Assembly (NCBI GenBank): GCA_016869025.1
Contig: VGFA01000001.1
Coordinates: 140,309 to 204,308, forward strand
Origin: Armatimonadota bacterium
GTDB lineage: Bacteria; Sysuimicrobiota; Sysuimicrobiia; Sysuimicrobiales; Humicultoraceae
DNA length: 64,000 bases
Direction of reading: 5' to 3'
Shown: positions 1 through 64,000 of the stretch, piece by piece
How positions within the stretch are numbered: the first letter of the stretch is position 1
Layout of the letters: each line of letters begins with the position of its first letter
Made by a program: the position numbers and the translations under genes
Notes under the pieces: model-generated
Databases searched by the model: none
What the model was told of the DNA's origin: nothing
What the model saw: only the letters and a program-made list of their open reading frames with translations

Positions 1-1
1 C

Positions 2-169
2 GTGTCCCGGTCAATGGACCTGGCCATGGAACTGCTGGCGACAGGCGGCGTGGACCTGCGGCCGCTGATCACGCACCGGTTTCCCCTGGCGGAGTTCCAT
101 CGCGCGATCGAGGTGGCTCTCGACAAGCGGCGGCACCGCGCCGTCAAGATCCTCCTGGCGCCCTCATAG
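2..169 (+). CDS. C-terminal fragment of a zinc-dependent medium-chain alcohol/polyol dehydrogenase; 5' part lies outside the window
   Basis: The frame reads ...GGVDLRPLITHRFPLAEFHRAIEVALDKRRHRAVKILLAPS*, which is a typical MDR-family C-terminus. The stop codon is at 167-169. Confidence 0.6.
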   Translation: MSRSMDLAMELLATGGVDLRPLITHRFPLAEFHRAIEVALDKRRHRAVKILLAPS

Positions 170-196
170 GGGTACGGATGCACCCCTCCCCTTCGT

Positions 197-206
197 CTGA
201 TAGAAT
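197..206 (+). promoter_or_regulatory. Candidate extended -10 element (TGaTAGAAT) upstream of the uspA-like gene
   Basis: The sequence tgatagaat at 198-206 is followed by a GGAGG ribosome-binding site 8 nt before the ATG at 240. Confidence 0.35.
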
Positions 207-239
207 ACGGGCACGCGCGCGCTCCACGGAGGTGTAGAC

Positions 240-695
240 ATGCCACCTCGCATCAGCACGATCTTGGTACCGGTTGATTTCTCCACGGGGTCCGCGGCTG
301 CGGTCGAGTGGGCTCAGGCCCTTGCCGGCGCTTTCGGCGCGAAGATCGTCCTGCTCAGCGTGATTGACGTATCGGTGAGTGCTATCATGGGCGGCCCTGG
401 CGGCGTCATGGTTCCGCCGCCCCCGGAATCGCTCCTGGACCAGATGCGTGAAGAGGCGCGCACGGAGATGGCGGCAGTGGCCGCCCGCGTGCCGGGCGCG
501 ACGCCCGTGATCAGGGAAGGCACGCCGCGGCACGAGATCCTCGAGGTTGCCGCCGAGGTCAAGGCAGACCTGATCGTCATGGGCACGCACGGACGCACGG
601 GGCTTGCGCACCTGCTGTTTGGGAGCGTGGCGGAGCACGTGGTCCGGCACGCCGAAGTACCCGTCTTCACCGTTAGGGGGTCAAAGGAGTCATGA
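240..695 (+). CDS. Universal stress protein (UspA family)
   Basis: 151 aa. The N-terminus ILVPVDFS and the motif IVMGTHGRTGLAHLLFGSVAEHVVRHAEVPVFTV are the classical Usp ATP-binding signature. Confidence 0.85.
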   Translation: MPPRISTILVPVDFSTGSAAAVEWAQALAGAFGAKIVLLSVIDVSVSAIMGGPGGVMVPPPPESLLDQMREEARTEMAAVAARVPGATPVIREGTPRHEILEVAAEVKADLIVMGTHGRTGLAHLLFGSVAEHVVRHAEVPVFTVRGSKES

Positions 696-1348
696 GATCC
701 AAGCGCCGTTCCCGGAAGGGGCTGTGGGCAATCGTCGGGGTCGTGGCCGTCGCTGGCGCAATCGGCGCGGCAGTCCTCCATTGGAGGACCGCGGCGCCCC
801 CGGCGGCCGCGCCGCCGCCACCTGCGCCGGAAGGATCTTCCGGCACGGCCCGCGGGCGCCTTGGCGCGCCGGTGACCCTCGAGATCTTCTCGGACTTCCG
901 GTGCAAGTACTGCGGCATCCTGGCCGAGTCGGTCGAGCCGCTCATAGTGTCCGAGTACGTCAACAAAGGGATCGTCCGAATGGTGTACAGGCAGTTCCCG
1001 GTGGGAGGCCCGCTTTCCGAGCAGGCCGCCGAGGCCAGCCTGTGCGCAGCCGACCAGGGCAAGTTCTGGGCGTACCACGGCGCGCTGTTCGCCCGCCTGC
1101 CCCGGGGTGAGCTGCGCGGGGCCGGGGACCTTGATTCCGCCGCGCGCGAGATCGGTCTCGACCAGGCGGCGTTCACCCGCTGCCTGCGCAGTGGGCAGAT
1201 GCGCGCCCGGGTAGCCGCCGACATGAATGAGGGGCTGCGGCGCGGCGTGCAGGGTACCCCGACCAGTTTCGTGGGCGGTCGGGCGATCGTAGGCGCTCAA
1301 CCCATAGAGGTGTTTCGTGCCGCCATCGAAGCCGCGCGCCCGCGCTAG
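692..1348 (+). CDS. DsbA-family thiol:disulfide oxidoreductase, membrane-anchored or secreted
   Basis: 218 aa with an N-terminal TM/signal segment. It has an FRCKYCG (CxxC) active site and a DsbA-like fold (QFPVGG...FWAYHGALF). The ATG overlaps the usp stop codon. Confidence 0.8.
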   Translation: MRSKRRSRKGLWAIVGVVAVAGAIGAAVLHWRTAAPPAAAPPPPAPEGSSGTARGRLGAPVTLEIFSDFRCKYCGILAESVEPLIVSEYVNKGIVRMVYRQFPVGGPLSEQAAEASLCAADQGKFWAYHGALFARLPRGELRGAGDLDSAAREIGLDQAAFTRCLRSGQMRARVAADMNEGLRRGVQGTPTSFVGGRAIVGAQPIEVFRAAIEAARPR

Positions 1349-1778
1349 CACGGTCGGCACCTCGGGCAGCGCCTGGCTGGCAGCGGCGGCGGTCGCGGTG
1401 GCCGGCATCGCGGTCTCCGGATACCTGCTCTTCAGCTATGCCCGGAACATCGCTCCCGTGTGCCTGGCAGGCCCGTGCGCCGAGGTCGCCACCAGTTCCT
1501 ATGCCCGGTTCCTCGGGATCCCGAACGCGGCCCTGGGGTTGATGCTCTACGTGGCCGTCGCCGCCGTAGCGATCGCGGCCTTGTCCCGCGTGCCGGTCAG
1601 GTCCTGGGCGTCTCCCGTAATGTTCGGCCTAGGGGTGTTCGGGGCGACCTTTTCTGTCTACCTCACCTGGCTGCAGGTGGCCGTGCTGCAGGCGGTCTGC
1701 GCCTGGTGCGCGCTGAGCGCGGTACTGTGGGTTGTGATGCTTGTGCTGTCGGTGGTGATCGCGCGCCGGGGTCCCTGA
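1317..1778 (+). CDS. Vitamin K epoxide reductase (VKOR) family protein, partner of the preceding DsbA
   Basis: 153 aa multi-TM protein with VCLAGPCAEV and CAWCAL motifs, which are the VKOR CxxC pairs. It overlaps the dsbA-like gene. Confidence 0.75.
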   Translation: MPPSKPRARASTVGTSGSAWLAAAAVAVAGIAVSGYLLFSYARNIAPVCLAGPCAEVATSSYARFLGIPNAALGLMLYVAVAAVAIAALSRVPVRSWASPVMFGLGVFGATFSVYLTWLQVAVLQAVCAWCALSAVLWVVMLVLSVVIARRGP

Positions 1779-1894
1779 GCCGCCCTCAGACTGAAGCCCG
1801 GCCAATATCCGTCCGGAACCCTATTGTGCCCCCATGTGGCTTCCCTACGATGGAGCCAGCCGCAAGCGCGGCGGAATCGGCGGGGTTGTGTGCC

Positions 1895-2605
1895 ATGCTT
1901 GTTCGCGATCGGATGAGTGCTCCAGCGATCACCGCGGAGACCAGGACCTCACTGGCAGAGGCCCTGGGCCTGATGCGCCGGCTCGGGATCCGCCGGCTCC
2001 CGGTGCTGCAGCGAAGCCGGCTCGTGGGGATCGTCACCTGGACCGACCTCATGCGCGCGCAGCCCTCCCTTGTCGCGGGGGTGGATGCCGAGGCGGCCGC
2101 TGCCTTCCTGGAGCGGACCGCGGTACGCGAGATCATGAGCCCGGGCCCCATCACGATAGGGCCCGACGCGCCGATCGAGGCCGCAGCGGTAATCATGCGG
2201 CGCGAGAAGATCGGCGGACTCCCGGTCGTCGAGAAGCGGTCGCTTCTGGGCGTGGTCACCGAGAGCGACATCTTCGAGGCGTTCATTGACCTCACCGGCC
2301 TGCGCCAGGACGGCGCACGTCTGGTGGTGGATCTTTCTGGCCGCGCAAATGCCATCGCCGGACTCGCGGCCATCGCCGACGGTGCCGGTGTTCCCCTTGA
2401 CTCTCTGGCCACCTACAGGCAGTGTGATCGAAGGCTGGCCGTAGTGCGCGTGGCCGCGCCGTACCCCCTGCACCTTGTTGAAGCGTTGAGCGAAGGGGGA
2501 TTCCCGGTGCTGCACCTTGCCGCCGCCCCGTCGGAATTGGACTCGATGAAGGGGAAGCGGCGGTACTCGACCTACTCTCGCGCCTGGGAGTCCACGGCGC
2601 GGTAG
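1895..2605 (+). CDS. CBS-CBS-ACT domain protein (AcuB-like paralogue 1)
   Basis: Two CBS motifs are present (GIRRLPVLQRSRLVGIVTWTDL and IGGLPVVEKRSLLGVVTESDIFEAF), followed by an ACT-like C-terminus. The start is chosen at MLVRDRM. The ORF-track N-terminal extension back to 1460 is Arg/Gly-rich and rejected. Confidence 0.75.
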   Translation: MLVRDRMSAPAITAETRTSLAEALGLMRRLGIRRLPVLQRSRLVGIVTWTDLMRAQPSLVAGVDAEAAAAFLERTAVREIMSPGPITIGPDAPIEAAAVIMRREKIGGLPVVEKRSLLGVVTESDIFEAFIDLTGLRQDGARLVVDLSGRANAIAGLAAIADGAGVPLDSLATYRQCDRRLAVVRVAAPYPLHLVEALSEGGFPVLHLAAAPSELDSMKGKRRYSTYSRAWESTAR

Positions 2606-2778
2606 GAGCAATCCTGGCGACGGTGGTGGTGCGGACACTCCTCACCCCCCGTCGGACAACCGATGCGGAGACTGCGCCGCCACCCCGCCAGGAGTTCCGC
2701 GACGACCCTGAAGCGTCCATAGAGCCGGGAGAGTATTCCCCGGTCTGACCCAATGTGCAATACTCTACCTCCGGAGCC

Positions 2779-3015
2779 ATGTGTCTGGCATTGCCGCACC
2801 GCATCACTCGGATTCTCGATTCTCGGAGGGCCCTAGCAGAGGGCCCCGACGGGGAGCGCACGATTTCGACTGACCTTGTCGGTGAACTTGCCCCAGGAGC
2901 GTATGTCATTGTGGTCTATGGGGCCGCTATCCGCGAAGTCGCCCCGGACGAGGCGGCCGAGATCCTCGGGCTCGTGGCCGAGCTCACCGCGCAGGATCCG
3001 CCCCTAACGCAATGA
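2779..3015 (+). CDS. hypC: Hydrogenase maturation factor HypC/HupF
   Basis: It begins MCLALP, the invariant Met-Cys-Leu-(A/G)-(I/V)-Pro N-terminus of HypC, and is 78 aa long. Its TGA overlaps the ATG of the next gene. Confidence 0.8.
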   Translation: MCLALPHRITRILDSRRALAEGPDGERTISTDLVGELAPGAYVIVVYGAAIREVAPDEAAEILGLVAELTAQDPPLTQ

Positions 3016-4571
3016 TCCGCTCACAGCCCTTGCGCCCCGCGGGTGCGCGCCGTCCCCTGGCAGCGTTGGTCGTGGCGCTGATCCTCCTGCTCGCTTGCTC
3101 TGGTGGCGCCGGGGCGTTGCCTGCCGGGCCGTTGCGGCTGGTGTGGTGGACTGATGTGGGGTTTCCGACGCCGTTTGCCGTCTCCACCCTGGGACCGGGC
3201 GGAGTGGTGCGCCTCTCGCTCCTCTACGACACCCTTGTCTGGAAGGATCACACCGGTGTGATTCCCTGGCTGGCAGAGTCGTGGCGGATCTCCGGCGACG
3301 GCAGGCGGTGGACGTTCACCCTGCGCCCTGACGTGGTCTGGCACGACGGCCGCCCCCTGACGGCCCGCGACGTGCAGTTCACCTTTGAGTACTACCGCCC
3401 CCACCCCTTTGTATGGGTTGACACATCCGTTGTTGCTGAGGTCACCACGGACGGCCCGCGCACCGTGACCTTCGTGCTCCGCGAACCCTTCGCGCCCTTC
3501 CTCGAGGACATCGCCGGAATCATCCCCGTCGTTCCGGCGCACGTCTGGGAAGGGGTGGCAGAGCCGCGTAAGGCGCAGGGTGTGGGTATGGCGACCGGCT
3601 CAGGGCCGTATCGGCTGGCAGAGTACCGGCCGGGAACCGGTGAGTACCGGCTCGAGGCAAACCACCGGTACTTCCGGGGTCGGCCCAGGTTCGAGGAGAT
3701 CCAGTACACGGTCATCCCCGCGGAACGGCAGTTGCTGGCCATTCAGAGCGGCCAGTCGGATGTGGCAATGGCCGATACCTACGACGTGGTGCGCGCGTTC
3801 TCCGGTCACCCATACTTACGGACCTGGCAGAGCGAGCCCCTGTCGGTTGCGCGCCTGCTGTTCAACACGGAGCGGCCGCCATTCGACCAGAGGGCGGCTC
3901 GCCAGTCCGTGGCCTACGGGATCAACCGCACGCAACTGGCGACGCTGGTCACGCGCGGGCCAGGGGTTCCTGGAAGCCCGGGCATCGTCCCGCCCACGGA
4001 CCGCTGGCATAACCCGCGCATCCGGGCCTATCCCTACGATCCAAGCAAGGCGCGGAGTCTGGTCGCGCAGGCAGGCCTGACGTCCCTGGCGTTTGAGCTC
4101 CTGGCCAGCCCTTCGCCGGTGGTGCCGGTAGTGCAGGAGATGCTGCGGCGCGCCGGGATCGAGGTGTCGGTGCGCACCGTGGACGCCCGGACCAGGGCCG
4201 CCCTGGTTGCGGAGGGCAAGTACCAGGCGGCGTTGACGTTTCACATAGGGGCCGGTGGGGACCCCGACTACCTGCGGCGGTGGCTCGGCGGCGGAGAGGC
4301 GAACCTCTTTGGGCAGTCCGCGGGGTTTACCCACCCCGAGTTCCGGCGCCTGGCCGCAGGGCAGGCCCGGACCCTGGATCAGGCCGCCCGCCGCGCGAGC
4401 GTCCACCGGATGCAAGAAATCCTGGCTGACGAACTTCCTACCCTTGCGCTCTACTACAGGCGGTTCTACTGGGTCTACGACAGCCGCAAGTTCATCCCCA
4501 CAGCCACGGCCGGGGGCCTGATGAACGGGATCCCGCTGATAGAGAACAAGCTCGCGTTCCTGGGGCGGTAG
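3012..4571 (+). CDS. ABC transporter substrate-binding protein, family 5 (Nik/Opp/Dpp type), probably nickel-related given its position
   Basis: 519 aa with a signal peptide and a family-5 solute-binding fold. Its start overlaps the hypC stop codon (ATGA). Confidence 0.8.
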   Translation: MIRSQPLRPAGARRPLAALVVALILLLACSGGAGALPAGPLRLVWWTDVGFPTPFAVSTLGPGGVVRLSLLYDTLVWKDHTGVIPWLAESWRISGDGRRWTFTLRPDVVWHDGRPLTARDVQFTFEYYRPHPFVWVDTSVVAEVTTDGPRTVTFVLREPFAPFLEDIAGIIPVVPAHVWEGVAEPRKAQGVGMATGSGPYRLAEYRPGTGEYRLEANHRYFRGRPRFEEIQYTVIPAERQLLAIQSGQSDVAMADTYDVVRAFSGHPYLRTWQSEPLSVARLLFNTERPPFDQRAARQSVAYGINRTQLATLVTRGPGVPGSPGIVPPTDRWHNPRIRAYPYDPSKARSLVAQAGLTSLAFELLASPSPVVPVVQEMLRRAGIEVSVRTVDARTRAALVAEGKYQAALTFHIGAGGDPDYLRRWLGGGEANLFGQSAGFTHPEFRRLAAGQARTLDQAARRASVHRMQEILADELPTLALYYRRFYWVYDSRKFIPTATAGGLMNGIPLIENKLAFLGR

Positions 4572-4589
4572 CCGGGGGCAGAGGAGACC

Positions 4590-5549
4590 GTGCGGCGCCT
4601 GGTACGCTACGCCGGGCTGGTGTGCATTGTAGTACTGCTGAACTTCCTCGTGCCGCGGCTGCTTCCCGGGAGTCCGGCAGCAGGCGGGGGCGGCGACGAG
4701 GCGGCGGTTCTGCCGTCTGCCGCCTACCGATCCCTGGTTGCCACCTATCACCTCGACCTCCCGCTGCCGGCCCAGCTCGCCAGATACATTGCCGGGTTGC
4801 CCAGGGGAGACCTGGGGTGGTCGTTGACATCGCACCGTCCGGTTGCCCGCATTCTGATGGAGCGGCTGCCCTGGACGCTCCTTCTTGTTGGCAGCGCCGT
4901 GGTGCTGGCCGCCGCGTTCGGCGGTGTCCTGGGGTGGGCGGCCGCCTGGTACGGTCGCCGCCGGGCCGTCCGCGTTCTGACCGCGGCCACCGTGGGAGTG
5001 GGCGCCCTGCCCGAGTTCCTGATCGGCATGGCGCTGATAGTTGTGTTCTCTTCTCGCCTGCAGATCTTCCCATCCGGTGGTGCCACCACCCCGTTTGCCG
5101 GCCATCATGGACTGATGCAGGCCGTGCTCGATGTGGCCTGGCACGCGGCGCTCCCGGGGTTCACGCTCGTCCTTGGCCTCACGCCGGCCTTTGCCCTGCT
5201 GATGCGCAATGCGCTCGTGCCGCTGCTGAGTGAACGGTACCTGGTGACGGCACGGGCCAAGGGGCTCACCTCCAGGCGTGTCGCCTGGCACGCGCTTCGC
5301 AACGCGTTGCCACCCGTGGCCACGCTCCTGGGACTCCGGCTGGGTACGGCAGTCGCCGGAGCGGCCGTGGTCGAGCGCATCTTTGCCTACCCTGGGATGG
5401 GCATGCTTCTGTACGAGGCGATAAGCACGCGCGACTACCCCTTGATGCAGGGCGTGTTTCTGGTAGCCAGCCTGGCGGTGCTGACGGTGAACCTGCTTCT
5501 GGACCTCGTTGCCGCCAGGCTCGATCCTCGACTCGAGGGCCAGGCGTGA
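4590..5549 (+). CDS. ABC transporter permease (DppB/NikB-like)
   Basis: 319 aa polytopic protein. It carries the binding-protein-dependent permease signature around RNALPPVATLLGLRLG. Confidence 0.8.
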   Translation: MRRLVRYAGLVCIVVLLNFLVPRLLPGSPAAGGGGDEAAVLPSAAYRSLVATYHLDLPLPAQLARYIAGLPRGDLGWSLTSHRPVARILMERLPWTLLLVGSAVVLAAAFGGVLGWAAAWYGRRRAVRVLTAATVGVGALPEFLIGMALIVVFSSRLQIFPSGGATTPFAGHHGLMQAVLDVAWHAALPGFTLVLGLTPAFALLMRNALVPLLSERYLVTARAKGLTSRRVAWHALRNALPPVATLLGLRLGTAVAGAAVVERIFAYPGMGMLLYEAISTRDYPLMQGVFLVASLAVLTVNLLLDLVAARLDPRLEGQA

Positions 5550-6397
5550 ACGCGCACGGCCGCCCGCGGCGCCGGCCGAACGGGCGAGGCACGGCCGCGA
5601 CCGGAGCCGCGGTGCTGGTCGCCCTTATCCTCCTGGCGATGGCCGCGCCCCTGCTGTCCCCTGAGGAGCCCGACCGCATAGCCGGAGATCCGGCCGCACC
5701 TCCTGGCCCGCGGTTCTGGCTGGGCACCAACGCGATGGGGCAGGACCTGTTCAGCCACCTGCTCTACGGCGCGCGGACCTCTCTCCTGGTGGGGTTTCTT
5801 GCCGCCTGCCTGTCCACGGGCCTCTCCGCCGCGGTCGGCATCTCCGCGGGGATGTGGCGGCGGGGCCAGGGCATGCTCATGGCGCTGGTGGACCTCTTCC
5901 TGGCCTTGCCCCAGGTGCCGCTCATCGTGCTGATGGTGGTCTTCTGGGGCCCGGGCTTCTGGCCGCTCGTGGGAACCCTGGCCCTGATCGGATGGGCCGC
6001 GTTCGCGCGCATCGTGCGCGCACAGGTTTCGGTTACCCTACGGAAGGAGTACGTTGAGGCGGCGCGCGCGCTGGGGGCTTCGGAAGGACGCGTGCTGCGG
6101 GCAATCGTCCTGATGGAGGTGGCCCCGATCCTGTTCACGAAGTTCCTGCTGACGGTGCGGTGGGCGGTCCTAATGGAGGCCACGCTGGGGCTGCTGGGAC
6201 TCGCCGATCCCGGTCGCGTGAGCTGGGGGCTCGTGCTCCACCAGGCCTTTGGGTACCCGCTGCTCTTCCTGAATGGCGCCTGGCTCTGGTGGGCTGTTCC
6301 CCCGGCTATCGGGATCGTGGTCGTGACCCTGGCCTTGATGGCCGTGGGGCAGGACGTTGACTTGTGGCTCAACCCGGCCATGCGTCCTCCGGCGTGA
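5546..6397 (+). CDS. ABC transporter permease (DppC/NikC-like)
   Basis: 283 aa polytopic permease. Its ATG overlaps the previous stop. No ATPase gene follows. Confidence 0.8.
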   Translation: MNAHGRPRRRPNGRGTAATGAAVLVALILLAMAAPLLSPEEPDRIAGDPAAPPGPRFWLGTNAMGQDLFSHLLYGARTSLLVGFLAACLSTGLSAAVGISAGMWRRGQGMLMALVDLFLALPQVPLIVLMVVFWGPGFWPLVGTLALIGWAAFARIVRAQVSVTLRKEYVEAARALGASEGRVLRAIVLMEVAPILFTKFLLTVRWAVLMEATLGLLGLADPGRVSWGLVLHQAFGYPLLFLNGAWLWWAVPPAIGIVVVTLALMAVGQDVDLWLNPAMRPPA

Positions 6398-6480
6398 ACC
6401 CTAGGGACGTCGCAAACGACCGGTCGTGCGCGGCACCTATGGGCGCCTCGCGGCCCATATCCTATGATGTCCACGGAGGG

Positions 6481-7269
6481 ATGCCCCGAATGCTGACTGG
6501 GTCGCTTCAGGTCGGCCCCCCTGTTCCTGCCGCCGCGGGAGCAGGAGGCGTCCTGGACGGCACGCTGCTGTTTGCCCGGTTCGCCTTCATGCCCAATCAC
6601 CTGGGCTACTGCGGCGACGACTCCAACGCCACGCTCCTCGCCTACATGCGGGAAAGCGTATCCGATCAGGGGCTGCGCCGCCACCTCAACGCGTTCTCCG
6701 GAGCCCTGCCCTATCTTCGTGTGATCGCGGAGTCCAACGGCATAGCCGATCCGTTTGACGCGCGGGTTGTGGAGGCATACTGGATCGGCAACGGCCTTCT
6801 GGAGACCGTGGACTGGGCGTTTCACGCCAGGCGTCTCCACGAGCGGTTCAGCGGCCGCGTGCGCCCGGCCACCATGGAGCTGCTGGTGGGCAAGCCGCGC
6901 GCCGGTGCGCGTGCCCACCACGCCTTCCACGTGTTCGACGTATCATTCCGTACCGGACTGCCCCAGGGCGATGCAGCGCTGGATCTCTGCCGCATCGGCT
7001 GGGGGACGGTCAACGCAGTGGAACCCGTTGCCTTCACGGTGACGTACCGGCCGATCGTCCTGCGACAGGGACGGCTTTGCTTTGGCGAGCCCCAGACGGA
7101 GCGTGTGCTTCGGGCGATGGGCACGGATCAGTTCCTGGATGAAGCGTCGGTGGGAGACGTGATCGCCTTCCACTGGCGGTGGGCATGCCTCAAGCTCACC
7201 CCGGCGCAGGTGGCCAACCTCGAACGGTACACCCAGGGCATGCTGGCCCTGGCAAACCAGACTTTCTGA
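6481..7269 (+). CDS. Conserved hypothetical protein embedded in the nickel-transport/hyp cluster
   Basis: The ORF runs 6364-7269. The likely start is the ATG at 6481 or 6490, because a GGAGGG sits 9 nt before 6490. No recognisable catalytic motif was found. It has four Cys residues. The sequence is soluble. Confidence 0.5.
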   Translation: MPRMLTGSLQVGPPVPAAAGAGGVLDGTLLFARFAFMPNHLGYCGDDSNATLLAYMRESVSDQGLRRHLNAFSGALPYLRVIAESNGIADPFDARVVEAYWIGNGLLETVDWAFHARRLHERFSGRVRPATMELLVGKPRAGARAHHAFHVFDVSFRTGLPQGDAALDLCRIGWGTVNAVEPVAFTVTYRPIVLRQGRLCFGEPQTERVLRAMGTDQFLDEASVGDVIAFHWRWACLKLTPAQVANLERYTQGMLALANQTF

Positions 7270-7280
7270 GGCAGAGCCGG

Positions 7281-7520
7281 ATGCACGAGGTGGCAATCGC
7301 ACAGGCCCTGCTGACCGAGGTAGAAGCCGCGGCTTCGCGGCACGGCCTGAAGAGCGTTTCAGCGGTGGGCATCTGCGTGGGACAGAACAGCGGCGTCGCG
7401 GCAGAGCCCTTGATGCAGGCGTTCGAGATCCTACGCGGGGGCTGCGCGGGTTGCGCGGTGCTCGATCTGAGGACCACCGAGGGCACCGACCTCCGCATGG
7501 AGTGGCTGGAGGGAGAATGA
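7281..7520 (+). CDS. hypA: HypA-like nickel-insertion protein, N-terminal Ni domain only (zinc finger absent)
   Basis: It starts MHEVAIAQALL, which carries the HypA Met-His-Glu nickel-binding N-terminus. It is only 79 aa. It has a single CAGC pair instead of the CxxC-x12-CxxC zinc site. The stop overlaps the hypB ATG. Confidence 0.65.
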   Translation: MHEVAIAQALLTEVEAAASRHGLKSVSAVGICVGQNSGVAAEPLMQAFEILRGGCAGCAVLDLRTTEGTDLRMEWLEGE

Positions 7521-8251
7521 CCGTGCGCGTGGAGGTAGTGGAGCGCATCCTGCGTGCCAACGATGCGCTGGCCGCCGAGGTCCGCGGACTGCTCGACCGG
7601 GCTGGCATCACGGCCGTCAACCTGATTGGTTCCCCGGGCAGCGGTAAGACCTCTCTCCTGGAACGGACTGCGGCCCTGCTCCACCCACGCCTTCGCCTCG
7701 GTGTCATAGAGGGAGACATCGCCACGACCCGCGATGCGGAGCGCGTTGCCCGCTGCGGTATCCCCGCAGTGCAGATCGAGACCCGCCTGGTAGGCAACGC
7801 GTGCCACCTGGACGCGAGCATGGTACAGACCGCGCTCGGTCGCCTGCCGCTGGCGGACGTGCAGGTCCTGTTCATCGAGAACGTCGGAAACCTGGTCTGT
7901 CCCGCGGCGTACGACGTCGGCGAGCACCTGCGCGTCGTGGTGGCAAGCGTTCCCGAGGGCGACGACAAGGTGTACAAGTATCCGTCCACATTCTCCAGGG
8001 CAGACGCGGTGGTCCTGAACAAGATAGACCTCGTTGCGGCCACCGAGTTCTCGCTCGAGGTCTTCACAGCCGGGCTGCGCGAGGTAACGGCGGCGCCGCT
8101 CTTCCCGGTCTCGGCACGCACCGGAGAAGGCGTGGCGGACTGGATCACCTGGATAGAGGCACGGCAGACCTGTCACGCGCGCGATGCGGCCCACCCCGCA
8201 ACGGCCGCCGGTCAGGATCCGGCGGTGTCAGACGGCACAGGGGCGGGCTAG
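7517..8251 (+). CDS. hypB: Hydrogenase nickel incorporation GTPase HypB
   Basis: It has a GSPGSGKTSL P-loop, an ENVGNLVCP motif and an NKIDL motif. The N-terminus lacks the Cys/His-rich metal site found in many HypB proteins. Confidence 0.9.
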   Translation: MTVRVEVVERILRANDALAAEVRGLLDRAGITAVNLIGSPGSGKTSLLERTAALLHPRLRLGVIEGDIATTRDAERVARCGIPAVQIETRLVGNACHLDASMVQTALGRLPLADVQVLFIENVGNLVCPAAYDVGEHLRVVVASVPEGDDKVYKYPSTFSRADAVVLNKIDLVAATEFSLEVFTAGLREVTAAPLFPVSARTGEGVADWITWIEARQTCHARDAAHPATAAGQDPAVSDGTGAG

Positions 8252-8265
8252 TCAAGGGGGACGAC

Positions 8266-8742
8266 ATGGAGGGATACTCTCCGACCGAGTTGCTGCGCTC
8301 CTCGCACCTGTTTGGGGCGCTGGAGCCCCAGCATCTGGAGAAGCTGGCCGCGATTGCCTCGGAGGTCACCTGGGCCGAGGGCCAGGTGATATTCCGGGAA
8401 GGCGAGGCCGATGACAGGTTGTACCTGGTGGTTGAGGGACTGGTGGCGCTGGAGATGTACATCCCCAATCGCGGCCGCGCCACGATCCTGACCGCCGGCC
8501 CGCACGAGATATTCGGGTGGTCGGCGGCCGTACCGGTTGTCGGGAAGAAGACCGCCGGCGCGCGCGCCCTGCAGAGGACGCGGGCCATTGCCATAGATGC
8601 GGGCGCGCTGTGCGCGGCCTGCGAGCAGGATCACGACCTCGGCTTCTACGTCTATCGCACCCTGGCAGATGTTATTGCCAGCCGCCTGACCGCGACGCGC
8701 CTGCAACTGCTGGACGTGTACGCGGTTGGCAAGGGAGAGTGA
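8266..8742 (+). CDS. Stand-alone cyclic-nucleotide-binding (CAP effector) domain protein, no DNA-binding domain
   Basis: 158 aa with a CAP_ED fold (FGALEP...IFGWSAAVPVVGKKTAGARALQ). The phosphate-binding Arg-Thr-Ala is Lys-Thr-Ala here. Its 3' end overlaps the hydrogenase beta subunit gene. Confidence 0.7.
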   Translation: MEGYSPTELLRSSHLFGALEPQHLEKLAAIASEVTWAEGQVIFREGEADDRLYLVVEGLVALEMYIPNRGRATILTAGPHEIFGWSAAVPVVGKKTAGARALQRTRAIAIDAGALCAACEQDHDLGFYVYRTLADVIASRLTATRLQLLDVYAVGKGE

Positions 8743-9877
8743 GGGACGGTTGATGGTTGAGCAGACACCACCGCTTGGCGGGCAGGTGGTAATCTCCAAG
8801 CCAGCCCTGCAGCAGATCTTCGATGCGCTGCGCACGGTCGGCTACTGCCTGATTGGCCCGACCGTGCGCGGGGATGCCATTGTGTACGACGAGATCGCCC
8901 TCCTGGACGATCTTCCCATCGGGTGGGCCGATGAGCAGGGGCCGGGCACCTACCGGCTCCATCGCCGCGACGATCAGGCGCACTTCGGGTTCGTCGTCGG
9001 TCCGCACTCGTGGAAGAGGTATCTATACCCGCCGTCGCTGAGACTCTTCTCGACGCGCCGGGACGGGGACGGGTTCAGCGTCGAGGCGAACACCGATTCT
9101 CCGCCCTTGTACGCGTTCATTGGCGTGAGAGGGTGCGAGCTGGCGGCCATCGCCGTGCAGGATCGGGTGTTTCTCGAGGGTCCGGTGCAGGAGCCGCACT
9201 ACAAGACCCGCCGCGAGCGCGCTTTCGTCCTGGCCGTGAACTGCACCGAGCCAGGCGGCTCCTGCTTCTGCGCATCCGTGAGGACCGGCCCCAGGTGTTC
9301 GTCTGGTTTCGACCTGGCCCTGACCGAGATGGACGACGTCTTCCTGCTGGAAGTCGGCTCGGCACTGGGAGCGCAGATGCTGTCCGGGGTTGAGTGGCGG
9401 CTGGCCGGCGCCTTCGACCTGAGCCGCGCCCGGCAGGCAATGGCCGATGCCTTGACGCGCATGGGCAGGGGGCTCAACACCCACAACCTGCCTGATCTGC
9501 TGTACGACAACCTGGAACACCCCCACTGGGAGGACGTGGCGAAGCGCTGCCTCTCGTGCGCCAACTGCACCATGGTGTGCCCCACCTGCTTCTGCTCTGA
9601 CGTGCTGGAGGCAAGCGATCTCACCGGCGAGACCGCCGCGCGTGTGCGCGTCTGGGACTCCTGCTTCAATCGCGAGTTCTCCTACGTGTTCGGCGGGCAC
9701 CTTCGGCCAAACACACGCGCCCGATACCGCCAGTGGCTCACGCACAAGCTGGCATCGTGGAAGGACCAGTACGGCGTCTCGGGGTGCGTGGGGTGCGGTC
9801 GGTGCATAACGTGGTGCCCGGTGGGCATTGACCTGACCGCGGAACTTGCGGCCATCAGAGGGGAGAGCCCGCTATGA
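8726..9877 (+). CDS. [NiFe] hydrogenase group-3b-type beta subunit (HydB/AsrA-like 4Fe-4S protein)
   Basis: 383 aa with the ferredoxin motifs CLSCANCTMVCPTCFC and CVGCGRCITWCP. Confidence 0.75.
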   Translation: MARESEGRLMVEQTPPLGGQVVISKPALQQIFDALRTVGYCLIGPTVRGDAIVYDEIALLDDLPIGWADEQGPGTYRLHRRDDQAHFGFVVGPHSWKRYLYPPSLRLFSTRRDGDGFSVEANTDSPPLYAFIGVRGCELAAIAVQDRVFLEGPVQEPHYKTRRERAFVLAVNCTEPGGSCFCASVRTGPRCSSGFDLALTEMDDVFLLEVGSALGAQMLSGVEWRLAGAFDLSRARQAMADALTRMGRGLNTHNLPDLLYDNLEHPHWEDVAKRCLSCANCTMVCPTCFCSDVLEASDLTGETAARVRVWDSCFNREFSYVFGGHLRPNTRARYRQWLTHKLASWKDQYGVSGCVGCGRCITWCPVGIDLTAELAAIRGESPL

Positions 9878-10743
9878 ACCCAACCCAGGCCAAGAGCCAA
9901 CGCCCACCATCTACCGGCCACCCCCTGGTACCCCAGCCGGCGGTGATCACCCACGTGCAACCCGAGGCGCAGGGCGTTACGACGTACACGCTGGAGTTCA
10001 ATGACCCGGCCGTGCGCGAGGCATACCGCTTTTGCCCTGGCCAGTTCAACATGCTCTACCTGCCGGGCATCGGGGAGTCGGCCATATCCATCAGCTCGGA
10101 TCCGGCTGAGCCCGCCCTCCTGCGTCATACGATCCGCTTCGCCGGCAACGTCACCCAGGCCATCTCCAGGATGGATGCCGGCGGCGTGATAGGCGTGCGC
10201 GGCCCCTACGGAAACCCCTGGCCCGTGGACCGGGCAGTGGGCAACGACCTGATAATCGTGGCCGGAGGCATCGGCCTGGCCCCTCTGCGCCCGGTAATCT
10301 ACCACGTTCTCAGGCACAGGGCCGACTACGGCAAGGTTACCATCCTGAACGGTGCGCGTCTCCCGACCGACCTGCTCTACCCGCAGGAGTACGACCTGTG
10401 GCGTAGCCGAGACGTCGAGGTCGTCGTGACCGTGGACCGCGCCGACGAGGCGTGGAAAGGCCGCGTGGGCGTGGTACCCATGCTGTTCTACGCGGTGAGG
10501 CCCGACCCCAAGCGCACGACCGTCTTCACTTGCGGGCCGGAAATCATGATGCACTTCGTGGTCTACGAGGCGCTGGCGCGTCGAGTCCCCAAGGAACGCA
10601 TCTACCTGTCGCTGGAGCGCAACATGAAATGCGCTGTTGCATTCTGCGGTCGCTGCCAGTACGGCCCGACCTTCCTGTGCAAGGATGGGCCGGTCCTGAG
10701 TTACGACCGCATTGAGCCGTTCTTCACCGTGGAGGAGTTCTGA
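9874..10743 (+). CDS. [NiFe] hydrogenase gamma subunit (FAD/NAD(P)-binding, 2Fe-2S; HydG/AsrB-like)
   Basis: 289 aa with a ferredoxin-reductase-type fold. The C-terminus carries [17 protein letters not shown]. Its ATG overlaps the previous TGA. Confidence 0.75.
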
Positions 10744-11543
10744 TGGCTACTCCCAAGAAGCGCAAGCCCAGCCTGGCGGTGTTCAAGTTCGCGTCATGCG
10801 ACGGCTGCCAGCTTTCGCTGCTGGATTGTGAGGATGCCGTGCTCGCCGTGGCCGACGCGGTGGAGATTGCCTATTTCGTCGAGGCCCGCCGGCAGGCACT
10901 TGCCGGCCCCTATGACGTGACCCTGGTCGAGGGCTCGGTAACCACCGAAGAGGAAGTCGAGCGCATCAAGGAAGTACGGCGCCAATCCGGGCTGCTGGTG
11001 ACCATCGGCGCGTGCGCCACCTCCGGCGGCATCCAGGCACTGCGCAACTGGGCGGACGTGGGCGAGTTCACGCGGACCGTTTACGCCAGCCCCGAGTACA
11101 TCCACACGCTGGATCGCTCGCGTCCGATCAGCGATTTCGTGCCCGTGGACTTCGAGCTGCGCGGTTGCCCCATCAGCAAGCAGCAGCTCGTGGACCTTGT
11201 CACCTCGCTGCTGATCGGGCGCAAGCCGTCGGTACCGGAACACGCGGTGTGCAACGAGTGCAAGCGGCAGGGGACGGTCTGCGTGATGGTCGCGGAGGGG
11301 GTCCCGTGCCTGGGTCCGGCCACGCAGGCCGGGTGCGGCGCGATCTGCCCGGCCTACAACAGGGGGTGCTACGGGTGCTTCGGCCCAATGGATCTGTCCA
11401 ATCCGGCCGCGCTCGGCGCCCGCTTCATCGCGATGGGACAGACCGCTCGTGACGTCAGCCGCGCCTTCCGCGGCTTCAACGGCTACTCGGCGGTCTTCCG
11501 GGCGGCCAGCGAGCAGTTTGAAAAGGACGCCATCCCAAGTTAG
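10743..11543 (+). CDS. [NiFe] hydrogenase small (delta) subunit
   Basis: 266 aa with Cys clusters typical of the hydrogenase small subunit / NuoB-like family ([22 protein letters not shown]). Confidence 0.8.
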
Positions 11544-11559
11544 TCAGGGGAGAGAGGCA

Positions 11560-12864
11560 ATGGCCGAGAGACGCATCAACGTGGACTACCTGGCCCGCGT
11601 CGAGGGTGAGGGCGCGCTGCGGGTCGTGATCAAGGACGATCGCGTTACCGACGTCCAGCTCAACATATTCGAGCCGCCACGCTTCTTCGAGGCGTTTCTG
11701 CGAGGCCGCACGCCCCAGGAGACCGTGGACATCACGGCCCGAATCTGCGGCATCTGCCCGGTGGCCTACCAGATGAGCGCCGCCCACGCGTTGGAGAAGG
11801 CCCTGGGCGTGACCCCTCCGCCCGGCGTACGCGCCCTGCGCCGGCTGCTCTACTGCGGCGAGTACATCGAGAGCCACGTGTTGCACATCTTCATGCTGCA
11901 TGCGCCGGATTTCATCGGACACGAGTCGGCCATCAGCATGGCCACCGATCCGGCCCTGCGTCCGCTGGTCGAGCAGGCGCTGCGAATGAAGAAGATCGGC
12001 AACCACCTGGTGACGGTCATCGGTGGGCGCGAGATCCACCCGGTCTCGGCATGCGTGGGCGGCTTCTACCGGGCGCCGCGCAAGTCGGAACTCGTGGCCC
12101 TGGTTCCGGATCTCGAGTGGGGCCTCGAGAGGGCGGTGGAGGCCGTGCGGTGGGCGGCCACGCTGGACTATCCTGACTTCACCGCCGACTACGAGTTCGT
12201 CTCCCTGTCACATCCTGATGAGTACCCCTACAACGAGGGGCGCGTGGTGTCGTCCAGAGGGCTGGACATCCCGATAGAAGAGTACGAGCGGCACTTCCTA
12301 GAGGAGCACGTCGAGCACTCCAACGCGCTTCACTCGCGCCGCGCGGGCAGCAAGACGAGCTACATGGTGGGGCCGCTGGCGCGGGTGAACCTGAACTTCG
12401 ACCGGCTCTCGCCCAGGGCCCAGTCGGCGGCGCGTGACATCGCGCTGACCCTGCCCGTGCGCAACCCGTTCATGAGCCTGCTCGCGCGCGGGCTGGAGCT
12501 GGTTCATGCCTATGAGGAGGCGCTCCAGTTGATCGCCTCCTACGTGGAACCCGTTCCCTCAAGGTCGCCCATCCCCACGCCTCCGAGGGCCGGGGAGGGA
12601 GCCCATGCCACCGAGGCACCGCGCGGTCTGCTGTACCACCGGTACACGGTAGACGCAGCGGGCCTGATCGCCGGTGCCAGGATCGTACCGCCGACCGCGC
12701 AGAACCTGAGGCGCATGGAGGACGACCTGTGGCAGTACGTGCCCGGGGTGCTGGCTCTACCGCTCGAGGAGGCCACGCTGCGCTGCGAGCAGCTCGTGCG
12801 CAGTTACGATCCGTGCATCTCGTGCGCCACGCACTTCTTGAAGCTCGACCTTGAGCGGGAATAG
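11560..12864 (+). CDS. [NiFe] hydrogenase large (alpha) subunit
   Basis: It has the N-terminal [10 protein letters not shown] motif (first CxxC Ni ligands). The C-terminal [10 protein letters not shown] is followed by a short tail, which is the protease cleavage site. 434 aa is the size of a group-3 enzyme. Confidence 0.9.
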
Positions 12865-13360
12865 GGAGAGAACTGCCGGGGCCAAGGCCCCATCCGCGCT
12901 GATCATAGGCATTGGTAACGCGTCGCGGGGCGACGATGCGGCAGGGCTGATCGCCGCCCGCCTGATCAGGGATGCGCTTCTTTCCCTCCCGGATCCCCCG
13001 GATCCGGGGCGCGTTGCGGTGCTCGAACAGGATGGCGAGGGCACCGCCCTTGTCGCGGCCTGGAAGGGCGCGGAGACCGTGATCCTGATAGATGCCGCCC
13101 TCTCCGGCGCGGCTCCCGGCAGCATACACCGCTTCGATGCCCTCGGCCAGCCGCTCCCGGCCGGGTTCCGCGCTTGCTCGACTCACGCGTTCGGAGTGGC
13201 AGAGGCGATCGAGCTGGCCAGGGCGCTGGACCGGCTGCCGCAGCGGCTCATCGTCTACGGAATCGAGGGCCTGTCGTTCTCGGCAGGCGAGGTGCCCTCG
13301 GAGGCGGTCGAGGCCGCGGTACGGGCGGTGGTCGAGCGCGTGCTGGCCGACGTAAGGTAG
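12851..13360 (+). CDS. Hydrogenase maturation endopeptidase (HycI/HoxW family)
   Basis: It has the [16 protein letters not shown] motif and the D...H core. It overlaps the large-subunit stop. Confidence 0.8.
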
Positions 13361-13368
13361 CGCCGCCG

Positions 13369-13383
13369 GAAATACTGTTTCCG
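13369..13383. promoter_or_regulatory. Short palindrome GGAAA-TACTG-TTTCC 40 nt upstream of acuA
   Basis: Perfect 5-bp arms with a 5-bp spacer, read directly from the sequence. It is not GC-rich, so it is more operator-like than terminator-like. Confidence 0.25.
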
Positions 13384-13424
13384 TCCGATGGCCTGCCGGA
13401 CCCGGGCGGGCTATTCTGTCATAG

Positions 13425-14057
13425 GTGAGAACAGCCATGGCCCCGGCCGCTGAGCAGGCACGGGCATTCCCCGAGATCCTCGCGCTCGAAGGCGGCGCAG
13501 CACTCGCGGAGTACGAGATCGCTCCAGGCCTGGGCGCGTTCTCCTCTTACGGACGCCGGCGCGCGCAGGTCGTCCGCGAGACGCTGGGCAGGGGGCTGCG
13601 GGCTCCGGGTGGGGAGGCCTTCGCCGCAGTCCTTGGCGACACAATCATCGGCTACCTGCTCCTGGTGCCGGCCGGCATTGACCAGCCCTGGGGCCGGCTG
13701 GGGGATCCCAGGGTGCTTGAGGTCGGCATAGAGGTGGCGCGCGGGCACAGAGGGCAGGGAATCGCTCAATCGTTGTTCCGCCGTGCCTTCGCCCGACCGG
13801 TGGTGGAGTCGCGGATATACGTGGCCACCGGGTACGTGTGGTGCTGGGACATCGAGGACACCGTCATCGAGGCCGGGATCTACGCCGACCGCCTGCTGGC
13901 GCTCTTCGGGCGGTTTGGGTTCCGGCGCGAGTGGACCAACGAACCCAACGTGGCCCTCGAGCCGCTGAACTTCCTGGCGGTGCGGATCGGGCAGGACGTG
14001 CCCGCGGCGCTCGTCAGCCGCTTTCGCCTGGCACAGCGGGGCGAACAGGTGGCCTGA
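13425..14057 (+). CDS. acuA: AcuA-family GNAT protein acetyltransferase
   Basis: 210 aa, the same length as B. subtilis AcuA. It aligns with AcuA across the GNAT core (IIGYLLLVP, VLEVGIEVARGHRGQGIAQSLF, YVATGYVWCWDIED, NFLAVRIGQDV). Confidence 0.7.
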   Translation: MRTAMAPAAEQARAFPEILALEGGAALAEYEIAPGLGAFSSYGRRRAQVVRETLGRGLRAPGGEAFAAVLGDTIIGYLLLVPAGIDQPWGRLGDPRVLEVGIEVARGHRGQGIAQSLFRRAFARPVVESRIYVATGYVWCWDIEDTVIEAGIYADRLLALFGRFGFRREWTNEPNVALEPLNFLAVRIGQDVPAALVSRFRLAQRGEQVA

Positions 14058-14067
14058 GGGAGCGGCT

Positions 14068-14715
14068 ATGCGCGTGCGCACCCTGATGACGTCGCCGGCG
14101 CTCGTGGTTGGGCCGGAGGCCCCGGCCTGGGAGGCCCTGGGGCTCATGCGGAGGCACCGCATCCGGCGCCTGCCGGTTGTGGACGGCGAGGTCCTGGTCG
14201 GGATCATTACCTGGACCGATGTGGTCCGCGTGCATGCTCCGGCGGTTGAGGGCCCCAGGCGCACTCCAACCCTGTCGGTGGGAGTGCTCGTCAGGCACCT
14301 GATGGCCAGCGCGCCCGTGACGGTTGATCCGGACGCCACGATTGAGCAGGCGGCCGCGCTCATGCGCCGACACAAGATCGGGGGGCTGCCTGTGGTCGAG
14401 GACGGCCGGCTGGTCGGCGTCATCACCGAGAGCGACCTGTTCGAGGCCTTCGCGGAGATGCTTGGGGCCGGCCCGCATGAGGTCAAGCTCCACCTGGCAG
14501 TTGGCAGCATTTCCGTTGAACTTCCAAGAATCGTGTCTAGGCTGACGAAGGCCGGAATCCCCATAGTTGCCGTGCACACGCTGCGCACCTCGGGTGCGGA
14601 GGTCGTAGAACTCGTGGTTCACGAGAACGACGTGGGGCGCGCCCGGGAGGTATTGCACCGTCTTGCCCTCGAAACAGACGTCGTGGAAGCGCAGGAGAGG
14701 GGGGACCGCGCGTGA
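14068..14715 (+). CDS. acuB: AcuB-like CBS-CBS-ACT protein (paralogue 2)
   Basis: 215 aa with two CBS motifs and a C-terminal ACT domain. It lies immediately downstream of the acuA homologue, as in the Bacillus acuABC operon. Confidence 0.75.
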   Translation: MRVRTLMTSPALVVGPEAPAWEALGLMRRHRIRRLPVVDGEVLVGIITWTDVVRVHAPAVEGPRRTPTLSVGVLVRHLMASAPVTVDPDATIEQAAALMRRHKIGGLPVVEDGRLVGVITESDLFEAFAEMLGAGPHEVKLHLAVGSISVELPRIVSRLTKAGIPIVAVHTLRTSGAEVVELVVHENDVGRAREVLHRLALETDVVEAQERGDRA

Positions 14716-14993
14716 CCGCGAGCAGAGAAGGCAATGCTTCCGTCGGGGTGATCCCGCCGCAGCGGGTGCTCATCGCCGCCGAGCGGTGCAAGGGCTGCGG
14801 GCTTTGCGTGGCCGTCTGCCCGCCTGAGATCATGGAGTTGGGGTCGCTCAACCGCCTGGGGTATGCTGTTGTGCGCGTGACCGATCAGGCCCGGTGCACT
14901 TCCTGCACGGCGTGCGCGCTGGTCTGCCCGGAGGTGGCCATCACTGTGATGCGCCCCCAGCGGGCCCGCCAGACGCGGGAGGGCGCCAAGTGA
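14712..14993 (+). CDS. korD: 2-oxoacid:ferredoxin oxidoreductase delta subunit (2x[4Fe-4S] ferredoxin)
   Basis: 93 aa with the motifs [12 protein letters not shown] and [12 protein letters not shown]. Confidence 0.85.
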
Positions 14994-16042
14994 AGCGCAC
15001 CTTGATGAAGGGAAACGAGGCGCTGGCCGAGGCGGCCATTCGCGCCGGTTGCAGGGCCTATTTCGGCTATCCGATCACGCCCCAGAACGAGGTGCCGGAG
15101 TACATGGCCCGCCACATGCCAGGGGCGGGTGGCGTCTTCGTGCAGGCAGAGAGCGAGATCGCGGCCATCAACATGGTCCACGGCGCTGCGGGCGCCGGCG
15201 TCCGCGCTATGGCCACCACCAGCAGCCCCGGATTTAGTCTGATGACAGAAGGCCTTTCCTACATGATCGGCTCCCGGCTGCCGTGCGTCGTGGTCAACGT
15301 GATGCGCGGAGGTCCTGGGCTCGGCAACATTGCACCGGCGCAGGGAGATTACTTCCAGGTTACCCGCGGGCTGGGACACGGTGACACCCACGGCATCGTG
15401 CTAGCGCCGTCCACGGTCCAGGAGATCGTTGACCTCATGCCCGTCGCGTTCGAGCTGGCCGAGCGCTACCGGCTGCCAACGGTGATCGCCGCAGACGGCA
15501 TACTCGGGCAGATGATGGAACCGGTGGCGCTGCCTGAACCCATCGCGCCTCCGCCTCCTCCTGAGTGGGCCACGACCGGCGCGGTGGGAAGCCCCCGCGT
15601 GATCTCGTCCATCTATCTGGCGCCGGAAGAGCTCGAACAGCACGTCCTTTCCCTGATGAGGACCTACCAGGAAATCCGCGAGCGCGAGCAGCGATGGGAG
15701 GCCTACCGCGCCGACGACGCGGAGGTGCTCGTTGTGGCCTACGGGACCGCGGCCCGCGTTGTGCGATCGGCCGTGGATCGCGTGCGCGCGCAGGGAGTCG
15801 CAGCCGGATTGATCAGGCCGATCACCCTCTGGCCGTTCCCGACTTCCGCGTTCGAGATGTCGCCGCGCCGGTGGCTGGTTGTGGAACTCAGCGCGGGACA
15901 GATGGTGGAGGACGTTCGCCTCGCCGTATCGGGCAGGGCGCCGGTCGGATTGTACGGCCGCGTCGGTGGGGTAGTGCCTTCTCCGGCGGAGGTGTCGGAG
16001 GCGATTCGGGCGGCCGTGGCCGAGGAGGTGGCCTGGGCATGA
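14990..16042 (+). CDS. korA: 2-oxoacid:ferredoxin oxidoreductase alpha subunit
   Basis: It has the [11 protein letters not shown] and [18 protein letters not shown] signatures. A GTG start overlaps the korD stop. An alternative ATG lies at 15005. Confidence 0.85.
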
Positions 16043-16800
16043 TCAAGGACATGGTTGAGGTTACGGCCAGGCCCCGCTCGCTGGTGGACGTGCCCCTGCA
16101 CTACTGCCCGGGTTGCACGCACGGCATAATCCACCGTCTGGTGGCCGAGGCCATTGACAGTCTGGGCATCCGGGAGCGGACTATCGGCGTAGCGTCGGTT
16201 GGGTGCTCGGTCTTCATCTACAACTACCTCGACGTGGACTTCCAACAGGCCCCGCACGGCAGGGCGCCGGCGGTTGCCACGGGCATCAAGCGCGTACTGC
16301 CCGACCGCGTCGTGTTCACCTACCAGGGGGACGGCGATCTGGCCTCGATAGGCGCCGCTGAGATCCTCCACGCCGCCGCGCGGGGCGAGCGCATCACGGT
16401 CATCTTCGTGAACAACGCGATCTACGGCATGACCGGCGGTCAGATGGCGCCGACCACGCTGTCCGGAATGAAGACCACGACCACCCCCTTCGGCAGGGAG
16501 ATCCGCCAGGCGGGGGGGGCGCTGCGCGTGGTCGAACTCCTGGCCGGCATGGACGGCGTGGCATACGCCGCGCGCGAAGCGGTCACGAGCCCTGCCCGTA
16601 TCCACCGGGCCCGCCGCGCCGTAGAGGCCGCGTTCAGGGCGCAGATCGAGGACAGGGGTTTGGGCATAGTCGAGCTGCTCTCGACCTGTCCGGTGAACTG
16701 GAAGCTCCCGCCGGTCGAGGCGGTCGCGTGGTGCGAGGCCAACATGATCCCCGCGTTCCCGCTGGGCGTCCTGAAGGACACCACCGGGAGCGGGGGGTAG
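16039..16800 (+). CDS. korB: 2-oxoacid:ferredoxin oxidoreductase beta subunit (TPP-binding)
   Basis: It has YCPGCTHG and [12 protein letters not shown] motifs. Its ATG overlaps the korA TGA. Confidence 0.85.
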
Positions 16801-16804
16801 CAGC

Positions 16805-17344
16805 ATGGCCGTCCACGAGATCGTGATAGCCGGCTTCGGGGGACAGGGCGTGCTGTTTCTGGGTGAAGTCCTCGCGCAGGCGGCCCTCAGCGAGGGGCGC
16901 GAGGTAACCTGGCTGCCCGCTTACGGACCGGAGCAGCGCGGCGGCACCGCGTACTGTACGGTCGTGATCAGCAGCGAACCCATCGGCTCGCCTGTGGCCT
17001 CAGACCCAACCGTGGTGATCGCGATGAACCGGCCGTCGCTGGACCGGTTTGAGCCCGCGGTTCGGCCCGGGGGCCTGATCGTATGCGATAGCACGCTGAC
17101 GGGGAGGGTACCTGAGCGCGCCGACGTCCAGGCCATTGCGGTGCCGGCGACGGCCATCGCCGCCGAGCTGGGCGCGGCGCGGGCGGCGAATGTCGTGCTG
17201 CTGGGCGCCACAATGGCGGCGAGACCGATCCTTACGATAGAGAGCGTGCGCGCGGCCCTGGACGGGATGGTGGCAGACCCTCAGGTCATGGCGCGTAACC
17301 TTGCGGCGTTCGAGCGCGGCGCGCGCGAGGGCTCCCGCCCATGA
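16805..17344 (+). CDS. korC: 2-oxoacid:ferredoxin oxidoreductase gamma subunit
   Basis: 179 aa. It has the gamma-subunit signature IAGFGGQGVLFLGEVL...GPEQRGGTAYCTVVIS. Confidence 0.85.
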   Translation: MAVHEIVIAGFGGQGVLFLGEVLAQAALSEGREVTWLPAYGPEQRGGTAYCTVVISSEPIGSPVASDPTVVIAMNRPSLDRFEPAVRPGGLIVCDSTLTGRVPERADVQAIAVPATAIAAELGAARAANVVLLGATMAARPILTIESVRAALDGMVADPQVMARNLAAFERGAREGSRP

Positions 17345-18027
17345 AGCAGGCCCGAGACGCTTCGCCGGGAGGCCCCAGGACCATCCGGCTCATTGTCGCC
17401 GACGACCATGCCATCGTGCGCGAGGGCATCAAGCGCCTGCTCCAGGCCGAGCCGGACATCGAGGTCGTGGGTGAGGCGGGTGACGGTGTCGCGGCCGTGG
17501 AGATGGCCCAGGATCTCAAGCCCGACGTTGTGTGTCTGGATGTCAGCATGCCCAGGATGAATGGGGTGGAGGCGACCCGGCGCATCAGGGCCTCCCTGCC
17601 GGACGTCGGGGTGGTCGTCCTGACAATGCACGAGGACGAGGACTACGTGTTCGAGTTGGTGAAGGCAGGCGCTTCGGGCTACGTCTTGAAGCGGGCCAGC
17701 GCCCGCGACCTGGTGGATGCCGTGCACGCCGTGGCCGGGGGCCACACATTCCTGCATCCAATGATTGCGCGGCGGCTGGTCTCGGATCACGAGACATCCA
17801 GCAGCCGCGACGAAGAACGCCGGCGGTTCGACGGCCTGACCGAACGGGAACGCGAGGTCGTACGCCTGATCGCCGATGGCCTGACCAACAAGGAGATCGC
17901 GGAACGGCTCCACATCAGCGTCAAGACCGTCGAAACCCATCGCACGCACATCATGGAGAAGCTCGATCTGCACGATCGCGCACACCTGGTGCGCTACGCT
18001 GTCCGGAAGGGGCTGGTCACCGCATGA
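17341..18027 (+). CDS. Orphan two-component response regulator, NarL/FixJ (LuxR-HTH) family
   Basis: The receiver domain is IRLIVADDH...VVCLDVSMP...VLK. The C-terminal LuxR HTH is LTEREREVVRLIADGLTNKEIAERLHISVKTVETHR. Both ends overlap neighbouring genes (ATGA). Confidence 0.85.
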   Translation: MKQARDASPGGPRTIRLIVADDHAIVREGIKRLLQAEPDIEVVGEAGDGVAAVEMAQDLKPDVVCLDVSMPRMNGVEATRRIRASLPDVGVVVLTMHEDEDYVFELVKAGASGYVLKRASARDLVDAVHAVAGGHTFLHPMIARRLVSDHETSSSRDEERRRFDGLTEREREVVRLIADGLTNKEIAERLHISVKTVETHRTHIMEKLDLHDRAHLVRYAVRKGLVTA

Positions 18028-18716
18028 TCCCGAAGGATCAGGGATGGCCGTACTCGGCCCGGGCCCTGGCCGCCCGCATCGAGCACTCGGTCCTGGCGCC
18101 CGAAGCCGGACAGGCCGACGTGGAATCCGGTTGCACCGTGGCCCGTGCCCGGGGAGTTCGATCCGTGGTGGTCAAGCCGGTGCACGTCGCCTTGGCCCGC
18201 CGGCTGCTGGAAGGGACCGGGATCCGCGTGGTGAGCGTGATCGGGTTCCCCCACGGTAACTCGACGCCGGAGGTGAAGGCCCTGGAGGTCTCCGCCGCGA
18301 TCCGGGACGGTGCCGATGAGGTGGACGTCGTGGTGAACGTCGGCGCCCTGTGCGAGGGCCGATGGGAGCCGGTGGCGGAGGAACTTCGGGCGGTCGTGGC
18401 CGCGTCAGGCGGCAGTCCGGTGAAGGTGATCCTGGAGACCGCGCTGCTGACCGATGCCGTCAAGGTTCGTGCGTGCGGGCTCGCGGATGCCTCGGGCGCG
18501 GCCTATGTGAAGACTTCCACGGGATTTGGCAGGGCAGGGGCAACGGTGGCCGACGTGGCGCTGTTGCGGGGCAATGTGGGGTCTGGCGTCGGAGTGAAGG
18601 CGTCAGGGGGAATCCGCACGCTGGCGGATGCGGCGGCAATGATCGCCGCGGGAGCCGACCTCATCGGAACGAGCCAGACCGAAGCGATCCTGGACGAGGC
18701 CGGCTCCGCCGCCTGA
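18024..18716 (+). CDS. deoC: Deoxyribose-phosphate aldolase
   Basis: It has the VVKP and KTSTGFG class-I aldolase Schiff-base lysine context and is DeoC-sized at 230 aa. Confidence 0.8.
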   Translation: MIPKDQGWPYSARALAARIEHSVLAPEAGQADVESGCTVARARGVRSVVVKPVHVALARRLLEGTGIRVVSVIGFPHGNSTPEVKALEVSAAIRDGADEVDVVVNVGALCEGRWEPVAEELRAVVAASGGSPVKVILETALLTDAVKVRACGLADASGAAYVKTSTGFGRAGATVADVALLRGNVGSGVGVKASGGIRTLADAAAMIAAGADLIGTSQTEAILDEAGSAA

Positions 18717-18790
18717 CCTCGCGCGGCGCGGCGACCCTCGGTTATCCCGCAGAGGAGAAAGCAAGTCCCGCCCTGAAATATGAGGGCGCG

Positions 18791-19192
18791 ATGGCGGATG
18801 AGGAACGCGCCACACAAGGCGAGCCCTCAGGCGACCTGCTGCGCCGGCTGCTCGCCGACGCGGCAGCCCTGGGCGGAGTGTACGGACGCGCCACACGAGA
18901 ACACCTGCTCGCCCTGGCAAGGGACTTCGCGTTTGCCGCGTTGATGGTAGGCGCCGCTGTGGCGCTGGGCGTTATGGCCATAGGCCTGGCCGTCGCCGCG
19001 ATCGTGATGGTGGCCGCGATCTGGCTGCCTGGCTGGCTGGCCGCCCTGGTGGTCCTGGGCATCATGATAACCGCGATGGGCATCCTGCTGTCGCTCGGCA
19101 AGGTCCGGCTGCAGCGGCGGAGGGCGGCCTGGGCGGTGCGCATGGCCGAGGAGATCCGTTGGCTGCAGACCCTTTTCACACGCCGGAGCTAG
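18791..19192 (+). CDS. Holin-X-like (phage_holin_3_6 family) small membrane protein
   Basis: 133 aa with two TM helices and a charged C-terminus. The pattern is typical of the actinobacterial Holin-X family. This call rests on the pattern only. Confidence 0.5.
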   Translation: MADEERATQGEPSGDLLRRLLADAAALGGVYGRATREHLLALARDFAFAALMVGAAVALGVMAIGLAVAAIVMVAAIWLPGWLAALVVLGIMITAMGILLSLGKVRLQRRRAAWAVRMAEEIRWLQTLFTRRS

Positions 19193-19398
19193 CCGCGCTC
19201 CACCAGCGCATCGGTCGGGACGTGGCCGAACTGCGCTCTCGGTTGCGCAAGGGCGGCGTTACCCTCCGCCTTGGTCCGGTCGTCTCTGATCGGGCGGGTG
19301 TTACCTGGATCACCGCGCTGGGCGCGGCCGCAGGACTGCTGGCAGGGCGGCTCCTGCGGGCGCGGTGCGGTGGCGGACGCCCGGCCCGGGGCCTATAA
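19159..19398 (+). CDS. Small hypothetical protein overlapping the end of the holin-like gene
   Basis: 79 aa ORF with a C-terminal hydrophobic segment. No homology was recognised. It may or may not be real. Confidence 0.25.
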   Translation: MAADPFHTPELAALHQRIGRDVAELRSRLRKGGVTLRLGPVVSDRAGVTWITALGAAAGLLAGRLLRARCGGGRPARGL

Positions 19399-19420
19399 TG
19401 AGTTCTGGAGGTAACTGAAG

Positions 19421-19630
19421 ATGACTGGATTCGTACCACCGGCCGTGATCGGCAACGTGGGTCCCCTGGAGATGCTCGTTATCCTCTTGATATTGCTGCT
19501 GCTCTTTGGAGCCAGCCGGCTCGCAGGCCTGGGGGCGGCGGCTGGGAAGACGATAAAGGAGTTCCGCAAGGCGATCCGGGACGTGGAGGACGACGTGAAC
19601 GAAACGAAACCCTCGAAGCCGGATGCCTAG
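19421..19630 (+). CDS. tatA: Sec-independent translocase TatA/E
   Basis: It has the TatA hinge and amphipathic helix (GPLEMLVILLILLLLFGASRLAGLG...IKEFRKA). A GGAGG ribosome-binding site lies upstream. Confidence 0.9.
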   Translation: MTGFVPPAVIGNVGPLEMLVILLILLLLFGASRLAGLGAAAGKTIKEFRKAIRDVEDDVNETKPSKPDA

Positions 19631-19635
19631 ATCAC

Positions 19636-20370
19636 ATGCACGACCGACCGATGACGATCGTGGAGCACTTGGAGGAGCTGCGGCGGCGGCTCCTCATCGC
19701 GTTTGCCGCGCTGGGTGTGGGTGCGGTGATTGGATTCGCCTTTGTGGACCGAGTGCTCGACCTGCTCATCCGCCAGTTGCAGGTATCGCATGTCGTCTTC
19801 TTTGCCCCGGCGGAGGCGCTGTTCATCCGCATCAAGATCGCCCTGCTGCTGGGTGTCTTCGTCGGCCTGCCGGTGATACTGTACCAGCTCTGGGCGTTCA
19901 TCGCCGTGGGGCTCACCAGGACCGAGCGGCGCGCGGTGATGGGACTGCTGCCGCCTTCGCTGGTGCTATTCGGGCTGGGCGCTGCGTTTGGGCTGTTCGT
20001 GATCATGCCCGTGGGCGTCCGGGTCCTGCTCGGGTACCAGACCGAGAGGCTGCAGCCGATGCTGGCGGTTGGGCCGGCCCTCTCGTTCCTTATGGCTTTC
20101 GTGCTGGCGTTCGGGTTCATCTTCCAGCTGCCGATAGTCGTGGTCTTCCTGGCCCGGATGGGCATAGTATCGCCCGCCACGCTGGCGGCGGGCCGCCGGT
20201 ACGCCATAGTCGGCATCGTCGTGCTTTCCGCGGTACTGACGCCTGGGACCGACGTGGTCTCCCAGATGCTCATGGCGGTGCCAACGTACGCGCTCTACGA
20301 AATCAGCATCTGGCTGGCACGATTGGTCGCTCCTCGGCCGGCCTCGAGCGTTCAGGCTTACGTCGAGTAG
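19636..20370 (+). CDS. tatC: Sec-independent translocase TatC
   Basis: 244 aa six-TM protein with the TatC N-terminal EHLEELRRRL motif. Confidence 0.9.
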   Translation: MHDRPMTIVEHLEELRRRLLIAFAALGVGAVIGFAFVDRVLDLLIRQLQVSHVVFFAPAEALFIRIKIALLLGVFVGLPVILYQLWAFIAVGLTRTERRAVMGLLPPSLVLFGLGAAFGLFVIMPVGVRVLLGYQTERLQPMLAVGPALSFLMAFVLAFGFIFQLPIVVVFLARMGIVSPATLAAGRRYAIVGIVVLSAVLTPGTDVVSQMLMAVPTYALYEISIWLARLVAPRPASSVQAYVE

Positions 20371-20379
20371 AGGTGAGCG

Positions 20380-20640
20380 ATGGCCCGTCGCACCCGGAAT
20401 CCCTGGTGGGTCCTGTTCGTAATCATCCTGTTTGGCGGCCTGCTGGGTAGCGTCATCGCCGAGGCGGTGGTCGGCTATCCGGTGCTCGGCTTCCTGGCCC
20501 GCGAGGTCCGCGCCGGCGTTGACCCTCCGGTCACCCTCGACCTGCGAATAATAAGCCTGACCGCGGGCGGGATCGTCCGGCTCAACCTGGCCATGCTGCT
20601 GGGCGTGGTGATCGCGGTCTGGATCTACCGGTTGTTGTAG
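20380..20640 (+). CDS. DUF4321-like small membrane protein
   Basis: 86 aa with two TM segments. It sits between tatC and maf, as in many Firmicutes. Confidence 0.5.
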   Translation: MARRTRNPWWVLFVIILFGGLLGSVIAEAVVGYPVLGFLAREVRAGVDPPVTLDLRIISLTAGGIVRLNLAMLLGVVIAVWIYRLL

Positions 20641-20672
20641 CCCCTCATTCCGGCTGATATACTTGCCCTGAC

Positions 20673-21314
20673 GTGCATATTTCGGCCCCTTTGGGGGACG
20701 GGGTGCCGCCGCTGGTGCTGGCTTCCGCCTCTTCCCGGCGCGCTGAGCTCCTTCGTCAGGTCGGGTGGTCTTTCGAGATCGCCGCAGCGACCCCTGAGGA
20801 GGAGACGCTGGGGGTGATTCCCTCCGGCGCTGACCACCAGGGGTGGACGCTTGACCAGGTGCGGGCGCGCGCTCGAAGGGCCGCGCTGGATAAGGCCAGG
20901 CCTGTCAGCGAAGCACGGCCGGACGCGGTGGTCATCGCTGCCGATACGGTGGTGACGGTGGATGGGATCGTGCTGGGAAAGCCCACGACTGCGGGCGAAG
21001 CCGTGGAGATGCTACATCGCCTCGCGGGCCGCACGCACCACGTGGTCACCGGGGTCGTCGTCGCCCACGGCCGCCGTGGCGTGACGCTGGCCGATGATTC
21101 CACCACGGCAGTGCAGTTCCGGGTGTTGCCGCCGGAGGAGGTCCTCCGGTATGTCGCGTCCGGCGAGCCGATGGATAAGGCGGGGGCGTACGGCATTCAG
21201 GGCCGTGCGGCGCTATTCGTGGAGAAGCTGGAGGGGGACTACTTCGGGGTGGTGGGTCTCCCGCTGGCACGGCTGGCACGCATGCTCGAGACGATCGGCG
21301 TGCGACCGGCCTAG
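20673..21314 (+). CDS. maf: Maf-like nucleoside triphosphate pyrophosphatase (septum formation protein)
   Basis: It has the LVLASASSRRAELL signature. The true start may be the GTG near 20703. Confidence 0.85.
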   Translation: MHISAPLGDGVPPLVLASASSRRAELLRQVGWSFEIAAATPEEETLGVIPSGADHQGWTLDQVRARARRAALDKARPVSEARPDAVVIAADTVVTVDGIVLGKPTTAGEAVEMLHRLAGRTHHVVTGVVVAHGRRGVTLADDSTTAVQFRVLPPEEVLRYVASGEPMDKAGAYGIQGRAALFVEKLEGDYFGVVGLPLARLARMLETIGVRPA

Positions 21315-21399
21315 CTCGGCCAGCCGCTCTGGCCCAGCCCGACGCCTCCTGCGCGGGGGCGAACGGGTATCCCCAAGTGGCGCTGGAACCGGAGCGTTG

Positions 21400-22098
21400 A
21401 TGGTGGTGGCTGGCGGGCTGTCCGTCAAACTGCTTCCCCTAGAAGACAGACCCAGGGAACGCCTCCTGCGCGATGGCGCCGCAGGGCTATCCTCCGTGGA
21501 CCTGTTGACGGTGCTGCTGCGGACCGGCACCCGTACCCTTGGGGCGGCCGAGGTCGCGGCCGAGCTGCTTGTGTCCTACGGCTCACTCCAGGCCCTAAGC
21601 CAGGCAGGGCCGGACGAACTGCTTCGGCGGTGCGGGATAGGTCCGGCCAAGGCCGGGGCAGTGCTCGCGGCGTTCGAGTTGGGGCGGCGGGTTCAGGTTG
21701 CGCCGGCGGCGCGCCGGCCGTTGATCAGGGCGCCGGGTGACGTTGCGGCGCTGCTGGCCGGGCAGATGCGGCACCTGGACCGCGAGCACTTCCGGGCAGT
21801 GATGCTCAACACCCGGCACGAGGTGCTGGACGTTACCAACGTGGCCGTTGGAGGGCTGGACAGCGCGCCCATCCACCCGCGGGAGGTCTTCAAGGAGGCG
21901 ATCAGGCGGAGCGCTGCCGCGGTCATCCTTGTGCACAACCACCCTTCGGGCACGCCGGAGCCCAGCGGAGATGACCTGCGTATAACCGCCCGTCTGCAGG
22001 AGGCCGGGCGCGTGGTGGGCATTGAAGTGCTCGACCATGTCATCATCGGTGATGGACGCTTTGTGAGTTTGAGGGAACGCGGCGCGCTGGCGGGCTGA
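21400..22098 (+). CDS. radC: RadC-like JAB-domain protein (UPF0758)
   Basis: It has the JAMM motif [14 protein letters not shown] and the N-terminal HhH region. Confidence 0.85.
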
Positions 22099-22120
22099 CG
22101 CCCGCGCCCTGGAGGCTGAG

Positions 22121-23158
22121 ATGATATTGGACAGGTTGCTGGCGCAGTTTGGGCGCGACATGGGGGTGGATCTGGGCACGGCCAACACACTGGTCTATGC
22201 ACGAGGGGCAGGCATAGTCCTGCGCGAGCCTTCGGTGGTCGCAAAGCGCCTCGACGACGGCCAGATCCTGGCGGTGGGCGAGGAAGCCAAGCGGATGATC
22301 GGCCGCACGCCCGGGGACATAGTCGCCACGCGGCCGCTGCGTGACGGCGTGATTGCCGACTTCGACACGACCGCTGCGATGCTTTCCTATTTTCTCCGCC
22401 GCGCTTCGAACGGCCGGATGTGGATCCGGCCGCGCGTCGTGGTGGGCATCCCATCGGGCTGCACCGAGGTCGAGAAGAGGGCGGTTGTTGACGCAACGCT
22501 GCAGTCGGGCGCCCGAAACGCATACCTCATCGAGGAACCCATGGCAGCTGCGATCGGCGCCGGGCTGCCGGTTTCGGATCCGATCGGCAGCATGGTGGTG
22601 GACATCGGCGGAGGCACGACCGAGGTGGCGGTCATCGCGTTGGGCGGAATCGTGGCCAGCAGGTCCATCCGCATCGCAGGCGACGAACTGGACGAGGCGA
22701 TCATCCAGTACGCCCGCCGCTCGTACAACCTGCTCATAGGCGAGCGATCGGCGGAGGGGATCAAGATCGCGGTGGGGTCAGCGTTTCCCGGCCGCGATGA
22801 GAATGCCGTGGACGTGCGTGGCCGCGACCTGGTCTCGGGCCTGCCGCGTACGGTGCGCATGACCAGTGGGGAGGTCCGCGAGGCGATAGCCGAGCCGGTA
22901 CAGGCGATCGTTGACGCGGTGAAGCAGACGCTGGAGCGCACGCCTCCGGAGCTGGCGGCCGACATCGTGGACCGCGGAATCATCTTGGTTGGCGGCGGCG
23001 CCCTGCTGCGCGGGATGGACCGCTTGCTGGCGGAAGAGACCGGCATGCCGGTTTCGCTCACGGAAGACCCGCTGGCGGCCGTGGTCATGGGGGCCGGGAA
23101 AGTCCTCGAAGAGATTGAGATCTTGCAGAAGGTGCTGGTCGCGTCCAAGCGCGGATAG
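22121..23158 (+). CDS. mreB: Rod shape-determining protein MreB
   Basis: It has an actin-like ATPase fold (GIDLGTANT...) and is 345 aa long. Confidence 0.95.
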
Positions 23159-23194
23159 CAGCGCTGGCGCACCATGGGACCGAGTGTCGCCTAG

Positions 23195-24010
23195 GTGAGA
23201 CGGCGGATCGTGGTTGTGGCGGTGTTGGCGGCCGCAGCGCTTGCGCTGCTGACGTTTCAGGTGCGCCTGCCCGAACGCCGAGCGCTGGGGCCGGTCGGCT
23301 CCTTCCTGCTGGCGTGGCTGGGGCCTGCCCAGGGCGTGCTCTCGCGCGTGGGCGATGCCGGGACGCGGTTCTGGCGCCTCTACTCCGAGATCGGGCGATT
23401 GCGCGTCGAGAACACGCGCCTGCGCGAAGAGATCGAACGCCTCTCCGACGAGACGGTCCGGTTGCGGGAACAGGCCCAGGCGACGCAACGCCTGGAGCGG
23501 CTCCTTGAATTCAGGCGCCAGGTTCCAGGCCGTGCGATCGGCGCGCGGGTGATTGGACGGGGCGGCGCGCAATGGTTTGCGGTGATCCTGGTGGATCGCG
23601 GCGCCAGGGACGGCGTGCGGCGCAACGACACCGTGGTGGGTGCCGGTGGTCTGGTAGGCCGCATCCTGGACGTTGCCCACTCGACGGCGCAGGTGCTGCT
23701 GATAACCGACTCGCGCAGCTCCGTGGGAGTCGTGCTCCAGCAGTCGCGCGAGTCGGGCGTCGTGGAAGGTCAGGGTGGGCCGCTGCTGCGCGTGAAGTAC
23801 CTGTCGCGGGCGCGCGAGATAGCGATAGGTGAGGCCGTGCTGACATCGGGCCATGCCGGCGTGTTTCCCCGCGGCCTGCCGGTGGGAACGATCTCATCGT
23901 TCGTGCGCGAGCAGGGTGCCCTGTATCAGGAGGCAATCGTCCGTCCCGCCGCAGGCCTGGTCCACATCGAAGAGGTACTGATTCTAGTCGGGAGCCCTCC
24001 CGGGCCGTGA
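23195..24010 (+). CDS. mreC: Rod shape-determining protein MreC
   Basis: It has an N-terminal TM segment, a coiled coil (ENTRLREEIERL) and a beta domain. Its position is consistent with mreC. Confidence 0.85.
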   Translation: MRRRIVVVAVLAAAALALLTFQVRLPERRALGPVGSFLLAWLGPAQGVLSRVGDAGTRFWRLYSEIGRLRVENTRLREEIERLSDETVRLREQAQATQRLERLLEFRRQVPGRAIGARVIGRGGAQWFAVILVDRGARDGVRRNDTVVGAGGLVGRILDVAHSTAQVLLITDSRSSVGVVLQQSRESGVVEGQGGPLLRVKYLSRAREIAIGEAVLTSGHAGVFPRGLPVGTISSFVREQGALYQEAIVRPAAGLVHIEEVLILVGSPPGP

Positions 24011-24537
24011 CGCTGCTGAGGATCGTGCTCTTCGCTGGCCTGCTTGCAGCAGGTGCGGTTGTTGACGGCGCCTGGCTGTCCCGGCTGCCCGGGTGGGCCT
24101 CACCCGACCTGCTGCTCCTGGTCGCCGTGGCCTTCGGCCTGCGGCGGGGGGTGGAGGCCGGAGCGCTGGCCGGCGCCGTGGCCGGGTACCTCCGGGATGT
24201 GACCGGCGGCGGCCCGCTTGGGGTTTTCGCCCTCTCCTACCTGGCGGTCGGCACTGCGGCCGGAGCGCTGGCAGCCCTGGTGGATCTGGGGCAGAGGTAC
24301 CTGTATGCCGCTGCTGCGGCGCTCGCCACGGTGGGGCTCTCGCTTGTGAGTGGCCTGGCGGTGACCGTTACCGGCCTCATGACAGTTGATTGGCCCCTGC
24401 TTCTGCGGGAGGCGGCCGCTGCTGCAGCGGTCAACGCGCTCTTTGCCCGGCCCGTTGCCGCGGCTGTGGCGTGGGCCGAGAGTTCTTCCCGCAGGCGCGA
24501 TTCGACGAAGATCGTGGCTCGAAGGGCGTTGCGGTGA
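24007..24537 (+). CDS. mreD: Rod shape-determining protein MreD
   Basis: 176 aa polytopic membrane protein overlapping the mreC stop. Confidence 0.7.
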   Translation: MTLLRIVLFAGLLAAGAVVDGAWLSRLPGWASPDLLLLVAVAFGLRRGVEAGALAGAVAGYLRDVTGGGPLGVFALSYLAVGTAAGALAALVDLGQRYLYAAAAALATVGLSLVSGLAVTVTGLMTVDWPLLLREAAAAAAVNALFARPVAAAVAWAESSSRRRDSTKIVARRALR

Positions 24538-24539
24538 AC

Positions 24540-26306
24540 ATGGAGGGCGCGCCCTGGAGCCCGCGCGTCGCCCGGCTGGGCCTGATAATCCTGCTGGTGT
24601 TCGCGCTGATCGAAGGGCGCCTCTGGTCTATGCAGGCCATTGACGGAGGCCGCTACCTCGAGCTGTCCGAGCAGAACCGGCTGCGCGACTACAAGGTTCC
24701 GGCGCCGCGCGGCGTCATCTACGATCGGCGCGGTCACCCGATGGTGACCAACCGGCCGGCGTTCACAGTGGGCGTGCTGCCGATGGAGGTGTCCAACCCG
24801 CAGGGACTGGCCACTTTGCTCGCTCCCATGCTGGGGGTCGAGCGCGACGAGATGCTGGCCCGGCTGGAAGCCGGCCGCGTCCGCCCGTTTGAGCCCGTGG
24901 CCCTGCGCCGAGACGTGCCGAAGAGCGCTGTGATGACGGTCGAGGAACGCCGGCTCGACCTCCCTGGCGTGATCGTGCAGGCAGAGCCGGTCCGTGAGTA
25001 CCTTCTGGGGGGGCTGGGAACGCATGCCCTCGGCTACCTGGGCGAGATCACCGAGGAGGAGCTCCGATCCAGGCCGCAATACAGGGCCGGCGACCTGATC
25101 GGCAAGTCCGGAGTAGAGCGCACCTACGACACGCATCTGCGGGGCGAGAACGGCCGGTTGCGCGTAGAGGTGGATGCCGCCGGGCGGCCGGTGCGAGTGC
25201 TGAGCCGCAAGTCGTCCCGTCCCGGCCACTCCCTCGTGCTGAACATTGACGCGAACCTCCAGGAGATCGCCGAAAAGGGCCTGCGCGGGCGTACAGGTGC
25301 CGTTGTGGTGATGGATCCCCGGAACGGCGAGGTGCTGGCGCTGGCCAGCGCTCCCACGTTCGACCCCGGCCTGTTCTCCGGAGGGATCAGTCCGGCCGAC
25401 TGGCGGCGATTGACCTCGGACCGGCGACTCCCGTTGATGAACCGGTCGGTCGAGTCCACCTACGAGCCCGGGTCGGTCTTCAAGATGGTCACCGGGCTCG
25501 CCGCGCTCGGCGAAGGTGTGGCGCGGCGCGACAGCCGGTTTGAGTGCACGGGATCGCTCCAGCTCGGCCGCTGGGTCTTTCGGGACCTGGTGGCGCACGG
25601 CACGGTCAACTTCATCAAGGGCACCGCGGTATCGTGCAACGTGATGTTCTGGCAGTTGGGCCGTGCGCTGGGAGAGGCCAGGTTGGAGCACTATGCCAGG
25701 GCCCTGGGACTTGGCCGGGTCACGGGCATTGACCTTCCGGGCGAGGCCACAGGTCTTGTTCCGTCGGCCGCGTGGAAGCAGCGTGTCTGGAAGGAACCCT
25801 GGTACCCTGGCGACACGCTCAACATGAGCATCGGCCAGGGGTTTGTCCTGACCACGCCCGTGCAGATTGCCCGCATGGTGGGCGCGGTGGCGACCGGAGG
25901 GAAGCTGGCTCGACCGCACCTGGCGCGCCGGGTGCTGTCGCCGGACGGCACCGAGGTGATGGCGTTTGGCCGGGAGATCGAGGACGCGCCGCTGACCCTG
26001 ACACCGGCGGCAGTGCACGCGATGCGCGAGGGGATGCGCGCTGTGGTTGAGGGCGGCACCGGTGCCGCGGCTGCGGTGCCGGGCATGACGATCGCCGGTA
26101 AGACCGGTAGCGCCGAGAATCCCAGGGGCATCCCGCATGCGTGGTTCGCGGGTTACGCGCCGGTGGAAGACCCGGCGCTGGTCGTGGTCGTCTTCGTAGA
26201 GCACGGCCGCCGGGGCGGTGAGGTGGCCGCGCCGATCGCACGCGCGCTTTTCGAGGCGGCACGGCCGCTCCTGGTGCCGCATCCGGAAGGCCTGGTGCGT
26301 CCGTGA
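24540..26306 (+). CDS. mrdA: Penicillin-binding protein 2 (elongasome transpeptidase)
   Basis: It has the transpeptidase motifs STYEPGSVFK (SxxK), SCN, and KTGS. An N-terminal TM segment is present. Confidence 0.9.
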   Translation: MEGAPWSPRVARLGLIILLVFALIEGRLWSMQAIDGGRYLELSEQNRLRDYKVPAPRGVIYDRRGHPMVTNRPAFTVGVLPMEVSNPQGLATLLAPMLGVERDEMLARLEAGRVRPFEPVALRRDVPKSAVMTVEERRLDLPGVIVQAEPVREYLLGGLGTHALGYLGEITEEELRSRPQYRAGDLIGKSGVERTYDTHLRGENGRLRVEVDAAGRPVRVLSRKSSRPGHSLVLNIDANLQEIAEKGLRGRTGAVVVMDPRNGEVLALASAPTFDPGLFSGGISPADWRRLTSDRRLPLMNRSVESTYEPGSVFKMVTGLAALGEGVARRDSRFECTGSLQLGRWVFRDLVAHGTVNFIKGTAVSCNVMFWQLGRALGEARLEHYARALGLGRVTGIDLPGEATGLVPSAAWKQRVWKEPWYPGDTLNMSIGQGFVLTTPVQIARMVGAVATGGKLARPHLARRVLSPDGTEVMAFGREIEDAPLTLTPAAVHAMREGMRAVVEGGTGAAAAVPGMTIAGKTGSAENPRGIPHAWFAGYAPVEDPALVVVVFVEHGRRGGEVAAPIARALFEAARPLLVPHPEGLVRP

Positions 26307-27397
26307 GGGCACGCTGGCTCCGCGAGGTGGACTGGGTGCTGATCTCCTCCACGGTCCTGCTCGCGGCCTTCGGGGTCGTGGCGCTGATTTCCGCGCGTGG
26401 GGGCTCCGCCGAGGCGGCATCGTCCTTCCTGCGCGCCCGCGCGCTGCACCTGGCGCTTGGAGCCCTGGTGATGGTTGCCCTGGCGGCGACGGACTACCGC
26501 CAGCTCGCCGGCCCGTGGCAGGTGATCTACGCGGGCACTTTGCTTCTGCTTGCCTCGGTGCTGGTCCTCGGAGACACGCGAATGGGGGCGCAACGGTGGA
26601 TCGCGCTCGGGGCGTTCGGTGGCTTTCAGCCGTCGGAGATCGCCAAGCTCGCCCTCGTGATCACGATTGCCCGGCACCTGGAGGGTGTGAAGTCCCTGCC
26701 CCGCCTGCGTTCGCTCTTCCCGTTTGCACTGCACATCGCCGTTCCGGCTGCGCTCATCGTTCGACAGCCCGACCTGGGCACAGCGCTCGTGCTGCTCGCC
26801 GTGCTGGCGGCCGTGCTGTACGTTGCCGGCGCGCGGGCGCAGGATCTGGCAGGGGTCGCTGCCGCCGGTGCCATAGCCGCCCCGTTCTTGTGGAGGCTGC
26901 TCCACGACTACCAGCGCCGGAGGCTGTCGGCGTTCCTGGATCCGGGTGCGGACCCACTGGGTGCAGGGTACGCGCTGATACAGTCCAAGATCGCCGTCGG
27001 GTCTGGACAGATCTTCGGCAAGGGGCTCTTTGCCGGCACCCAGAGCGTGCTGCGGTTCATACCAGAGCAGCACACCGATTTCGTGTTCACGGTGGTTGGG
27101 GAGGAACTAGGCCTGGCCGGTGCCACCCTGCTGCTCGGGCTTTACCTCGTGTGGTTGTGGCGCGCGCTCCGCATCGCGGAAGGCGCGCGCGACCGCCTTG
27201 GAGCCCTCGTGGCCACCGGCATCGCCGCGATGGTCGCGTTTCACGTTGTGGTCAACGTGGGAATGACGGTGGGGCTGATGCCCGTGACCGGCATTCCACT
27301 ACCGCTGGTGAGTCATGGAGGCACGGCGATAATCACAACTCTTGCCGGAACAGGGATGCTGCTCAGCATCCACCTGCGCCGGCGCCCGGGAAGCTGA
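26303..27397 (+). CDS. rodA: Peptidoglycan glycosyltransferase RodA (SEDS family)
   Basis: 364 aa protein of the FtsW/RodA/SpoVE family. It lies downstream of mrdA with an ATGA overlap. Confidence 0.9.
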   Translation: MRARWLREVDWVLISSTVLLAAFGVVALISARGGSAEAASSFLRARALHLALGALVMVALAATDYRQLAGPWQVIYAGTLLLLASVLVLGDTRMGAQRWIALGAFGGFQPSEIAKLALVITIARHLEGVKSLPRLRSLFPFALHIAVPAALIVRQPDLGTALVLLAVLAAVLYVAGARAQDLAGVAAAGAIAAPFLWRLLHDYQRRRLSAFLDPGADPLGAGYALIQSKIAVGSGQIFGKGLFAGTQSVLRFIPEQHTDFVFTVVGEELGLAGATLLLGLYLVWLWRALRIAEGARDRLGALVATGIAAMVAFHVVVNVGMTVGLMPVTGIPLPLVSHGGTAIITTLAGTGMLLSIHLRRRPGS

Positions 27398-27435
27398 CAG
27401 GGGAGGCGGGCCCGGGAGAACAAGGAGCTGGAATC

Positions 27436-29115
27436 ATGGAAAGAGAGATAATCGCCAGCATCGAAGCAGGCGAGACGCGCGTGGCCGTCCTGGAGGACGG
27501 TACGCTCGTCAACCTGTTCGTTGAACGGTCAGAGCCCGTGGCCGGCAATATCTACAAGGGCCGGGTTACCAACGTCCTGCCTGGGATGGACGCGGCGTTC
27601 GTGGACATCGGCCTCGAGCGCAACGCCTTCCTCCACGTGGCCGACATCCGGTCTCAGCGGCTCGACGGCGAGGAGATCGAGGAGTCAATCGGCCGCGGCG
27701 CGATCGCCGAGCGGCTGCGCCCGGGCCAGGAGATCCTGGTTCAGGTCACCAAGGAGCCGATGGGGTCGAAGGGCGCGCGGGTCACGACATACGTGGCCCT
27801 GCCGGCCCACTACCTGGTGCTCATGCCGACCGTCAACTACGTGGGTGTGAGCCGGCGCATCACCGGTGAGGCCGAGCGCAAGCGTCTGCGCCAGATCGCC
27901 GAACGGGTGCGGCCCGAGAAGATGGGCATCATTGTGCGCACCGCGGCCGAGGGAGTTGAGGAGAAGGTCCTCGCCGACGACGTTGCGTTCCTGCGTCAGA
28001 TGTGGAACCGGGTGCTCGAACGCGCGCGTGCCGGCAAGGCGCCGGCGCCCGTGTACCAGGACCTGCGCCTGATCCGGCGCGTCGTGCGCGACCTATTCAC
28101 CGAGGACGTGGATCGGTTCGTGGTGGACTCGCCGGAGGAGTACGGCAGGATCGCGGACCTGCTTTCCTCGTTTGCCCCGCAGCTTCGGTCCCGGCTTGTG
28201 CTCCACCGCGACGATGAGCCGATCTTCGAGCGCCGGGGGATCGAGCGCGAGATAGACCGCGCTCTGCGCCGCCGGGTCTGGCTGAAGTCGGGCGGGTACG
28301 TTGTGATAGACCGGACCGAGGCGTTGACCGTCATTGACGTGAACACCGGCAAGTACGTGGGCAAGACCGACCTGACCACCACGATACTGCGCACGAACCT
28401 GGAGGCCGTCGGTGAGGTCGTGCGCCAGATCTCGCTGCGGGATATCGGCGGCATCATCCTGGTGGACTTCATTGACATGGAGAAGGTGGATCACCGCAAG
28501 CGGGTCCTGGACGCGCTGGAGGAGGCCGTGAAACGTGACCGGTCCAAGGCCCATGTGATTGACCTGACCGGCCTGGGCCTGGTTGAGATCACCCGCAAGC
28601 GCGTCTACCAGGACCTGGATGAGATTATGCGCACCCCGTGCCCGTACTGCGAGGGCCGCGGCCGGGTGCTCTCTCCGGAGACGATGGCGGTTCGGGTGCG
28701 GCGCGAGGCAAGCAGGCTGGTCCGGGGCACTAAGGCACCAGCGGTGCTCATCGAGGTACACCCCCAGGTGGCCGGCGCGCTGCTCCGGGACGGTGCCGGC
28801 TGGGTGCGATCGCTGGAGGAGGCCTCGGGCAGGCGCGTGCGAATACGCGGCAGGGAAGGGCTGCACCTGGAGCGCCTGAACGTTGCCGAGGGCGAGAGCC
28901 TGAAGGAGCTGGAGGCGGCGACTCCCGAGGGCGGCAAGCGCGTCCAGTTCTGGACGGACCGGGGTTCCGACGAGGTTCTCTCGCTTGCGGAACCGGACCC
29001 GGACTACGAGATGGCCCTGGCGCTGGCCGGGGAGCCGCGGCAGGGGGCCGGGAGGAAGGGAGTCGTCGCGCGGGTGCTGGGGGTGCTGCGGGGCAGGCGC
29101 GAGCGGGCGAATTGA
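27436..29115 (+). CDS. rng: Ribonuclease G/E family endoribonuclease
   Basis: It has an S1 domain (NIYKGRVTNVLPGMDAAFVDIG) and an RNase E/G catalytic core. The in-frame upstream 400 codons in the ORF track overlap rodA and are rejected. Confidence 0.9.
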   Translation: MEREIIASIEAGETRVAVLEDGTLVNLFVERSEPVAGNIYKGRVTNVLPGMDAAFVDIGLERNAFLHVADIRSQRLDGEEIEESIGRGAIAERLRPGQEILVQVTKEPMGSKGARVTTYVALPAHYLVLMPTVNYVGVSRRITGEAERKRLRQIAERVRPEKMGIIVRTAAEGVEEKVLADDVAFLRQMWNRVLERARAGKAPAPVYQDLRLIRRVVRDLFTEDVDRFVVDSPEEYGRIADLLSSFAPQLRSRLVLHRDDEPIFERRGIEREIDRALRRRVWLKSGGYVVIDRTEALTVIDVNTGKYVGKTDLTTTILRTNLEAVGEVVRQISLRDIGGIILVDFIDMEKVDHRKRVLDALEEAVKRDRSKAHVIDLTGLGLVEITRKRVYQDLDEIMRTPCPYCEGRGRVLSPETMAVRVRREASRLVRGTKAPAVLIEVHPQVAGALLRDGAGWVRSLEEASGRRVRIRGREGLHLERLNVAEGESLKELEAATPEGGKRVQFWTDRGSDEVLSLAEPDPDYEMALALAGEPRQGAGRKGVVARVLGVLRGRRERAN

Positions 29116-29141
29116 CCCATTCCGGGCCGCGTGGTAGAATG
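29112..29141 (+). promoter_or_regulatory. Sigma-70-type promoter for rplU-rpmA
   Basis: TTGACC (29112-29117) is separated by 17 nt from TAGAAT (29135-29140), with an upstream TG extended -10 element. Confidence 0.6.
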
Positions 29142-29165
29142 CGTCGGGTTTGGTGGAGGTGGGAT

Positions 29166-29483
29166 GTGTACGCGGTTGTTGACTCTGGAGGCAAGCAGTT
29201 CACGGTCCGCGAGGGCGATCTCGTGCGCGTTGAGCGCATCGCCGGTTCGCCTGGTGACCAGGTAATCCTCGACCGGGTGCTGCTCATCGGTGACGGCGAG
29301 ACGCGGATGGGTACGCCGACGGTAGAGGGCGCTTCGGTGCAGGCACGCGTCGTGCGACAGGCCCGGGCGCGCAAGATCATCGTGATGAAGTACAAGGCCA
29401 AGGCGCACTACCGCCGGAAGACCGGCCACAGGCAGGACTTCACCGAGCTGCGCATTGAGCGCATCGCCGCGCCGGCGGGCTAG
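29166..29483 (+). CDS. rplU: 50S ribosomal protein L21
   Basis: A GTG start gives VYAVVDSGGKQF... (MYAVVxxGGKQ consensus). 105 aa. Confidence 0.9.
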   Translation: MYAVVDSGGKQFTVREGDLVRVERIAGSPGDQVILDRVLLIGDGETRMGTPTVEGASVQARVVRQARARKIIVMKYKAKAHYRRKTGHRQDFTELRIERIAAPAG

Positions 29484-29504
29484 GCAGAACCAGGGGGTAG
29501 GGAG

Positions 29505-29771
29505 ATGGCATCCAAGAAAGGCGTTGGCAGCAGCCGGAACGGCCGTGACTCCAACAGCAAGCGCCTGGGCGTCAAGCGTTTCTCGGGTCAGGCTGTGAGC
29601 GCGGGCAGCATTCTGATCCGGCAGCGCGGCACGAAGGTATTCGCCGGCAACAACGTCGGCCGGGGCCGTGACGACACGCTGTTCTCGCTCATAGACGGCG
29701 TCGTGGCCTTTGAGCGCCGGGGCCGGGACAGCCGGCAGGTTAGCGTCTACCCGGTTGCAGTTGCGGTCTAG
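29505..29771 (+). CDS. rpmA: 50S ribosomal protein L27 (no N-terminal propeptide)
   Basis: It starts [26 protein letters not shown]. There is no prp gene between rplU and rpmA. Confidence 0.95.
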
Positions 29772-29791
29772 CCCAACAGGTGCGCGCTTCT

Positions 29792-31611
<1,820 letters not shown>

Positions 31612-31660
31612 GCCCCGTCCGCGCCGCAAGGCGGCCGCGCCGGAGTCACTGCCCAAGGCC

Positions 31661-31975
31661 ATGCTGGCTGCTGAGGTCGCAGAGGCGAAGCGCGCCGAGG
31701 ACGTGGTCATCCTCGATCTGCGTGAGCAGACCCTCGTTACCGACTACTTCGTGTTGTGCACCGCGGCCAGCCGGGTGCAGATCCGTGCCGTGGCGGACGC
31801 GATTACCGACGCCCTCAAGGACAGCCAGGTCCGTGGTGTGCGCGAGGGTGCCGAAGCCGGGCAGTGGGTCCTGCTCGACTACGGCGACGTCGTGGTCCAC
31901 GTATTCGGCCCTGAGGCCCGGGCCTTCTACCGGCTCGAAAGGCTTTGGGCCGACGCGCCGGTCGTGGACCGGTAG
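31661..31975 (+). CDS. rsfS: Ribosome silencing factor RsfS (Iojap)
   Basis: It has the motif DVVILDLREQTLVTDYFVLCTAAS...LLDYGDVVVHVF. The start is chosen at the internal ATG (105 aa). The ORF track extends it back to 31562. Confidence 0.75.
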   Translation: MLAAEVAEAKRAEDVVILDLREQTLVTDYFVLCTAASRVQIRAVADAITDALKDSQVRGVREGAEAGQWVLLDYGDVVVHVFGPEARAFYRLERLWADAPVVDR

Positions 31976-31982
31976 GCGGACG

Positions 31983-32855
31983 ATGCACCTGGCCGTCCGG
32001 CCGGCGACGATCGAGGACGGCACCACGCTCGTCCGCGTGCTGGACGCCGCATATGCCGGCGGCTACTCGGCCACGTTCGATCGCGACGGTCCTCTTCAGC
32101 CCAACGATCTGTGGTGGGCCCGGTCTGAGAAGGACATCAGTGTGATCGAGGTCAACCGAGATCCCTCCGGCATGCTGGTGGTCGGCCGCAGCGCCGGCCA
32201 GTGGCTCGTGGAGGAGATCCTGCTGGACGGATTCTCCAGGTACCCGGCCAGGACGCAGGAGGCGCTTCTGGGCCGGATCAGCGCACACCTGACGGCCCTG
32301 TTCCAGCGCGCGGGTCAGGACGCGATGCTCCTGCGCGTGGCCGACACGAACCCGTTCGGTCTCCTCCTGGTTCGAAGCCTGCACGCGGCCTTCACCAACG
32401 CCCTGCTGGTCCACCGGTATCGGGGCCCCAAGCGCCCTGGTGCCGGCTCTCCTACGGGCTATGAGGTCCGCCGGTGGATGCCGGCCGACGCGCGCGAGGT
32501 CGGACGGCTGGTGCGCGAGGTGACGGCTGACCGCGGCCGCATAGACGAGGTCGAGCGGGCGGTGCGCGCCAAGGACGCTAAGGGCTACGTGGCGTGCAGG
32601 GACGGCCTGGCCGTCGGCGTTGCCACGGTCGAGCTGCGGCCGGGCAGGCCTGACTGGTTCGTCGGCGTGCGCGAGACGCACCGACGCCGCGGGCTGGGGC
32701 GCGCGCTGGCGCACGCGGCCATCGGCGCGATGGCTGCGCGCGGGACGCCGCCGTACGCGACCGTCTGGGCTCTCGACCCCATCGCCGGGCCGTTCCTGCG
32801 CGCTCTAGGATTCGTCGTAGAGCGAACGTATCTCTATGTGGAGAAGCCGCTGTAG
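31983..32855 (+). CDS. Tandem-GNAT N-acetyltransferase
   Basis: 290 aa with two acetyl-CoA binding segments (...RRGLGRALAHAA in the C-terminal half). Confidence 0.6.
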   Translation: MHLAVRPATIEDGTTLVRVLDAAYAGGYSATFDRDGPLQPNDLWWARSEKDISVIEVNRDPSGMLVVGRSAGQWLVEEILLDGFSRYPARTQEALLGRISAHLTALFQRAGQDAMLLRVADTNPFGLLLVRSLHAAFTNALLVHRYRGPKRPGAGSPTGYEVRRWMPADAREVGRLVREVTADRGRIDEVERAVRAKDAKGYVACRDGLAVGVATVELRPGRPDWFVGVRETHRRRGLGRALAHAAIGAMAARGTPPYATVWALDPIAGPFLRALGFVVERTYLYVEKPL

Positions 32856-32878
32856 CGCCGCGCGATCCGCGTAGCGCG

Positions 32879-35323
32879 ATGAGGATTGCCAGGACCGCAT
32901 CCCTGGCCGCCCTGCTGCTGATCCTGGCGCTTCCCGCGGGCGGGGCTCCTGCTCCTGCTGTCCTCGACCGCCCCCCGGGTGAGTTCGAGCTGCCGTACTC
33001 TCCCGCCGACGGCGCGGTGGTCTCTATCACGCCGCCGGGCTTCGTTTGGATTCCGGTTGCGCGGGGCGCGCGGTATGCCCTGCAGGTGGGGCCGGCCCTG
33101 GATCCGGCCGGGCCTGGGGGCCGAACGGTCCGCGGGATCACGATGGCGTCGCACGCCCCGCGCGAGGTCCTCGCCCCGGGCCGCTGGGCCTGGCGTTACG
33201 GCGTCGAGTCCTCCGATGGCACCGTCGCCTGGAGTCGCGCCCGGGCTTTCACCGTGGGCCCGGACGCGCGCCCCTGGCCCTATCCAGGCGTGGACGCCAT
33301 GGCCGGCCGGGTACCACGGGGCCGGCCGCGTCTGTTCGTGCGCGCCGAGGAGGTGGCCGCCTACCGGGGTCGCGCGCGGGACGGCGACCTCCGGACTCTG
33401 GCGGCCGGGATCGTGCGCTTGGCCGAGCGCGACCTGGGCGGGTCGCTGCCTCCGGAGCCGGATTTCCTGCCGCGCACCCAGCCAGACCGGGGCCGCATCT
33501 TTGCCGAGATCATCCGCACCACGCGGCCGCCGATGGACGCCATGGAGCGGGCTGCGCTGGCCTACCTGCTAACCGGCGATGCGCGCTTCGCCGATGAGGC
33601 GCGGCGCCGGCTGCGGCACTTTTTCTCCTGGGACCCGCTGGGACCGACGGAGCTGGCGCACAACGACGAGCCGGCGATGTGGATGATGATGCGCGGGGTG
33701 AGGGCCTACGATTGGATACACGACAGGATCCTGCCCGAGGAACGTGAGGCGATCGAGCGCGTCATGCGGGTCCGCGCCGAGCAGATGCACCAGGTGTTGC
33801 GACGCCGGCCTTTCGAGAGTAACCCCTACGAGAGTCACGCCGGCCGTATCATCGGGTTCCTGGGCGAGGCTGCGCTCGCGTTCGTCCACGAGTGGCCCGA
33901 GGCGCGCGACTGGCTGGATTACGTGGCCACCGCCTATTGGACCTCCTATCCGGCATGGGGCGGTGACGATGGCGGTTGGGCCGAGGGCCCGGCGTACTGG
34001 GGTTCGTACATGAACTTCATGCTGCACTTCGCGGTGGCGCTGCGGACCGGCGCGGGCGCAGACATAATGGGCAAGCCGTTCTTCGCCACCACGCCGTTGT
34101 ACGCCGTGTACACGGCCCCGCCCTACCACCGGCTGGCACCGTTCGGGGACGGCCAGCACAGCCGTATCGAGCTGGGCAGTCTCATGTATTGGTTCTCGTC
34201 GGTGCTGCGCGATCCGGTGGCGCGCTGGTATGCAGAGGCGCGCCAGCGCGGGCCGAGCCAGGACATTCTGGGGGTCGTTTTGGCGGACGCGACGCTGGCA
34301 GGTCGGCCTCCGACCGCGCTACCCCAGAGCCGTGTCTTTCCATCGGTGGGCCTGGTCGCCATGCACAGCGCGCTGGGCGACCCGGACAACGACATCTACC
34401 TGCTCTTTCGCAGCAGCCCTTACGGATCGCACAGCCACGGACACTCCAACCAGAACGCGTTTGCCATAGAGGCCTACGGCGAAGCACTGGCCATTGCTTC
34501 CGGGTACTATCCATGGTACGCGTCGCCGCACCACGACATGTGGACGCGCGAGACCCGGGCCTCGAACGCGATTACGATCAACGGCGGTCAGGGGCAGGGG
34601 AAACGCAGCATCCGGGCGCGCGGGAGGATCGAGGCGTTCGCCACCGGCGGCGGCTACGACCACGCCTCCGGCGACGCCACTCCTGCCTACGAGGGCCGGC
34701 TGCTGCGCGCGGTGCGCCGGATCGTGCACGTGCGCCCGGGCGTGTTCGTAATCTATGACGAGGTCGCCGCGCCCGGGCCGGTCACCTGGGAGTGGTGGCT
34801 GCACACACTCTCGCGTGTGGAGGTGGACGAGGGCTCTGCCGAGATTCGGGTACGCGAGGCGAAGGCAGGGATGGTCGTGCGTTTCCTGGATCCGGTCGGC
34901 CTTGCGTTCGCGCAGACCGATCGCTTCGCCGTGCCGCCCGAGGACGGGCGGCCCAACCAGTGGCACCTGACCGCCTCGACGCGGTCGGCGCAGTCCAGCA
35001 CGGTCTTCCTGGCGGTGCTCATGCCGCACCGGGCCGGTGATACGGTCGGGCTCCCGCGCGTATCCAGGGTTGAGGGGGAGGGCGCGCTGGGCGTCGCCCT
35101 GGCGTGGCCTGACGGCCGCCGAGATCTGGTGGGCTTTCGCAGACCGGGTCGTACCGAGGCCGTCAGGCTCGAGGCGATCGAGGCCGATGCCGCGGCCTTC
35201 GCGGTGGGCACGGCCCCCGGAGGTGTCCTGCGGCGCTGGCTTATCGGGCAGGGGCGCCGCCTGACCCTGGGTGAAAGGGATCTGGCGCCGGGGGGCCCGG
35301 ACCGCACGGCCACCTGGCCTTGA
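32879..35323 (+). CDS. Secreted heparinase II/III-like (polysaccharide-lyase-like) protein
   Basis: 814 aa with an N-terminal signal peptide. The central (alpha/alpha) toroid-like region is followed by a C-terminal beta region with an SHSHGHSNQNAFAIEAYGE motif, as in the Hepar_II_III family. Confidence 0.6.
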   Translation: MRIARTASLAALLLILALPAGGAPAPAVLDRPPGEFELPYSPADGAVVSITPPGFVWIPVARGARYALQVGPALDPAGPGGRTVRGITMASHAPREVLAPGRWAWRYGVESSDGTVAWSRARAFTVGPDARPWPYPGVDAMAGRVPRGRPRLFVRAEEVAAYRGRARDGDLRTLAAGIVRLAERDLGGSLPPEPDFLPRTQPDRGRIFAEIIRTTRPPMDAMERAALAYLLTGDARFADEARRRLRHFFSWDPLGPTELAHNDEPAMWMMMRGVRAYDWIHDRILPEEREAIERVMRVRAEQMHQVLRRRPFESNPYESHAGRIIGFLGEAALAFVHEWPEARDWLDYVATAYWTSYPAWGGDDGGWAEGPAYWGSYMNFMLHFAVALRTGAGADIMGKPFFATTPLYAVYTAPPYHRLAPFGDGQHSRIELGSLMYWFSSVLRDPVARWYAEARQRGPSQDILGVVLADATLAGRPPTALPQSRVFPSVGLVAMHSALGDPDNDIYLLFRSSPYGSHSHGHSNQNAFAIEAYGEALAIASGYYPWYASPHHDMWTRETRASNAITINGGQGQGKRSIRARGRIEAFATGGGYDHASGDATPAYEGRLLRAVRRIVHVRPGVFVIYDEVAAPGPVTWEWWLHTLSRVEVDEGSAEIRVREAKAGMVVRFLDPVGLAFAQTDRFAVPPEDGRPNQWHLTASTRSAQSSTVFLAVLMPHRAGDTVGLPRVSRVEGEGALGVALAWPDGRRDLVGFRRPGRTEAVRLEAIEADAAAFAVGTAPGGVLRRWLIGQGRRLTLGERDLAPGGPDRTATWP

Positions 35324-35368
35324 CGCCGGCTGCTCGGGCAGGGGCGGCTTCCCGCGTGGGCGAAGCCA

Positions 35369-35644
35369 GTGGTAACCATGAGCGACGCGCTACGCCTCGC
35401 GGTTCTGATTGTTTCCCTGGTGACCCTTGCGACCACAGTGCGCCAGCACGCGGCCTATCTGGGCGGCCGTCGGCAGGGAGGGTTCTTCGCCCACCTGGAG
35501 ACCGCCGGCTGGCTTATCCTCACCCTTGCCTTTGGGGCGACGGCGTTCCGCCCGGATCTGTGGATCCTGGGGGTCAGCACGGCGCCCGTCGGGGCGCTGT
35601 GCATCCTGGTCCGTTCCATGCTGAGGGCCCTCGGCCGTGCCTGA
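35369..35644 (+). CDS. Small two-TM membrane protein of unknown function
   Basis: 91 aa hydrophobic ORF overlapping the smpB start. Confidence 0.4.
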   Translation: MVTMSDALRLAVLIVSLVTLATTVRQHAAYLGGRRQGGFFAHLETAGWLILTLAFGATAFRPDLWILGVSTAPVGALCILVRSMLRALGRA

Positions 35645-36137
35645 GCGCAGTGACGAGAAGCTGATAGCCACAAACCGCCAGGCCCGGCACGAGTACCACA
35701 TCGAGGAAACGGTCGAGGCCGGCCTGGTGCTCACCGGCACCGAGGTCAAATCGCTGCGGGGCGGTCGCGTCACGCTGGGCGAGGCGTTTGCGCGCGTGGA
35801 GCGCGGCGAGGCGTGGCTGCTCCACCTGCACATCCCGCCCTACGACGCCGGTAACATCTTCAACCACGACCCGCTGCGGCCGCGCAAGCTGCTGCTCCAC
35901 CAGCGCGAGATCCGGCGCCTGGCGGAGGCGGCCGCGCGGAAGGGGTACACACTCGTGCCGCTGCGCCTGTACTTCCGCAGGGGCAGGGCCAGGGTCGAGC
36001 TGGCGCTGGGACGCGGGAAGAAGCTCTACGACAAGCGCGAGGCGATCGGGCAGAGGGAAGCACAGCGCCAGGCGCAGCGCGCAGTGAAGCAGCCGGTCGA
36101 GCCGCGCGCTCGCAGGAGAAAGGGAGAGGGCGGATGA
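35637..36137 (+). CDS. smpB: SsrA-binding protein SmpB
   Basis: It has the motifs [12 protein letters not shown] and GTEVKSLR. 166 aa. Confidence 0.95.
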
Positions 36138-36634
36138 CACAGGCTTGGGGCCAGGGACCACTCGTTGGCATCATCATGGGCAGTACCTCTGACCGGCCGG
36201 TCCTTGAGGCAGCGGTCGAGATCCTAACCGAGATGGAGATACCGCACGAGGTCAGGGTAGTCTCCGCGCACCGGACGCCCGACTGGATGTTCGAGTACGC
36301 GGCCGCCGCTGAACGTCGCGGCATCAAGGTGATCATCGCCGGCGCCGGCGGCGCCGCGCACCTGCCGGGTATGACCGCGGCCAAGACCGTACTGCCGGTG
36401 ATCGGCGTGCCGGTGCCCAGCGAGCACCTGCGCGGGCTGGACTCGCTGCTCTCGATCGTGCAGATGCCCGCCGGCGTGCCGGTGGGCACGATGGCGATCG
36501 GCCGCGCAGGCGCGGCGAACGCCGCGTTGCTGGCAGCGCGCATCCTGGGTCTTTGCGATGAGGCGATCCGCGAGCGGCTGCGGCGCCGCCAGGAGGAGCA
36601 GGCAGCCGCCGTGCTGGAGGCAGGCGGCGGATGA
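36134..36634 (+). CDS. purE: N5-carboxyaminoimidazole ribonucleotide mutase
   Basis: It has the motifs [10 protein letters not shown] and [10 protein letters not shown]. Confidence 0.95.
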
Positions 36635-37836
36635 GAGTCGGCGCAGCGGTGCCCCTGCTGCCCGGCGCAACGATCGGCATCGTCGGCGGCGGGCAGCTCG
36701 GCCGCATGCTGGCGTTGGACGCCCGGCGGATGGGCTACGGCGTGGCAGTTCTTGATCCATCCCCGGCGGCCCCGGCTGCGGCGCTGGCCGATGCGCACGT
36801 CCAGGCTCAGTTTGACGACGTCGGTGCGGTCGCCGATCTGGCGGCACGCTCGGACGTGGTGACGTTTGAGCTCGAGCACGTGCCGCTCGACTGCGCGCTG
36901 GCCGCGGCAGCGCGGCGGCCGGTTCGGCCTTCGAGCCAGGTCCTGGCGGCCTGCCAGCACCGCATACGGGAGAAGCAGTTCCTGCGTGAGCACGGGTTTC
37001 CGACTGCCCCCTGGCGCCAGGCCGGCTCTGCCGAGGAGATCGAAGAGGCGGTCGCCGGCCTCGGTCTGCCCTGCGTGGTGAAGATCCCCTTCTTTGGCTA
37101 CGATGGGCGCGGGCAGGTGCGCGTCGCGTCGCGAAACGATCTTCCGGCGGCCGCTACGCTGGGGTTCGAACGCGGGCCTCTGGTCGTGGAGCGGTACATT
37201 CCTTTCGCGAGCGAGGTCGCGGTCGTTGTCGCGCGCGGGATGGACGGCGGGCGGCGCGTCTACCCGGTCGTGCGCACGGTACACGACGACGGAATCCTGG
37301 TGGAGGTGGTGGTGCCGGCGCAGGTTCCTGCCACGGTTGCCGATCGGGCAGCCGGCATCGCCGAGTCCATAGCCACGGCGCTCGACCTCGTCGGCGTCCT
37401 TGCGGTCGAGATGTTCGTGATGGATCGCGGCGAGGTGCTCGTGAACGAAATGGCGCCGCGTCCCCACAACTCAGGCCACTACACGATCAACGCCTGCCCC
37501 ACGTCGCAGTTCGAGCAGCACGTACGCGCGATTTGTGGGTTGCCGCTGGGTGGCGCTGGCCTCCTGGCTTCGGCGGCGATGGTGAACCTGCTGGGTGACC
37601 GGCAGGGCCCGGTCCGGCTCGCCGGGGTCGAGGAGGCCCTGGCCGTGGCCGGGGTCTCTCTGCACCTCTACGGGAAGGGCGAGGCGTGGCCCCGGCGTAA
37701 GATGGGGCACATCACCGCGCTAGGGGAGACCGCCGAGGAGGCGCTGGACCGCGCGCGGCGCGCGGCGGCGATGCTCCGATGGGAGCCGGTCGCGTTATCG
37801 CAGCCGCCCCGGGGGTTGCACCTCTCCGGCGTGTGA
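36631..37836 (+). CDS. purK: N5-carboxyaminoimidazole ribonucleotide synthase
   Basis: It has an ATP-grasp fold and lies downstream of purE with an ATGA overlap. Confidence 0.9.
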
Positions 37837-37841
37837 GGGGC

Positions 37842-38933
37842 ATGCCCGCCCGCATCCTTACGGTCGACCCCCAGGCGCCCGGTGCCGCGGCTATCGGCGA
37901 GGCGGCCGCGGTTCTCTCTGCGGGCGGCCTGGTCGCCTTTCCCACCGAGACGGTCTACGGCCTGGGCGCCGACGCCCTGAACCCGCGCGCGGTGGAGCGC
38001 ATCTACGCCGCGAAGGGCCGCCCGGTTGACAACCCGATCATCGTGCACATCGCCGATCCCGGCGCCCTGGGCGGACTGGTTGGCGACGTGCCCCCGGCCG
38101 CGCAGATCCTGATAGCGCGCTGCTGGCCGGGTCCGCTTACCCTTGTGCTGCCGGCCGCGCCGGTGGTGCCTTCCGTGACGCGAGGCGGACTGCCGACGGT
38201 GGCCGTGCGCATACCCGCGCACCAGGTGGCGCTGGCCCTGATCCGCGCAGCCGGGTGCCCTGTGGCCGCGCCCAGCGCGAACCGGTCGGGCCGACCCAGC
38301 CCGACCACGGCGCAGCACGTGCTTGCCGACGTGGGTGGGTCGGTTGAACTCGTGCTCGACGGCGGTCCAACGCCGGTGGGAGTAGAGTCCACAGTGCTCG
38401 ACCTCACATGCGATCCGCCGGCGCTCCTGCGACCGGGCGGGGTATCGCTGGAACAACTTGTGGCGATCGTCGGTCAGGTGACCGTTCCCGTGCTGGGTGC
38501 CGCCGCGGCAGGCACCGCTGCGCCGGAGGTGCAGGCCGCGCTGGCGCGCTCGCCTGGCACGCGGTACCGCCACTACGCGCCGCGGGCAAGGGTGGTGCTG
38601 GTGGAGGCCCTGCCGGAGGTACCGCCGGAGGAGGCCGGTGCCGCGCAGCCCGCCGCCGAGCTGTCCGCGGCCGTGCGCCGGCTGTGGGACGAGGGTCTGC
38701 GCGTCGGCGTCATGGTGACAGTCGAGGCCGCTTCCAGAGTTCCCGAGGGTGCGGTCGTGCGGGTGATGGGACCGCGCGCCGATCCTGCGGCCGTGGCCGC
38801 CAGGCTGTTCGCCCTCCTGCGCGAGCTCGACGACGCAGGTCTCGATGCGATCGTGGTGGAGGGGATTCCTGAGCAGGGACTGGGCAGGGCGGTGATGGAC
38901 CGGCTGCGCAGGGCGGCAGGCCAGGCCGGGTGA
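37842..38933 (+). CDS. tsaC: L-threonylcarbamoyladenylate synthase, long Sua5-type (YrdC domain plus Sua5 C-terminal domain)
   Basis: It has the motifs FPTETVYGLGADA and KGRP, and is 363 aa long. Confidence 0.9.
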   Translation: MPARILTVDPQAPGAAAIGEAAAVLSAGGLVAFPTETVYGLGADALNPRAVERIYAAKGRPVDNPIIVHIADPGALGGLVGDVPPAAQILIARCWPGPLTLVLPAAPVVPSVTRGGLPTVAVRIPAHQVALALIRAAGCPVAAPSANRSGRPSPTTAQHVLADVGGSVELVLDGGPTPVGVESTVLDLTCDPPALLRPGGVSLEQLVAIVGQVTVPVLGAAAAGTAAPEVQAALARSPGTRYRHYAPRARVVLVEALPEVPPEEAGAAQPAAELSAAVRRLWDEGLRVGVMVTVEAASRVPEGAVVRVMGPRADPAAVAARLFALLRELDDAGLDAIVVEGIPEQGLGRAVMDRLRRAAGQAG

Positions 38934-38943
38934 GCCCCTGCCA

Positions 38944-38953
38944 TGGTATAATA
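38944..38953 (+). promoter_or_regulatory. Extended -10 promoter element (TGGTATAAT) for ssrA
   Basis: It lies about 34 nt upstream of the mature tmRNA 5' end. Confidence 0.55.
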
Positions 38954-38985
38954 AGCGTGCTTGGTCGTAGCCGCAGCCAGAATGT

Positions 38986-39335
38986 GGGGGCGATCGGTTT
39001 CGACTGGGTGGGAAGCAGCAGAGCTGCGAGCCGAGGTGGTCAGGTCCTCGTTAATCAACTGGCAGGCGCACAAACGCCAACACACAGTACGCACTCGCCG
39101 CTTAAATAGCGTCGACGCTCACCTGGTAGGGCCGGCGGCCCGGGCTGAGCGCCACAAGCCGGCTACCGTCGGGCGTCCTGGCCCGGGACGCGCGATGGGA
39201 ATCCCAACGGGCTGGCAGCTGGAGCATCCGGTCTGCGGGAGGCTCCGGCAGCGAGATCCAAAGCGCAGACTACGCTCGTAGACGCTCCGCCCTCATCCAC
39301 TCAGGACGCGGGTTCGATTCCCGCCGCCTCCACCA
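38986..39335 (+). ncRNA. ssrA: tmRNA (transfer-messenger RNA, SsrA)
   Basis: The 5' GGGGGCG pairs with the 3' CGCCUCC-A-CCA, including the G3·U70 alanine identity pair. The 3' T-arm is GGGUUCGAUUCCC. An internal tag reading frame at 39076-39105 encodes ANTQYALAA*. smpB lies 3 kb upstream. Confidence 0.95.
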
Positions 39336-39348
39336 ATCGTCCTTTAGC

Positions 39349-39372
39349 CAGGACGCGGGTTTCCGCCCGCGT
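39349..39372 (+). terminator. Rho-independent-type terminator hairpin for ssrA
   Basis: GACGCGGG-tttccg-CCCGCGTC followed by a T-rich stretch (attggttttggt). Confidence 0.6.
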
Positions 39373-39680
39373 CATTGGTTTTGGTGGCAACTGGGTGGCA
39401 GACTTTGACGTGTGGCGGGGTCGCAGCAAATGCCCGTGGACGGACTGACAGCACGGGAATCGGCTCCTCGGGTACGAGGGCGGCACAGGATCGTCGGCCA
39501 TGATCGAGTCTCGACCCTGTTCTCGGTGAGACGCCTCCACTCAACGACTCGGTGGACATCCCGGAAGAGAAGCCGGTGACACTCTAGGCAGTGCCCCGCC
39601 AGCGGATGCGGTCAGGTCATCAGGTTCTGGGACGACTCCTGGGGCCTAGCGTCGTACCGGCCGGAGCCATGATCTCAGGC

Positions 39681-39718
39681 GCGTATCAAGTGGCGTATCA
39701 GGTGATACGCCGATACGC
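39681..39718. promoter_or_regulatory. Nested direct/inverted repeat operator-like site
   Basis: gcgtatca-agtg-gcgtatca-gg-tgatacgc-c-gatacgc. The core GGCGTATCA-GG-TGATACGCC is a perfect 9-bp inverted repeat with a 2-bp spacer. Confidence 0.45.
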
Positions 39719-39792
39719 TTCCCAGAGAGCCGTCGGCGTATACTTCGCCCCCAACTGGCCAGGCACCGCGACGGTAGCTACCCTTCATGAGA

Positions 39793-40089
39793 TTACGCGA
39801 CGAGCCGCGCCCATATGATGAGAAGCCAGTGAGCGAACCCCAGGATCGCAAGCACGAGACCGGCAAACCCAAGCCTAGACGTTGTCCAGTCCTTCACTCT
39901 AGCCGCGCCGATGATTGCGGCGATCCCCGCAAGGGCGCCGAAGAGCGCTCCGAAGAGCCACACGGATCCCATCAGATCGCATCCTAGAGCGTACGGGTCG
40001 GTACGGACACAGCGCACGGAGGCTACCAGACCAGTAGCGTCAGACGCCACTGAGACGAAACCGACCAGTCTCCACATCTCGGCACTCAT
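39793..40089 (-). CDS. Small membrane protein, island paralogue A
   Basis: 98 aa with two or three TM helices. A C-x3-DP-x4-C motif is shared with the next gene. It is preceded by the conserved leader element. Confidence 0.5.
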   Translation of the reverse strand: MSAEMWRLVGFVSVASDATGLVASVRCVRTDPYALGCDLMGSVWLFGALFGALAGIAAIIGAARVKDWTTSRLGFAGLVLAILGFAHWLLIIWARLVA

Positions 40090-40128
40090 GCGCGCTTGCC
40101 TCCTCGGGTGTGGTCACAAGACGCCCCA
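40090..40128 (-). promoter_or_regulatory. Conserved leader element, short copy A (RBS-proximal part)
   Basis: On the minus strand the leader reads ggggcgtcttgtgaccacacccgaggaggcaagcgcgc-ATG, matching copies B and C. Confidence 0.55.
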
Positions 40129-40179
40129 ACACCTAGCGTTGCTGCAGACCTGCGCACAAGAACAGGCCGGCACTCGCAA

Positions 40180-40398
40180 TCAGGCCCAAAGCGACACTGC
40201 CCTGGCGCGGGTCCGGCCTTTTCGCCCATGCCGGATGGCCAACGACCCCAGCACTACGGCGAGGAGGTTTGTGATCGTTGGAGGCAGCAGATGCAATGGG
40301 ACGGCAAAGGCGCAGATCGGGTCGTAGGAGCGGCAGTCTCCTGTCACCGCCGCATAGGCTGCACCCATCAAGCCGAACCCGAGCGCCCACGCCTTCAT
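40180..40398 (-). CDS. Small membrane protein, island paralogue B
   Basis: 72 aa with GDCRSYDPICAF followed by a TM helix. It is preceded by the long leader copy B. Confidence 0.5.
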   Translation of the reverse strand: MKAWALGFGLMGAAYAAVTGDCRSYDPICAFAVPLHLLPPTITNLLAVVLGSLAIRHGRKGRTRARAVSLWA

Positions 40399-40486
40399 AG
40401 CACTCGCCTCTTCGGTTATCAGACAATAAGACGCCCCGGCCCCTCGGGAACGGCGAGGCGTCTGGTATGGGGGCCGGGCTACCGGC
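40399..40486 (-). promoter_or_regulatory. Conserved structured leader element, long copy B
   Basis: It is about 80% identical over 88 nt to 41616-41706. It contains the pairing AGACGCC/GGCGTCT and CCGGCCCC/GGGGCCGG (pseudoknot-capable). It ends in GAAGAGGCGAGTGCT-ATG. Confidence 0.6.
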
Positions 40487-40787
40487 TATCTACGGCGACC
40501 GTTCGTCAGAAGGGGCTGCCGCCTCCTCCAATCGTGTCTGTCCCTCCCGGCATGGTTGACGCCCCTCGGCGCCCGGCCGACAGGTTGTCGAGCGTGCTCG
40601 CTCTTCGGAACTTGACGAACACCTCCGCCTTTGTGAGGTGCGCGTGTTGGCTGACCATGGCGAGGCTCCCAAGGACAGTACCACAGCACAGAAGCGCCGC
40701 CCGACAAGGCAAGCCTACGCGGCGTGGCAGCCCTTGCCGGACAGCCCTGCCACACGCCGCAGCAGCTTCGGCGCTGAGAGCACGCAT

Positions 40788-41615
40788 CTAGCGTTTCGGG
40801 GCGAAGCGCAGAAGTAGAACACGGCCAGCCTGATCCGGCGCGTTCGTCACCTGCCACGCGTCAGAAAACACACGCACCTCGCCACCTCTCAACGTCTGTT
40901 CGCGATGCCCAGAGAGTCCGACACGCACACTTCCAGAGATCCCAATGATGACCATGGGCTGGTCACTGGAGATGAATGTCCCCACATCCCAGTTTGGTGG
41001 GTAGCGACCGATGGAAATGCGGTAAAGCCAGACCGTGTGGGCTCCACTACTCAGTCCCACTGCTGCAACTGCAAAGGTCCGATATTCCGACGGGAGCGCG
41101 GAAGCAACGTCAGCACCCAACGTAATGAGGCAAAGTCTGGTCCTCAATGTCGAATGCCAGTCATGCGTGTGCTCGGCCCCGTCCGGTATCCACGCGGCCT
41201 CGCCGCTGACATGGTCGCTCGTTCGCCCCGCTATCGTCAGCAGATTGAGCCCCTCCACCGTGTACTCCCAACCCATCGCGTGGCTGTGGGTTCGGACGGA
41301 GGCGCCCGGCTCAACCACGAGTTCACTGACCTTGATGTTTGTGGGGGCGGCCGGCAGAATCGCCTCTTGCTGACCCAGGAGTTTGGTTTCAGGGCCGACG
41401 ATGATGAGTTGAGCCAAAGCATCGCTCGGGGCCAGTGCACCAGGGACGTTCTGTGCCCCGGTCATTTGTACGTAGCCGTCAGTGGTCACGCCCAGCGTCC
41501 ATTCTTCAATGCGCTGGCCCGGCACGATGAGGTTGTCGTCAGGAGCCTGCGCAAAGCCGGGCACCGACAGGGCGAGGGCAACGAACAGAAGCAGGACATA
41601 CGCAGTGGTCTTCAT
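40788..41615 (-). CDS. Secreted bicupin-domain protein
   Basis: It starts with the MKTTAYVLLLFVALALSVPGFA signal peptide. It has two cupin-like beta-barrel halves. It is preceded by leader copy C. Confidence 0.55.
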   Translation of the reverse strand: MKTTAYVLLLFVALALSVPGFAQAPDDNLIVPGQRIEEWTLGVTTDGYVQMTGAQNVPGALAPSDALAQLIIVGPETKLLGQQEAILPAAPTNIKVSELVVEPGASVRTHSHAMGWEYTVEGLNLLTIAGRTSDHVSGEAAWIPDGAEHTHDWHSTLRTRLCLITLGADVASALPSEYRTFAVAAVGLSSGAHTVWLYRISIGRYPPNWDVGTFISSDQPMVIIGISGSVRVGLSGHREQTLRGGEVRVFSDAWQVTNAPDQAGRVLLLRFAPKR

Positions 41616-41706
41616 CGCGCTCGCCTCCTCGGTTTCGGTCATTAGACAGCAAGACGCCCCGGCCCGCTGCGTGGGGCGAATCGCTCGGTACGGGGCCGGT
41701 ACCGGC
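41616..41706 (-). promoter_or_regulatory. Conserved structured leader element, long copy C
   Basis: See copy B. It contains the perfect palindrome GCCGGTACCGGC and ends in GAGGAGGCGAGCGCG-ATG. Confidence 0.6.
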
Positions 41707-41721
41707 GTGGCCGCATCGCAA

Positions 41722-42816
41722 TCATGGTTGCTTCAGAGTCAGCACCCAGATCTGCCACGGATCCTTCGCAAAGGCAATCCTCGCCCCATCTGGCGAAAAC
41801 GCTGCTCCACGGCCGGCGGTCAAGGATCGTGTCTGCGGCTCCGGCACGACGCCAGCGATGGCATCCGCGCTCGTCATGATCCAAAGAACGTCGCCGCGGC
41901 CGTAAACAATGAACTTGCCGTCGGGGGACACCACAGGTGCCATGTGGCCTTGGCCGGTGGCCACCGTGCGCAGTTCACGCGTGCGCGGATCCAACACCTG
42001 CAGATCGTTGGTAGATGACGAATCGATCACCTCCCGAGCATTGGCGACAAGAATGAACTTGCCGCTATCTCCGACGAAGCGTGGGGACTCAACGTTGCCG
42101 GGTCCCTCCCAGACCGACGACGCACCGGACCCATCCGCGTTCATGACATAGACACGACTGTTGCCGCTGGCACCGGCCCCGGAAAATACGATCTTCGTCC
42201 CGTCGGGGGACCACGACGGATCCCTCGCGCGACCCAGGTTCGTCAGTGCCCTGGCACCGCTTCCGTCCGGGTTGATCGTCCAGATCTCTTGGGTCCACCT
42301 CGGGGTGGGTCCCGTGACCAAGACGTCGAGCCCGACCGAACGATTGAAGATGATTCGACGACCGTCCGGAGACCACGACGGGTTGTCATTGTGTTCCCCG
42401 GCGGCCTGCCTGGTGAGGCGCCTGGGAGATTGTCCCTGGATACCCACGACCCAGATGTCCGAGGGGTGGAACTTGAGCCCCGGACGGTCAGGGAGCCTGC
42501 TAACTTCACCAATGCGACTGAACGTGATGGTCTGGCCGTCCGGAGACCAGCTCACCGATCCGTACCTGGATCCCGGCGATCCACTGCCCACATCGCGCTG
42601 GAGAACGAGAGTCGCGTCCCCTGGTTCTGGCAAGGGGCTCTGACCAGCGAGCGGATGCGCCAACAGGGTGACGGCGATGACCGCTGCAAGAAGCAAATTG
42701 ATCGCAAACAGGCGCCATCCCCCGGAGCGACAGCCACGTTCCTTCAGCGGGTTCCCTGGCAGCTTCCCTCCAAGACCTAAGCAGCCACCGTTACTGGCCA
42801 TCTCCGTACCTCCCAA
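41722..42816 (-). CDS. Membrane-anchored TolB-like (PD40/WD40-like) beta-propeller protein
   Basis: It has an N-terminal TM segment and repeated SWSPDG / SPDG blades (SWSPDGQTITF, SWSPDGRRIIF, SWSPDGTKIVF, SPDGKFIVY, SPDGARIAF). Confidence 0.7.
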   Translation of the reverse strand: MGGTEMASNGGCLGLGGKLPGNPLKERGCRSGGWRLFAINLLLAAVIAVTLLAHPLAGQSPLPEPGDATLVLQRDVGSGSPGSRYGSVSWSPDGQTITFSRIGEVSRLPDRPGLKFHPSDIWVVGIQGQSPRRLTRQAAGEHNDNPSWSPDGRRIIFNRSVGLDVLVTGPTPRWTQEIWTINPDGSGARALTNLGRARDPSWSPDGTKIVFSGAGASGNSRVYVMNADGSGASSVWEGPGNVESPRFVGDSGKFILVANAREVIDSSSTNDLQVLDPRTRELRTVATGQGHMAPVVSPDGKFIVYGRGDVLWIMTSADAIAGVVPEPQTRSLTAGRGAAFSPDGARIAFAKDPWQIWVLTLKQP

Positions 42817-42885
42817 CTCCGATCGTCTTGCCGGTTCAGGTCCCCGGAGCCGTCATGCCGCCTTCATGCCCTTTCCCACAGAGCG

Positions 42886-43326
42886 CTATCGACAGTTGGG
42901 ACGTTCACAGCGCCACCAGATCGGGATGAGGACCGTGTCATCGAGCACCTTCTGCTCTACGTCCCTGAAGAGACGAATGCCGTCGTAGACGTCTCCGACC
43001 GATCGTGGCCGGTCGATCAGCGCTCGAGCCCGACCGATGAGGGCGTCCACGTCGGGATTCGCGTAACCGAAGATGTTCAGTGAGCCTTTCGAGTGGGCGA
43101 GAAGTTCAAGCAGGCTGCGCACCCCCACGACGAGGATGTTCAGCCCTGTGTCCTCCGTACAGGCGTTGGTGAACAAGGCCACGTAGAAGAGGTGGATCGC
43201 GGAGGAGCGCACGACGCTGGCGTCACCACCGGTCCGCACCGTAACGCGAAAGCCGAGCTCGCGAAGCTCACTCACGAAATCGTCCGCACCGGCGAGACCT
43301 TCGTTCACCCACAAGCTCACCGGCAC
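42886..43326 (-). pseudogene. Remnant (C-terminal about 30%) of a family-5 ABC substrate-binding protein
   Basis: The 146-aa ORF matches only the C-terminal region of Opp/Nik-type binding proteins (NIFGYANPDVDALIGRA...VLIPIWW). There is no signal peptide or N-terminal lobe. Confidence 0.5.
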
Positions 43327-43455
43327 GTCACTGGGCTTGATGCCTCTGTTCTCAATCGCCTGCTTTGCGGCGGCGAGATCATAAGGCTGCGGCCTCGGTA
43401 GGACCGAATTCTCGACGCACTGCGGAGGTACGATGCCCCGGGCGCGCGAGGCGGC

Positions 43456-43881
43456 GTGTGGGCGCTCGCCGGCAGCACAGTCAGCAGCCGCGCTCCCGAT
43501 GCCCCTTCGCCAGCCGCATCTGCTGAGGAGATGCAGCGCATCGTGACCCGCGCCCGGGCGATGGTGGGCACCGGCCTGACGGCTGTCGTCGGGTGGATGG
43601 CTCTTGGATTGGCGGGGAGCATCCTTGTCGGCTCCCTGCGCACTGCGGCGCTGGCCGTCCTCGTCGGCGCCGCTCTGATAGGGCGTGGCATGCCCGATGC
43701 TGTGTTGTTCGGCACGCCCGCGTTTCTTGTCGCTCTGGGAGGCATGGTCGGCGGAATGCTGGGTCGGATGCAGCAGGCCTGGCTGGGCCGGCCCTGGTGG
43801 GATTTCGTGGGAGGAGCCGTTGGGGGAGCCATCGGATTGGTGGTGGCCCTTGTCCTCCGTTTCCTGTACAAGCTCGGCTGA
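43456..43881 (+). CDS. GlsB/YeaQ/YmgE-like glycine-zipper membrane protein (tandem)
   Basis: It has Gly-zipper TM repeats (GWMALGLAGSILVG; GGAVGGAIGLVVAL). The real start may be the ATG at 43564. Confidence 0.45.
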   Translation: MWALAGSTVSSRAPDAPSPAASAEEMQRIVTRARAMVGTGLTAVVGWMALGLAGSILVGSLRTAALAVLVGAALIGRGMPDAVLFGTPAFLVALGGMVGGMLGRMQQAWLGRPWWDFVGGAVGGAIGLVVALVLRFLYKLG

Positions 43882-43907
43882 TCCGAATGGGTGGGAGGTG
43901 AGCAGTC

Positions 43908-44555
43908 ATGCGCTTGCTCGGAGCCATGCTGTTCGTTCTTGTGGGTGCGGCCACCCAGCCCAGTGCGCCCATCGCGCTGACAAACGTCTACCACTCGCTC
44001 GAAGGCCAGACGCTGGTCATCCACGGGATGGTGGAGAATCGGTCGGCCGCTTCCTTGGGACGCCTTGTCATCGACGCCACCGGACTCACGCCGTCCGGAA
44101 GCGCCGCCTACGGCGGGAGCGATGGGATCCCCTGGGGTGTGGCGCCGGGGAGGGACGAAGCGTTCTCCATCAACCTGTTTCTCACCGGACAGCTCGTGCG
44201 CGAGTATGTGGTGCGGGTGGCGCTCGCCAGCGCTCCCAACCGCCCTCTGGCGAGCGTCCGGCGCAGTGCCGACGGCTCGCTCTACCGGCCGCTGCTCATG
44301 TCCGTCGTGCGGCTTCGGGGAGCCGTCAATGGCGATCTCCTCAGCGTGCGCAGCGACGCGGGCGGGTGGCCTGTTGCACAGGTCACCGTTGAGGCCGTGC
44401 TACTCGTTCCTGGCCATCACGCGCCCCACCTCCGGCGACTGGTCCTGGATGTACCCGCGGACGGCGAAGGCCGGATCCGGCACGGGCTCGCCGGGGCCGA
44501 ACTGGTGGGCCTGCGGGTGGTGGACGTGCGTCCGAAGGTGCTCTGGGAGGACTAG
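43908..44555 (+). CDS. Secreted hypothetical protein
   Basis: 215 aa with an MRLLGAMLFVLVGAAT signal peptide and two beta-rich halves. No known motif was found. Confidence 0.4.
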   Translation: MRLLGAMLFVLVGAATQPSAPIALTNVYHSLEGQTLVIHGMVENRSAASLGRLVIDATGLTPSGSAAYGGSDGIPWGVAPGRDEAFSINLFLTGQLVREYVVRVALASAPNRPLASVRRSADGSLYRPLLMSVVRLRGAVNGDLLSVRSDAGGWPVAQVTVEAVLLVPGHHAPHLRRLVLDVPADGEGRIRHGLAGAELVGLRVVDVRPKVLWED

Positions 44556-44773
44556 GAACCACCGGCGATGGCTGTAATGCCCTGGACACAGGGATTTCGG
44601 GGCCCATGTCGAATATGTCTCCGGAATCCAGTGCAGCAGATTCACGGGAGGTGTTCCCGCACGGCTGCTGCTGAACGTAGCGGCCGGCGGATGTCCAGGG
44701 CCGTCGCTCCAGAACGCCGCGACCACGCATAGCGAAGGGCACGAACCGCACGCGGTGGCCCCGGGGGTCGGCA

Positions 44774-47700
44774 ATGCGGTGTCCTTCCTGCGGTCATGAG
44801 CGGACGTCGCCGCACCTGCGGTGCAGCAACTGCTCTGCAACCTTCCCGCGCGAACTCCTCGAACGATACGATCGTCTGACCTTCCTGCTCGGCGTGGTCT
44901 CGGATTGGGAGCGCGCCGGGCGGATCTCCGAGTCGGCCCGTGCTGAAATCGCGGAACCCTGTCTGAGGGAACTGGAACGGGTCGAGCAAGAGCTCGGCGT
45001 GCGCGCCGCGCCGCCGGTTCCTGAGGCGCTTGTGGTGCCCGTCCCGGTTGCGCCTGTCCCGCCGGCGCCGACCGTCGCCCATGGGCTGATCCCCGCGGCA
45101 CCCGCATCGTCCGTCCCGCCGGAGGGGGCTCTCCCGGAAGGCGGCCCTCCGGAGGTGGCTCCGTCCCCCCCGCGTCCCCTGATCCCTCGGATCTCCTGGG
45201 AGGATGTCTGGCGAGGGCTTCTCTCTGAACGGTCGCTCGAGGTGCTCCTGTTCGCCGGCGCGGTGCTGATCATCGCCGCGGCGGGAACGTTCGTGTACTT
45301 CAACTGGGGACGGTTCCCCCCGGCGCTGCAACTGCTCTCCCTGATCGTAGGCACGGCGTCGTTCTTCGTCGGCGGCTGGCTGCTCCGCACGCGCTGGAGG
45401 TTGACGCAGTCCGCGCCGGCGCTGGTGGGCATCGGAGCTTTCATCGTTCCGGTGGACTTCTACGCGTGGGCCCGCTTCCGCGATGTCCCACCGTCCGCCT
45501 ACGCGGCCCTGTGGTGCACGGCGTCAATCTGCTGCGGGGTTGTCTATGCGGCAACCACCTGGTGGCTGCGCCACTGGTTCTTCTGCGTGCTGCTCCTGCT
45601 GGCCGCCCACAGCCTGGCGCTCGCGGTGCTCTTCCTGCTGGGCGTCCCACCGGCATGGTGGGGAGCGGTCGCGGCGGCGCTCGCCACGGTGTGGATGGTT
45701 CTGAGGCCCCGGTTCTCCCTGGCCGGGCCGGGGTCCGAGCAGGCGGCCACAGGCGTCTCGATCGTCGCGGCGGTGCTGGGCGTGGCGGTACCGGCGCTTC
45801 TCCAGGCCGAGAAGTGGGGCACCCTGTTTGACGGCACAAGCCCCGCGGGCGCCTGGATCCTGCCGGTGGCGGCGGCGGTGTGGATGGGCGCGGTGTTTCT
45901 GTTTGCATTCCACCGGCGTCTGCCCTCCGGCGACGCCGCGACGCTGGCGGCGCTGACACCGGCGGTCGCCGTGGTGATGACCCTCCTGCCGATGATGACG
46001 CGGCCGTGGGTGAGCCTCGGCATCCTGATTCTCGCCGCGGTGTATGTCGCCCTCGAGGACCGCGTCCTGGGGTCGCTGGCCCCGGCCATGCGCGGGACGG
46101 CCATCGGAGCGTCGCTGGTCGCCGTCGCCTGGTCTTTGATGGATCGTGTCACCGCCGCGGTCGTCGTACTCGCGGCGTCGGCGCTCTACGCCTGGTGGGC
46201 GTTCGAGTTTCGGCGGCCGGTGGTGCTCATCGCCGCGCAGATCGCCGCGCTCGTGGGACTGCTGTACGCGCTGGCCGTCGCCCGCGTCGCCGTGGGGTAC
46301 TGGCCTCTCGCCGGTCTCGCGGTCGCCGCGGTCAGTCTCGCGGGCACCGTCGCGGCGCGCGCGGCGCCCGGTTTCGCCAGAGTCCTGTATGTCGGTGCGT
46401 ACGTCTTCCCGGTACTCGGCATCGTCGCCACCGTCGATGTGAAGGCACCTGCGCTGGTGCTCACCACCTTGCTCGGCGGTGCGCTCGCCATCGCGGTCTA
46501 CTCAGCAGTTCTGGTGCACCGGGGCAGCGATCCGGCGCTGAGCGCGCTCGCGGCGCGGCTGCCGGCGGGCGGCGGCCTGCTCTTCCAGTGGGTGGCCGCC
46601 GCTTTGGCCGCCGCTGAGGTGGCGGTCGCGTGGCTGTGGTGGCGTCCGGTGCCCCATGGCTTGGCCGCCGCATGGCTGACGCTCGGCACGGGATTCGTCC
46701 TGATCGGCCGGCGCTTGAGGCACATCGACCCGCGCTATCTCCGTCCGTGGGCGGCTTCGGCTCTGGTGCTCAGCACGCTGGCGACGGTGCTCGCCCTGGT
46801 CGTGGAAGTTCGCGCACCGCTCATCTACACGCTGCTGCTGGCGACGGTGACTTCGGCACTGTGGGCCTGGCTGCTTCGGTCTCCATGGCTCGCGTATGTC
46901 GCCGCCGGGCTCCTACTCGTGCCGTTTGGGCTTGCGCTGCCCGATGCCGTGGCACATGGTCTCATCCCGTCCAGGGCGGCCTACACCTGGCTCATCGCCT
47001 CACTGGGCGCGGTCTATCTGCTTGCCGGTGTGATCCTGGATCGCTCTGAACCCCGATTCGGAGCACCCGTGCACCTCGTCAGCCACCTCTTGATCCCGTT
47101 CTCGCTCGTGTGGGTGCTGCAGGAGCCGCCGCTCGGCCTGCAGACGCTGGCCATCGCCGTCGCGTTCTATGTCGCGTCCGCACGGCTGGTGCACGAGGGC
47201 CGGCACCCGACGGTGATGAGCCTGATTGACCGTCTCACGCAGACGGCCCCGGGTGCCGCGCCACCGCTGCGGGCCATATTCGTCTATGTGTCGGCCTGGC
47301 TGTTCCCGTTCTGGTTTGAACTCGCCGCGTCACGCGTCCCTGCGGTTCGCGAAACGCGGGCGTTTCTTGGCGTCACTGCCGCAGCGCTGGCGTGGGCCTA
47401 TCTAATGGTCGGACAGTGGATACGGCGGGCGAATCCCGCGTACGTGCCACCGTTCAGGATCGCCGCGCAGGCGCTGGTCATCGCCGGCGGTCTGCTGGCC
47501 GTCGAGCACCGCCCGCTGCTCCTTGGGGCGGTCGCGCTCGGCGCAGGGCTGCAGGTGGCGCTGTACGCCCTGTCGGGCCAGACGGTGTGGGTGTACACCG
47601 CGGCCCTGGGAGGCGCGGGCTGGCTGGGGTTGGCGCTCAACCACCTGCATTTCCACTCGGCTCCCGCGGGATGGGTGATGATCCTGCTCGGGATTGGGTA

Positions 47701-49405
47701 CGTCGGTCTTGCCGAGGTCAACTGGCGCCGGACCGCGACGCGCGACGTCCCACCGGTATCGGCCGCCCTCCTGGCGGTGGCGTTCCTGGTCGTGGTGATC
47801 GGCATCCTGCTCACCGCCCTGCGGGTACCCGAGAATGCCTGGGCCGCGTACGCGGTCAGCGCGCTGCTCTTCCTCTGGTGCGGGTGGCGGCTGCGTGAGC
47901 CGCTGCTGGGATACCCGGCGGCGGGTCTGGCCGCGGCGACCTACGTCGCCGTCCAGACCACCCTGCTGAAGGGCACAGGTGCGTCCACTGCGCACCATGG
48001 CGTGGCGCTGTTACCCGGGGTGGCGGTGTTCTTCGCCGTTGCGTGGGCGCTCGATCGACGCGCCGCTGCCGCAGGGCCGCCCTCCCAGAAGGGCGCGTGG
48101 AGTACCCCGATGGACGCGGCGGCGCAGATCGGCATGCTCGTGGCAGTCGTCTTTGCCTCAACGCACCGCTGGCTGTTCCCTGCATCGCTGGGGCTCGCCG
48201 CTGTGCTCTACGGACTATCGGCCGTGCGATTCCGCCGGCCTGTGCTGGTGTACGCGGCACTGCTGGCCGCCCTCGCCTCGGCGTTGTTCGCGTTGCTGCA
48301 GGCACCCATTGCGCCTCGATACATCCCCGTCGCCTTCGTACCGGTCGCCTGGGCGCTGGCCTTCATTGGCTGGCGCACGGAGGCGGTGCACAGCCGTCAG
48401 GCCCTGTTCACAATGACGTGGGCCCAGCCGTGGCATGTGGCGGCCCTCGCCACTGTGGCGCTGTGGGAACTCGTGGGGATGATCGAGGCCCGCGCCCAAC
48501 TGCTCACGTCGTTGGGCTTCGCGGCGCTCCTGTGTGCGTACGCGTTCCGGTGGCGGGAGTGGAGCGCCGCGACTGCGGCGCAGGTGCTTGTGGTGCTGGG
48601 CATCGGCGGCGGTCTCCGCTGGCTGCAGGTGACGTATCCCGCCTGGCTCGCGGCCGCATCGCTCACTGCGCTGGCCTTCGGCGTCCTGTCGGTGATCCTG
48701 GGTGTCCTGCGCAGGGGAGCCTTGTGGCAGACGGGCGCGCGCGGGCTGGCCCACGTGCTGGCCGCCGGCGCGCTCGTGTGGGCATTCTTGGGCGTCGTCG
48801 CGGCGGTGCACGCGAAGGCCGGAGAAGGTCTGGTCTACACGCTGGCCATCGTGGGCCTGCTCTACCTGCTGCTCGCCATCAAGGACCGGCAGGAGTGGCT
48901 CGGCTACCTCGCCGTCGCCATGCTGGAACTCGCCTGGGGTCTCTTCTTGCTGCGCAGACTTCAGGTGACCGAGATCCAGGCGTACGCGATTCCCTCATCG
49001 CTATATCTCCTCGGCATAGGGGTGGTGGAGCGACGGATGCGCCGGCCGACGCTCGCGCGGTTCATCGAGGTCGCGGGCCTCATTCTGCTGCTGGGCTCTG
49101 CGTTCTGGCAGTCCGTGACCGGCGGAGGGTTCTGGTACGCGGTTCTGCTGGCGGTCGAGGCGGTCGCGGTGGCCTGGGCCGGCGCGGCGTGGCGCCTGCG
49201 TCACTACTTCTTCAGCGGCATCGGGATGCTGCTGGTGAACGTCGTCGCCCAGGTCATCGATCCCCTGCGTGCGCTCGACAAGACGATCTTGTTCCTATCG
49301 CTTGGCGTGCTGCTGGTGCTCATCGCGGTGGCCGCGGAACGCAAGCGGGAGGCGATCATTCGGACCACGCGCGAGTGGCGCTCGCGGCTGGAGGCATGGG
49401 AGTGA
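44774..49405 (+). CDS. Giant polytopic membrane protein with N-terminal zinc-ribbon and Pro-rich linker
   Basis: 1543 aa. The N-terminus is CPSCGH-x12-CSNC, followed by a P/A/V-rich linker, then about 40 predicted TM helices with internal repeat units (Y..W.FRRPV motifs recur). The C-terminus overlaps the next gene by 10 nt. Confidence 0.7.
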   Translation: MRCPSCGHERTSPHLRCSNCSATFPRELLERYDRLTFLLGVVSDWERAGRISESARAEIAEPCLRELERVEQELGVRAAPPVPEALVVPVPVAPVPPAPTVAHGLIPAAPASSVPPEGALPEGGPPEVAPSPPRPLIPRISWEDVWRGLLSERSLEVLLFAGAVLIIAAAGTFVYFNWGRFPPALQLLSLIVGTASFFVGGWLLRTRWRLTQSAPALVGIGAFIVPVDFYAWARFRDVPPSAYAALWCTASICCGVVYAATTWWLRHWFFCVLLLLAAHSLALAVLFLLGVPPAWWGAVAAALATVWMVLRPRFSLAGPGSEQAATGVSIVAAVLGVAVPALLQAEKWGTLFDGTSPAGAWILPVAAAVWMGAVFLFAFHRRLPSGDAATLAALTPAVAVVMTLLPMMTRPWVSLGILILAAVYVALEDRVLGSLAPAMRGTAIGASLVAVAWSLMDRVTAAVVVLAASALYAWWAFEFRRPVVLIAAQIAALVGLLYALAVARVAVGYWPLAGLAVAAVSLAGTVAARAAPGFARVLYVGAYVFPVLGIVATVDVKAPALVLTTLLGGALAIAVYSAVLVHRGSDPALSALAARLPAGGGLLFQWVAAALAAAEVAVAWLWWRPVPHGLAAAWLTLGTGFVLIGRRLRHIDPRYLRPWAASALVLSTLATVLALVVEVRAPLIYTLLLATVTSALWAWLLRSPWLAYVAAGLLLVPFGLALPDAVAHGLIPSRAAYTWLIASLGAVYLLAGVILDRSEPRFGAPVHLVSHLLIPFSLVWVLQEPPLGLQTLAIAVAFYVASARLVHEGRHPTVMSLIDRLTQTAPGAAPPLRAIFVYVSAWLFPFWFELAASRVPAVRETRAFLGVTAAALAWAYLMVGQWIRRANPAYVPPFRIAAQALVIAGGLLAVEHRPLLLGAVALGAGLQVALYALSGQTVWVYTAALGGAGWLGLALNHLHFHSAPAGWVMILLGIGYVGLAEVNWRRTATRDVPPVSAALLAVAFLVVVIGILLTALRVPENAWAAYAVSALLFLWCGWRLREPLLGYPAAGLAAATYVAVQTTLLKGTGASTAHHGVALLPGVAVFFAVAWALDRRAAAAGPPSQKGAWSTPMDAAAQIGMLVAVVFASTHRWLFPASLGLAAVLYGLSAVRFRRPVLVYAALLAALASALFALLQAPIAPRYIPVAFVPVAWALAFIGWRTEAVHSRQALFTMTWAQPWHVAALATVALWELVGMIEARAQLLTSLGFAALLCAYAFRWREWSAATAAQVLVVLGIGGGLRWLQVTYPAWLAAASLTALAFGVLSVILGVLRRGALWQTGARGLAHVLAAGALVWAFLGVVAAVHAKAGEGLVYTLAIVGLLYLLLAIKDRQEWLGYLAVAMLELAWGLFLLRRLQVTEIQAYAIPSSLYLLGIGVVERRMRRPTLARFIEVAGLILLLGSAFWQSVTGGGFWYAVLLAVEAVAVAWAGAAWRLRHYFFSGIGMLLVNVVAQVIDPLRALDKTILFLSLGVLLVLIAVAAERKREAIIRTTREWRSRLEAWE

Positions 49406-49977
49406 CCGAGGGCGTGATCCGGGTCGAAGTCCCCGCCGGTTTCTGGCCCCGGCTGCTCGCGTTCTGCCTCGATGCCATCGCTGCGGGTCTCCTCGAATCC
49501 CAACTGGCCGATGCGTTGCCTCCCGGACTGGTCACGGTGGCGTACTTCTGGCTGCTGACCGGCATCCTGGGGCGAACGCCCGGCAAGATCGTCCTTGGCA
49601 TCGAACTGGTCGGGCCAGAGGGCAAGGTGGGTCTTGGCCGCGCGTTCCTGCGCGAGGTCATCGGAAAGCTGATCGGCGCGGTGGCGTTCGGGCTCGGTCT
49701 GCTGTGGATCGCGTTCGATCCGCAGAAGCGCGGGTGGCACGACGTGATCGCCGACACCAGGGCGGTGCGCGTGAGCACGACGCTGTGGGCGGCCGCCTGG
49801 GAGAGCGAGATCGCCGGCCTGCTCGCCGATCGCGGCGAGGCCCGCGCCGAGTGGCTGGTCAGGGTCTTGCCCGAGAGTCGCGAAGCGGCGCTCCGAGGGT
49901 TCGCCGTCAAGCACGCGCGGGGCGTGACGCTGTCGGAGGGAGTGCTCACGCCGACGGGTGAGGTCGAATGGTTCTGA
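49396..49977 (+). CDS. RDD-family membrane protein
   Basis: Conserved Arg and Asp residues are present (FWPRLLAFCLDAI ... GWHDVIADTRAV). It has three TM segments plus an approximately 70-aa soluble tail. It has 10-nt overlaps at both ends (ATGGGAGTGA and ATGGTTCTGA). Confidence 0.7.
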   Translation: MGVTEGVIRVEVPAGFWPRLLAFCLDAIAAGLLESQLADALPPGLVTVAYFWLLTGILGRTPGKIVLGIELVGPEGKVGLGRAFLREVIGKLIGAVAFGLGLLWIAFDPQKRGWHDVIADTRAVRVSTTLWAAAWESEIAGLLADRGEARAEWLVRVLPESREAALRGFAVKHARGVTLSEGVLTPTGEVEWF

Positions 49978-51473
49978 CGCGCGCGGGCATCCGCTGGTGT
50001 CTCGCCGTTCTGGCTCTGCTTTCCCTGGCCTTGGTGCTGGGGGTCGAGCTGGGACTGCGGGACGGGCGAGAATCCGGCGCGGGGTGGATCCGTCATCCCT
50101 GGGCGGACCTGCGCGGTCCCGCGCAGCTGGTCGCGGCGTTGAGCGTTGGTGCGCTGTTGCTGTCGGTCCTCCTTGCGGGACGGCAGCGTCCTCCAAGCAC
50201 GGCCCTGGTTCCCGTGGAGACTGTTGTCGAGCACCGGACCTTCTCGGCGCCGGTCAAGGCACTGCTGCTGGGCATCAGCGCGGTGATGGCGGTGGTCGGT
50301 GGCCTGGCGTTCGCGGGAATCGACGTGCTTCTCGCACTCACACACTCCGAGTTGGCGTTTGCGCTGGCCGTCGGCTGTCTGGTCGGCGGGATCATCACGG
50401 TCGTGCAGGTGCGTCACTCGCTCGCCGGGAGACCGGCACGGCGATTCCGTCTGCCGTCCGTGTTGATGCTGGGCCTCGGGTTCGTCCTCGTGGTCGCAGC
50501 CGGCACGGTCACCCTGTACCTGCGCCAGCGCGTGGGGTTCAGTTTCGCGCCGCTGCTGTTCCTCGGCGCGGCGCTGCCGCCGCTGGCCGCGCTGAGCGTC
50601 GCGGCGGAAGGTGTTGGCCAGCCGGCATCGGCGCGCCGTGTGCTAGTCGCCATGGTGGCCGGAGGCACCGCATCGGTGATCGCCGCGGTCATGTTGGAGA
50701 TGCTCCTGCCCGGGATTATCGCCCTCTTCGTGAAACCCGTGGCCGACATGATACGGGAGGTCATCGCGCTCATCGACCAGGGGAGGTTCAGCGACCTCTT
50801 CAGGTCGCCGGCCGCCATCTTCGCGTTGGTCCAGCTCGCCGTCGTCGCACCCATCGCGGAAGAGGCGGTGAAGCCGATCGGCGTGATGGTCCTGGGGCGC
50901 CGCATCCAGTGCGCCCGCGACGCGCTACTGATCGGCATGGGGTGTGGGGCAGGGTTCGCCATCGTCGAAAACATCATGTACGAGGGCGGAGGGATCTCCA
51001 TCTGGGCGGGCATCACATTTGTTCGCGCGATCGGCGGGGCGCTGCACCCCATTGGCGCGGGACTCGTCTCGCTCGGGTGGTTTGGGGTCTTTCAGCGCCA
51101 ACCCGGGAGGTGGCGCAATCTTGCCCGCAACTACTTGGCGGCTGTCGGTCTTCACGCGATCTGGAACGGCGCCTGCGGGATCTTCTATCTCCTGGAGTCG
51201 GCGCATAGAGACGTCCTCGGACCGGTCGACCTGCAGGGGTGGGTCATTGACATCGGCCTGCTCGCCCTCTTCCTGGTTGAGGGCGCGTTCATGTTCTGGG
51301 CGGTGCGGCGCATCGCGCAGGCGCTCGCAGCCGATGCGGTCCCTCAGCCGGCCCTCCCGCCGGCCCGCCTGTTAGGTCTCTGGGCCGTCGCCTGCATGGG
51401 CGTGCTGCTGCCCATCGCCGCAGCCGCCAGCCGCGCGGTCGTGCGCTACCTGGAGTCCGGCCCGTCACCGTAG
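49968..51473 (+). CDS. PrsW-family intramembrane glutamic protease with extra N-terminal membrane domain
   Basis: It has the motifs EE..K (PIAEEAVKP), F...E (GFAIVEN) and H...N (GLHAIWNG). At 501 aa it is much longer than B. subtilis PrsW. Confidence 0.7.
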   Translation: MVLTRAGIRWCLAVLALLSLALVLGVELGLRDGRESGAGWIRHPWADLRGPAQLVAALSVGALLLSVLLAGRQRPPSTALVPVETVVEHRTFSAPVKALLLGISAVMAVVGGLAFAGIDVLLALTHSELAFALAVGCLVGGIITVVQVRHSLAGRPARRFRLPSVLMLGLGFVLVVAAGTVTLYLRQRVGFSFAPLLFLGAALPPLAALSVAAEGVGQPASARRVLVAMVAGGTASVIAAVMLEMLLPGIIALFVKPVADMIREVIALIDQGRFSDLFRSPAAIFALVQLAVVAPIAEEAVKPIGVMVLGRRIQCARDALLIGMGCGAGFAIVENIMYEGGGISIWAGITFVRAIGGALHPIGAGLVSLGWFGVFQRQPGRWRNLARNYLAAVGLHAIWNGACGIFYLLESAHRDVLGPVDLQGWVIDIGLLALFLVEGAFMFWAVRRIAQALAADAVPQPALPPARLLGLWAVACMGVLLPIAAAASRAVVRYLESGPSP

Positions 51474-51870
51474 GCTCGTGGTCGCAAGGGTCTCTGGAAC
51501 GACCCCGGCAGCGGTGATGCGCTGTGGGGGTTCCTTGCCGCGGCCAGTGGCGTCCGTGCGTCGGCAGGTGCCGGGGTGCGGCGATGCGGGAACGCAGGGT
51601 TCCTTCAGCGACAGCGGGATGGTCGTGATCCGGTACGCGCCCATTACGCGCATAGTCTGGAGCCGGATTTTCCCACATCGTTGCCCGGCGCGACCCAGAA
51701 GGACGTCGACGACTTCCACCGGTTCCACGGAGTCGATGACCCCATGCCCGTTCGTTATGTCAGGTTCCTTTCGCAACTCGCTCCCAGGTGCCGCATCCAG
51801 GCGTCCGAGCCTCGATAGGGTTGTCACCTGATGGACTCGCGGCCTGGACAACGCGTACGTTTGGATCGAG

Positions 51871-52284
51871 ATGCAGGAATTGGAATATCCTCGGGGTCGG
51901 GCCGGACGGATGCTGCCGCGCTTCATAAGGGAGGCAGGTGTGCTGCGAGCGCTAGCCCATCCTGTGCGGCTGGCGATCCTGGCGCACCTGCGTCGCAGGC
52001 CGGCCTGCGTCTGCCACCTCACCAGGGCCTTGGGCCGGCCCCAGGCGTACGTCTCGCAGCAGCTCGCGGTCCTGCGCGGCAGCGGGCTGATCGAAGGGCA
52101 GAGGGAGGGGGCGTACGTCTACTACGGACTGCGCGACCGCGGCGTGCTGGCGCTCGTGGATCTTGTCGGCGGGCTCCTCGGGCGCGCGGTTGTCGGCGCC
52201 TTGCCCCCGGGCGGGCGGGTCGAGGGATGCGAGTGCCCCCGCTGCCGCAAGGACGCCGTGACCACGGTGGGATCCCGCGGATGA
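51871..52284 (+). CDS. arsR: ArsR/SmtB-family metalloregulator
   Basis: It has the HTH motif LAHPVRLAILAHL and an ACVCHL site analogous to the As(III)-binding ELCVCDL. The likely start is the ATG at 51910. Confidence 0.8.
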   Translation: MQELEYPRGRAGRMLPRFIREAGVLRALAHPVRLAILAHLRRRPACVCHLTRALGRPQAYVSQQLAVLRGSGLIEGQREGAYVYYGLRDRGVLALVDLVGGLLGRAVVGALPPGGRVEGCECPRCRKDAVTTVGSRG

Positions 52285-53330
52285 TCGGCGATCTGTTGAT
52301 CGCGGGCCTCCGCGCGCTCTGGGAGTACATCGCCCTGCACGTGCTGACCTGCCTGATTCCGGCGTTTCTGCTGGCCGGCGCGATCGTGGCCTTCGTCTCG
52401 AAAGAGGCGGTAATGGCGCGCCTGGGGAGCGCCGTCTCCAAGACGGCCAGCTTCACGACCGCCGCCGGCGCCAGCTTCTTACTCGCCGCCTGCTCGTGCA
52501 CCGTCATTCCGGTCTCCAGCGGGCTCTACTACGGCGGCGCCGGGATCGGCGCGGCCTTCATCCTGCTGTGGGTGGCCCCGGCATCGAACCTGCTCTCCCT
52601 GGTCTACACCGGGAGCATCCTGGGCGCCCAGATGGTCTGGGTGCGCGTCCTGGCGGCGCTGGCAATGGCCTTCATCGTCGGGTGGGTGATGACGCTGGCC
52701 TTCCGGCGGGAGGAGGCAGGGCGGATGAGCACTGCATCCGGTGGCTCCGGGACCCGGATCCTGGGCCAAGACGACCTCACGCTTCTGGGGCTGCTCGTCG
52801 CCTCGCTGCTGGCTCCCAACTATCTGGTTCGGGGCGGCCCCTACGTCCAGAAGTTGCTGGTATGGGCGGCGGCGACCGCGCTGGTGGCCGCCTATGCCAG
52901 GCGGCGAAAGACCGGCGAGGAGATCCGGCGCTGGTTAGGCGAGACGTGGTGGTTCGCCCGCATGATCTTCCCCTTGCTGTTGCTGGGCGTCTTCATTGTT
53001 GGCATGGTTGGTGCGTCGATCCCTCGGGCGTGGATCGAGTCGTACCTTGGAGGGTCTGGGCTCCTGGCGTCGTTTCTGGCCACGCTGCTCGGGAGCGTCA
53101 GTTACTTCGCCACGATGACCGAGGCGCCGTTCGTGCACACGCTGCTCGGGCTGGGCATGGGCAAGGGGCCTGCCCTGGCCCTGCTGCTGACCGGGCCCGG
53201 GCTCAGCCTGCCCAACTGGCTGGCGATCGGCCGCGTCTTCGGCGCGCGGAAGGCCGCCGTCTATGTAGGCACGATCATCGTTCTGGGCACCATCGGAGGC
53301 TGGTTCGCCGGGACGTTCGTATTCAAGTGA
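52281..53330 (+). CDS. arsP: ArsP-like (COG0701/DUF318) permease with CSC motif
   Basis: 349 aa polytopic protein with AACSCTVIPV, resembling the TPFcSCS motif of the organoarsenical efflux permease ArsP. Its ATG overlaps the arsR stop. Confidence 0.6.
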   Translation: MIGDLLIAGLRALWEYIALHVLTCLIPAFLLAGAIVAFVSKEAVMARLGSAVSKTASFTTAAGASFLLAACSCTVIPVSSGLYYGGAGIGAAFILLWVAPASNLLSLVYTGSILGAQMVWVRVLAALAMAFIVGWVMTLAFRREEAGRMSTASGGSGTRILGQDDLTLLGLLVASLLAPNYLVRGGPYVQKLLVWAAATALVAAYARRRKTGEEIRRWLGETWWFARMIFPLLLLGVFIVGMVGASIPRAWIESYLGGSGLLASFLATLLGSVSYFATMTEAPFVHTLLGLGMGKGPALALLLTGPGLSLPNWLAIGRVFGARKAAVYVGTIIVLGTIGGWFAGTFVFK

Positions 53331-53343
53331 AGGGGGCGATAGC

Positions 53344-53601
53344 GTGATCACCATCGAGATCTTCGGCCCGGGGTGCCAGAAGTGCAGGGCCACCGAGGCC
53401 GCGGTGCACAAGGCGGTGCAGATGCTGGGACTGCAGGCTGCGATAACGCATGTGCGTGACCCAAAGGAGATGGCTGCTCAGCGCGTGATGTTCACGCCGG
53501 CGGTACGGATAAACGGCGAGCTGAAGTGCGCCGGGCGCGTGCCCGAGGTGGCCGAGATCACAACCTGGCTCACAACGGCTGCTGCTGATGGGCCTGTTTG
53601 A
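53344..53601 (+). CDS. Thioredoxin-fold 'redox-active disulfide protein 2'-like small protein
   Basis: 85 aa with a GPGCQKC (CxxC) motif. The family is commonly found in ars operons. Confidence 0.65.
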   Translation: MITIEIFGPGCQKCRATEAAVHKAVQMLGLQAAITHVRDPKEMAAQRVMFTPAVRINGELKCAGRVPEVAEITTWLTTAAADGPV

Positions 53602-54637
53602 GCGCTACCTGAGCCTGTGGGTGGCCGCCTGCATGGCGGTCGGCGTGCTGATCGGGAAGGCGCTGCCGGGTCTGACCGACCTGATGCGGCGCCTGGAGTT
53701 CGGGCAGGGCAGCCAGATCAACGTGCCCATCGCCGTGCTCATCTGGCTGATGATAACCCCCATGATGATGAAGGTCGACCTTGCCTCCATTCGGAATGTG
53801 GGGAAGCGCCCCCGCGGGCTGTTCGTGACGCTGTTCGTCAACTGGCTGGTCAAGCCGTTCTCGATGGCCCTGATCGCCTGGTTCTTCTTCCGCCATGCCT
53901 TCGCGGCGTGGATCGCGCCGGGCGAGGCCGACCAGTACATCGCCGGCGCGATCATCCTGGCCGCGGCCCCTTGCACCGCTATGGTCTTCGTGTGGAGCTA
54001 CCTCACCGACGGCGATCCGGCCTACACCCTCATGCAGGTGTCGGTGAACGACCTGATCATGCTCTTCCTGTTTGCCCCAATCGTGCGCTTCCTCGTCAGC
54101 GGCGCCGCCTCGCTCGAGATCCCTTTTCGCGTGCTGCTCTACTCGGTCGCCGTCTTCATCGTGGTGCCCCTGACCATTGGGGTCGTCTTGAGGGGCTGGT
54201 TCGTCAGGCGCAGGGGTCTCGCGTGGTTCGTCGGCGCCCTGCTTCCGCGCTTCGCGCCGGTAAGCATGGGAGCGCTGCTGGCTACGCTCGTGCTCATCTT
54301 TGCCTTCCAGGCTGACAACATCACCGGCAGGAGCCTGCACGTGCTCCTGATCGCGGTGCCGATACTCATCCAGGTCTACTTCAACTCGTCGCTCGCCTAC
54401 CTGCTGATGCGGCTGTTCCGGGTCAGGCACGCAGTCGCCGCCCCAGGCGCGCTGATAGGGGCCAGCAACTTCTTCGAGCTCGCGGTCGCCACCGCCATCG
54501 CCCTGTTCGGTCCCGGGTCCGGCGCCGCGCTGGCTACCGTGGTGGGGGTTCTGATCGAGGTGCCGGTGATGCTCTCGGTGTGCTCGGTCTGCAACCGCAC
54601 CCGACACTGGTTCCCCGCGGCCGAGGGGGCCGGTTAG
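53588..54637 (+). CDS. arsB: Arsenite efflux transporter, ACR3 family
   Basis: It has the ACR3 signature LIWLMITPMMMKVD ... AAAPCTAMVFVWSYLTDGD. 349 aa. Confidence 0.85.
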   Translation: MGLFERYLSLWVAACMAVGVLIGKALPGLTDLMRRLEFGQGSQINVPIAVLIWLMITPMMMKVDLASIRNVGKRPRGLFVTLFVNWLVKPFSMALIAWFFFRHAFAAWIAPGEADQYIAGAIILAAAPCTAMVFVWSYLTDGDPAYTLMQVSVNDLIMLFLFAPIVRFLVSGAASLEIPFRVLLYSVAVFIVVPLTIGVVLRGWFVRRRGLAWFVGALLPRFAPVSMGALLATLVLIFAFQADNITGRSLHVLLIAVPILIQVYFNSSLAYLLMRLFRVRHAVAAPGALIGASNFFELAVATAIALFGPGSGAALATVVGVLIEVPVMLSVCSVCNRTRHWFPAAEGAG

Positions 54638-54666
54638 GAGAAGGCTTGGATCCAGCGAGGAATGCC

Positions 54667-55230
54667 GTGCAGCAAGTCCCGGCGTGGCGCGTGTTCACAG
54701 CCTTCGTCCGCCTGGGTGCGACCGCCTTCGGCGGTCCGGCGATCGTGGCGCACCTGAAGGCCGAGCTGGTAGGCAGGCGGCGCTGGTTGACCGAAGCGGA
54801 CTTCGCAGACGGCCTGGCGCTCTGCCAGATCATCCCAGGCGCCACCATGGTGATGCTCTCAACCTACGCCGGATACCGTGTCGCAAGGATTCCTGGGGCC
54901 GCAGCCGCAGCGATTGGGTTCGTGCTGCCTGCCTTCGTGGTGATGCTTGTCCTCTCGGCGCTGTACGCGCACTCCGGCGCACTGCCGGCGGTCCGCGCCG
55001 TCTTCCGCGGGCTGGGTGCCCTGGTCGTGGTCGTCGTTCTCAATGCCGCGATCAATCTCGGCCGGTCCGCGCTGTGCGATTGGCAGGGGGTGGTACTGGC
55101 CTGCCTGGCCCTGGTGGCGCTCGTCCTAGGAGTGGGATTCCCGGTCGTCGCCGCCGGCGCTGCAGTGCTGGCTTTGGGGCTGTACCGGACCCAGGCCGTG
55201 CCCGGAAGGAGGCCTCCCGGTCCCTCATGA
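54667..55230 (+). CDS. chrA: Chromate transporter ChrA, N-terminal-type half (short-chain CHR)
   Basis: It has the motif FGGPAIVAHLKAELV.RRWLTEADFADGLALCQIIPG. A GTG start is assumed. Confidence 0.7.
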   Translation: MQQVPAWRVFTAFVRLGATAFGGPAIVAHLKAELVGRRRWLTEADFADGLALCQIIPGATMVMLSTYAGYRVARIPGAAAAAIGFVLPAFVVMLVLSALYAHSGALPAVRAVFRGLGALVVVVVLNAAINLGRSALCDWQGVVLACLALVALVLGVGFPVVAAGAAVLALGLYRTQAVPGRRPPGPS

Positions 55231-55811
55231 GGCCCCGAGGGTGGGCGATCGCCTTCATGCTGGGGATGGCTCTTGTACTGGGCCCCCGGATCTGGAACCC
55301 CGTGCTGGGGCATCTGAATCTGGTGCTCATGAAGCTGGGGATAATGGCCTTCGGCGGAGGGTTCACCCTGATACCGCTGATCCAGCAGGAAGTGGTCAGC
55401 CGCTTGGGATGGCTGACCACGCGCGAGTTCATTGACGGCGTCGCCCTGGGGCAGGTGACGCCAGGACCCATCCTGATCACCGCTACGTTCATAGGCTACA
55501 AGATCGGCGGGCTGGCCGGGGCCGCGACCTCCACGATCGCGGTCTTCCTGCCGTCGTTCCTGGTGCTCGTGGGAGTCGTCCCGCACTTCGACGAACTGAG
55601 ACGCCTCCAGGCGGTGCAGACGATGATCCGGGGCGTGCTGGCCGCCTTCATAGGGCTTCTGCTCTTCATCCTGCATCAGTTCGGGCAGGCGGCGTTGACG
55701 GACTGGAGGACCTGGGCGGTGGCGATCGTTGTGTTCGCCGGCCTGCGCGGGGGCGTGGGCCTCCTTACGCTCGTCGGGCTGACCGCGGTGGTGTCGCTGC
55801 TCGCGCTCTGA
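55227..55811 (+). CDS. chrA: Chromate transporter ChrA, C-terminal-type half (short-chain CHR)
   Basis: It has the motif FGGGFTLIPLIQQEVV ... GVALGQVTPGP. Its ATG overlaps the first half's TGA. Confidence 0.7.
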   Translation: MRPRGWAIAFMLGMALVLGPRIWNPVLGHLNLVLMKLGIMAFGGGFTLIPLIQQEVVSRLGWLTTREFIDGVALGQVTPGPILITATFIGYKIGGLAGAATSTIAVFLPSFLVLVGVVPHFDELRRLQAVQTMIRGVLAAFIGLLLFILHQFGQAALTDWRTWAVAIVVFAGLRGGVGLLTLVGLTAVVSLLAL

Positions 55812-55925
55812 GGCGGCGCCGTGGCGTCGGGCCGGTCTTGTAGGAATGCAACGAAGCGGGTCGAAGCCATCACACAAGCTGGCCGGTGACCAGCCGGGCA
55901 GATTTGCGCATGAGGTAGGTGTACC

Positions 55926-57284
55926 GTGACGGAATCAGCGCGCAAGATAGATGCGTTCCTGTCGGAGCGCCTGGATGAGTACATAGCCGAGACGGCACGG
56001 CTCTGCGCGGCGCCCAGCATCTCGGCGCAGGCGATAGGTCTCCCCGAGTGCGCGGGCCTCGTGGCGGATCTGCTCAAGCGCAAGGGATTCGAGGTTCGGC
56101 GCATTCCCACCGAGGGCGCCCCTGTGGTGGTGGGCCGGCTCGAAGGACGCTCGGCTCGCACGCTGCTCTTCTACAACCACTACGACGTGCAGCCCCCGGA
56201 GCCGCTCGAGTTGTGGACCACGCCGCCGTTTGAACCCGCACTGCGCGATGGCGCGCTCTACGCCCGGGGCGCCAAGGACGACAAGGGCGAGTTCGTGGCG
56301 CGCCTGGCCGCGGTGGACGCGGTGCGCGCGGCGCACGGCGGGACCCCGCCCTGCGGCGTGCTGTTCGTGGTGGAGGGACAAGAGGAGATAGGGAGCCCGC
56401 ACATCGCGCGGTTCGTTCAGGACCACAAGGATCTGCTCTCGTGCCATGGCGCGGTCTGGGAGGAAGGCGGGACCGACGCCGACGGGCGGCCGCAGGTGTC
56501 GCTGGGCCGGCGCGGGGTCCTGGAGGTCGAGCTCGGGGTGGAGACCATGCGGGTGGATGCTCACTCCGGGGCGGCTGATATGCTGCCCAATGCGGCCTGG
56601 CGGCTCCTGCGCGCGCTCGCGAGCCTCAAGGGGCCTGATGAGCGCATCCGCATACCCGGTTTCTACGATGCGGTCCTGCCGCCGTCTGCGAAAGACATCG
56701 AGATGCTCGACGCCCTGCCCGATTACGAGCCACACCTGCGCGCCACCTACGGCGTCAGCGAGTTCGTACTGGGACGGCGGGGCCGGGACCTGAACCGCGC
56801 GGTGTTCGAGCCGACCTGCAACATCCAGGGCCTGACCGCGGGGTACCAGGGCGCGGGCGCCAAGACGGTCATACCCGCGCGCGCTGCTGCGAAGCTCGAT
56901 TTCAGGCTGTTGCCCGACCAGGATCCGGACGAGGTGTTCACGCTCCTGAAGAAGCACCTCTCGCACGAGGGATTCGGCGATGTAGAGGTGACATGGATCG
57001 GCGCGATGTGGCCGTCCCGGGTCTCGGTGGACGATCCGCTCGTCGGGCTCACCGCGCGCACCGGCGAAGAGGTCTACGGGAAGCCCAGCCTGCTCCTGCC
57101 CCTGGGTGGAGGGAGCAGCCCCTTCTACGCCTTTGCCCGTCCTCTGGGCATCCCTGTGGTCACCGCTGGCGTGGGTTACGGGCGCAATCGCACGCACGCG
57201 CCCGACGAGCACGTGCGCCTGGGCGACTTCCTGAACGCATCCCAGCACATCGCACGGATACTGGAGGGGTTTGGCGATCTGTAG
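55926..57284 (+). CDS. M20-family metallopeptidase (dipeptidase/ArgE/DapE-like)
   Basis: 452 aa with HYDVQP and GAKDDKG motifs and a dimerisation domain. Confidence 0.75.
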   Translation: MTESARKIDAFLSERLDEYIAETARLCAAPSISAQAIGLPECAGLVADLLKRKGFEVRRIPTEGAPVVVGRLEGRSARTLLFYNHYDVQPPEPLELWTTPPFEPALRDGALYARGAKDDKGEFVARLAAVDAVRAAHGGTPPCGVLFVVEGQEEIGSPHIARFVQDHKDLLSCHGAVWEEGGTDADGRPQVSLGRRGVLEVELGVETMRVDAHSGAADMLPNAAWRLLRALASLKGPDERIRIPGFYDAVLPPSAKDIEMLDALPDYEPHLRATYGVSEFVLGRRGRDLNRAVFEPTCNIQGLTAGYQGAGAKTVIPARAAAKLDFRLLPDQDPDEVFTLLKKHLSHEGFGDVEVTWIGAMWPSRVSVDDPLVGLTARTGEEVYGKPSLLLPLGGGSSPFYAFARPLGIPVVTAGVGYGRNRTHAPDEHVRLGDFLNASQHIARILEGFGDL

Positions 57285-57366
57285 TTCACAAGGCCGCGGT
57301 TCGCAGGGAGGGATGCTTGATGGAGGCGAGGCGGCTGAGTCACTCGGTGGAAACGGAGGTGGGGGA

Positions 57367-58251
57367 ATGATCGCCCTGCCGACGATCGGCTTCATCGGGC
57401 TAGGCCTCATGGGGATGCCCATGGCTCGCAACCTCCTGCGAAAAGGGTTCCCTGTTACCGTGGTGCGCCACCGCGATCCAGCTGCACCGGCGACGCTCGC
57501 CGCGCTGGGCGCCGGGATCGTGGCCTCGCCCGCCGAACTGCGCGATCACGCCCAGATTGTGATCCTGATGCTGCCGACCTCGCGCGAGGTGGAGGAAGTG
57601 ATCCTCGGCGACGGCGGGCTGGCAGACATCCTGCGTCCGGGCCAGGTGGTCGTGGACATGGGGACGAGCGACCCGGCATCCACGCGCCGCATCGCCGCGG
57701 CGCTTGCCACCCGTGACATAGCGTTCATTGACGCGCCGGTCACCGGCGGGGTGGGGGGCGCGGAGGCCGGAACCCTGACCATCATGGCCGGCGGGCCGTT
57801 CGCGGTTGTTGAACGGATTCGGCCCGCGCTGGCGGCCATGGGAGGCGTCGTGGCGTACGTCGGCGAGGCCGGCTCCGGCCATGTGGTCAAGCTGTTGAAC
57901 AACATGATATCGATCTCAACGACCGCGTTGATTGCCGAGGCGCTGACGCTCGCCGAGCGCTCGGGCGTCGCGCGGTCGGTGGTTCTCGAGGTCCTCGAGC
58001 ATGGATCCGCCAACAGCATCACTCTCCGGGGCGTGGCTGCTCGGCTTCGGGAGGAGCGCTTCAGTCCAGGCTTCAAGCTGGCGCTGGCCCGCAAGGACCT
58101 GCGCCTGGCCGAGGCATTGGCCGAGGCCTTAGGCGTGCGTCTGGAAGTTGCGACCGCGGCCCGCGCCGCCTACGATCGCGCCTGCGACGCGGGGATGGGG
58201 GATCTTGACGTCGCGGCGATCGCTGTGGCCAAGCCCGTCGGGGCGGCCTAG
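57367..58251 (+). CDS. NAD(P)-dependent 3-hydroxyisobutyrate-dehydrogenase-family oxidoreductase
   Basis: It has a Rossmann GFIGLGLMGMPMA motif and the HIBADH signature GAGHVVKLLNNMI. Confidence 0.8.
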   Translation: MIALPTIGFIGLGLMGMPMARNLLRKGFPVTVVRHRDPAAPATLAALGAGIVASPAELRDHAQIVILMLPTSREVEEVILGDGGLADILRPGQVVVDMGTSDPASTRRIAAALATRDIAFIDAPVTGGVGGAEAGTLTIMAGGPFAVVERIRPALAAMGGVVAYVGEAGSGHVVKLLNNMISISTTALIAEALTLAERSGVARSVVLEVLEHGSANSITLRGVAARLREERFSPGFKLALARKDLRLAEALAEALGVRLEVATAARAAYDRACDAGMGDLDVAAIAVAKPVGAA

Positions 58252-58258
58252 AGGCAGG

Positions 58259-59107
58259 TTAGCTCCAGAGCAGCCTGTGCAACGCGGAGTGGTCCAGGTC
58301 GCCACCGCCCTCATCAACCAGGGTCTGGAAGCGCGCGGCCGCGCACTCCAGGTGGGGCAGCCGCGCGCCCACGGACGCGGCCAGGTCCAGGGCCAGCCGC
58401 AGGTCCTTGAGATGCGTCCGGGCCTTGCCGCCTGGCGTGTAGGCCCGGTTGACCATCCGCGTGCCGTGAACCTGCAACACCCTTGAGTCCGCGAACCCAC
58501 CGCGCAGCGCCTGCTGCACGGCGCAGGGATCGAGGCCGCACTTCTCGGCCAGCGTCAGTGCTTCTGCCACGGCCTCGATGGCCAGTCCGACGATGATCTG
58601 GTTGATGACCTTGGTCGTGTGACCGGCGCCGGGCGGGCCCACGTGCACGATGTTGCCGCCGAGCGCCTCGAGCACGGGCCGGGCGCGGGCCACATCCTCC
58701 ACCGATCCTCCGGCCATGATGGCCAGTGAGCCGTCGGCGGCACCCTCCGGACCGCCTGATACCGGAGCATCCACCCAGCCGACGCCTCGCGCTGCCAGCC
58801 GCGCGGCGTGGACCCTGGACGGTGCCGGGTCGGAAGAGCCCATGTCGAGGACGAGATGTGGAGGGCGCAGGTGGGGCTCGAGCCGTTCGAGCACGGCGTT
58901 GGTCGCGCTCGAGTCCTCCAGCATGAAGAGCGAGATGTCCGCGGCTGCCGCGTCTCGAAGCTCCTGGCAGAGAGGTATGCCAGCGACCAGGTCCTCGGGA
59001 AGGCGCGACCGATTCCAGCCGCGCACATCGAACCCCTTCGCGATCAGCCGCCGGGCCATCGGCCGGCCCATTAGGCCCAGGCCCAGGATCGAGATGGTGG
59101 GAAGCAT
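58259..59107 (-). CDS. NAD(P)-dependent HIBADH-family oxidoreductase (paralogue, convergent)
   Basis: It has the motifs ILGLGLMGRPMA and GAGHTTKVINQIIV. Confidence 0.8.
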   Translation of the reverse strand: MLPTISILGLGLMGRPMARRLIAKGFDVRGWNRSRLPEDLVAGIPLCQELRDAAAADISLFMLEDSSATNAVLERLEPHLRPPHLVLDMGSSDPAPSRVHAARLAARGVGWVDAPVSGGPEGAADGSLAIMAGGSVEDVARARPVLEALGGNIVHVGPPGAGHTTKVINQIIVGLAIEAVAEALTLAEKCGLDPCAVQQALRGGFADSRVLQVHGTRMVNRAYTPGGKARTHLKDLRLALDLAASVGARLPHLECAAARFQTLVDEGGGDLDHSALHRLLWS

Positions 59108-59215
59108 GGCGCATCAACTCCTTGTGCGATCCTCGACCACTGTAGCGCCTCAGGCGCCGCAGCGCCACAGTGCCGGGCGGAGGAAGAGAACTCATCGCAC
59201 CGGAATCCATGACGC

Positions 59216-64000: not shown

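Follow-up and report, generated by a model that had tools for sequence, protein, structure and literature searches.

Organization of the hydrogenase locus

The DNA analyzed here, a stretch of 64,000 nucleotides referred to as the window, contains a small gene on the forward strand (8266..8742, from ATG 8266 to TGA 8740-8742) for a protein of 158 amino acids with a Pfam cNMP_binding domain (PF00027). This CNB gene is preceded by a Shine-Dalgarno-like sequence, AAGGGGGA (8254..8261, forward strand), which was read from the sequence and lies 5 to 12 nt 5′ of ATG 8266, inside the 14-nt spacer between hypB and the CNB gene. The hypB gene, encoding the nickel-insertion GTPase (7517..8251, forward strand; TIGR00073, E 1.4e-72), is the direct upstream neighbor, and the CNB gene thus has a maturation gene on one side and structural genes on the other. 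The latter are, all on the forward strand, the genes for a beta subunit, a HydB/AsrA-like Fe-S protein (8753..9877; Fer4_22; sulfhyd_HydB, 4e-45; PDB chain 9nez_B, E 6e-41); for a gamma subunit, an AsrB-like FAD/NAD(P)-binding protein by Pfam and NCBIfam scans (9874..10743); for a delta, or small, subunit (10743..11543; Oxidored_q6; sulfhyd_HydD, 5e-50); and for the alpha, or large, [NiFe] subunit, whose translation carries RICGIC and DPCISCATH motifs (11560..12864; sulfhyd_HydA, 1e-78). A hydrogenase maturation endopeptidase gene (12851..13360, forward strand; TIGR00072, 6e-31) follows, and a DUF6390 gene located 5′ of hypB (6364..7269, forward strand; PF19927, E 8e-62) was syntenic in the three closest loci (L001 to L003) among the matches listed.

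The best NCBIfam matches of the four structural genes were HydB/G/D/A of the Pyrococcus sulfhydrogenase, all under the equivalog cutoffs. Having an AsrA-like beta subunit, an AsrB-like gamma subunit, a delta subunit and an alpha subunit with N- and C-terminal CxxC motifs, the enzyme is, by gene homology and leaving HydDB classification aside, a group-3b-type [NiFe] hydrogenase. The first-pass annotation had assigned the CNB gene to a hydrogenase operon, and its position between hypB and the beta-gamma-delta-alpha genes bears this out. The window also encodes a NarL/DosR-type response regulator with Pfam Response_reg and GerE domains (17341-18027, strand not given). Other neighbors included a universal stress protein, two CBS-domain proteins, an oligopeptide/nickel-type ABC transporter and a 2-oxoacid:ferredoxin oxidoreductase. 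A promoter/terminator scan detected no promoter-like site in 5400-14200 and terminator-like sites at chance level only, and no adenylate or guanylate cyclase was found among the window genes scanned against Pfam, a subset of the ORFs.

Both ends of the CNB gene were examined. The in-frame ORF reaches back to a GTG at 7801, and approximately 450 nt of such an extension would overlap hypB, in another frame. The 120 homologues listed were 102 to 172 amino acids long and all of them had PF00027 only. An upstream start adding a DNA-binding or other domain, which the first-pass annotation had named as an outcome that would refute it, was ruled out by the overlap with hypB and by the lack of any homologue this long; there is no hidden DNA-binding domain. 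Because the upstream ORF overlaps hypB and none of the 120 homologues listed is extended, the window protein is a bare CNB domain. At the 3′ end, an overlap with the beta gene had been described, which requires the beta gene to start at TTG 8726. An ATG at 8753 is preceded by GAGGGA (8741-8746), six bases upstream, and a start at this codon leaves a 10-nt spacer after the CNB stop codon and agrees with the N-terminal length of the homologues. In most homologous loci, the gaps between the tblastn match boundaries of CNB and beta were 8 to 50 nt. ATG 8753 is the more likely start, the CNB gene probably does not overlap the beta gene, and the overlap described earlier is probably wrong.

Domain content and predicted fold of the CNB protein

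A Pfam scan of the 158-residue protein detected a single cNMP_binding domain in residues 34-121 with a score of 49.9 bits (E 3.2e-13; gathering threshold, 27.5 bits) and neither a second domain nor an HTH match. The NCBIfam CRP/FNR and FtrB models that matched covered their N-terminal effector halves only, with scores far under the cutoffs. An AF2 model generated with 36 family sequences as the input (pLDDT 86, pTM 0.81) predicted N-terminal helices, an 8-stranded barrel and a long C-terminal helix of residues 123-153, equivalent to the C-helix of CRP, after which 5 residues remain to the end of the protein. The score and the barrel/helix fold place the protein in the cNMP_binding fold family, while the C-terminal winged HTH of a Crp/Fnr transcription factor is missing. 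The first-pass description of a bare CNB effector domain devoid of an HTH was, hence, upheld by the single PF00027 match, the absence of a second domain and the termination of the protein just after the C-helix.

Comparison of the model with the PDB by Foldseek gave GlxR, MtbCRP, 2pqq, 3mdp and PKG domains as the top matches, with E values of 1e-12 to CRP and PKG CNB domains, and no hydrogenase chain was present among these matches. A PDB sequence search and Foldseek with the CNB protein together detected only CRP, PKG, CNG and structural-genomics CNB domains and no hydrogenase-associated chain.

Conserved motifs and the phosphate-binding cassette

In the phosphate-binding cassette (PBC) of cNMP-binding domains, the Glu of G-E-[LIV] binds the ribose 2′-OH and the Arg of R-[ST]-A binds the cyclic phosphate. 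Alignments to MtbCRP and E. coli CRP indicated that this cassette is remodeled in residues 83-101 of the window protein (FGWSAAVPVVGKKTAGARA; 8512..8568, forward strand). Trp85 (codon 8518-8520, forward strand) occupies the position of the ribose-binding Glu and Lys95 (codon 8548-8550, forward strand) that of the phosphate-binding Arg, with T96 and A97 being retained. The K95-T96-A97 triplet aligned with R-T-S of M. tuberculosis CRP and, by hhalign, with R82-S83-A84 of E. coli CRP. The full set of equivalences obtained with hhalign for E. coli CRP was W85 to E72, K95 to R82, T96 to S83, A97 to A84 and R100 to R87. Both alignments agree with the first-pass finding of K-T-A in place of R-[ST]-A.

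The Arg-to-Lys change had been put forward as the key feature of the protein, an emphasis that the family frequencies did not sustain. Among 244 relatives, position 95 was variable (R 33%, K 32%, W 14% and M 11%), whereas Trp was constant at the Glu position (237 of 244, 97%), with flanking residues G84 and S86 present in 95% and 96%, respectively. The replacement of the PBC Glu (E72 in CRP) by Trp85, inside G84-W85-S86, is the larger anomaly and was absent from the first-pass annotation. As judged from these alignments, Lys95 is a conservative minority variant of Arg in one subfamily, at a position that is unconserved across the family, and the constant anomaly of the family is Glu to Trp and not Arg to Lys. 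A common Lys variant with normal cAMP binding had been named beforehand as an outcome that would overturn the first-pass reading; Lys did prove to be common, which is half of that outcome, but nothing points to normal cAMP binding, and the residues present make canonical cNMP binding by the window protein unlikely.

Three further motifs, all encoded on the forward strand, were conserved in the relatives. P67-x-R69-G70-R71 (8464..8478; P67 in 90%, R69 in 78% and G70 in 91% of the 244 relatives) aligns with the beta4-beta5 flap of CRP and, from the alignment to ‘DEEGKE’ of CRP, is inferred to form the flap. C119-E-x-D122-H123-D-L-G126 (8620..8643; C119 in 86%, D122 in 84%, H123 in 70% and G126 in 98%) is located where the last two helices meet. 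The C-helix carries the signature R140-L-x-A-T144-R145-L-Q147-L-L-D150 (8683..8715; R140 in 97%, R145 in 98%, Q147 in 92% and D150 in 94%), in which R140, T144 and R145 aligned by hhalign with R123, T127 and S128 of E. coli CRP, the adenine-contact positions. A hydrogenase-linked ‘GWS’ CNB family was defined here by the combination of G-W-S, P-x-R-G-R, C-x-x-D-H-x-x-G and an R-L-x-A-T-R-L-Q-L-L-D helix, and the window protein has all four of these motifs.

Distribution and gene order of the relatives

A scan of one genome per species detected more than 588 genome loci encoding CNB relatives, in MAGs labeled Chloroflexota/Anaerolineae, Armatimonadota, Ca. Sysuimicrobiota, Acidobacteriota and Planctomycetota. 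The closest relative among the matches listed was from an unclassified MAG (91% identity). When 1.8 billion representative proteins were searched with a profile, 406 of them matched at an E value of ≤1e-30, most of these being 150 to 170 amino acids in length. In 79 of the best 80 of the more than 588 loci, the CNB gene adjoins homologues of the hydrogenase genes of the window, the sole exception being a 2.7-kb contig. The co-occurrence of a domain-only protein with a group-3b hydrogenase, which the first-pass annotation had listed as a check, was in this way confirmed. The identity of the CNB relatives to the window protein co-varied with the identity of the hydrogenase subunits (Spearman rho, 0.37 to 0.68).

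Two subfamilies differing in gene order and in cassette sequence were apparent among the best 80 loci. The subfamily of the window (61 loci) has the order CNB-beta-gamma-delta-alpha and a GWS[AS]..P....[KR]T[AT] cassette, with position 95 being R in 45, K in 12 and E in 3 of the 61 loci. The sister subfamily (18 loci) has the order beta-CNB-gamma-delta-alpha and a GWSWL[FI]PPY.[RH]W[HR]F cassette, which is one residue shorter and has W at the Arg position in 17 of the 18 loci. The CNB gene is 5′ of the beta gene in Chloroflexota and Armatimonadota MAGs; its location between beta and gamma was observed mostly in Acidobacteriota and Planctomycetota MAGs and also in Burkholderia and Rhodococcus plasmids. 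Three relatives of the beta subunit, one of them from a KSB1 MAG, were picked by beta similarity alone, and all three loci had the beta-CNB-gamma-delta-alpha order with gene overlaps of 4 to 38 nt. Among the relatives more generally, the stop and start codons of neighboring genes often overlap.

Distant relatives from Streptomyces (34 to 37% identity) are encoded by orphan genes that are not beside a hydrogenase. In L090, the one Streptomyces sequence that was aligned, both GWS and the motif of the C-terminal helix are present. The neighbors of these orphans include universal stress proteins, a CBS protein, GAF sensor kinases, a response regulator, a globin-domain protein and an Rrf2 regulator, and the loci are of a hypoxia/NO-stress type. 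An exclusive association of the wider family with hydrogenases is ruled out by these orphans, and the CNB module can, therefore, work outside the enzyme.

Fusions and tandem proteins

Natural fusions of the beta subunit to a C-terminal CNB domain were detected, an example being P0260, one of the 406 representatives, with 542 amino acids. At least 12 protein clusters, of 539 to 546 amino acids, that carry both Fer4_22 and cNMP_binding emerged from a follow-up search, together with a further fusion of 720 amino acids (P0281), in whose locus the gene calls are fragmented. At one of the fusion loci, a second CNB gene comes after the fused gene and ahead of the gamma, delta, alpha, protease and hypFCD genes. 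The AF2 model of another natural fusion (P0272) had both domains folded, with a pLDDT of 81.6, a pTM of 0.68 and a disordered linker at residues 377-385, and gave no confident docking of the CNB domain on beta. The occurrence of the beta-CNB fusion in at least 12 clusters implies a 1:1 presence of the two domains in the mature protein. Tandem proteins with two CNB domains (P0123 and P0125) also exist and fit a CNB dimer.

Comparison with known systems

The NAD+-reducing soluble hydrogenase of C. necator, a group 3d enzyme, has the composition HoxFUYHI2, in which the CNB-domain protein HoxI is present as a non-catalytic ‘regulatory’ dimer that is loosely attached (PMC3189943, PMC12809855). HoxI resembles the window protein in being a small CNB protein devoid of an HTH (167 versus 158 amino acids), in being encoded in the structural operon of a soluble [NiFe] hydrogenase and in having a non-canonical PBC, with His at the Arg position (P-H-S). 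HoxI detaches from its enzyme at high salt and alkaline pH. However, the HoxI sequence, that from pHG1, keeps G-E-L where the window family has G-W-S, and it has neither the RLxATRLQLLD C-terminal helix nor the C-x-x-D-H motif. The partner of HoxI is the group 3d HoxFU diaphorase and its gene is situated after hoxW at the operon end, whereas the partner of the window family is the group 3b beta/gamma pair and the gene is located before or after beta. A BLASTP comparison of the window protein with HoxI gave an E value of 0.003 over 50 amino acids, and hhalign of the family profile with HoxI (93.0% probability, 18% identity) was no better than that with E. coli CRP (93.6%). Orthology with HoxI was ruled out by these low similarities and by the unshared signature motifs.

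The effector domains of Crp/Fnr proteins (E. coli CRP, MtbCRP and GlxR of C. glutamicum) were the best matches of the window protein in both sequence and structure, with an E value of 6e-12 for MtbCRP in the PDB sequence search and Foldseek TM scores of 0.70 to 0.76. The same barrel and C-helix are present and the equivalents of R123 and T127 are kept; the window protein differs in having no DNA-binding domain, in the E72-to-Trp and R82-to-Lys replacements and in its family-specific flap and C-helix motifs. Stand-alone single-domain CNB proteins of ∼140 to 150 amino acids are known from structural genomics, namely, 3mdp (Gmet_1532 of Geobacter metallireducens) and 2pqq (Streptomyces coelicolor). 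The former superposes on the window model at 1.7 Å with a TM score of 0.90 normalized to the target (Foldseek), but by sequence both are outside the family, with E values of 1e-10 to 1e-14 as opposed to 1e-33 or better for family members in the homologue search with the window protein.

For the enzyme itself, the beta, gamma, delta and alpha subunits of P. furiosus sulfhydrogenase I (HydBGDA; PDB 9nez/9nf0) are homologous to the products of 8753-12864 of the window, and the P. furiosus protein is the only 3b beta subunit in the PDB. This enzyme has four subunits (PDB 9nez), whereas the bacterial operons carry a fifth gene. The 3b enzymes of M. smegmatis and P. furiosus are stated to have been characterized as four-subunit complexes (PMC13332983). 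In M. smegmatis, the 3b cluster is Hyd3, whose expression rises strongly when oxygen is limiting, and the published list of Hyd3 genes has no separate CNB gene (PMC2799521). A CNB protein of a methanotroph 3b cluster has been labeled ‘HoxI’, with the proposal of NADP(H) binding being repeated (PMC12319191), and a CNB gene is listed without comment in the 3b cluster of Rhodococcus equi (PMC13332983). A literature search found no characterization of the GWS CNB family beyond these two passing mentions, and it brought up no account of the beta fusions, of the rebuilt pocket or of a division into two subfamilies.

Discussion

These observations suggest that the CNB protein is most likely a non-DNA-binding and non-canonical CNB-fold component of bacterial 3b hydrogenases (HydBGDA/Hyh-type, NAD(P) linked), either a fifth subunit or an accessory protein, with a post-translational role, and that its large family consists of dedicated partners of these enzymes. 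The best reading is that it is functionally analogous, but not orthologous, to HoxI of C. necator. As a role as a normal cAMP/cGMP receptor is unlikely, the protein is best understood as acting on the hydrogenase itself and not on transcription, and both of these elements of the first-pass annotation can be retained while the choice of Lys as the key residue cannot. The CNB protein would bind the Fe-S beta subunit as a non-catalytic fifth subunit or tightly bound accessory and would probably dimerize through the long C-helix, with the P-x-R-G-R flap and the polar C-terminal helix as the candidate interface. In this position it could modulate the assembly, oligomeric state or activity of the hydrogenase post-translationally, like the HoxI dimer, and cAMP or cGMP would not be sensed in the canonical way. 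Several observations speak against a fifth subunit, namely, the four-subunit enzymes of P. furiosus and M. smegmatis, the lack of a separate CNB gene in Hyd3 of M. smegmatis, the AF2 fusion model, which gave no confident docking, and the Streptomyces orphans.

The two hydrogenase-linked subfamilies have markedly different pockets, an observation that speaks against a ligand common to both, and the aromatic residues filling the cassette of the sister subfamily argue for protein-protein contact, and not for the binding of a common ligand, as the function that the subfamilies share. The subfamily of the window keeps [KR]-T-A and the equivalents of CRP R123 and T127 and may, therefore, bind an anionic or adenine-containing ligand that is not cyclic, for instance NAD(P)H. 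A bolder and distinctly tentative proposal is that the CNB protein is an allosteric sensor subunit, which would bind a non-cyclic metabolite, such as NAD(P)H, an adenine nucleotide or some other anionic cofactor, or would sense the redox state via the conserved Cys/Asp/His patch and, through its contact with beta, would switch the electron flow or oligomeric state of bacterial group-3b hydrogenases.

Other explanations are less well matched to the data. Among CNB folds of the Crp/Fnr type, many have a different ligand or no ligand at all, and this tells against a genuine, perhaps weak, cAMP/cGMP receptor coupling a second messenger to the hydrogenase, in which Lys stands in for Arg. Such a receptor would account for the above-threshold cNMP_binding match, for the K or R at position 95 in 57 of the 61 window-subfamily loci, with [KR]-T-A kept, and for the alignment of R140 and T144 with R123 and T127 of CRP; we regard it as very unlikely, however, given that the Glu for the ribose 2′-OH is Trp in 97% of the family and that the sister subfamily, which is equally hydrogenase linked, has W/H-W-F for R-[ST]-A in a cassette shortened by one residue. 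The protein might instead be a true HoxI orthologue that provides the hydrogenase with an NADPH-binding or activating site, as proposed for HoxI. That 3b enzymes use NAD(P)(H), that a 167-residue CNB protein of a soluble-hydrogenase operon is an enzyme subunit (PMC3189943) and that a 3b-cluster CNB protein has been called HoxI with citation of the NADPH idea (PMC12319191) are in keeping with this suggestion. The limited BLASTP match (E 0.003 over 50 residues), an hhalign probability on a par with that for CRP, the G-E-L and P-H-S of HoxI, its lack of G-W-S and of the RLxATRLQLLD helix and the different partner enzymes (3d HoxFU diaphorase versus 3b beta/gamma) nevertheless render it unlikely, and an NAD(P)H-binding role of the CNB protein remains an analogy.

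A location beside hypB at the head of the window operon would also suit a maturation or assembly factor, for instance one that loads beta/gamma with Fe-S or FAD or keeps hold of an assembly intermediate, as opposed to a component of the mature enzyme. Subunits of the HoxI type come off readily (PMC3189943), and the absence of the CNB protein from the purified four-subunit enzymes is, therefore, compatible with such a factor. This explanation is quite unlikely in view of the sister subfamily, whose gene lies between those for beta and gamma with codons that overlap, and of the at least 12 clusters in which the protein is covalently joined to beta. Finally, the name ‘Crp/Fnr family transcriptional regulator’, which public annotations often give to the relatives, would fit a truncated or mis-called transcription factor or a regulator of transcription acting via a partner. 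There is scarcely any room for this: an HTH is missing, the beta gene starts 10 nt past the stop codon, hundreds of relatives are ∼160 amino acids long with a conserved C terminus, an upstream in-frame extension would run into hypB and a bona fide response regulator is encoded nearby (17341-18027).

Few hydrogenases are as widespread in soil and sediment bacteria as those of group 3b, and the HoxI-bearing soluble hydrogenase is in biotechnological use. The sequence comparisons described here indicate that many bacterial 3b hydrogenase operons carry a conserved fifth gene, which is sometimes fused to that for beta and whose product combines a fold of the sensor type with a rebuilt pocket for the ligand. 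The automated annotation of these genes as Crp/Fnr family transcriptional regulators is misleading. An association of CNB genes with hydrogenases was already visible in public annotation and in passing mentions (PMC12319191, PMC13332983); the subfamilies, the beta fusions and the rebuilt pocket turn it into the concrete claim that many bacterial 3b hydrogenases may have five components. Should the CNB protein prove to be a genuine subunit, the structural and kinetic models for bacterial 3b enzymes would be incomplete, and these enzymes might possess an unrecognized regulatory input parallel to that of HoxI in the soluble hydrogenase. Were the allosteric sensor proposal to be correct, there would be a widespread and unstudied layer of post-translational control of H2 metabolism, spanning Chloroflexota, Acidobacteriota, Planctomycetota, Armatimonadota and KSB1 MAGs as well as Actinomycetota and Burkholderiales plasmids, and the hypoxia/NO-type orphans of Streptomyces would use the same sensing module.

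Fused and orphan members of the CNB family

In loci L083 and L084 (positions 7001-9184), which come from other genomes and carry relatives of the cNMP-binding-domain (CNB) protein, a natural fusion gene encodes the hydrogenase beta subunit with a CNB domain and is followed by a second CNB gene and then by the gamma gene. The product of this second gene is diverged (133 aa), with GYC in place of the GWS signature of the phosphate-binding cassette. Counting the fused domain and the separate gene together, each operon encodes two CNB domains, which would fit a heterodimer-like pair. A further locus, L085, encodes a 720-aa protein with Fer4_22 and cNMP_binding domains (positions 7001-9163), and the hydrogenase and hyp genes located 3′ of it are fragmented. 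L085 probably represents a long-read contig with many frameshifts, and the 720-aa protein is probably not a real triple fusion.

Distant family members (34 to 37% identity) were detected on Streptomyces plasmids or chromids (L090, L091, and L092) as orphan genes with no adjoining hydrogenase. The G-W-S signature was retained in the L090 protein, the sole one of the three to be aligned. Neighbors in L090 and L092 included universal stress proteins, a CBS protein, GAF sensor proteins, a response regulator, a globin-domain protein, and an Rrf2 regulator; those in L091 were carbonic anhydrase and G6PDH.

Surroundings of the hydrogenase cluster

A DUF6390 gene (PF19927, E = 8e-62; window 6364-7269, + strand) lies immediately 5′ of hypB, and the three closest loci (L001 to L003) share its synteny with hypB, the CNB gene, and the hydrogenase; the DUF6390 gene may be an unrecognized accessory gene, related to hydrogenase maturation or nickel. 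Directly 5′ of the DUF6390-hypB-hydrogenase genes are a family-5 solute-binding protein and two permease-like ORFs of the oligopeptide/nickel ABC type (3012-6397, +), which may constitute a nickel uptake system. A three-gene 2-oxoacid:ferredoxin oxidoreductase (POR_N/PFOR_II, TPP_enzyme_C, and POR gamma; 14894-17344, +), located 3′ of the cluster, may supply or consume low-potential electrons. Elsewhere in the window, a coding-like 1,543-aa ORF (44774-49405, +; GC3, 0.85) had no Pfam match at an E value of ≤1e-5, and GC3-based gene picking found no confident ORFs in the ∼4 kb at 38933-42886.

The cluster is also flanked by genes for a universal stress protein, two CBS-pair proteins (one with DUF2007), and a NarL/DosR-type response regulator (240-695, 1898-2605, 14068-14715, and 17341-18027; all +). 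In another locus, L087, the beta-CNB-gamma-delta-alpha genes are similarly adjoined by Usp, a PAS-HisKA_3 kinase, and a Response_reg-GerE regulator. These surroundings, in the window and in L087, resemble the setting of Hyd3 in the actinobacterial hypoxia (DosR) regulon.

Follow-up and report, generated by a model that had tools for sequence, protein, structure and literature searches.

An AcuA–AcuB gene pair at the head of a 2-oxoacid:ferredoxin oxidoreductase gene unit, beside a [NiFe] hydrogenase cluster, in a CSP1-3 bacterium

The window (the whole 64,000-nucleotide stretch of DNA that was analyzed) contains an acuA-like and an acuB-like gene. They lie between a [NiFe] hydrogenase cluster and the genes of a 2-oxoacid:ferredoxin oxidoreductase (OFOR), in agreement with the preliminary description of this locus, and the arrangement recurs in related CSP1-3 loci. 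The features are as follows:

1895–2605, + strand: second CBS–CBS–ACT gene (TTHA0829-like), two CBS domains, between a VKOR gene and hypC
8753–13360, + strand: [NiFe] hydrogenase cluster, group-3b-like, with hydB, hydG, hydD, hydA, and hycI
8753–9877, + strand: hydB, best NCBIfam match sulfhydrogenase beta
9874–10743, + strand: hydG, best NCBIfam match sulfhydrogenase gamma
10743–11543, + strand: hydD, best NCBIfam match sulfhydrogenase delta
11560–12864, + strand: hydA, best NCBIfam match sulfhydrogenase alpha
12851–13360, + strand: hycI protease (hydrog_prot; TIGR00072 above cut-off)
13361–13436, + strand: hycI–acuA spacer, 76 nt, with conserved boxes
13370–13378, + strand: spacer box AAATACTGT
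13382–13391, + strand: spacer box CGTCCGATGG
13411–13418, + strand: spacer box CTATTCTG
13437–14057, + strand: acuA-like gene, AcuA-family GNAT lysine acetyltransferase, 206 aa
14068–14715, + strand: acuB-like gene, CBS–CBS–ACT protein of the adenine-nucleotide-sensor type, 215 aa
14712–14993, + strand: OFOR delta subunit, 2x[4Fe-4S] ferredoxin-like (Pfam Fer4_7 and related models)
14990–16042, + strand: OFOR alpha subunit (POR_N + PFOR_II)
16039–16800, + strand: OFOR beta subunit, TPP-binding (TPP_enzyme_C)
16805–17344, + strand: OFOR gamma subunit (PF01558, POR)
17341–18027, + strand: LuxR/NarL-type response regulator (Response_reg + GerE), overlapping the gamma stop
18024–18716, + strand: deoC, deoxyribose-phosphate aldolase (TIGR00126, 232.9 bits against a cut-off of 117.3), overlapping the regulator stop

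For acuA, the preliminary description used an alternative GTG start at 13425. The true start is likely the ATG 12 nt later (13437), because it yields the commonest length among the relatives (206 aa), is preceded by the Shine–Dalgarno-like GGTGAG at 13424–13429, and agrees with the JGI call.

The encoded protein is a specific member of the AcuA family, not a generic acetyltransferase. In a phmmer search of the PDB, it matched AcuA of Exiguobacterium (2q04, E = 7e-17, residues 25–201 against 28–200) and AcuA of B. subtilis (9g7f_C, E = 3e-11, full length), and the best match beyond the AcuA structures had an E-value of 0.3. A joint profile built from this protein and its Chloroflexota, deltaproteobacterial, and Firmicutes relatives found the Bacillaceae AcuA proteins with E ~1e-67, and retrieved at least 3671 proteins in all. 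The AF2 model (pLDDT 88.6) was matched to 2q04 and 9g7f_C by Foldseek with TM values of 0.83–0.84 and E-values of 1e-15 to 1e-17. Other GNATs reached a TM of 0.56 at most, with a best E-value of 1e-6, which places the AcuA structures about ten orders of magnitude ahead. The model keeps the whole AcuA-specific fold, including the C-terminal extension past the GNAT core. NCBIfam holds no model that matches this GNAT protein, so that its assignment to a family draws on PDB matches in sequence and in fold and on the search with the joint profile. All three placed it with AcuA, as had been proposed, and not with the other acetyltransferases among which the preliminary description had allowed that it might cluster.

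Inspection of the active site supported this assignment. AcuA uses Glu102 as the general base and Trp140 to stack acetyl-CoA, and Arg108 has also been assigned a role (PMC11255334). Alignments A1 and A5 show no variation at the corresponding residues E99, W137, and R105. The acetyl-phosphate-dependent, Pta-like activity of AcuA requires His139, which lies in the WHW motif. At this position the CSP1-3 and Chloroflexota members have an invariant Cys (WHW to WCW), and two Desulfobacula/deltaproteobacterial members have Ile or Val. A further change was found at the C-terminus. The tail of B. subtilis AcuA (201-RLRFYHRYMY-210) fills the CoA site of AcsA (PMC11910552). The tail of the present protein, RFRLAQRGEQVA, differs from it and conforms to a clade-wide pattern, RFRxxQRGE(R/Q)(A/V)A, in which F196, R197, G202, and A206 are near-invariant.

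The second gene encodes a protein with the architecture of AcuB, and its designation as an AcuB homologue held. Two CBS domains were detected by Pfam (E = 1e-36), and residues 138–206 of the AF2 model (pLDDT 85) form a C-terminal ACT fold (beta–alpha–beta–beta–alpha–beta). The sequence matched TTHA0829 (E = 9e-24) and Geobacillus AcuB (E = 6e-18) in the PDB. The best 19 PDB matches of the model in Foldseek were all AcuB structures from Geobacillus or B. subtilis (TM 0.74–0.79 over ~207 columns), followed by TTHA0829 and then by CBS-only proteins at a TM of ~0.5. Both CBS modules carry G-h-h-T-x-x-D (GIITWTD at 45–51 and GVITESD at 117–123), which we take to be a putative ribose-phosphate-binding motif. 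G45, D51, G117, T120, and D123 are invariant in alignment A3. Fusions of AcuB with Usp also occur.

The oxidoreductase genes provide a full four-subunit set in one cluster, whose composition and order (delta–alpha–beta–gamma) match the Kor/Vor/Por four-subunit OFORs. The preliminary description named the genes korDABC, a name tied to 2-oxoglutarate, whereas the matches point to more than one substrate class. The alpha subunit passed the cut-off of the NCBIfam VorB subfamily NF005507 (506.7 bits against 399), and its PDB matches were 1yd7, a 2-keto acid:ferredoxin oxidoreductase alpha subunit (2e-64), a 2-oxoglutarate synthase alpha subunit (1e-43), and a PFOR alpha subunit (2e-23). The other three subunits matched NCBIfam models under the cut-offs only: OorD and PorD_KorD were the best matches of delta, 2-oxoacid/2-oxoglutarate beta-subunit models matched beta, and gamma-subunit models matched gamma. 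Since the VorB-subfamily score of alpha stands beside PDB matches led by generic 2-keto-acid and 2-oxoglutarate enzymes, we prefer the term OFOR, with no substrate assigned. On the other side of the acu genes, the best NCBIfam matches of HydB, HydG, HydD, and HydA were subunits of NAD(P)-dependent sulfhydrogenase, all below the equivalog cut-offs. A group 3b hydrogenase has been recorded in the CSP1-3 phylum (PMC11604079).

The genes from acuA onward form a tightly packed unit, with deoC as its final member. The gap between acuA and acuB is 10 nt, and a ribosome-binding site (GGGAG) lies 5 nt past the acuA stop. Overlaps of 4 nt connect acuB with delta, delta with alpha, alpha with beta, gamma with the regulator, and the regulator with deoC, while beta and gamma are 4 nt apart. 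As read from the gene layout, these overlaps indicate co-translation. Transcription of the acu genes apart from the oxidoreductase genes, which the preliminary description had named as its counter-case, thus appears unsupported, since acuA–acuB and OFOR are packed as one unit.

The 76-nt spacer in front of acuA is probably a promoter/operator, to judge from its conservation. Its boxes were kept in 14 of the 14 CSP1-3 loci that have acuA-upstream sequence, irrespective of the upstream gene. The first block occurs once in the window, where 0 chance matches are expected. A structured RNA leader was considered for the spacer and rejected (RNAalifold, −1.0 kcal/mol, no covariation); an Rfam scan of the window yielded the tmRNA only. 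Scans for sigma-70 consensus promoters and intrinsic terminators between 12.5 and 19.5 kb gave no signal above shuffled controls, and therefore these scans do not set the limits of the transcription unit.

The placement of acuA–acuB before OFOR is not peculiar to one genome. The 15 related CSP1-3 loci (L008–L020, L022, and L041) all share the order acuA–acuB–OFOR; across them, the identity of AcuA falls from 94% to 51%. The LuxR regulator follows OFOR in 13 of the 15, and was not found in L020 and L022. In Fervidifonticultor, usp and CBS-BON genes sit between acuB and OFOR. A hydrogenase lies upstream of acuA in each of the 14 related loci holding upstream sequence, and its type (group 3b, 3d-like, or group-4-like) varies by locus. 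A reading in which the hydrogenase neighbor is not conserved was accordingly rejected; the hydrogenase is constant and only its type changes. The exact arrangement was seen in 15 loci, every one of them from a single family-level clade of CSP1-3, so that common descent, and not selection, may account for a part of the synteny.

Other phyla showed related acuA surroundings. The Chloroflexota loci have the order CBS–GltD-like–AlaDH–acetyl-CoA hydrolase/transferase–AcuA, in which the hydrolase/transferase gene and acuA overlap at stop and start. Among the 10 Chloroflexota loci whose upstream sequence is long enough, 3 begin with an OFOR (54–60% identical to the present one). A deltaproteobacterial AcuA gene is divergent from iorAB–paaK. 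In L021 and L024, unrelated genes surround AcuA.

The preliminary description had also noted that acsA and acuC are missing nearby, and this was upheld for the window (1–64000) and a further 9.3 kb leftward. These ~73 kb contain neither AMP-binding (AcsA-type) nor Hist_deacetyl (AcuC-type) nor SIR2 genes. The search used the Pfam tables of JGI 3300020109 Ga0194112_10000008, which cover positions 1–61500 of the window and the 9.3 kb on its left side; the final 3 kb were scanned separately. None of the related CSP1-3 loci contained an AMP-binding or Hist_deacetyl gene. In the Fervidifonticultor loci, a 640-aa gene past the regulator was considered as AcsA and rejected, as it encodes a P-type ATPase. 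The lack of a nearby acsA does not amount to the lack of acsA, because the genomes of the phylum carry acs (K01895) in 1–4 copies per tabulated CSP1-3 MAG, with pta and ack absent (PMC11604079 and its supplement). The classical target AcsA is thus probably present, yet unlinked.

Comparison with the characterized system of B. subtilis and Geobacillus revealed a shared core in a different setting. There, acuABC forms an operon with a divergent acsA; AcuA acetylates AcsA at K549, AcuC deacetylates it, and AcuB responds to AMP/Ap4A by inhibiting AcuC. The same two families are encoded here, acuA before acuB, with similar lengths (206 and 215 aa; B. subtilis AcuA has 210 aa). The AcuA fold, the general-base Glu, and the equivalents of Trp140 and Arg108 are retained, as is the Bateman-plus-ACT layout of AcuB, whose model superposes on the crystal structures. 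In contrast, the four OFOR subunits, the response regulator, and deoC stand in place of acuC, no acsA lies upstream, and the host belongs to CSP1-3/Sysuimicrobiota and not to the Firmicutes. Identity to the Bacillus-type proteins is 26–30% for AcuA and 24–27% for AcuB, WCW replaces WHW, and QRGE(Q/R)(V/A)A replaces the AcsA-plugging FYHRYMY.

Two further systems share parts of this design. TTHA0829 of Thermus thermophilus (PDB 5awe), a CBS–CBS–ACT protein annotated as "acetoin utilization protein", is the best sequence match of the AcuB-like protein (33% identity) and shares its three-domain layout. No AcuA partner has been described for TTHA0829, whereas the present protein is encoded 10 nt past an AcuA gene. 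The GNATs of the Pat/PatZ/AcuA type that act on AMP-forming acyl-CoA synthetases follow the same logic of an acetyl-CoA-dependent acetyltransferase at the acetyl-CoA node, and the deltaproteobacterial AcuA relative resembles them in its position, since paaK encodes an AMP-ligase. Unlike Pat, the present protein is of the single-domain AcuA type, and no AMP-forming ligase is linked to it in the window. A literature search (AcuA + ferredoxin oxidoreductase) found no described OFOR operon that opens with acetylation-system genes.

With moderate confidence, we favor a reading in which a genuine AcuA lysine acetyltransferase and an AcuB Bateman (CBS2)–ACT sensor lead a conserved OFOR unit, with an unlinked Acs as the likely target of AcuA. 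Observed at the locus are the families to which the two proteins belong, their folds and catalytic residues, the packing of the operon, and the conserved synteny. What AcuA acts on, in which direction the control runs, and which partner AcuB has are inferred. Because the phylum carries acs elsewhere, an unlinked AcsA is the most likely target of AcuA, and direct control of OFOR is possible. The unit would read acuA–acuB–(usp and CBS-BON in some genera)–OFOR delta/alpha/beta/gamma–LuxR regulator(–deoC), under its own conserved upstream control region. AcuA and AcuB would then be made along with OFOR, the producer of acyl-/acetyl-CoA and reduced ferredoxin. AcuA may take the OFOR-derived acetyl-CoA both as signal and as donor, and the ATP-consuming activation of acetate would be switched off while oxoacid oxidation delivers acetyl-CoA. 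AcuB would sense the adenylate pool and adjust the reverse reaction by way of an unlinked deacetylase, or it may act on another partner. Inhibition of AcuC is the sole demonstrated function of AcuB (PMC13039410, PMC13121692).

Several observations stand against this reading. The Acs target is assumed, with no acsA, acuC, or sirtuin gene within ~73 kb, and no AcuC is linked. The tail that plugs AcsA is replaced, and His139 has become an invariant Cys. The 15 loci come from one family-level clade, and the promoter and terminator scans lend the limits of the unit no positive support. The interpretation in the preliminary description, that lysine acetylation may control acetyl-CoA/2-oxoacid redox metabolism in this organism, is thus supported in part: the identity of AcuA and AcuB, the packing with OFOR, and the recurrence of the arrangement speak for it, and the second CBS-ACT protein adds little.

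We also considered that the module has been directed to a new target, which we regard as unlikely. AcuA would acylate the co-encoded OFOR or plug its CoA site with the clade-specific tail. It is similarly doubtful that in other phyla the neighboring CoA-transferase or PaaK-type ligase would be the AcuA target. Nor do we expect, though it is conceivable, that AcuB binds OFOR or AcuA directly instead of AcuC, with the acyl-CoA product and the energy charge feeding back on 2-oxoacid oxidation. In Bacillus the target gene of AcuA is its neighbor; OFOR takes that position in this locus and the 15 related ones, with translational coupling to acuA–acuB. The overlap of acuA with the acetyl-CoA hydrolase/transferase gene in Chloroflexota points the same way, as do the tail and the His139Cys change, which are conserved in the clade and unlike the AcsA-binding Bacillus form. 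Further adenylate-binding modules (Usp and CBS-BON) are inserted between acuB and OFOR in Fervidifonticultor, AcuB–Usp fusions are known, and AcuC is not linked. Against this, AcuA has no biochemical precedent for targets besides AcsA, and Acs genes occur throughout the phylum. Moreover, the neighboring enzyme varies by phylum (OFOR, CoA-transferase, or ligase), and a shared acetyl-CoA theme fits this variation better than a single new target. There is a small chance that AcuA and AcuB were freed from AcsA and AcuC in CSP1-3, and in a variant form in Anaerolineae, to serve as a dedicated acyl-CoA/energy-charge sensor-effector for OFOR.

It is quite unlikely that AcuA and AcuB perform their canonical job on an unlinked AcsA and AcuC while their adjacency to OFOR is a historical accident, of no regulatory meaning beyond an accidentally shared promoter. 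The restriction of the exact arrangement to a single CSP1-3 family-level group would fit such an origin, and so would the presence of OFOR in only 3/10 Chloroflexota loci and the unrelated neighbors in L021 and L024. However, the order survives the divergence of AcuA to 51%, hydrogenase swaps among three types, and insertions between acuB and OFOR. Across three phyla, and in three gene orders, AcuA also neighbors OFOR or acyl-CoA enzymes, and the 4-nt overlaps are a sign of co-translation.

That the GNAT does something other than acetylate proteins here, and acylates a small molecule, uses another acyl-CoA made by OFOR (succinyl- or isobutyryl-CoA), or has the response regulator as its substrate, is improbable: the VorB-type score of the alpha subunit, its 2-keto-acid/2-oxoglutarate matches in the PDB, and the change of the active-site neighbor His139 to Cys would be compatible with it, but the AcuA-specific fold is intact including the C-terminal extension, the catalytic Glu and Trp are invariant, and small-molecule GNATs are close neither in sequence nor in fold.

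The mechanisms of AcuA, AcuB, and AcuC were resolved only in 2024–2026 and only in Bacilli, where all of them are read as control of AcsA, with AcuB as an inhibitor of AcuC. New here is an AcuA–AcuB pair with no linked AcuC or AcsA, which heads an OFOR operon beside a hydrogenase in an uncultured, poorly known phylum. This suggests a module rewired around the production of acetyl-CoA. The occurrence of AcuA–AcuB apart from linked AcsA and AcuC, together with the location of AcuA beside a CoA-transferase, an OFOR, or a ligase in two other phyla, suggests a general role for the AcuA family in regulating the acetyl-CoA node, and possible partners of AcuB besides AcuC. Acs and OFOR are candidate partners of AcuA, and OFOR delta and a deacetylase are those of AcuB. 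The locus bears on the post-translational control of anaerobic acetyl-CoA and ferredoxin metabolism. If AcuA and AcuB were dedicated to OFOR, this would be the first operon-encoded post-translational switch of an OFOR and would give AcuB a second, AcuC-independent function. If they act canonically, the locus modestly extends a known system, the host and the operon partner being new.

The second CBS-ACT gene (1895–2605) exists as the preliminary description stated, and the start given there was correct: MLVRDRM at 1895 fits the N-terminus of the family in alignment A3, and the JGI start at 1973 is truncated. A recent duplication is not borne out. The protein adds little to the pattern at the acu locus, because it shares 35–41% identity with the AcuB-like protein, belongs to a widespread TTHA0829-like group, and is encoded 10 kb away beside hypC. 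It falls in a subgroup of alignment A3, several members of which have the ACT domains PF22190 (TTHA0829-like) or PF01842. In locus L013, a 68%-identical orthologue is encoded upstream of hyp/hyd genes.

Most of the window has a GC content of 66-72%, and its sequence is contained without differences in a 323-kb contig of JGI metagenome 3300020109 (Ga0194112_10000008). The nearest relatives of its proteins were found in MAGs labelled Armatimonadota, including 'Candidatus Fervidifonticultor', a genus assigned to the family Humicultoraceae in the candidate phylum CSP1-3/Sysuimicrobiota (PMC11604079). The genes around the GNAT (acuA) and CBS-CBS-ACT (acuB) pair are arranged as follows.

1895-2605, + strand: second CBS-CBS-ACT gene, between a VKOR gene and hypC
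after hypC, + strand: nickel/oligopeptide-type ABC transporter, DUF6390, hypA, hypB, cNMP-binding protein
8753-13360, + strand: hydrogenase genes hydB, hydG, hydD, hydA and the hycI protease gene
13437-14057, + strand: GNAT gene (acuA)
14068-14715, + strand: CBS-CBS-ACT gene (acuB)
14712-17344, + strand: delta, alpha, beta and gamma subunits of a 2-oxoacid:ferredoxin oxidoreductase (OFOR)
17341-18027, + strand: LuxR-type response regulator
18024-18716, + strand: deoC
3' of deoC, + strand: holin-like protein, tatA, tatC and more genes

The hydrogenase accessory region (2779-8742) is split by the transporter (3012-6397), which lies between hypC and DUF6390-hypA-hypB. The cNMP-binding protein immediately 5' of hydB is a stand-alone protein of 158 aa with no DNA-binding domain by Pfam.

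The GNAT protein proved to be an AcuA homologue. In a phmmer search of the PDB, it matched Exiguobacterium AcuA (2q04, E 7e-17) and B. subtilis AcuA (9g7f_C, E 3e-11) over the full length; no other entry matched, the next E-value being 0.3. Its AlphaFold2 model (pLDDT 88.6) superimposed on the AcuA structures with TM 0.83-0.84 (E 1e-15 to 1e-17), whereas the best non-AcuA GNAT had an E-value of 1e-6, and TM was at most 0.56 for all of them. A joint profile built from the window GNAT and Chloroflexota, deltaproteobacterial, Bacillus and Exiguobacterium sequences retrieved at least 3671 proteins, with Bacillaceae AcuA at the top (E ~1e-67). Since PDB matches, fold and profile all gave AcuA, the test named in the preliminary description, a grouping of the GNAT with non-AcuA acetyltransferases, did not refute the identity assigned there; the start codon was moved from the GTG at 13425 to the ATG at 13437. 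The window also encodes a second GNAT (31983-32855, 290 aa, Acetyltransf_1 and FR47), directly 3' of obg, nadD and rsfS, which belongs to an unrelated, non-AcuA family.

The AcuB assignment was likewise borne out. The protein contains two CBS domains, and the C-terminus of its model (pLDDT 85) forms an ACT unit of beta-alpha-beta-beta-alpha-beta topology. The 19 top Foldseek matches in the PDB were the 2026 Geobacillus and B. subtilis AcuB structures (TM 0.74-0.79 over ~207 columns), followed by Thermus TTHA0829. The AcuA-like and AcuB-like proteins each extend a known family by a new and divergent member, and their operon context is new and conserved. The second CBS-CBS-ACT gene is real, and the family alignment confirmed its start at 1895; the JGI gene call begins at 1973 and misses 26 conserved N-terminal residues. 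The preliminary description took it for a duplicate bracketing the hydrogenase locus; it shares only 35-41% identity with the AcuB-like protein and does not look like a recent, bracketing duplicate. The alignment placed it within a widespread subgroup, several members of which carry the TTHA0829-like ACT Pfam domain. The gene adjoins hypC, and its L013 orthologue is located upstream of hyp/hyd genes; the window gene could be part of the hydrogenase gene set.

Comparison with Bacillus AcuA revealed a retained catalytic core and two changes. In the Bacillus enzyme, E102 acts as general base and W140 as the residue stacking on acetyl-CoA, with H139 and R108 contributing to an activity that depends on acetyl-phosphate (PMC11255334). 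E102, W140 and R108 correspond to E99, W137 and R105 here, which are invariant in the clade, whereas H139 is replaced by an invariant Cys, giving WCW (W135-C136-W137, codons 13839-13847) instead of WHW. All CSP1-3 and Chloroflexota members share WCW; the two Desulfobacula/deltaproteobacterial members have W(I/V)W. CSP1-3 genomes were reported to lack pta and ack (PMC11604079); therefore, the His loss is, in our view, at least consistent with an absence of acetyl-phosphate metabolism. B. subtilis AcuA inserts its C-terminal end, RLRFYHRYMY, into the AcsA CoA site (PMC11910552). The corresponding tail here, RFRLAQRGEQVA, is well conserved in the clade and has no sequence relation to that of B. 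subtilis.

The genes from acuA to deoC are tightly packed. Ten nucleotides, containing GGGAG, separate the acuA stop from the acuB ATG; acuB and the delta gene overlap by 4 nt (GTGA, 14712-14715), as do delta/alpha, alpha/beta, gamma/regulator and regulator/deoC, and the beta-gamma gap is 4 nt. The 76-nt spacer between hycI and acuA (13361-13436) holds three conserved blocks.

13370-13378: block 1, AAATAnnGT, window form AAATACTGT
13382-13391: block 2, CGTCCGATGG
13411-13418: block 3, CTAT(G/T)CTGG, window form CTATTCTG

The blocks were kept in all 14 related CSP1-3 loci holding that sequence, irrespective of the upstream gene, and block 1 has no second occurrence in the window. RNAalifold detected neither structure nor covariation in the spacer, and consensus scans spoke neither for nor against a promoter of the acuA-deoC unit. 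Judged from the sequence, the spacer is probably the promoter/operator at which this unit starts. The predicted promoter is probably activator-dependent, with the co-encoded LuxR-type regulator as the obvious candidate for binding the blocks. Because of the tight packing and the conserved spacer, transcription of acuA-acuB independently of the OFOR genes, the second refuting condition in the preliminary description, appears unlikely on sequence grounds.

We scanned GTDB species representatives with a close-relative alignment, mapped the window proteins onto the resulting 32 loci, and clustered all locus ORFs; L041 was added by a separate search. The order acuA-acuB-OFOR delta/alpha/beta/gamma was kept in all CSP1-3 loci (L008-L020, L022, L041), with AcuA identities between 94% and 51%. 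Thirteen of these 15 loci have the regulator after the OFOR; none was found in L020 or L022. In Fervidifonticultor, acuB and the OFOR are separated by insertions encoding a universal stress protein (Usp) and a CBS-BON protein, and AcuB-Usp fusions occur in some relatives; both arrangements equip the unit with extra nucleotide-binding modules (L014:2098-3334, also L016, L018 and L019; proteins P0114, P0116, P0117). A [NiFe] hydrogenase cluster lies 5' of acuA in every CSP1-3 locus holding upstream sequence. Its type is group-3b-like in most, the window included, but a group-4-like HycE/D/F/G set in L015 (L015:3615-9525) and a HoxF-containing, 3d-like enzyme in two others (L020:1308-6242; L022:4816-9220). 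The acuA-acuB-OFOR unit is constant while the upstream hydrogenase changes between related genomes.

More distant AcuA relatives have other neighbors. In Anaerolineae (33-37% identity to the window protein; the L023 protein and B. subtilis AcuA share 37% identity), the core cluster comprises a CBS pair, a GltD-like NADPH oxidoreductase, alanine dehydrogenase, an acetyl-CoA hydrolase/transferase, AcuA, a di-haem cytochrome c, a PAS histidine kinase and a regulator (L023:4701-11471; also L026, L027, L029, L031, L033, L034 and L038). There, the acuA start overlaps the stop of the CoA-transferase gene, and an OFOR 54-60% identical to that of the window heads three of the ten loci with enough upstream sequence. 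In a deltaproteobacterial MAG (L028:161-4923), the AcuA-like gene is divergent from iorA-iorB-paaK-like genes, which encode an indolepyruvate-type OFOR and an AMP-forming ligase, a layout mirroring the divergent acsA/acuA of Bacillus. The distant loci L021 and L024 have unrelated neighbors and were uninformative. The link of this AcuA branch to enzymes making or using acyl-CoA, OFORs especially, recurs in three phyla and three gene orders.

As initially noted, acsA and acuC are not nearby: no AMP-binding, Hist_deacetyl or SIR2 gene was found across the window and the adjoining 9.3 kb on the left. The label 'kor' for the oxidoreductase was not supported, because only alpha passes an NCBIfam subfamily cut-off, that of VorB, and its best PDB matches comprise a generic 2-keto-acid enzyme as well as 2-oxoglutarate enzymes. 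The other subunits pass no cut-off.

In Bacilli, AcuA acetylates AcsA at K549, AcuC deacetylates it, and AcuB, when bound to AMP or Ap4A, uses its ACT domain to inhibit AcuC (PMC11255334, PMC11910552, PMC13039410, PMC13121692). In CSP1-3, acs was reported for four of the five families; the supplementary table of that study gives 1-4 copies for each MAG and also includes a subunit of an ADP-forming acetate-CoA ligase as well as several OFORs (PMC11604079). From context alone, we infer, with somewhat better than even confidence, the conservative reading that AcuA acts on an Acs encoded elsewhere. Produced together with an acetyl-CoA-producing OFOR, AcuA would silence ATP-consuming acetate activation when oxoacid oxidation provides acetyl-CoA, and AcuB would supply the energy-charge input. 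The preliminary description had proposed that lysine acetylation may control acetyl-CoA/2-oxoacid redox metabolism; this is partly supported, with the AcuA/AcuB identity and the recurring OFOR context speaking for it and the second CBS-ACT gene contributing little.

In a bolder but unlikely reading, the OFOR itself would be the AcuA target or AcuB partner, as the neighboring CoA-transferase or ligase would be in other phyla. This reading accords with the neighbor rule, the translational coupling, the altered AcuA tail with His139Cys and the lack of a linked AcuC. The recurrent association with acyl-CoA enzymes is not easily explained by inheritance alone, and we regard pure hitch-hiking of acuA-acuB next to the OFOR as quite doubtful. 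A non-protein substrate or a different acyl activity of the AcuA-like protein is improbable. For specialists in bacterial acetylation, the locus offers a natural case of AcuA-AcuB without linked AcuC or AcsA.

Several other features were observed. About 4-8 kb left of the window (L040:1417-5750), a polysulfide/thiosulfate-reductase-like set (molybdopterin oxidoreductase, 4Fe-4S protein, NrfD membrane subunit, rhodanese) is followed by MoeA-MobB and MobA genes. A tmRNA gene (38986-39335; Rfam, 165 bits) lies ~2.8 kb 3' of smpB (35637-36137), with purE, purK and a Sua5-type gene in between. GC content drops to 63-64% only at 40000-44000, a stretch 3' of the tmRNA that holds several small opposite-strand genes without Pfam matches. 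This stretch is a possible island insertion at ssrA, in which no integrase was noticed. An ORF of 1543 aa (44774-49405), with no Pfam match on record, precedes genes for an RDD-domain protein and a PrsW-type protease. The genes at 51871-55900 (ArsR-type HTH, ArsP permease, thioredoxin-like protein, SBF/Acr3-type carrier, two chromate-transporter halves) resemble an arsenic or metal resistance set. At 60477-64000, CapC, DUF6305 and gamma-glutamyltranspeptidase suggest poly-gamma-glutamate metabolism.

Follow-up and report, generated by a model that had tools for sequence, protein, structure and literature searches.

A response regulator gene without an adjacent kinase is conserved in a ferredoxin oxidoreductase operon of Candidatus Sysuimicrobiota and may be autoregulated through an upstream palindromic box

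These data place a NarL/FixJ-family response regulator (RR) at the conserved end of an operon that is predicted to encode a four-subunit 2-oxoacid:ferredoxin oxidoreductase (OFOR), within a stretch of 64,000 nucleotides (the window). We consider it on balance probable that the RR positively autoregulates this operon via a palindromic box at its front, as part of a dispersed redox/hypoxia regulon resembling those of DosR and OsdR, with the kinase encoded elsewhere.

The regulator gene and its operon

The RR gene, its operon and the relevant upstream genes are as follows:

1895-2605, + strand: second CBS-pair protein, paralog of the operon CBS gene (Pfam CBS, 2.8e-30)
8753-13360, + strand: four-subunit NiFe hydrogenase with a group 3b-like composition, and HycI protease, immediately before box 1 (Pfam)
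13437-14057, + strand: GNAT acetyltransferase, with which the conserved unit begins (Pfam Acetyltransf_1; syntenic in all relatives)
14068-14715, + strand: CBS-pair protein (Pfam CBS, 1.2e-36; syntenic)
14712-14993, + strand: oxidoreductase delta subunit (2x[4Fe-4S] ferredoxin)
14990-16042, + strand: oxidoreductase alpha subunit, VorB subfamily (NF005507; POR_N and PFOR_II)
16039-16800, + strand: oxidoreductase beta subunit, TPP-binding (TPP_enzyme_C)
16805-17344, + strand: oxidoreductase gamma subunit (Pfam POR, 1.9e-41)
17341-18027, + strand: RR of the NarL/FixJ family (REC and GerE HTH), with D21-D22, D67, T95 and K117 intact (Pfam, alignment)
18024-18716, + strand: deoC, deoxyribose-phosphate aldolase, the variable downstream cistron (TIGR00126)

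The RR ORF comprises 228 codons from an ATG start and shows a strong third-position G+C bias (GC3 0.83), in a window of 68% G+C whose + strand holds nearly all genes. The same protein is present in GenBank as MBM3469319.1 (entry label 'Armatimonadetes bacterium'), and the ORF is confirmed as a real gene, as an earlier note made from the DNA letters had observed. That note also reported that the gene overlaps both of its neighbors, and the two junctions can be read directly: the TGA of the gamma subunit and the ATG of the RR share an ATGA at 17341-17344 (GCCCATGAAG; longer context CCCATGAAG), and the TGA of the RR shares a second ATGA with the ATG of deoC at 18024-18027 (CGCATGATCC; longer context CGCATGATC). 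Seven cistrons, the CBS gene first and deoC last, overlap one another by 4 nt at each junction, except for a 4-nt gap before the gamma subunit. No junction is commoner in bacterial operons than the 4-nt ATGA overlap, which is unremarkable alone; it is the conservation of the junction across genomes, not the overlap as such, that exceeds chance.

The upstream neighbors of the RR at 17341 are predicted to be the subunits of an OFOR, which the earlier note had named kor. The alpha subunit passes a single curated model, the 'VorB' subfamily NF005507 (504 bits, cutoff 399), and lies far below the Kor/Oor equivalog NF007206 (208 bits, cutoff 579), while the beta, gamma and delta subunits fall under all curated-model cutoffs. 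The 'kor' label is therefore not secured. The deoC product scores 233 bits against TIGR00126 (cutoff 117).

Upstream of the operon, the four hydrogenase subunits occupy 8753-12864 and match Fer4_22, NAD_binding_1/DHODB_Fe-S_bind, Oxidored_q6 and NiFeSe_Hases, with the protease matching HycI. The second CBS gene is followed by a hypC-like gene, a peptide/Ni-type ABC transporter, a DUF6390 gene, hypA, hypB, a gene for a cNMP-binding protein and the NiFe hydrogenase, and a Usp gene is found at 240-695. The Sysuimicrobiota are described as a facultatively anaerobic phylum that carries group 3b NiFe hydrogenases (PMC11604079), which fits the presence of a four-subunit hydrogenase directly upstream of the operon.

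A scan of positions 6000-21000 for intrinsic terminators returned 3 terminator-like sites against 5.4 expected, none of them at an operon boundary and none on the 3' side of deoC; folding of the deoC-holin spacer was likewise unexceptional (z = -1.15), with no terminator. Across the whole window, Rfam models matched a tmRNA only, with no riboswitch or leader near the operon.

The regulator is a canonical NarL-family protein

The protein carries a receiver domain (Pfam Response_reg, 1.9e-29) and a C-terminal HTH (GerE, 7.8e-23, residues 165-220), in agreement with the LuxR/NarL-type assignment of the earlier note. Its nearest solved structures are VraR (2e-44, full length), NarL (5e-40) and DevR (2e-36), and D67 aligns with the acceptor Asp of VraR. 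The 20 aligned members of the clade (59-100% identity) all retain the acidic pair (D/E21, D22), D67, T95 and K117, and the recognition helix ISVKTV(E/Q)THR(T/A)HIMEKL is nearly invariant. Since every phospho-acceptor residue is kept, the RR is a standard NarL-family regulator, canonical in its predicted competence for phosphorylation; a phosphorylation-independent pseudo-receiver was ruled out by these same residues, present here and clade-wide. Against NCBIfam, the RR reached no equivalog, the best model being MctR (197 bits, below its cutoff of 300), and many clade members are named NreC in JGI annotation.

The best structural match, VraR, belongs with LiaR to the cell-envelope stress RRs of Firmicutes, which share the domain layout of the window RR. 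VraR and LiaR are each encoded in one operon with a kinase and a LiaF-like partner. This kinase/LiaF context is absent here, where the neighboring genes are those of redox metabolism.

The oxidoreductase-regulator link is conserved in relatives

We compared the operon with nine further genomes that encode an RR at least 75% identical, giving ten with the present one. All nine belong to the same lineage, Candidatus (Ca.) Sysuimicrobiota/CSP1-3, under the NCBI label Armatimonadota; among them, Ca. Fervidifonticultor is placed in Ca. Sysuimicrobiota (CSP1-3), family Humicultoraceae (NCBI taxonomy, PMC11604079). The order GNAT, CBS, (Usp or CBS-BON in some), delta/alpha/beta/gamma, RR is kept in nine of nine relatives, and the GNAT-CBS-OFOR-RR arrangement is thus conserved at roughly the family level. 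Among the ten genomes the RRs are 75-100% identical and the oxidoreductase alpha subunits 73-94% identical. The earlier note had allowed for a one-off rearrangement of this genome. A recent genome-specific rearrangement, or a degenerate pseudo-receiver, is left with practically no probability and is already refuted, by the recurrence of the arrangement in nine further genomes at these identities and by the invariance of all the catalytic residues.

The tight packing of the RR as a cistron of the oxidoreductase operon, as described for the window, also extends across the set. The gamma/RR junction is overlapping or at most 7 nt wide in nine of the ten genomes, whether as an ATGA, GTGA or TTGA overlap, a 20-nt overlap or a gap of 1-7 nt. 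The exception is locus L013, where an AhpD-like gene is inserted between the oxidoreductase and the RR, together with a 120-nt spacer. The gene on the 3' side of the RR varies: it is deoC in five of the ten genomes, a P-type ATPase gene in four and neither in the last, where a holin-X-like gene follows directly. Because the gene after the RR varies, the conserved link is that of oxidoreductase and RR, not of RR and deoC, and because deoC is not conserved downstream, the RR is the last conserved cistron rather than the internal one that the earlier note described.

A candidate operator and promoter at the operon front

Just one interruption of any size occurs in the gene string, 76 nt that separate hycI from the GNAT gene. 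This gap contains the first two of the following features, the third having been found elsewhere in the window with a position weight matrix (PWM):

13370-13391, + strand: box 1, AAATACTGTTTCCGTCCGATGG, putative operator between hycI and the GNAT gene, in the form of an imperfect 7-4-7 palindrome
13412-13417, + strand: -10-like hexamer TATTCT, 20 nt downstream of box 1
1805-1826, no strand assigned: box 2, ATATCCGTCCGGAACCCTATTG, upstream of the second CBS-pair gene (PWM)

A block reading AAATAsKGTwTcCrTCCGATrG is conserved at the same place at the operon front in 10/10 genomes, and in all ten a TAnnCT or TATGCT/TATTCT hexamer follows exactly 20 nt past the box. The box consensus is an imperfect palindrome of ~22 nt, AATCGGGC-N4-GCCCGAT, whose left half is degenerate in this lineage; the well-conserved right half might also serve as a promoter element. 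No -35 element is recognizable before the operon in the ten genomes, and a sigma-70 consensus scan of positions 6000-21000 returned 0 promoters, which is compatible with an activator-dependent promoter. Promoters without a recognizable -35 are typical of activator dependence.

A first PWM built on the ten orthologous boxes only gave one weak match elsewhere and nothing else, so a broader PWM was needed. With a PWM built from other genomes only, box 1 scores 23.9, against a highest maximum of 21.2 among 150 Markov-1 simulated windows, of which 0.7% reach at least 20 and 6.7% at least 17. Given these frequencies, box 2 (18.3, complementary strand) is marginal on score alone; its backing is its position before the paralog of the operon CBS gene, and a TACGAT (1846-1851) lies 19 nt downstream. 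Two weaker boxes, one before arsR at 51813 and one before a DUF6305 gene at 61984, have scores within the simulated range and were not counted. The 120-nt spacer before the RR of L013 also bears a weak box, 21 nt upstream of a TATCGT, whose score of 9.8 is not significant on its own.

Taken together, these features suggest a mechanism in which a phosphorylated RR dimer would bind the box, centered at about -43 and overlapping the position of the missing -35, and would activate transcription, such that the RR would rise together with the oxidoreductase in a positively autoregulated loop. A center near -43 is the classic position of a class II activator, as for DevR. Box 2, which precedes the CBS gene that heads the hyp/Ni-transport/hydrogenase stretch, may bring that stretch into the same regulon. 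The earlier note had proposed that the dosage of the RR is tied to Kor expression, allowing feed-forward control. The coupling to the oxidoreductase is indeed conserved; the conserved operator-like box before the operon points instead to an autoregulatory loop.

The box recurs with the regulator clade and a kinase family

At the loci of more distant RR homologs (59-65% identity) there is no oxidoreductase, and the RR has Usp, CBS-BON, sigma-factor and acetyl-CoA-synthetase-like genes for neighbors. The palindrome is clearer at these loci, with a 7-4-7 form placed 19-21 nt upstream of TAnnnT, and it precedes Usp, CBS, CBS-BON and sigma-factor genes as well as the RR gene itself. Downstream sites before the CBS-BON genes of L017 and L018 proved mis-registered (score ~0) and were dropped.

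A set of loci selected by kinase was assembled from JGI metagenomes, which were scanned with an alignment of the GAF-HisKA_3 kinases that are paired with RR homologs of ~62% identity, using neither the RR nor the box. Most of the 21 loci recovered hold an orphan kinase flanked by CBS genes. L098 reads CBS, kinase, box, CBS, korD, korA, and at L114 and L115 the kinase lies within a box-preceded unit of Usp, X, CBS/BON and kinase, where tandem boxes precede the CBS gene that comes next. At a PWM score of at least 18, these loci contain 9 boxes in 98 kb, against 0 in the 1.05 Mb of loci of RR homologs with at most 57% identity; at a score of at least 15 the counts are 21 in 98 kb and 8 in 1,052 kb, and fall to 1 in 173 kb within those homolog loci of at least 60% G+C. 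Such counts overstate the independence of the loci, as many are related to one another. The association of the box with the RR clade and the GAF-HisKA_3 family across different gene contexts is nonetheless clear. The only DNA-binding protein shared among these contexts is a member of the RR clade or its kinase, and apart from CBS-domain genes, which encode no DNA-binding domain, no other gene is common to them. We infer the link between RR and box through guilt by association.

This form of evidence leaves some room for the RR to be a passenger, its amount following that of the oxidoreductase and its targets lying at a distance in the feed-forward manner of the earlier note, while a different regulator binds the box. 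In favor of this, co-transcription with the oxidoreductase and close coupling to it are real and conserved, binding of the box by the RR rests on association, and other DNA-binding proteins are encoded near some boxes (a sigma factor at L009, an Rrf2 protein at L114). We judge this unlikely, as it requires a second, unseen regulator for the box, whereas the RR clade or its kinase is the only shared candidate among the box contexts and the homolog loci place the box directly before the RR gene. Within the window, the 158-aa cNMP-binding protein was rejected as the box binder: its Pfam match covers a cNMP-binding domain only, with no HTH detected. The box was also considered as the promoter of an alternative sigma factor, which we judged less likely, the site being palindromic and the sigma gene present at one locus only.

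The sign of regulation is a separate matter. The box spans ~-54 to -33, where a bound RR could occlude RNA polymerase, and palindromic LuxR-type sites can act in both directions, such that the RR might instead repress its own operon and buffer the levels of oxidoreductase and RR. This negative autoregulation seems quite unlikely to us, given a promoter with no recognizable -35, a box center at the class II activator position and the tandem boxes upstream of CBS genes in the kinase loci, which recall DevR-activated promoters. Those promoters use multiple adjacent sites.

A kinase probably encoded elsewhere

The window contains no histidine kinase, as the earlier note had stated: a phmmer --max search with a HisKA_3 query over all six-frame segments gave a best E of 0.14, a Pfam scan of the remaining large window ORFs found no kinase, and neither did the precomputed Pfam matches to the called genes of the source contig, over ~0-27 kb of the window. 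We extended the left flank by 10 kb past the window edge on the same JGI contig. The nearest kinase (HisKA_3) lies ~9-10 kb past that edge and ~27 kb from the RR, in a pair that adjoins a Psr-like molybdopterin oxidoreductase; its partner is a NarL-type RR of its own, 52% identical to the window RR and with a different recognition helix. The RR is thus an orphan by position, with the nearest kinase ~27 kb off and paired with another RR. A cognate kinase just outside the window had been raised as a possible objection, to which this distant gene answers only weakly, and it was rejected as the cognate kinase since it is already paired. In the nine relatives, no kinase was found within 7-10 kb of the RR.

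Closer homologs point to a kinase class. RRs of 58-62% identity adjoin GAF-HisKA_3 kinases at L019, L021, L099, L106 and L108, and the GAF domains of the kinases paired with the ~62% homologs (L019, L021) share an invariant GDCRC...C motif. The likely kinase of the window RR would belong to this class, encoded elsewhere in the genome and probably sensing redox or oxygen status. Individual candidates for this role were rejected. The GAF kinase of L099, from Lake Tanganyika (MBM3450455.1), has an accession ~18,900 away from that of the RR and hence probably derives from another MAG; the P0135 kinase comes from an assembly other than that of the relatives with the oxidoreductase-RR operon; and the P0136 contexts contain an orphan kinase and lack an RR after the oxidoreductase.

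A dedicated kinase might also be dispensable, if the RR were phosphorylated by an acyl phosphate derived from the acyl-CoA of the oxidoreductase, or by cross-phosphorylation from the HisKA_3 kinase ~27 kb upstream. There is no kinase within 26 kb of the RR here, nor within 7-10 kb in the nine relatives, the operon is predicted to make acyl-CoA and encodes a GNAT protein, and one kinase serving two RRs has a precedent in OsdK, which acts with SCO0204 and the orphan SCO3818 (PMC5069765). We nevertheless regard this as very unlikely: the close homologs are paired with a specific GAF-HisKA_3 family, orphan copies of which occur in box-controlled clusters, and the upstream kinase has its own partner, only 52% identical and with a different recognition helix.

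Comparison with known oxygen-responsive systems

On our preferred reading, that of positive autoregulation with the kinase gene located elsewhere, the system would operate in the manner of the DosR/DevR and OsdR dormancy regulons, in which a NarL-type RR acts with GAF kinases, some of them orphan, on Usp and CBS genes through a GC-rich palindromic operator. DevR/DosR of Mycobacterium tuberculosis and OsdR of Streptomyces coelicolor share with the window RR the NarL-family receiver and LuxR HTH, and an RR gene co-transcribed with a regulon member and autoregulated, the autoregulation being presumptive here. They also share GAF-domain kinases, some orphan like DosT, which in our case are seen in the loci of relatives. 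Further likenesses are the neighboring or regulon genes (Usp, CBS, P-type ATPase, ferredoxin-linked enzymes, NiFe hydrogenase) and a GC-rich palindromic operator with a GGGC/GCCC core. GAF-HisKA_3 kinases and Usp-rich neighborhoods are features of the relatives' loci; the window itself has a Usp gene, two CBS genes and the hydrogenase, and no kinase.

The differences are equally specific. A Dev box has GGG(A/C)C...G(T/G)CCC arms 8 nt apart in a palindrome of 16-20 bp, whereas the box here reads GGGC-N4-GCCC. The recognition helix of the window RR is KTVETHRTH, against KTVKNYVSR in DosR, and the GAF domains here carry a Cys motif (GDCRC...C) where a haem-binding His is found in those of DosR type. 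In addition, the RR gene here belongs to an oxidoreductase operon and has no kinase gene beside it. With VraR and NarL closer than DevR, and no equivalog reached, the RR does not belong to the DosR/DevR-OsdR orthologous group. The OsdR box has the consensus AGGGCCGATCGGCCCT (PMC5069765), in which GGG and CCC lie 8 nt apart, 2 bp wider than the 6 nt seen here.

The earlier note considered such a placement of a regulator atypical. RRs that lack an adjacent kinase and are co-transcribed with their targets are in fact well known: devR is co-transcribed with the Usp gene Rv3134c, and SCO3818 of S. coelicolor is an orphan RR (PMC5069765). Like the window RR, SCO3818 has no adjacent kinase and has close paralogs that are kinase-paired (OsdK/SCO0203); the sharing of a kinase is documented there, whereas for the window RR it is a candidate idea (PMC5069765). 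NreC of the staphylococcal NreBC system is another oxygen-responsive NarL-family RR that recognizes a GC-rich palindrome (PMC8139620). It differs in that the loci examined here showed neither an NreB-type PAS/[4Fe-4S] kinase nor NreA, the kinases linked to our clade are GAF-HisKA_3 proteins, and the targets are not nitrate/nitrite genes.

Implications

A broader proposal, which we put forward tentatively and think more doubtful than not, is that an undescribed redox/hypoxia regulon, analogous to and independent of DosR, exists in Ca. Sysuimicrobiota and related high-GC uncultured bacteria, with the RR, the AATCGGGC-N4-GCCCGAT box and dispersed, often orphan GAF(GDCRC...C)-HisKA_3 kinases as its components. 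Such a regulon would switch on a ferredoxin-dependent oxidoreductase, NiFe hydrogenase, Usp and CBS genes, with the RR hard-wired into its main target operon and a Cys-liganded GAF domain as the sensor. General principles are unchanged by it: orphan regulators abound, as does positive autoregulation, genes routinely overlap by 4 nt, and the arrangement is tidy and unsurprising. The newly defined candidate operator and the candidate kinase class are useful by-products. If the model is true, the DosR-type design, with a NarL-family RR co-transcribed with its regulon and GAF kinases encoded elsewhere, would gain an independent example, and a single regulator, a single operator sequence and a single candidate kinase class would together provide a testable handle on the induction of a ferredoxin-linked oxidoreductase and hydrogenase in an uncultured, facultatively anaerobic phylum.

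Additional box-like sites and a proposed gene start

Two further sites in the window resemble the box, the putative operator of the oxidoreductase operon, and in one relative an inserted gene brings another such site close to the NarL/FixJ-family response regulator (RR).

51813-51834: weak box-like site CGATAGGGTTGTCACCTGATGG, score 15.6, upstream of an ArsR-family gene (51871-52284)
61984-62005: weak box-like site TCATAGGGCAGGTGCCTGATAG, score 13.3, upstream of a DUF6305 gene (62048-62671)
L013 6048-6530: AhpD/carboxymuconolactone-decarboxylase-like ORF, an insertion that separates the RR from the gamma subunit

Both window sites are correctly spaced from a TAnnnT hexamer, and both scores lie inside the range of the simulated windows. 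Downstream of the first are the ArsR-family gene and an arsenic-resistance cluster; the DUF6305 gene is followed by an ORF whose translation reads as gamma-glutamyltranspeptidase-like. The new spacer of L013 carries GAATCGGGCGGTGAACTGATGT with TATCGT 21 nt downstream, a site that could serve as a separate RR promoter.

A box with its -10-like hexamer also lies in front of the second CBS gene, for which the public gene call starts at 1973, losing part of the first CBS domain. Given the position of these two elements and the alignment with the paralogue (14068-14715), we favour the ATG at 1895 as the start.

Other genomic features of the window

38986-39335: tmRNA gene (Rfam RF00023, 165 bits)
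44774-49405: ORF of 1,543 aa
49968-51473: PrsW-family intramembrane protease, after this ORF

After the tmRNA gene, G+C falls to 61-64% over approximately 4 kb (39400-43400), compared with 68-74%. The minus strand of this segment carries genes for a secreted cupin-like protein, a TolB-like beta-propeller and a truncated solute-binding fragment. The segment looks like an island remnant at ssrA, a usual integration site. A Pfam scan of the 1,543-aa ORF returned no match; its high third-position G+C (GC3 0.85) suggests that it is probably a real gene, and by eye its product resembles a polytopic membrane protein with a Cys-rich (zinc-ribbon-like) N-terminal segment.

8266-8742: stand-alone cNMP-binding protein, 158 aa, within the hyp-hydrogenase cluster
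13437-14057: stand-alone GNAT, first gene of the oxidoreductase operon

In mycobacteria, fused cNMP-binding and GNAT domains form a cAMP-dependent protein acetyltransferase acting on a Usp, whereas in the window these are two separate proteins, and no second Pfam domain was found in the 158-aa protein. A GNAT-fused acetyl-CoA-synthetase-like gene is present in the more distant RR loci L009, L017, L018 and L020.

Related genomes and kinases linked to the RR clade

The closest genomes carry inconsistent public labels: NCBI names the MAGs of the window, L011, L015 and L016 'Armatimonadota' or 'Ca. Nitrosymbiomonas', whereas their Ca. Fervidifonticultor relatives are placed in Ca. Sysuimicrobiota (CSP1-3) (NCBI taxonomy; PMC11604079).

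L091 1-1297: HisKA_3 kinase (337 aa) paired with a NarL-type RR, same contig, approximately 9-10 kb beyond the left edge of the window
L008 4804-6537(-); L019 1589-3322; L021 10667-11869; L099 2989-4200: RR-clade-linked kinases with a GAF domain

The paired NarL-type RR is 52% identical to the RR of the oxidoreductase operon and has the recognition helix ISPKSVETYRARIIEKL. Next to this pair, which stands in front of it, lies a Psr/Phs-like molybdopterin oxidoreductase operon, followed by MoeA/MobB, Zn-ADH and Usp (window 240-695) genes.

The RR-clade-linked kinases occur in two forms, soluble (~400 aa) and membrane-anchored (~578 aa). Their GAF domains share an invariant GDCRC motif and a third Cys some 18 residues further on, unlike DosS/DosT, in which haem is bound by His. 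These common residues suggest that the GAF site may hold a Cys-liganded cofactor or be redox-active, rather than binding haem through His.

Follow-up and report, generated by a model that had tools for sequence, protein, structure and literature searches.

The window analyzed here, a 64,000-nt stretch of Armatimonadota DNA, carries the tmRNA gene ssrA (tag ANTQYALAA) on the plus strand at 38986 to 39335 (ARAGORN; Rfam RF00023, 165 bits), which is the anchor of the hotspot described below. A terminator scan placed an intrinsic terminator on the same strand at 39349 to 39383, consisting of the hairpin GACGCGGG-TTTC-CGCCCGCGTC and a T-run. Its stem is kept, with a divergent spacer, in two related genomes (L011 and L099) despite different downstream content there. 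Because 39349 to 39373 is this conserved native ssrA terminator, the foreign low-GC block begins beyond it; the block extends from approximately 39374 to 43445, and its onset is 38 nt past the 3' end of ssrA. The initial annotation had the block adjoin that 3' end. ssrA does lie directly before it, an arrangement characteristic of genomic islands, but the left edge is past the terminator and not at 39336. The first 13 nt of the terminator happen to repeat T-arm sequence.

All genes of the block are on the minus strand and thus convergent with the plus-strand ssrA, as had been annotated. The stretch of 409 nt between the terminator and the nearest of them (39384 to 39792), which is the position of an integrase gene in L011, yielded neither a gene nor an RNA family nor a trace of an integrase: Pfam analysis of all ORFs and an Rfam search returned nothing, and tblastn with the L011 integrase matched the ssrA/terminator overlap only. 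Two small orphan genes follow, both in the ORF list and in the JGI and NCBI gene calls. One (39793 to 40089) encodes a 98-amino-acid protein with two hydrophobic helices, judged by inspection to be membrane located, that had no match in Pfam, NCBIfam, PHROG or PADLOC; the other (40180 to 40398) encodes a small hydrophobic protein of 72 amino acids. Their proposed paralogy was unsupported (BLASTP E = 0.2). The gene at 40788 to 41615 encodes a 275-amino-acid exported protein with a signal peptide visible by inspection. It had been called a secreted bicupin, but its cupin domain is weak, with a single Cupin_2 match, at 21.3 bits under the 27.2 cutoff. The protein is nearly an orphan, with two matches among 5.8 billion proteins and two body matches only (approximately 40% identity) among 1.84 billion representatives; neither search returned an ortholog above 40% identity.

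The gene at 41722 to 42801 encodes a 359-amino-acid protein with an N-terminal hydrophobic anchor and a WD40-like PD40 beta-propeller (PF07676, 97 bits), which bears out the annotated TolB-like propeller. Assignment to TolB of the Tol-Pal system was rejected (TIGR02800, 81 bits versus a 343-bit cutoff), the PD40 repeats being all that is shared. At the right edge of the block (42886 to 43443) is a 5'-truncated remnant of an SBP_bac_5-like gene. The protein P0059 (PF00496, 60% identity) aligns from 43443 to 42886, and its N-terminal 67 residues, among them the signal peptide, are left unmatched. This alignment confirms the truncated binding-protein gene of the initial annotation and rules out an intact SBP_bac_5 substrate-binding protein; only the C-terminal 185 or so codons are present, with no in-frame start codon before 43326, and the fragment itself had no Pfam match. 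The cargo of the block is species-specific and consists of nearly orphan exported or membrane proteins of rare families.

The composition of the block differs from that of the host genome, as is usual for genomic islands. GC content was 62.9% at 39336 to 43455 compared with a window mean of 68.3% (standard deviation of 4.1-kb windows, 1.6%), and the lowest 4.1-kb value in the whole window was that of the segment starting at 39301. The annotated dip therefore survives a windowed calculation at a smaller size; since the left and right flanking backbones measure 69.6% and 69.3%, respectively, the drop is from approximately 69.5% to 63% and not from 70% to 58 to 62%. GC3 was 0.69 to 0.77 in block genes versus 0.80 to 0.90 in native genes, and GC1 was 0.62 to 0.66 versus 0.70 to 0.78. 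The codon-usage distance of the block (0.187 to 0.188) was approximately 2 standard deviations above the native value (0.126 ± 0.029) and below the native maximum of 0.208. The GC-normalized tetranucleotide signature was only mildly deviant (z of approximately 1.0 to 1.3).

We compared the window genome with four related Armatimonadota genomes of approximately 70% to 90% backbone identity. All four share the left backbone (smpB-purE-purK-sua5-ssrA) and the right backbone, which consists of the M20 hydrolase and PGA genes and begins in the window with the M20 metallo-hydrolase gene (55926 to 57284, plus strand). The content following ssrA is different in each of the five genomes, and none of the four relatives carries the block genes at this locus. 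The block is thus variably present and interrupts conserved synteny, a further mark of a genomic island. In blastn, similarity to the two closest relatives, L001 and L096, stops at 39335/39336, the last base of ssrA: the alignment with the sister genome L001 covers 12.7 kb at 89.6% identity and ends at 39335, and that with L096 breaks at 39336. Downstream of ssrA, L001 carries genes for a membrane protein, an alpha-2-macroglobulin and VanW; in L096, ArsR/ACR3 come after 0.7 kb; and L099 has an SBP_bac_5 ABC transporter followed by M20. Post-ssrA GC content is below that of the backbone in L096, L011 and L099 as well.

The tip of ssrA in L099 lies only 3.7 kb upstream of M20. Because L099 joins ssrA to the M20 backbone after so short a distance, the variable segment of the window is defined as 39336 to 55911 by its breakpoints against the relatives. 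The right breakpoint falls at 55912 in comparison with L099 and at 55938 in comparison with L097, and the variable DNA ends at the M20 ribosome-binding site. The low-GC block given by the initial annotation as an island at 39336 to 43455 is real, but it is only the ssrA-proximal module of a segment of 16.6 kb. A second module (43456 to 51473, plus strand; module c) encodes a small membrane protein, a 215-amino-acid orphan, a 1,543-amino-acid DUF2157 zinc-ribbon membrane protein, RDD and PrsW. Its composition is native-like (GC 0.694, codon distance 0.097), it is absent after ssrA in all relatives, and its nearest homologs outside this population are approximately 50% identical and in other contexts. 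The comparison proposed in the initial annotation found the zinc-ribbon/DUF2157 operon directly after ssrA in none of the relatives; the operon itself belongs to the variable segment. The third module (51576 to 55230, plus strand, from the L092 gene table; module d) contains the ArsR, ArsP, thioredoxin, ACR3 and chromate-transporter genes. It is partly shared with L096, where it follows ssrA at a distance of 0.7 kb and matches the window in blastn at 51863 to 52381 and 53587 to 54637. By the usual logic of accretion, the low-GC block is probably the youngest module of the segment.

In L011, a phage-type tyrosine integrase gene (Pfam, 2e-13; phrog_1, 8e-51) abuts ssrA on the reverse strand. It forms part of a 2.4-kb islet of lower GC that also contains a LuxR-type regulator and a 146-amino-acid ORF. 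Of 61 IMG/VR contigs that match the final 28 nt of ssrA exactly, 10 have an L011-like integrase within approximately 50 to 1,000 nt; none of the 61 shares content with the block. The initial annotation noted the lack of an integrase or transposase in the block, and this held in searches of Pfam (all ORFs and gap ORFs) and PHROGs and in tblastn. No integrase domain was found in any ORF or gap ORF of 39336 to 55911 (Pfam, PHROGs), and tblastn with the L011 integrase detected no remnant in the window. The site-specific recombinase expected of a tRNA/tmRNA island is thus present at this site in L011 only. A prophage remnant was rejected (no PHROG match for any block protein), as was a defense island (no PADLOC match for any protein in 39793 to 49405). 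The block had no DNA match in 50,697 phage records, its cargo showed no plasmid similarity, and no donor lineage was identified.

Further inspection of the block revealed an 18-mer, GCCGCCTCCtCCAATCGT, at 40518 to 40535 (plus strand), that is a direct copy, at 17 of 18 positions, of the ssrA tip at 39323 to 39340 (the last 13 nt of ssrA and the next 5 nt; blastn-short E = 0.044). Since this copy lies inside the block, the earlier statement that the ssrA 3' end has no direct repeat is not quite right. The statement holds for the outer boundaries, as no tip repeat was found at the outer edge of the block (approximately 43445), at the boundary between modules c and d (approximately 51500) or at the M20 boundary (55911). 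With up to two mismatches, 0.01 copies of the 18-mer would be expected in the window, and its local-alignment score of 31 compares with a maximum of 26 among 598 control tiles. Its significance is only moderate (approximately 0.02 to 0.04 after multiple testing), and the repeat was noticed post hoc. It is a candidate degenerate att core, which could be the attR of a 1.2-kb islet or could separate two islets in tandem. A convincing attR was lacking in all of the relatives, even in L011 with its integrase.

The cupin gene was found on 17 contigs from JGI, NCBI and Logan assemblies, always in one and the same context, and the block is fixed in this population. A chimeric join of unrelated lower-GC DNA to ssrA by assembly or binning could be imagined, as the window comes from a metagenome-assembled genome, conserved RNA genes are common assembly break points, and the assembly of one sample breaks inside the block at 40168/40194. 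Against this, a contig from sample 3300020109 is 100% identical over 26631 to 47836, two contigs from sample 3300020198 span the two junctions with at least 99.9% identity, both junctions thus recurring in independent assemblies, and all 17 contigs agree in context. An artifact is extremely improbable, and this reading is close to refuted.

With moderate confidence, we interpret the block as a decayed, immobilized island remnant in an ssrA integration hotspot, which arrived through an integrase that was then lost. At the ssrA 3' end of this Armatimonadota lineage, foreign DNA would have been repeatedly inserted and replaced. The block would have been acquired horizontally, most likely through recombination at the ssrA tip by a tyrosine integrase of the kind still at this site in L011. 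The integrase and most att repeats may have been lost afterwards, and a later rearrangement may have cut off the right end of the block, truncating the SBP-like gene and leaving what would now be a fixed, immobile remnant. The truncated gene at the right end implies at least one later rearrangement, and the block may or may not stem from a single insertion. The intervening conserved terminator hairpin means that a crossover inside ssrA would need a similar hairpin on the incoming element. Other points against the integrase-island reading are that neither an integrase or its remnant, nor an outer repeat, nor a donor was found, and that the tetranucleotide deviation is mild. The core idea of the initial annotation, a compositionally foreign accessory block beside ssrA that has no integrase and is probably an old and degraded island, is supported by the checks it proposed; its extent, its left edge and its claim about repeats are corrected above.

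The outer boundaries are also consistent with homologous replacement of the ssrA-M20 interval by DNA of a related strain, with no site-specific recombinase and with the block as cargo. One crossover would lie in the highly conserved ssrA and the other in M20 or the backbone. ssrA is a good recombination anchor because it is approximately 89 to 91% identical even in L011, the backbone of which is approximately 70 to 73% identical. The variable DNA runs from the end of ssrA to the M20 ribosome-binding site, and none of the five genomes has att repeats at the outer boundaries. ACR3 (86.6%) and M20 (88 to 89%) are closer to the relatives than is the neighboring backbone (74 to 82%), but this may reflect stronger constraint, and no recombination tract is visible in the identity profile with the sister genome, which stays flat as far as the breakpoint. 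Replacement also leaves the internal ssrA-tip copy and the truncated gene unexplained, and the L011 integrase lies exactly at the junction, with related integrases adjoining the same ssrA tip in viral contigs. We regard replacement as possible though unlikely. A broader proposal, that the ssrA-M20 interval turns over by a mechanism leaving no att repeats, draws on the five different contents of the five genomes, the breakpoint against the two closest relatives, which falls on the final base of ssrA, and the lack of a detectable attR in any of the genomes, and seems to us rather doubtful. If it were true, it could mean either that the conserved ssrA anchors the replacement or that a recombinase acts on a very short core, and the 1.2 kb from 39341 to 40535, which encode the two tiny membrane proteins, would form a miniature element lacking an integrase of its own and mobilized in trans. 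Improbable in our view is a native ancestral region, with loss or replacement in the relatives sampled and with a low GC that results from weak selection on exported proteins that are rarely expressed and evolve fast. The tetranucleotide signature is no outlier, the codon distance, although high, is within the native maximum, the adjoining terminator is native, and the block is fixed and bounded by neither mobility genes nor att sites. However, the block is absent in all four relatives, from approximately 70% to 90% backbone identity, each with different content. Moreover, the cupin protein has no ortholog above 40% identity anywhere, GC1 and GC3 are both shifted, and the block ends in a truncated gene.

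Integration sublocations in tRNA and tmRNA genes were reportedly treated by Williams in 2002 (NAR), and 'Traffic at the tmRNA gene' is said to be the title of a 2003 paper by Williams (J Bacteriol). Our preferred reading, a decayed island remnant, shares with classical tyrosine-integrase islands and prophages the ssrA 3'-end target, the breakpoint at the gene end, atypical composition and variable presence, and L011 has their canonical layout, with an integrase on the reverse strand after ssrA. Unlike those elements, the block has no integrase, flanking attL/attR pair, or phage or conjugation genes, and it cannot be called a functional island of this class. Core-gene-flanked hotspots of horizontal transfer were reportedly described by Oliveira et al. 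in 2017 (Nat Commun). Like these, the ssrA-M20 interval differs in accessory content from genome to genome, and mobility genes are mostly absent. The definition of such hotspots is usually statistical, over many genomes, whereas here there are five, one with an integrase.

In Dehalococcoides, ssrA islands occur in tandem with repeats of the ssrA tip at their boundaries, and some of the islands lack an integration module and may be fixed (PMC3146451); integration at tRNA/tmRNA genes is the topic of reference 24 therein. As in that genus, a high-plasticity region with several modules in series lies directly downstream of a single-copy ssrA, low-GC strain-specific cargo interrupts synteny, and the integration gene, where present, adjoins ssrA on the reverse strand, as in L011 (PMC3146451). 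The differences are that the Dehalococcoides islands are bounded by clear ssrA-tip repeats of 20 bp and use DsiB, a CcrB-like recombinase of the serine type (PMC3146451), whereas here there is one degenerate 18-mer with no repeat at the outer boundaries, and the one integrase observed in the clade is of the tyrosine type. The islands also have unrelated cargo. That paper further discusses cis-mobilizable elements (CIMEs) and the accretion of islands (PMC3146451). Were the 18-mer a genuine att core, 39341 to 40535 would resemble a CIME, being 1.2 kb long, integrase-free, att-bounded and followed by a further islet; unlike CIMEs, its att site is putative, no excised copy was observed, and its context is single and fixed across the 17 contigs.

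That foreign DNA enters genomes at ssrA is already well known; these observations extend this role to the poorly studied uncultured phylum Armatimonadota, and they leave the understanding of ssrA islands unchanged. They provide a base-resolved example of a decayed ssrA site, with no integrase, almost no att repeats and a truncated boundary gene, in which modules of different composition are stacked between two core genes. For annotation, the limits of an island should not be set from the low-GC stretch alone, and the native-looking DUF2157-RDD-PrsW and ars modules should not be taken as core genes.

A repeated leader was also noted in the block by repeat search and alignment. An integron-like cassette array (attC cluster) was rejected, as the repeat has only two full copies, is located ahead of genes and takes in the ribosome-binding site; inspection showed no R''/R' core motifs, and shuffled sequences fold just as well. 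The leader is approximately 85 nt long (a stem-loop, GCGTCTT..TGTCT and the ribosome-binding site), and its only two full copies in the window lie on the minus strand, at 40393 to 40472 ahead of the 72-amino-acid gene and at 41610 to 41695 ahead of the cupin gene.

The left backbone of the window, Obg through smpB-purE-purK-sua5-ssrA, is common to four related genomes and ends with the tmRNA gene (ssrA; 38986-39335, plus strand; ARAGORN; Rfam, 165 bits). In the sister genome (L001; GCA_031082185.1), a single 12.7-kb alignment with 89.6% identity stops at 39335, the last base of ssrA, and is followed by genes for a 547-aa membrane protein, an alpha-2-macroglobulin, and VanW. The similarity of L096 (GCA_964615245.1; about 80% identity) ends at 39336; 0.7 kb after its ssrA, the match to the window resumes at ArsR (51863-52381) and ACR3 (53587-54637; 86.6%), and a second contig of this assembly begins at the M20 hydrolase gene. 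Contig L099 opens on the final 28 nt of ssrA, which match the window at 100% identity, and continues with an SBP_bac_5 ABC transporter; 3.7 kb on, it meets the M20 backbone at position 55912 of the window. Another contig, L097, matches the window from 55938 on. The outgroup, L011, has a backbone about 70 to 73% identical to that of the window; directly 3' of ssrA, its reverse strand encodes a tyrosine integrase of the phage type (Pfam Phage_integrase, 2e-13, plus a SAM-like domain; phrog_1, 8e-51). Beyond the integrase are a LuxR-type regulator and a 146-aa ORF, within 2.4 kb of lower-GC DNA, and then core pentose-phosphate genes. The GC content of the DNA 3' of ssrA is below that of the backbone in L096, L011, and L099 but normal in L001. 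Comparison of these relatives indicates that the clade backbone runs from ssrA through a variable slot to M20 and that the slot has different content in every genome. In the window the slot occupies 39336-55911 (16.6 kb), four times the extent of the island initially proposed (39336-43455). As the initial annotation had suggested, we aligned the locus with related genomes; the genes of the proposed island were found there in none of them, and the content differed each time. A genome scan with Sua5 contributed one usable relative from 80 loci, and a metagenome scan with DUF2157 retrieved one short contig.

On either side of the slot, two further features of the backbone were noted. smpB lies about 3 kb upstream of ssrA, and the cluster smpB-purE-purK-sua5-ssrA (35637-39335) is kept in L001, L011, and L096, so that the trans-translation partners smpB and ssrA are genetically linked in the clade. 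On the right, M20 is 88 to 89% identical to that of L097 and the following genes are 74 to 82% identical (window 55938-58251). L097 and L098 lack about 1 kb that the window has (57271-58251), and L099 has extra genes at the counterpart position (an aldo/keto reductase, a second SBP, and URO-D). These differences indicate that the right-hand backbone is somewhat variable too.

The ssrA-proximal module of the variable segment is a low-GC block (about 39374-43445) in which all genes are on the minus strand, as first described, with ssrA on the plus strand. A sliding-window calculation gave a GC content of 62.9% for 39336-43455 compared with 68.3% for the whole window (standard deviation of 4.1-kb windows, 1.6%), and the lowest-GC 4.1-kb window of all begins at 39301. 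In the conserved backbone, the left flank has 69.6% GC and the right flank 69.3%. The dip is thus real in this calculation, but its original description as a drop from 70% to 58-62% was slightly too strong. It also is visible at the codon level: GC3 is 0.69 to 0.77 in block genes versus 0.80 to 0.90 in native genes, GC1 is 0.62 to 0.66 versus 0.70 to 0.78, and the codon-usage distance of the two large block genes is 0.187 to 0.188, compared with 0.126 ± 0.029 (maximum, 0.208) for native genes. Once base composition is normalized out, the block deviates only mildly in its tetranucleotide signature (z of about 1.0 to 1.3). Together, the codon distance and the mild tetranucleotide deviation show that the anomaly is moderate and chiefly in G+C. 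The strongest GC-normalized tetranucleotide outliers in the window are 31001-35000 (z = 2.2) and 45501-49500 (z = 2.5), which correspond to a heparinase II/III-like gene region and the DUF2157 gene; the low-GC block is not among them.

A hairpin with a T-run is located at 39349-39383. Its stem, but not its spacer, is kept in L011 and L099, and what lies downstream is different in each of the three sequences; this conservation of the stem next to differing content identifies it as the native ssrA terminator. The hairpin is missing from L001 and L096. The block lies beside ssrA, as the initial annotation stated, but the foreign DNA begins only past the terminator. The 13-nt repeat CAGGACGCGGGTT at 39349, which repeats ssrA T-arm sequence, was rejected as an att site, being the 5' arm of the terminator hairpin. 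In L001, ARAGORN called a second, permuted tmRNA* (12623-13289) that overlaps the true ssrA at its end; since the ssrA tail is not repeated at that position, the call is probably spurious.

The block opens with a featureless 409-nt stretch (39384-39792) in which nothing was detectable, and neither this gap nor that at 40399-40787 gave a Pfam match indicative of decayed genes. Two orphan genes encode proteins of 98 and 72 aa. Both products are small and hydrophobic, in keeping with their first description as tiny membrane proteins, but they share no detectable relation and their proposed paralogy was not supported. The 275-aa product of the next gene (40788-41615), described as a secreted bicupin, looks exported by inspection, but its cupin match is below threshold. 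It has two matches among 5.8 billion proteins. A full HMMER scan against 1.84 billion representatives gave just two proteins (about 40% identity) that matched the cupin body, and the remaining matches covered the N-terminal 60 residues only. These residues, comprising the signal peptide and the motif APDDNLIVPGQRIEEWTLG, recur at 45 to 62% identity in about 40 short proteins (60 to 280 aa) without a cupin body, which suggests that they form a modular domain. The 359-aa propeller is a PD40 propeller and not TolB. At the right edge, an SBP_bac_5-like remnant aligns up to 43443 with a homologous protein (P0059; PF00496, 60% identity). The first 67 residues of P0059, including its signal peptide, have no counterpart in the window, and the remnant has no in-frame start codon before 43326; the gene at this edge is thus 5'-truncated and closes the block near the right boundary first drawn, in agreement with the truncated binding-protein gene reported there. 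The fragment shows no similarity to the SBP genes of L099 and was rejected as a relic of them. From sequence inspection, all block products appear exported or membrane bound, and our guess is that the block is an envelope-associated accessory module.

An approximately 85-nt leader is found upstream of both the 72-aa gene (40393-40472) and the cupin gene (41610-41695), with a partial copy upstream of the 98-aa gene (40091-40122). It consists of a stem-loop (CCGGCCCC...GGGGCCGG), then GCGTCTT..TGTCT, and then a ribosome-binding site. No copy was found elsewhere in the window; the leader is confined to the block, has no significant fold, and matches no Rfam family. Given these properties and only two copies, we rejected an attC site, a structured RNA, and a genome-wide REP element. 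The sequence could be a promoter or leader common to these genes, or else a vestige of duplication.

No integrase, transposase, or phage gene was found in the variable segment (39336-55911), which bears out the initial annotation. tblastn with the L011 integrase matched 39296-39469 only, corresponding to the ORF through the terminator and ssrA, and an integrase remnant beside ssrA was rejected. In L011 itself, the integrase ORF (12081-13238, minus strand) runs through the ssrA terminator hairpin and stops at 12081, inside ssrA (ssrA end, 12123). Direct repeats of the ssrA 3' end likewise were absent from the module boundaries, but an internal copy had been missed: GCCGCCTCCtCCAATCGT at 40518-40535 is a direct copy (17/18) of the 13 nt that end ssrA together with the 5 nt that follow them (blastn-short E value, 0.044). 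About 0.01 such matches with up to 2 mismatches are expected in the window, and the local-alignment score of 31 exceeds those of all 598 control tiles (highest, 26). The copy is suggestive as a candidate att copy (about 0.02 to 0.04 after multiple testing) but is not proof. Neither the remaining module boundaries of the window nor the relatives yielded another copy of the ssrA tip; this includes L011, for whose 2.4-kb islet an attR was sought and not found. In IMG/VR, 61 viral contigs contain the exact last 28 nt of ssrA; 10 of them encode an integrase homologous to that of L011 within about 50 to 1,000 nt, and none of the 61 has content in common with the window. The block cargo matched nothing in PHROGs or PADLOC and its DNA nothing in plasmid or phage collections, and a prophage, defense-island, plasmid, or phage origin was rejected.

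We consider it probable that this is a species-specific acquired block in an ssrA hotspot. The ssrA tip would be an integration hotspot in this clade, at which islands stack up and then decay; the low-GC block would be the ssrA-proximal remnant, probably the most recent, which has lost its integrase, retains almost no att repeats, and had its right end cut by a later event. Entry by means of an integrase is favored by a narrower margin of belief. The earlier view of an old, degraded island beside ssrA thus is partly supported, with its extent, start, and att copy corrected. The main competing explanation, in which homologous recombination within the conserved flanking DNA replaced the interval, would account for the general absence of att repeats and for variable DNA bounded exactly by core-gene limits. 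We regard it as less likely, given the integrase at the site in L011, the ssrA-tip copy within the block, and an identity profile that is flat up to the sister breakpoint, where a recombination tract was rejected on the same ground.

That the region is native and was lost in the relatives seems improbable. By exact protein matches, the window belongs to a metagenome-assembled genome of Armatimonadota. An assembly artefact is the least credible reading, as the ssrA/block join is reproduced in JGI samples 3300020109 (one contig, 100% identical across 26631-47836) and 3300020198 (two contigs spanning 26631-40168 and 40194-55667 at at least 99.9% identity), and all 17 contigs carrying the cupin gene (17/17) have it in the same context; the join is not an artefact. 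Sample 3300020198 has an assembly break at 40168-40194 (end of L004, start of L092), within the block between the 98-aa and 72-aa genes, for which heterogeneity among strains or locally reduced coverage could be responsible.

The nearest described case to an acquired block of this sort is that of the tandem ssrA-specific islands of Dehalococcoides, which are low in GC and lie one after another on the downstream side of ssrA; a subset is without integration modules and may be fixed (PMC3146451). The islands differ from the block in their clear 20-bp repeats and in their recombinase, which is of the serine type (PMC3146451). Of the features that define a functional integrative island, the block lacks an integrase and has no repeat at its outer edges, its one candidate copy of the ssrA tip being internal, but it shows the position, the variability among relatives, and the composition. 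On this basis, we describe it as a decayed remnant of the integrative-island kind and not a working member.

The remainder of the variable segment comprises two modules. Module c (43456-51473) encodes a small membrane protein, a 215-aa orphan, a DUF2157 zinc-ribbon giant, RDD, and PrsW. With a GC of 0.694 and a codon distance of 0.097, the module resembles native DNA in composition. It follows ssrA in no relative, and beyond this population its nearest homologs share about 50% identity and lie in other contexts. The DUF2157 membrane protein (1,543 aa) has an N-terminal CxxC...CxxC zinc ribbon and is encoded next to the RDD and PrsW-protease genes; this three-gene set recurs at about 47 to 50% identity on unrelated contigs (L093, L094, and L095), and a protein search returned no close ortholog of the set from close relatives. 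Module d (51576-55230) carries arsenic and chromate resistance genes and is partly common to L096. ACR3 (53587-54637 versus L096 10069-11119) is 86.6% identical between the two, compared with 79 to 80% for the shared backbone; the ars module may have been exchanged after the lineages diverged or may be under stronger constraint.
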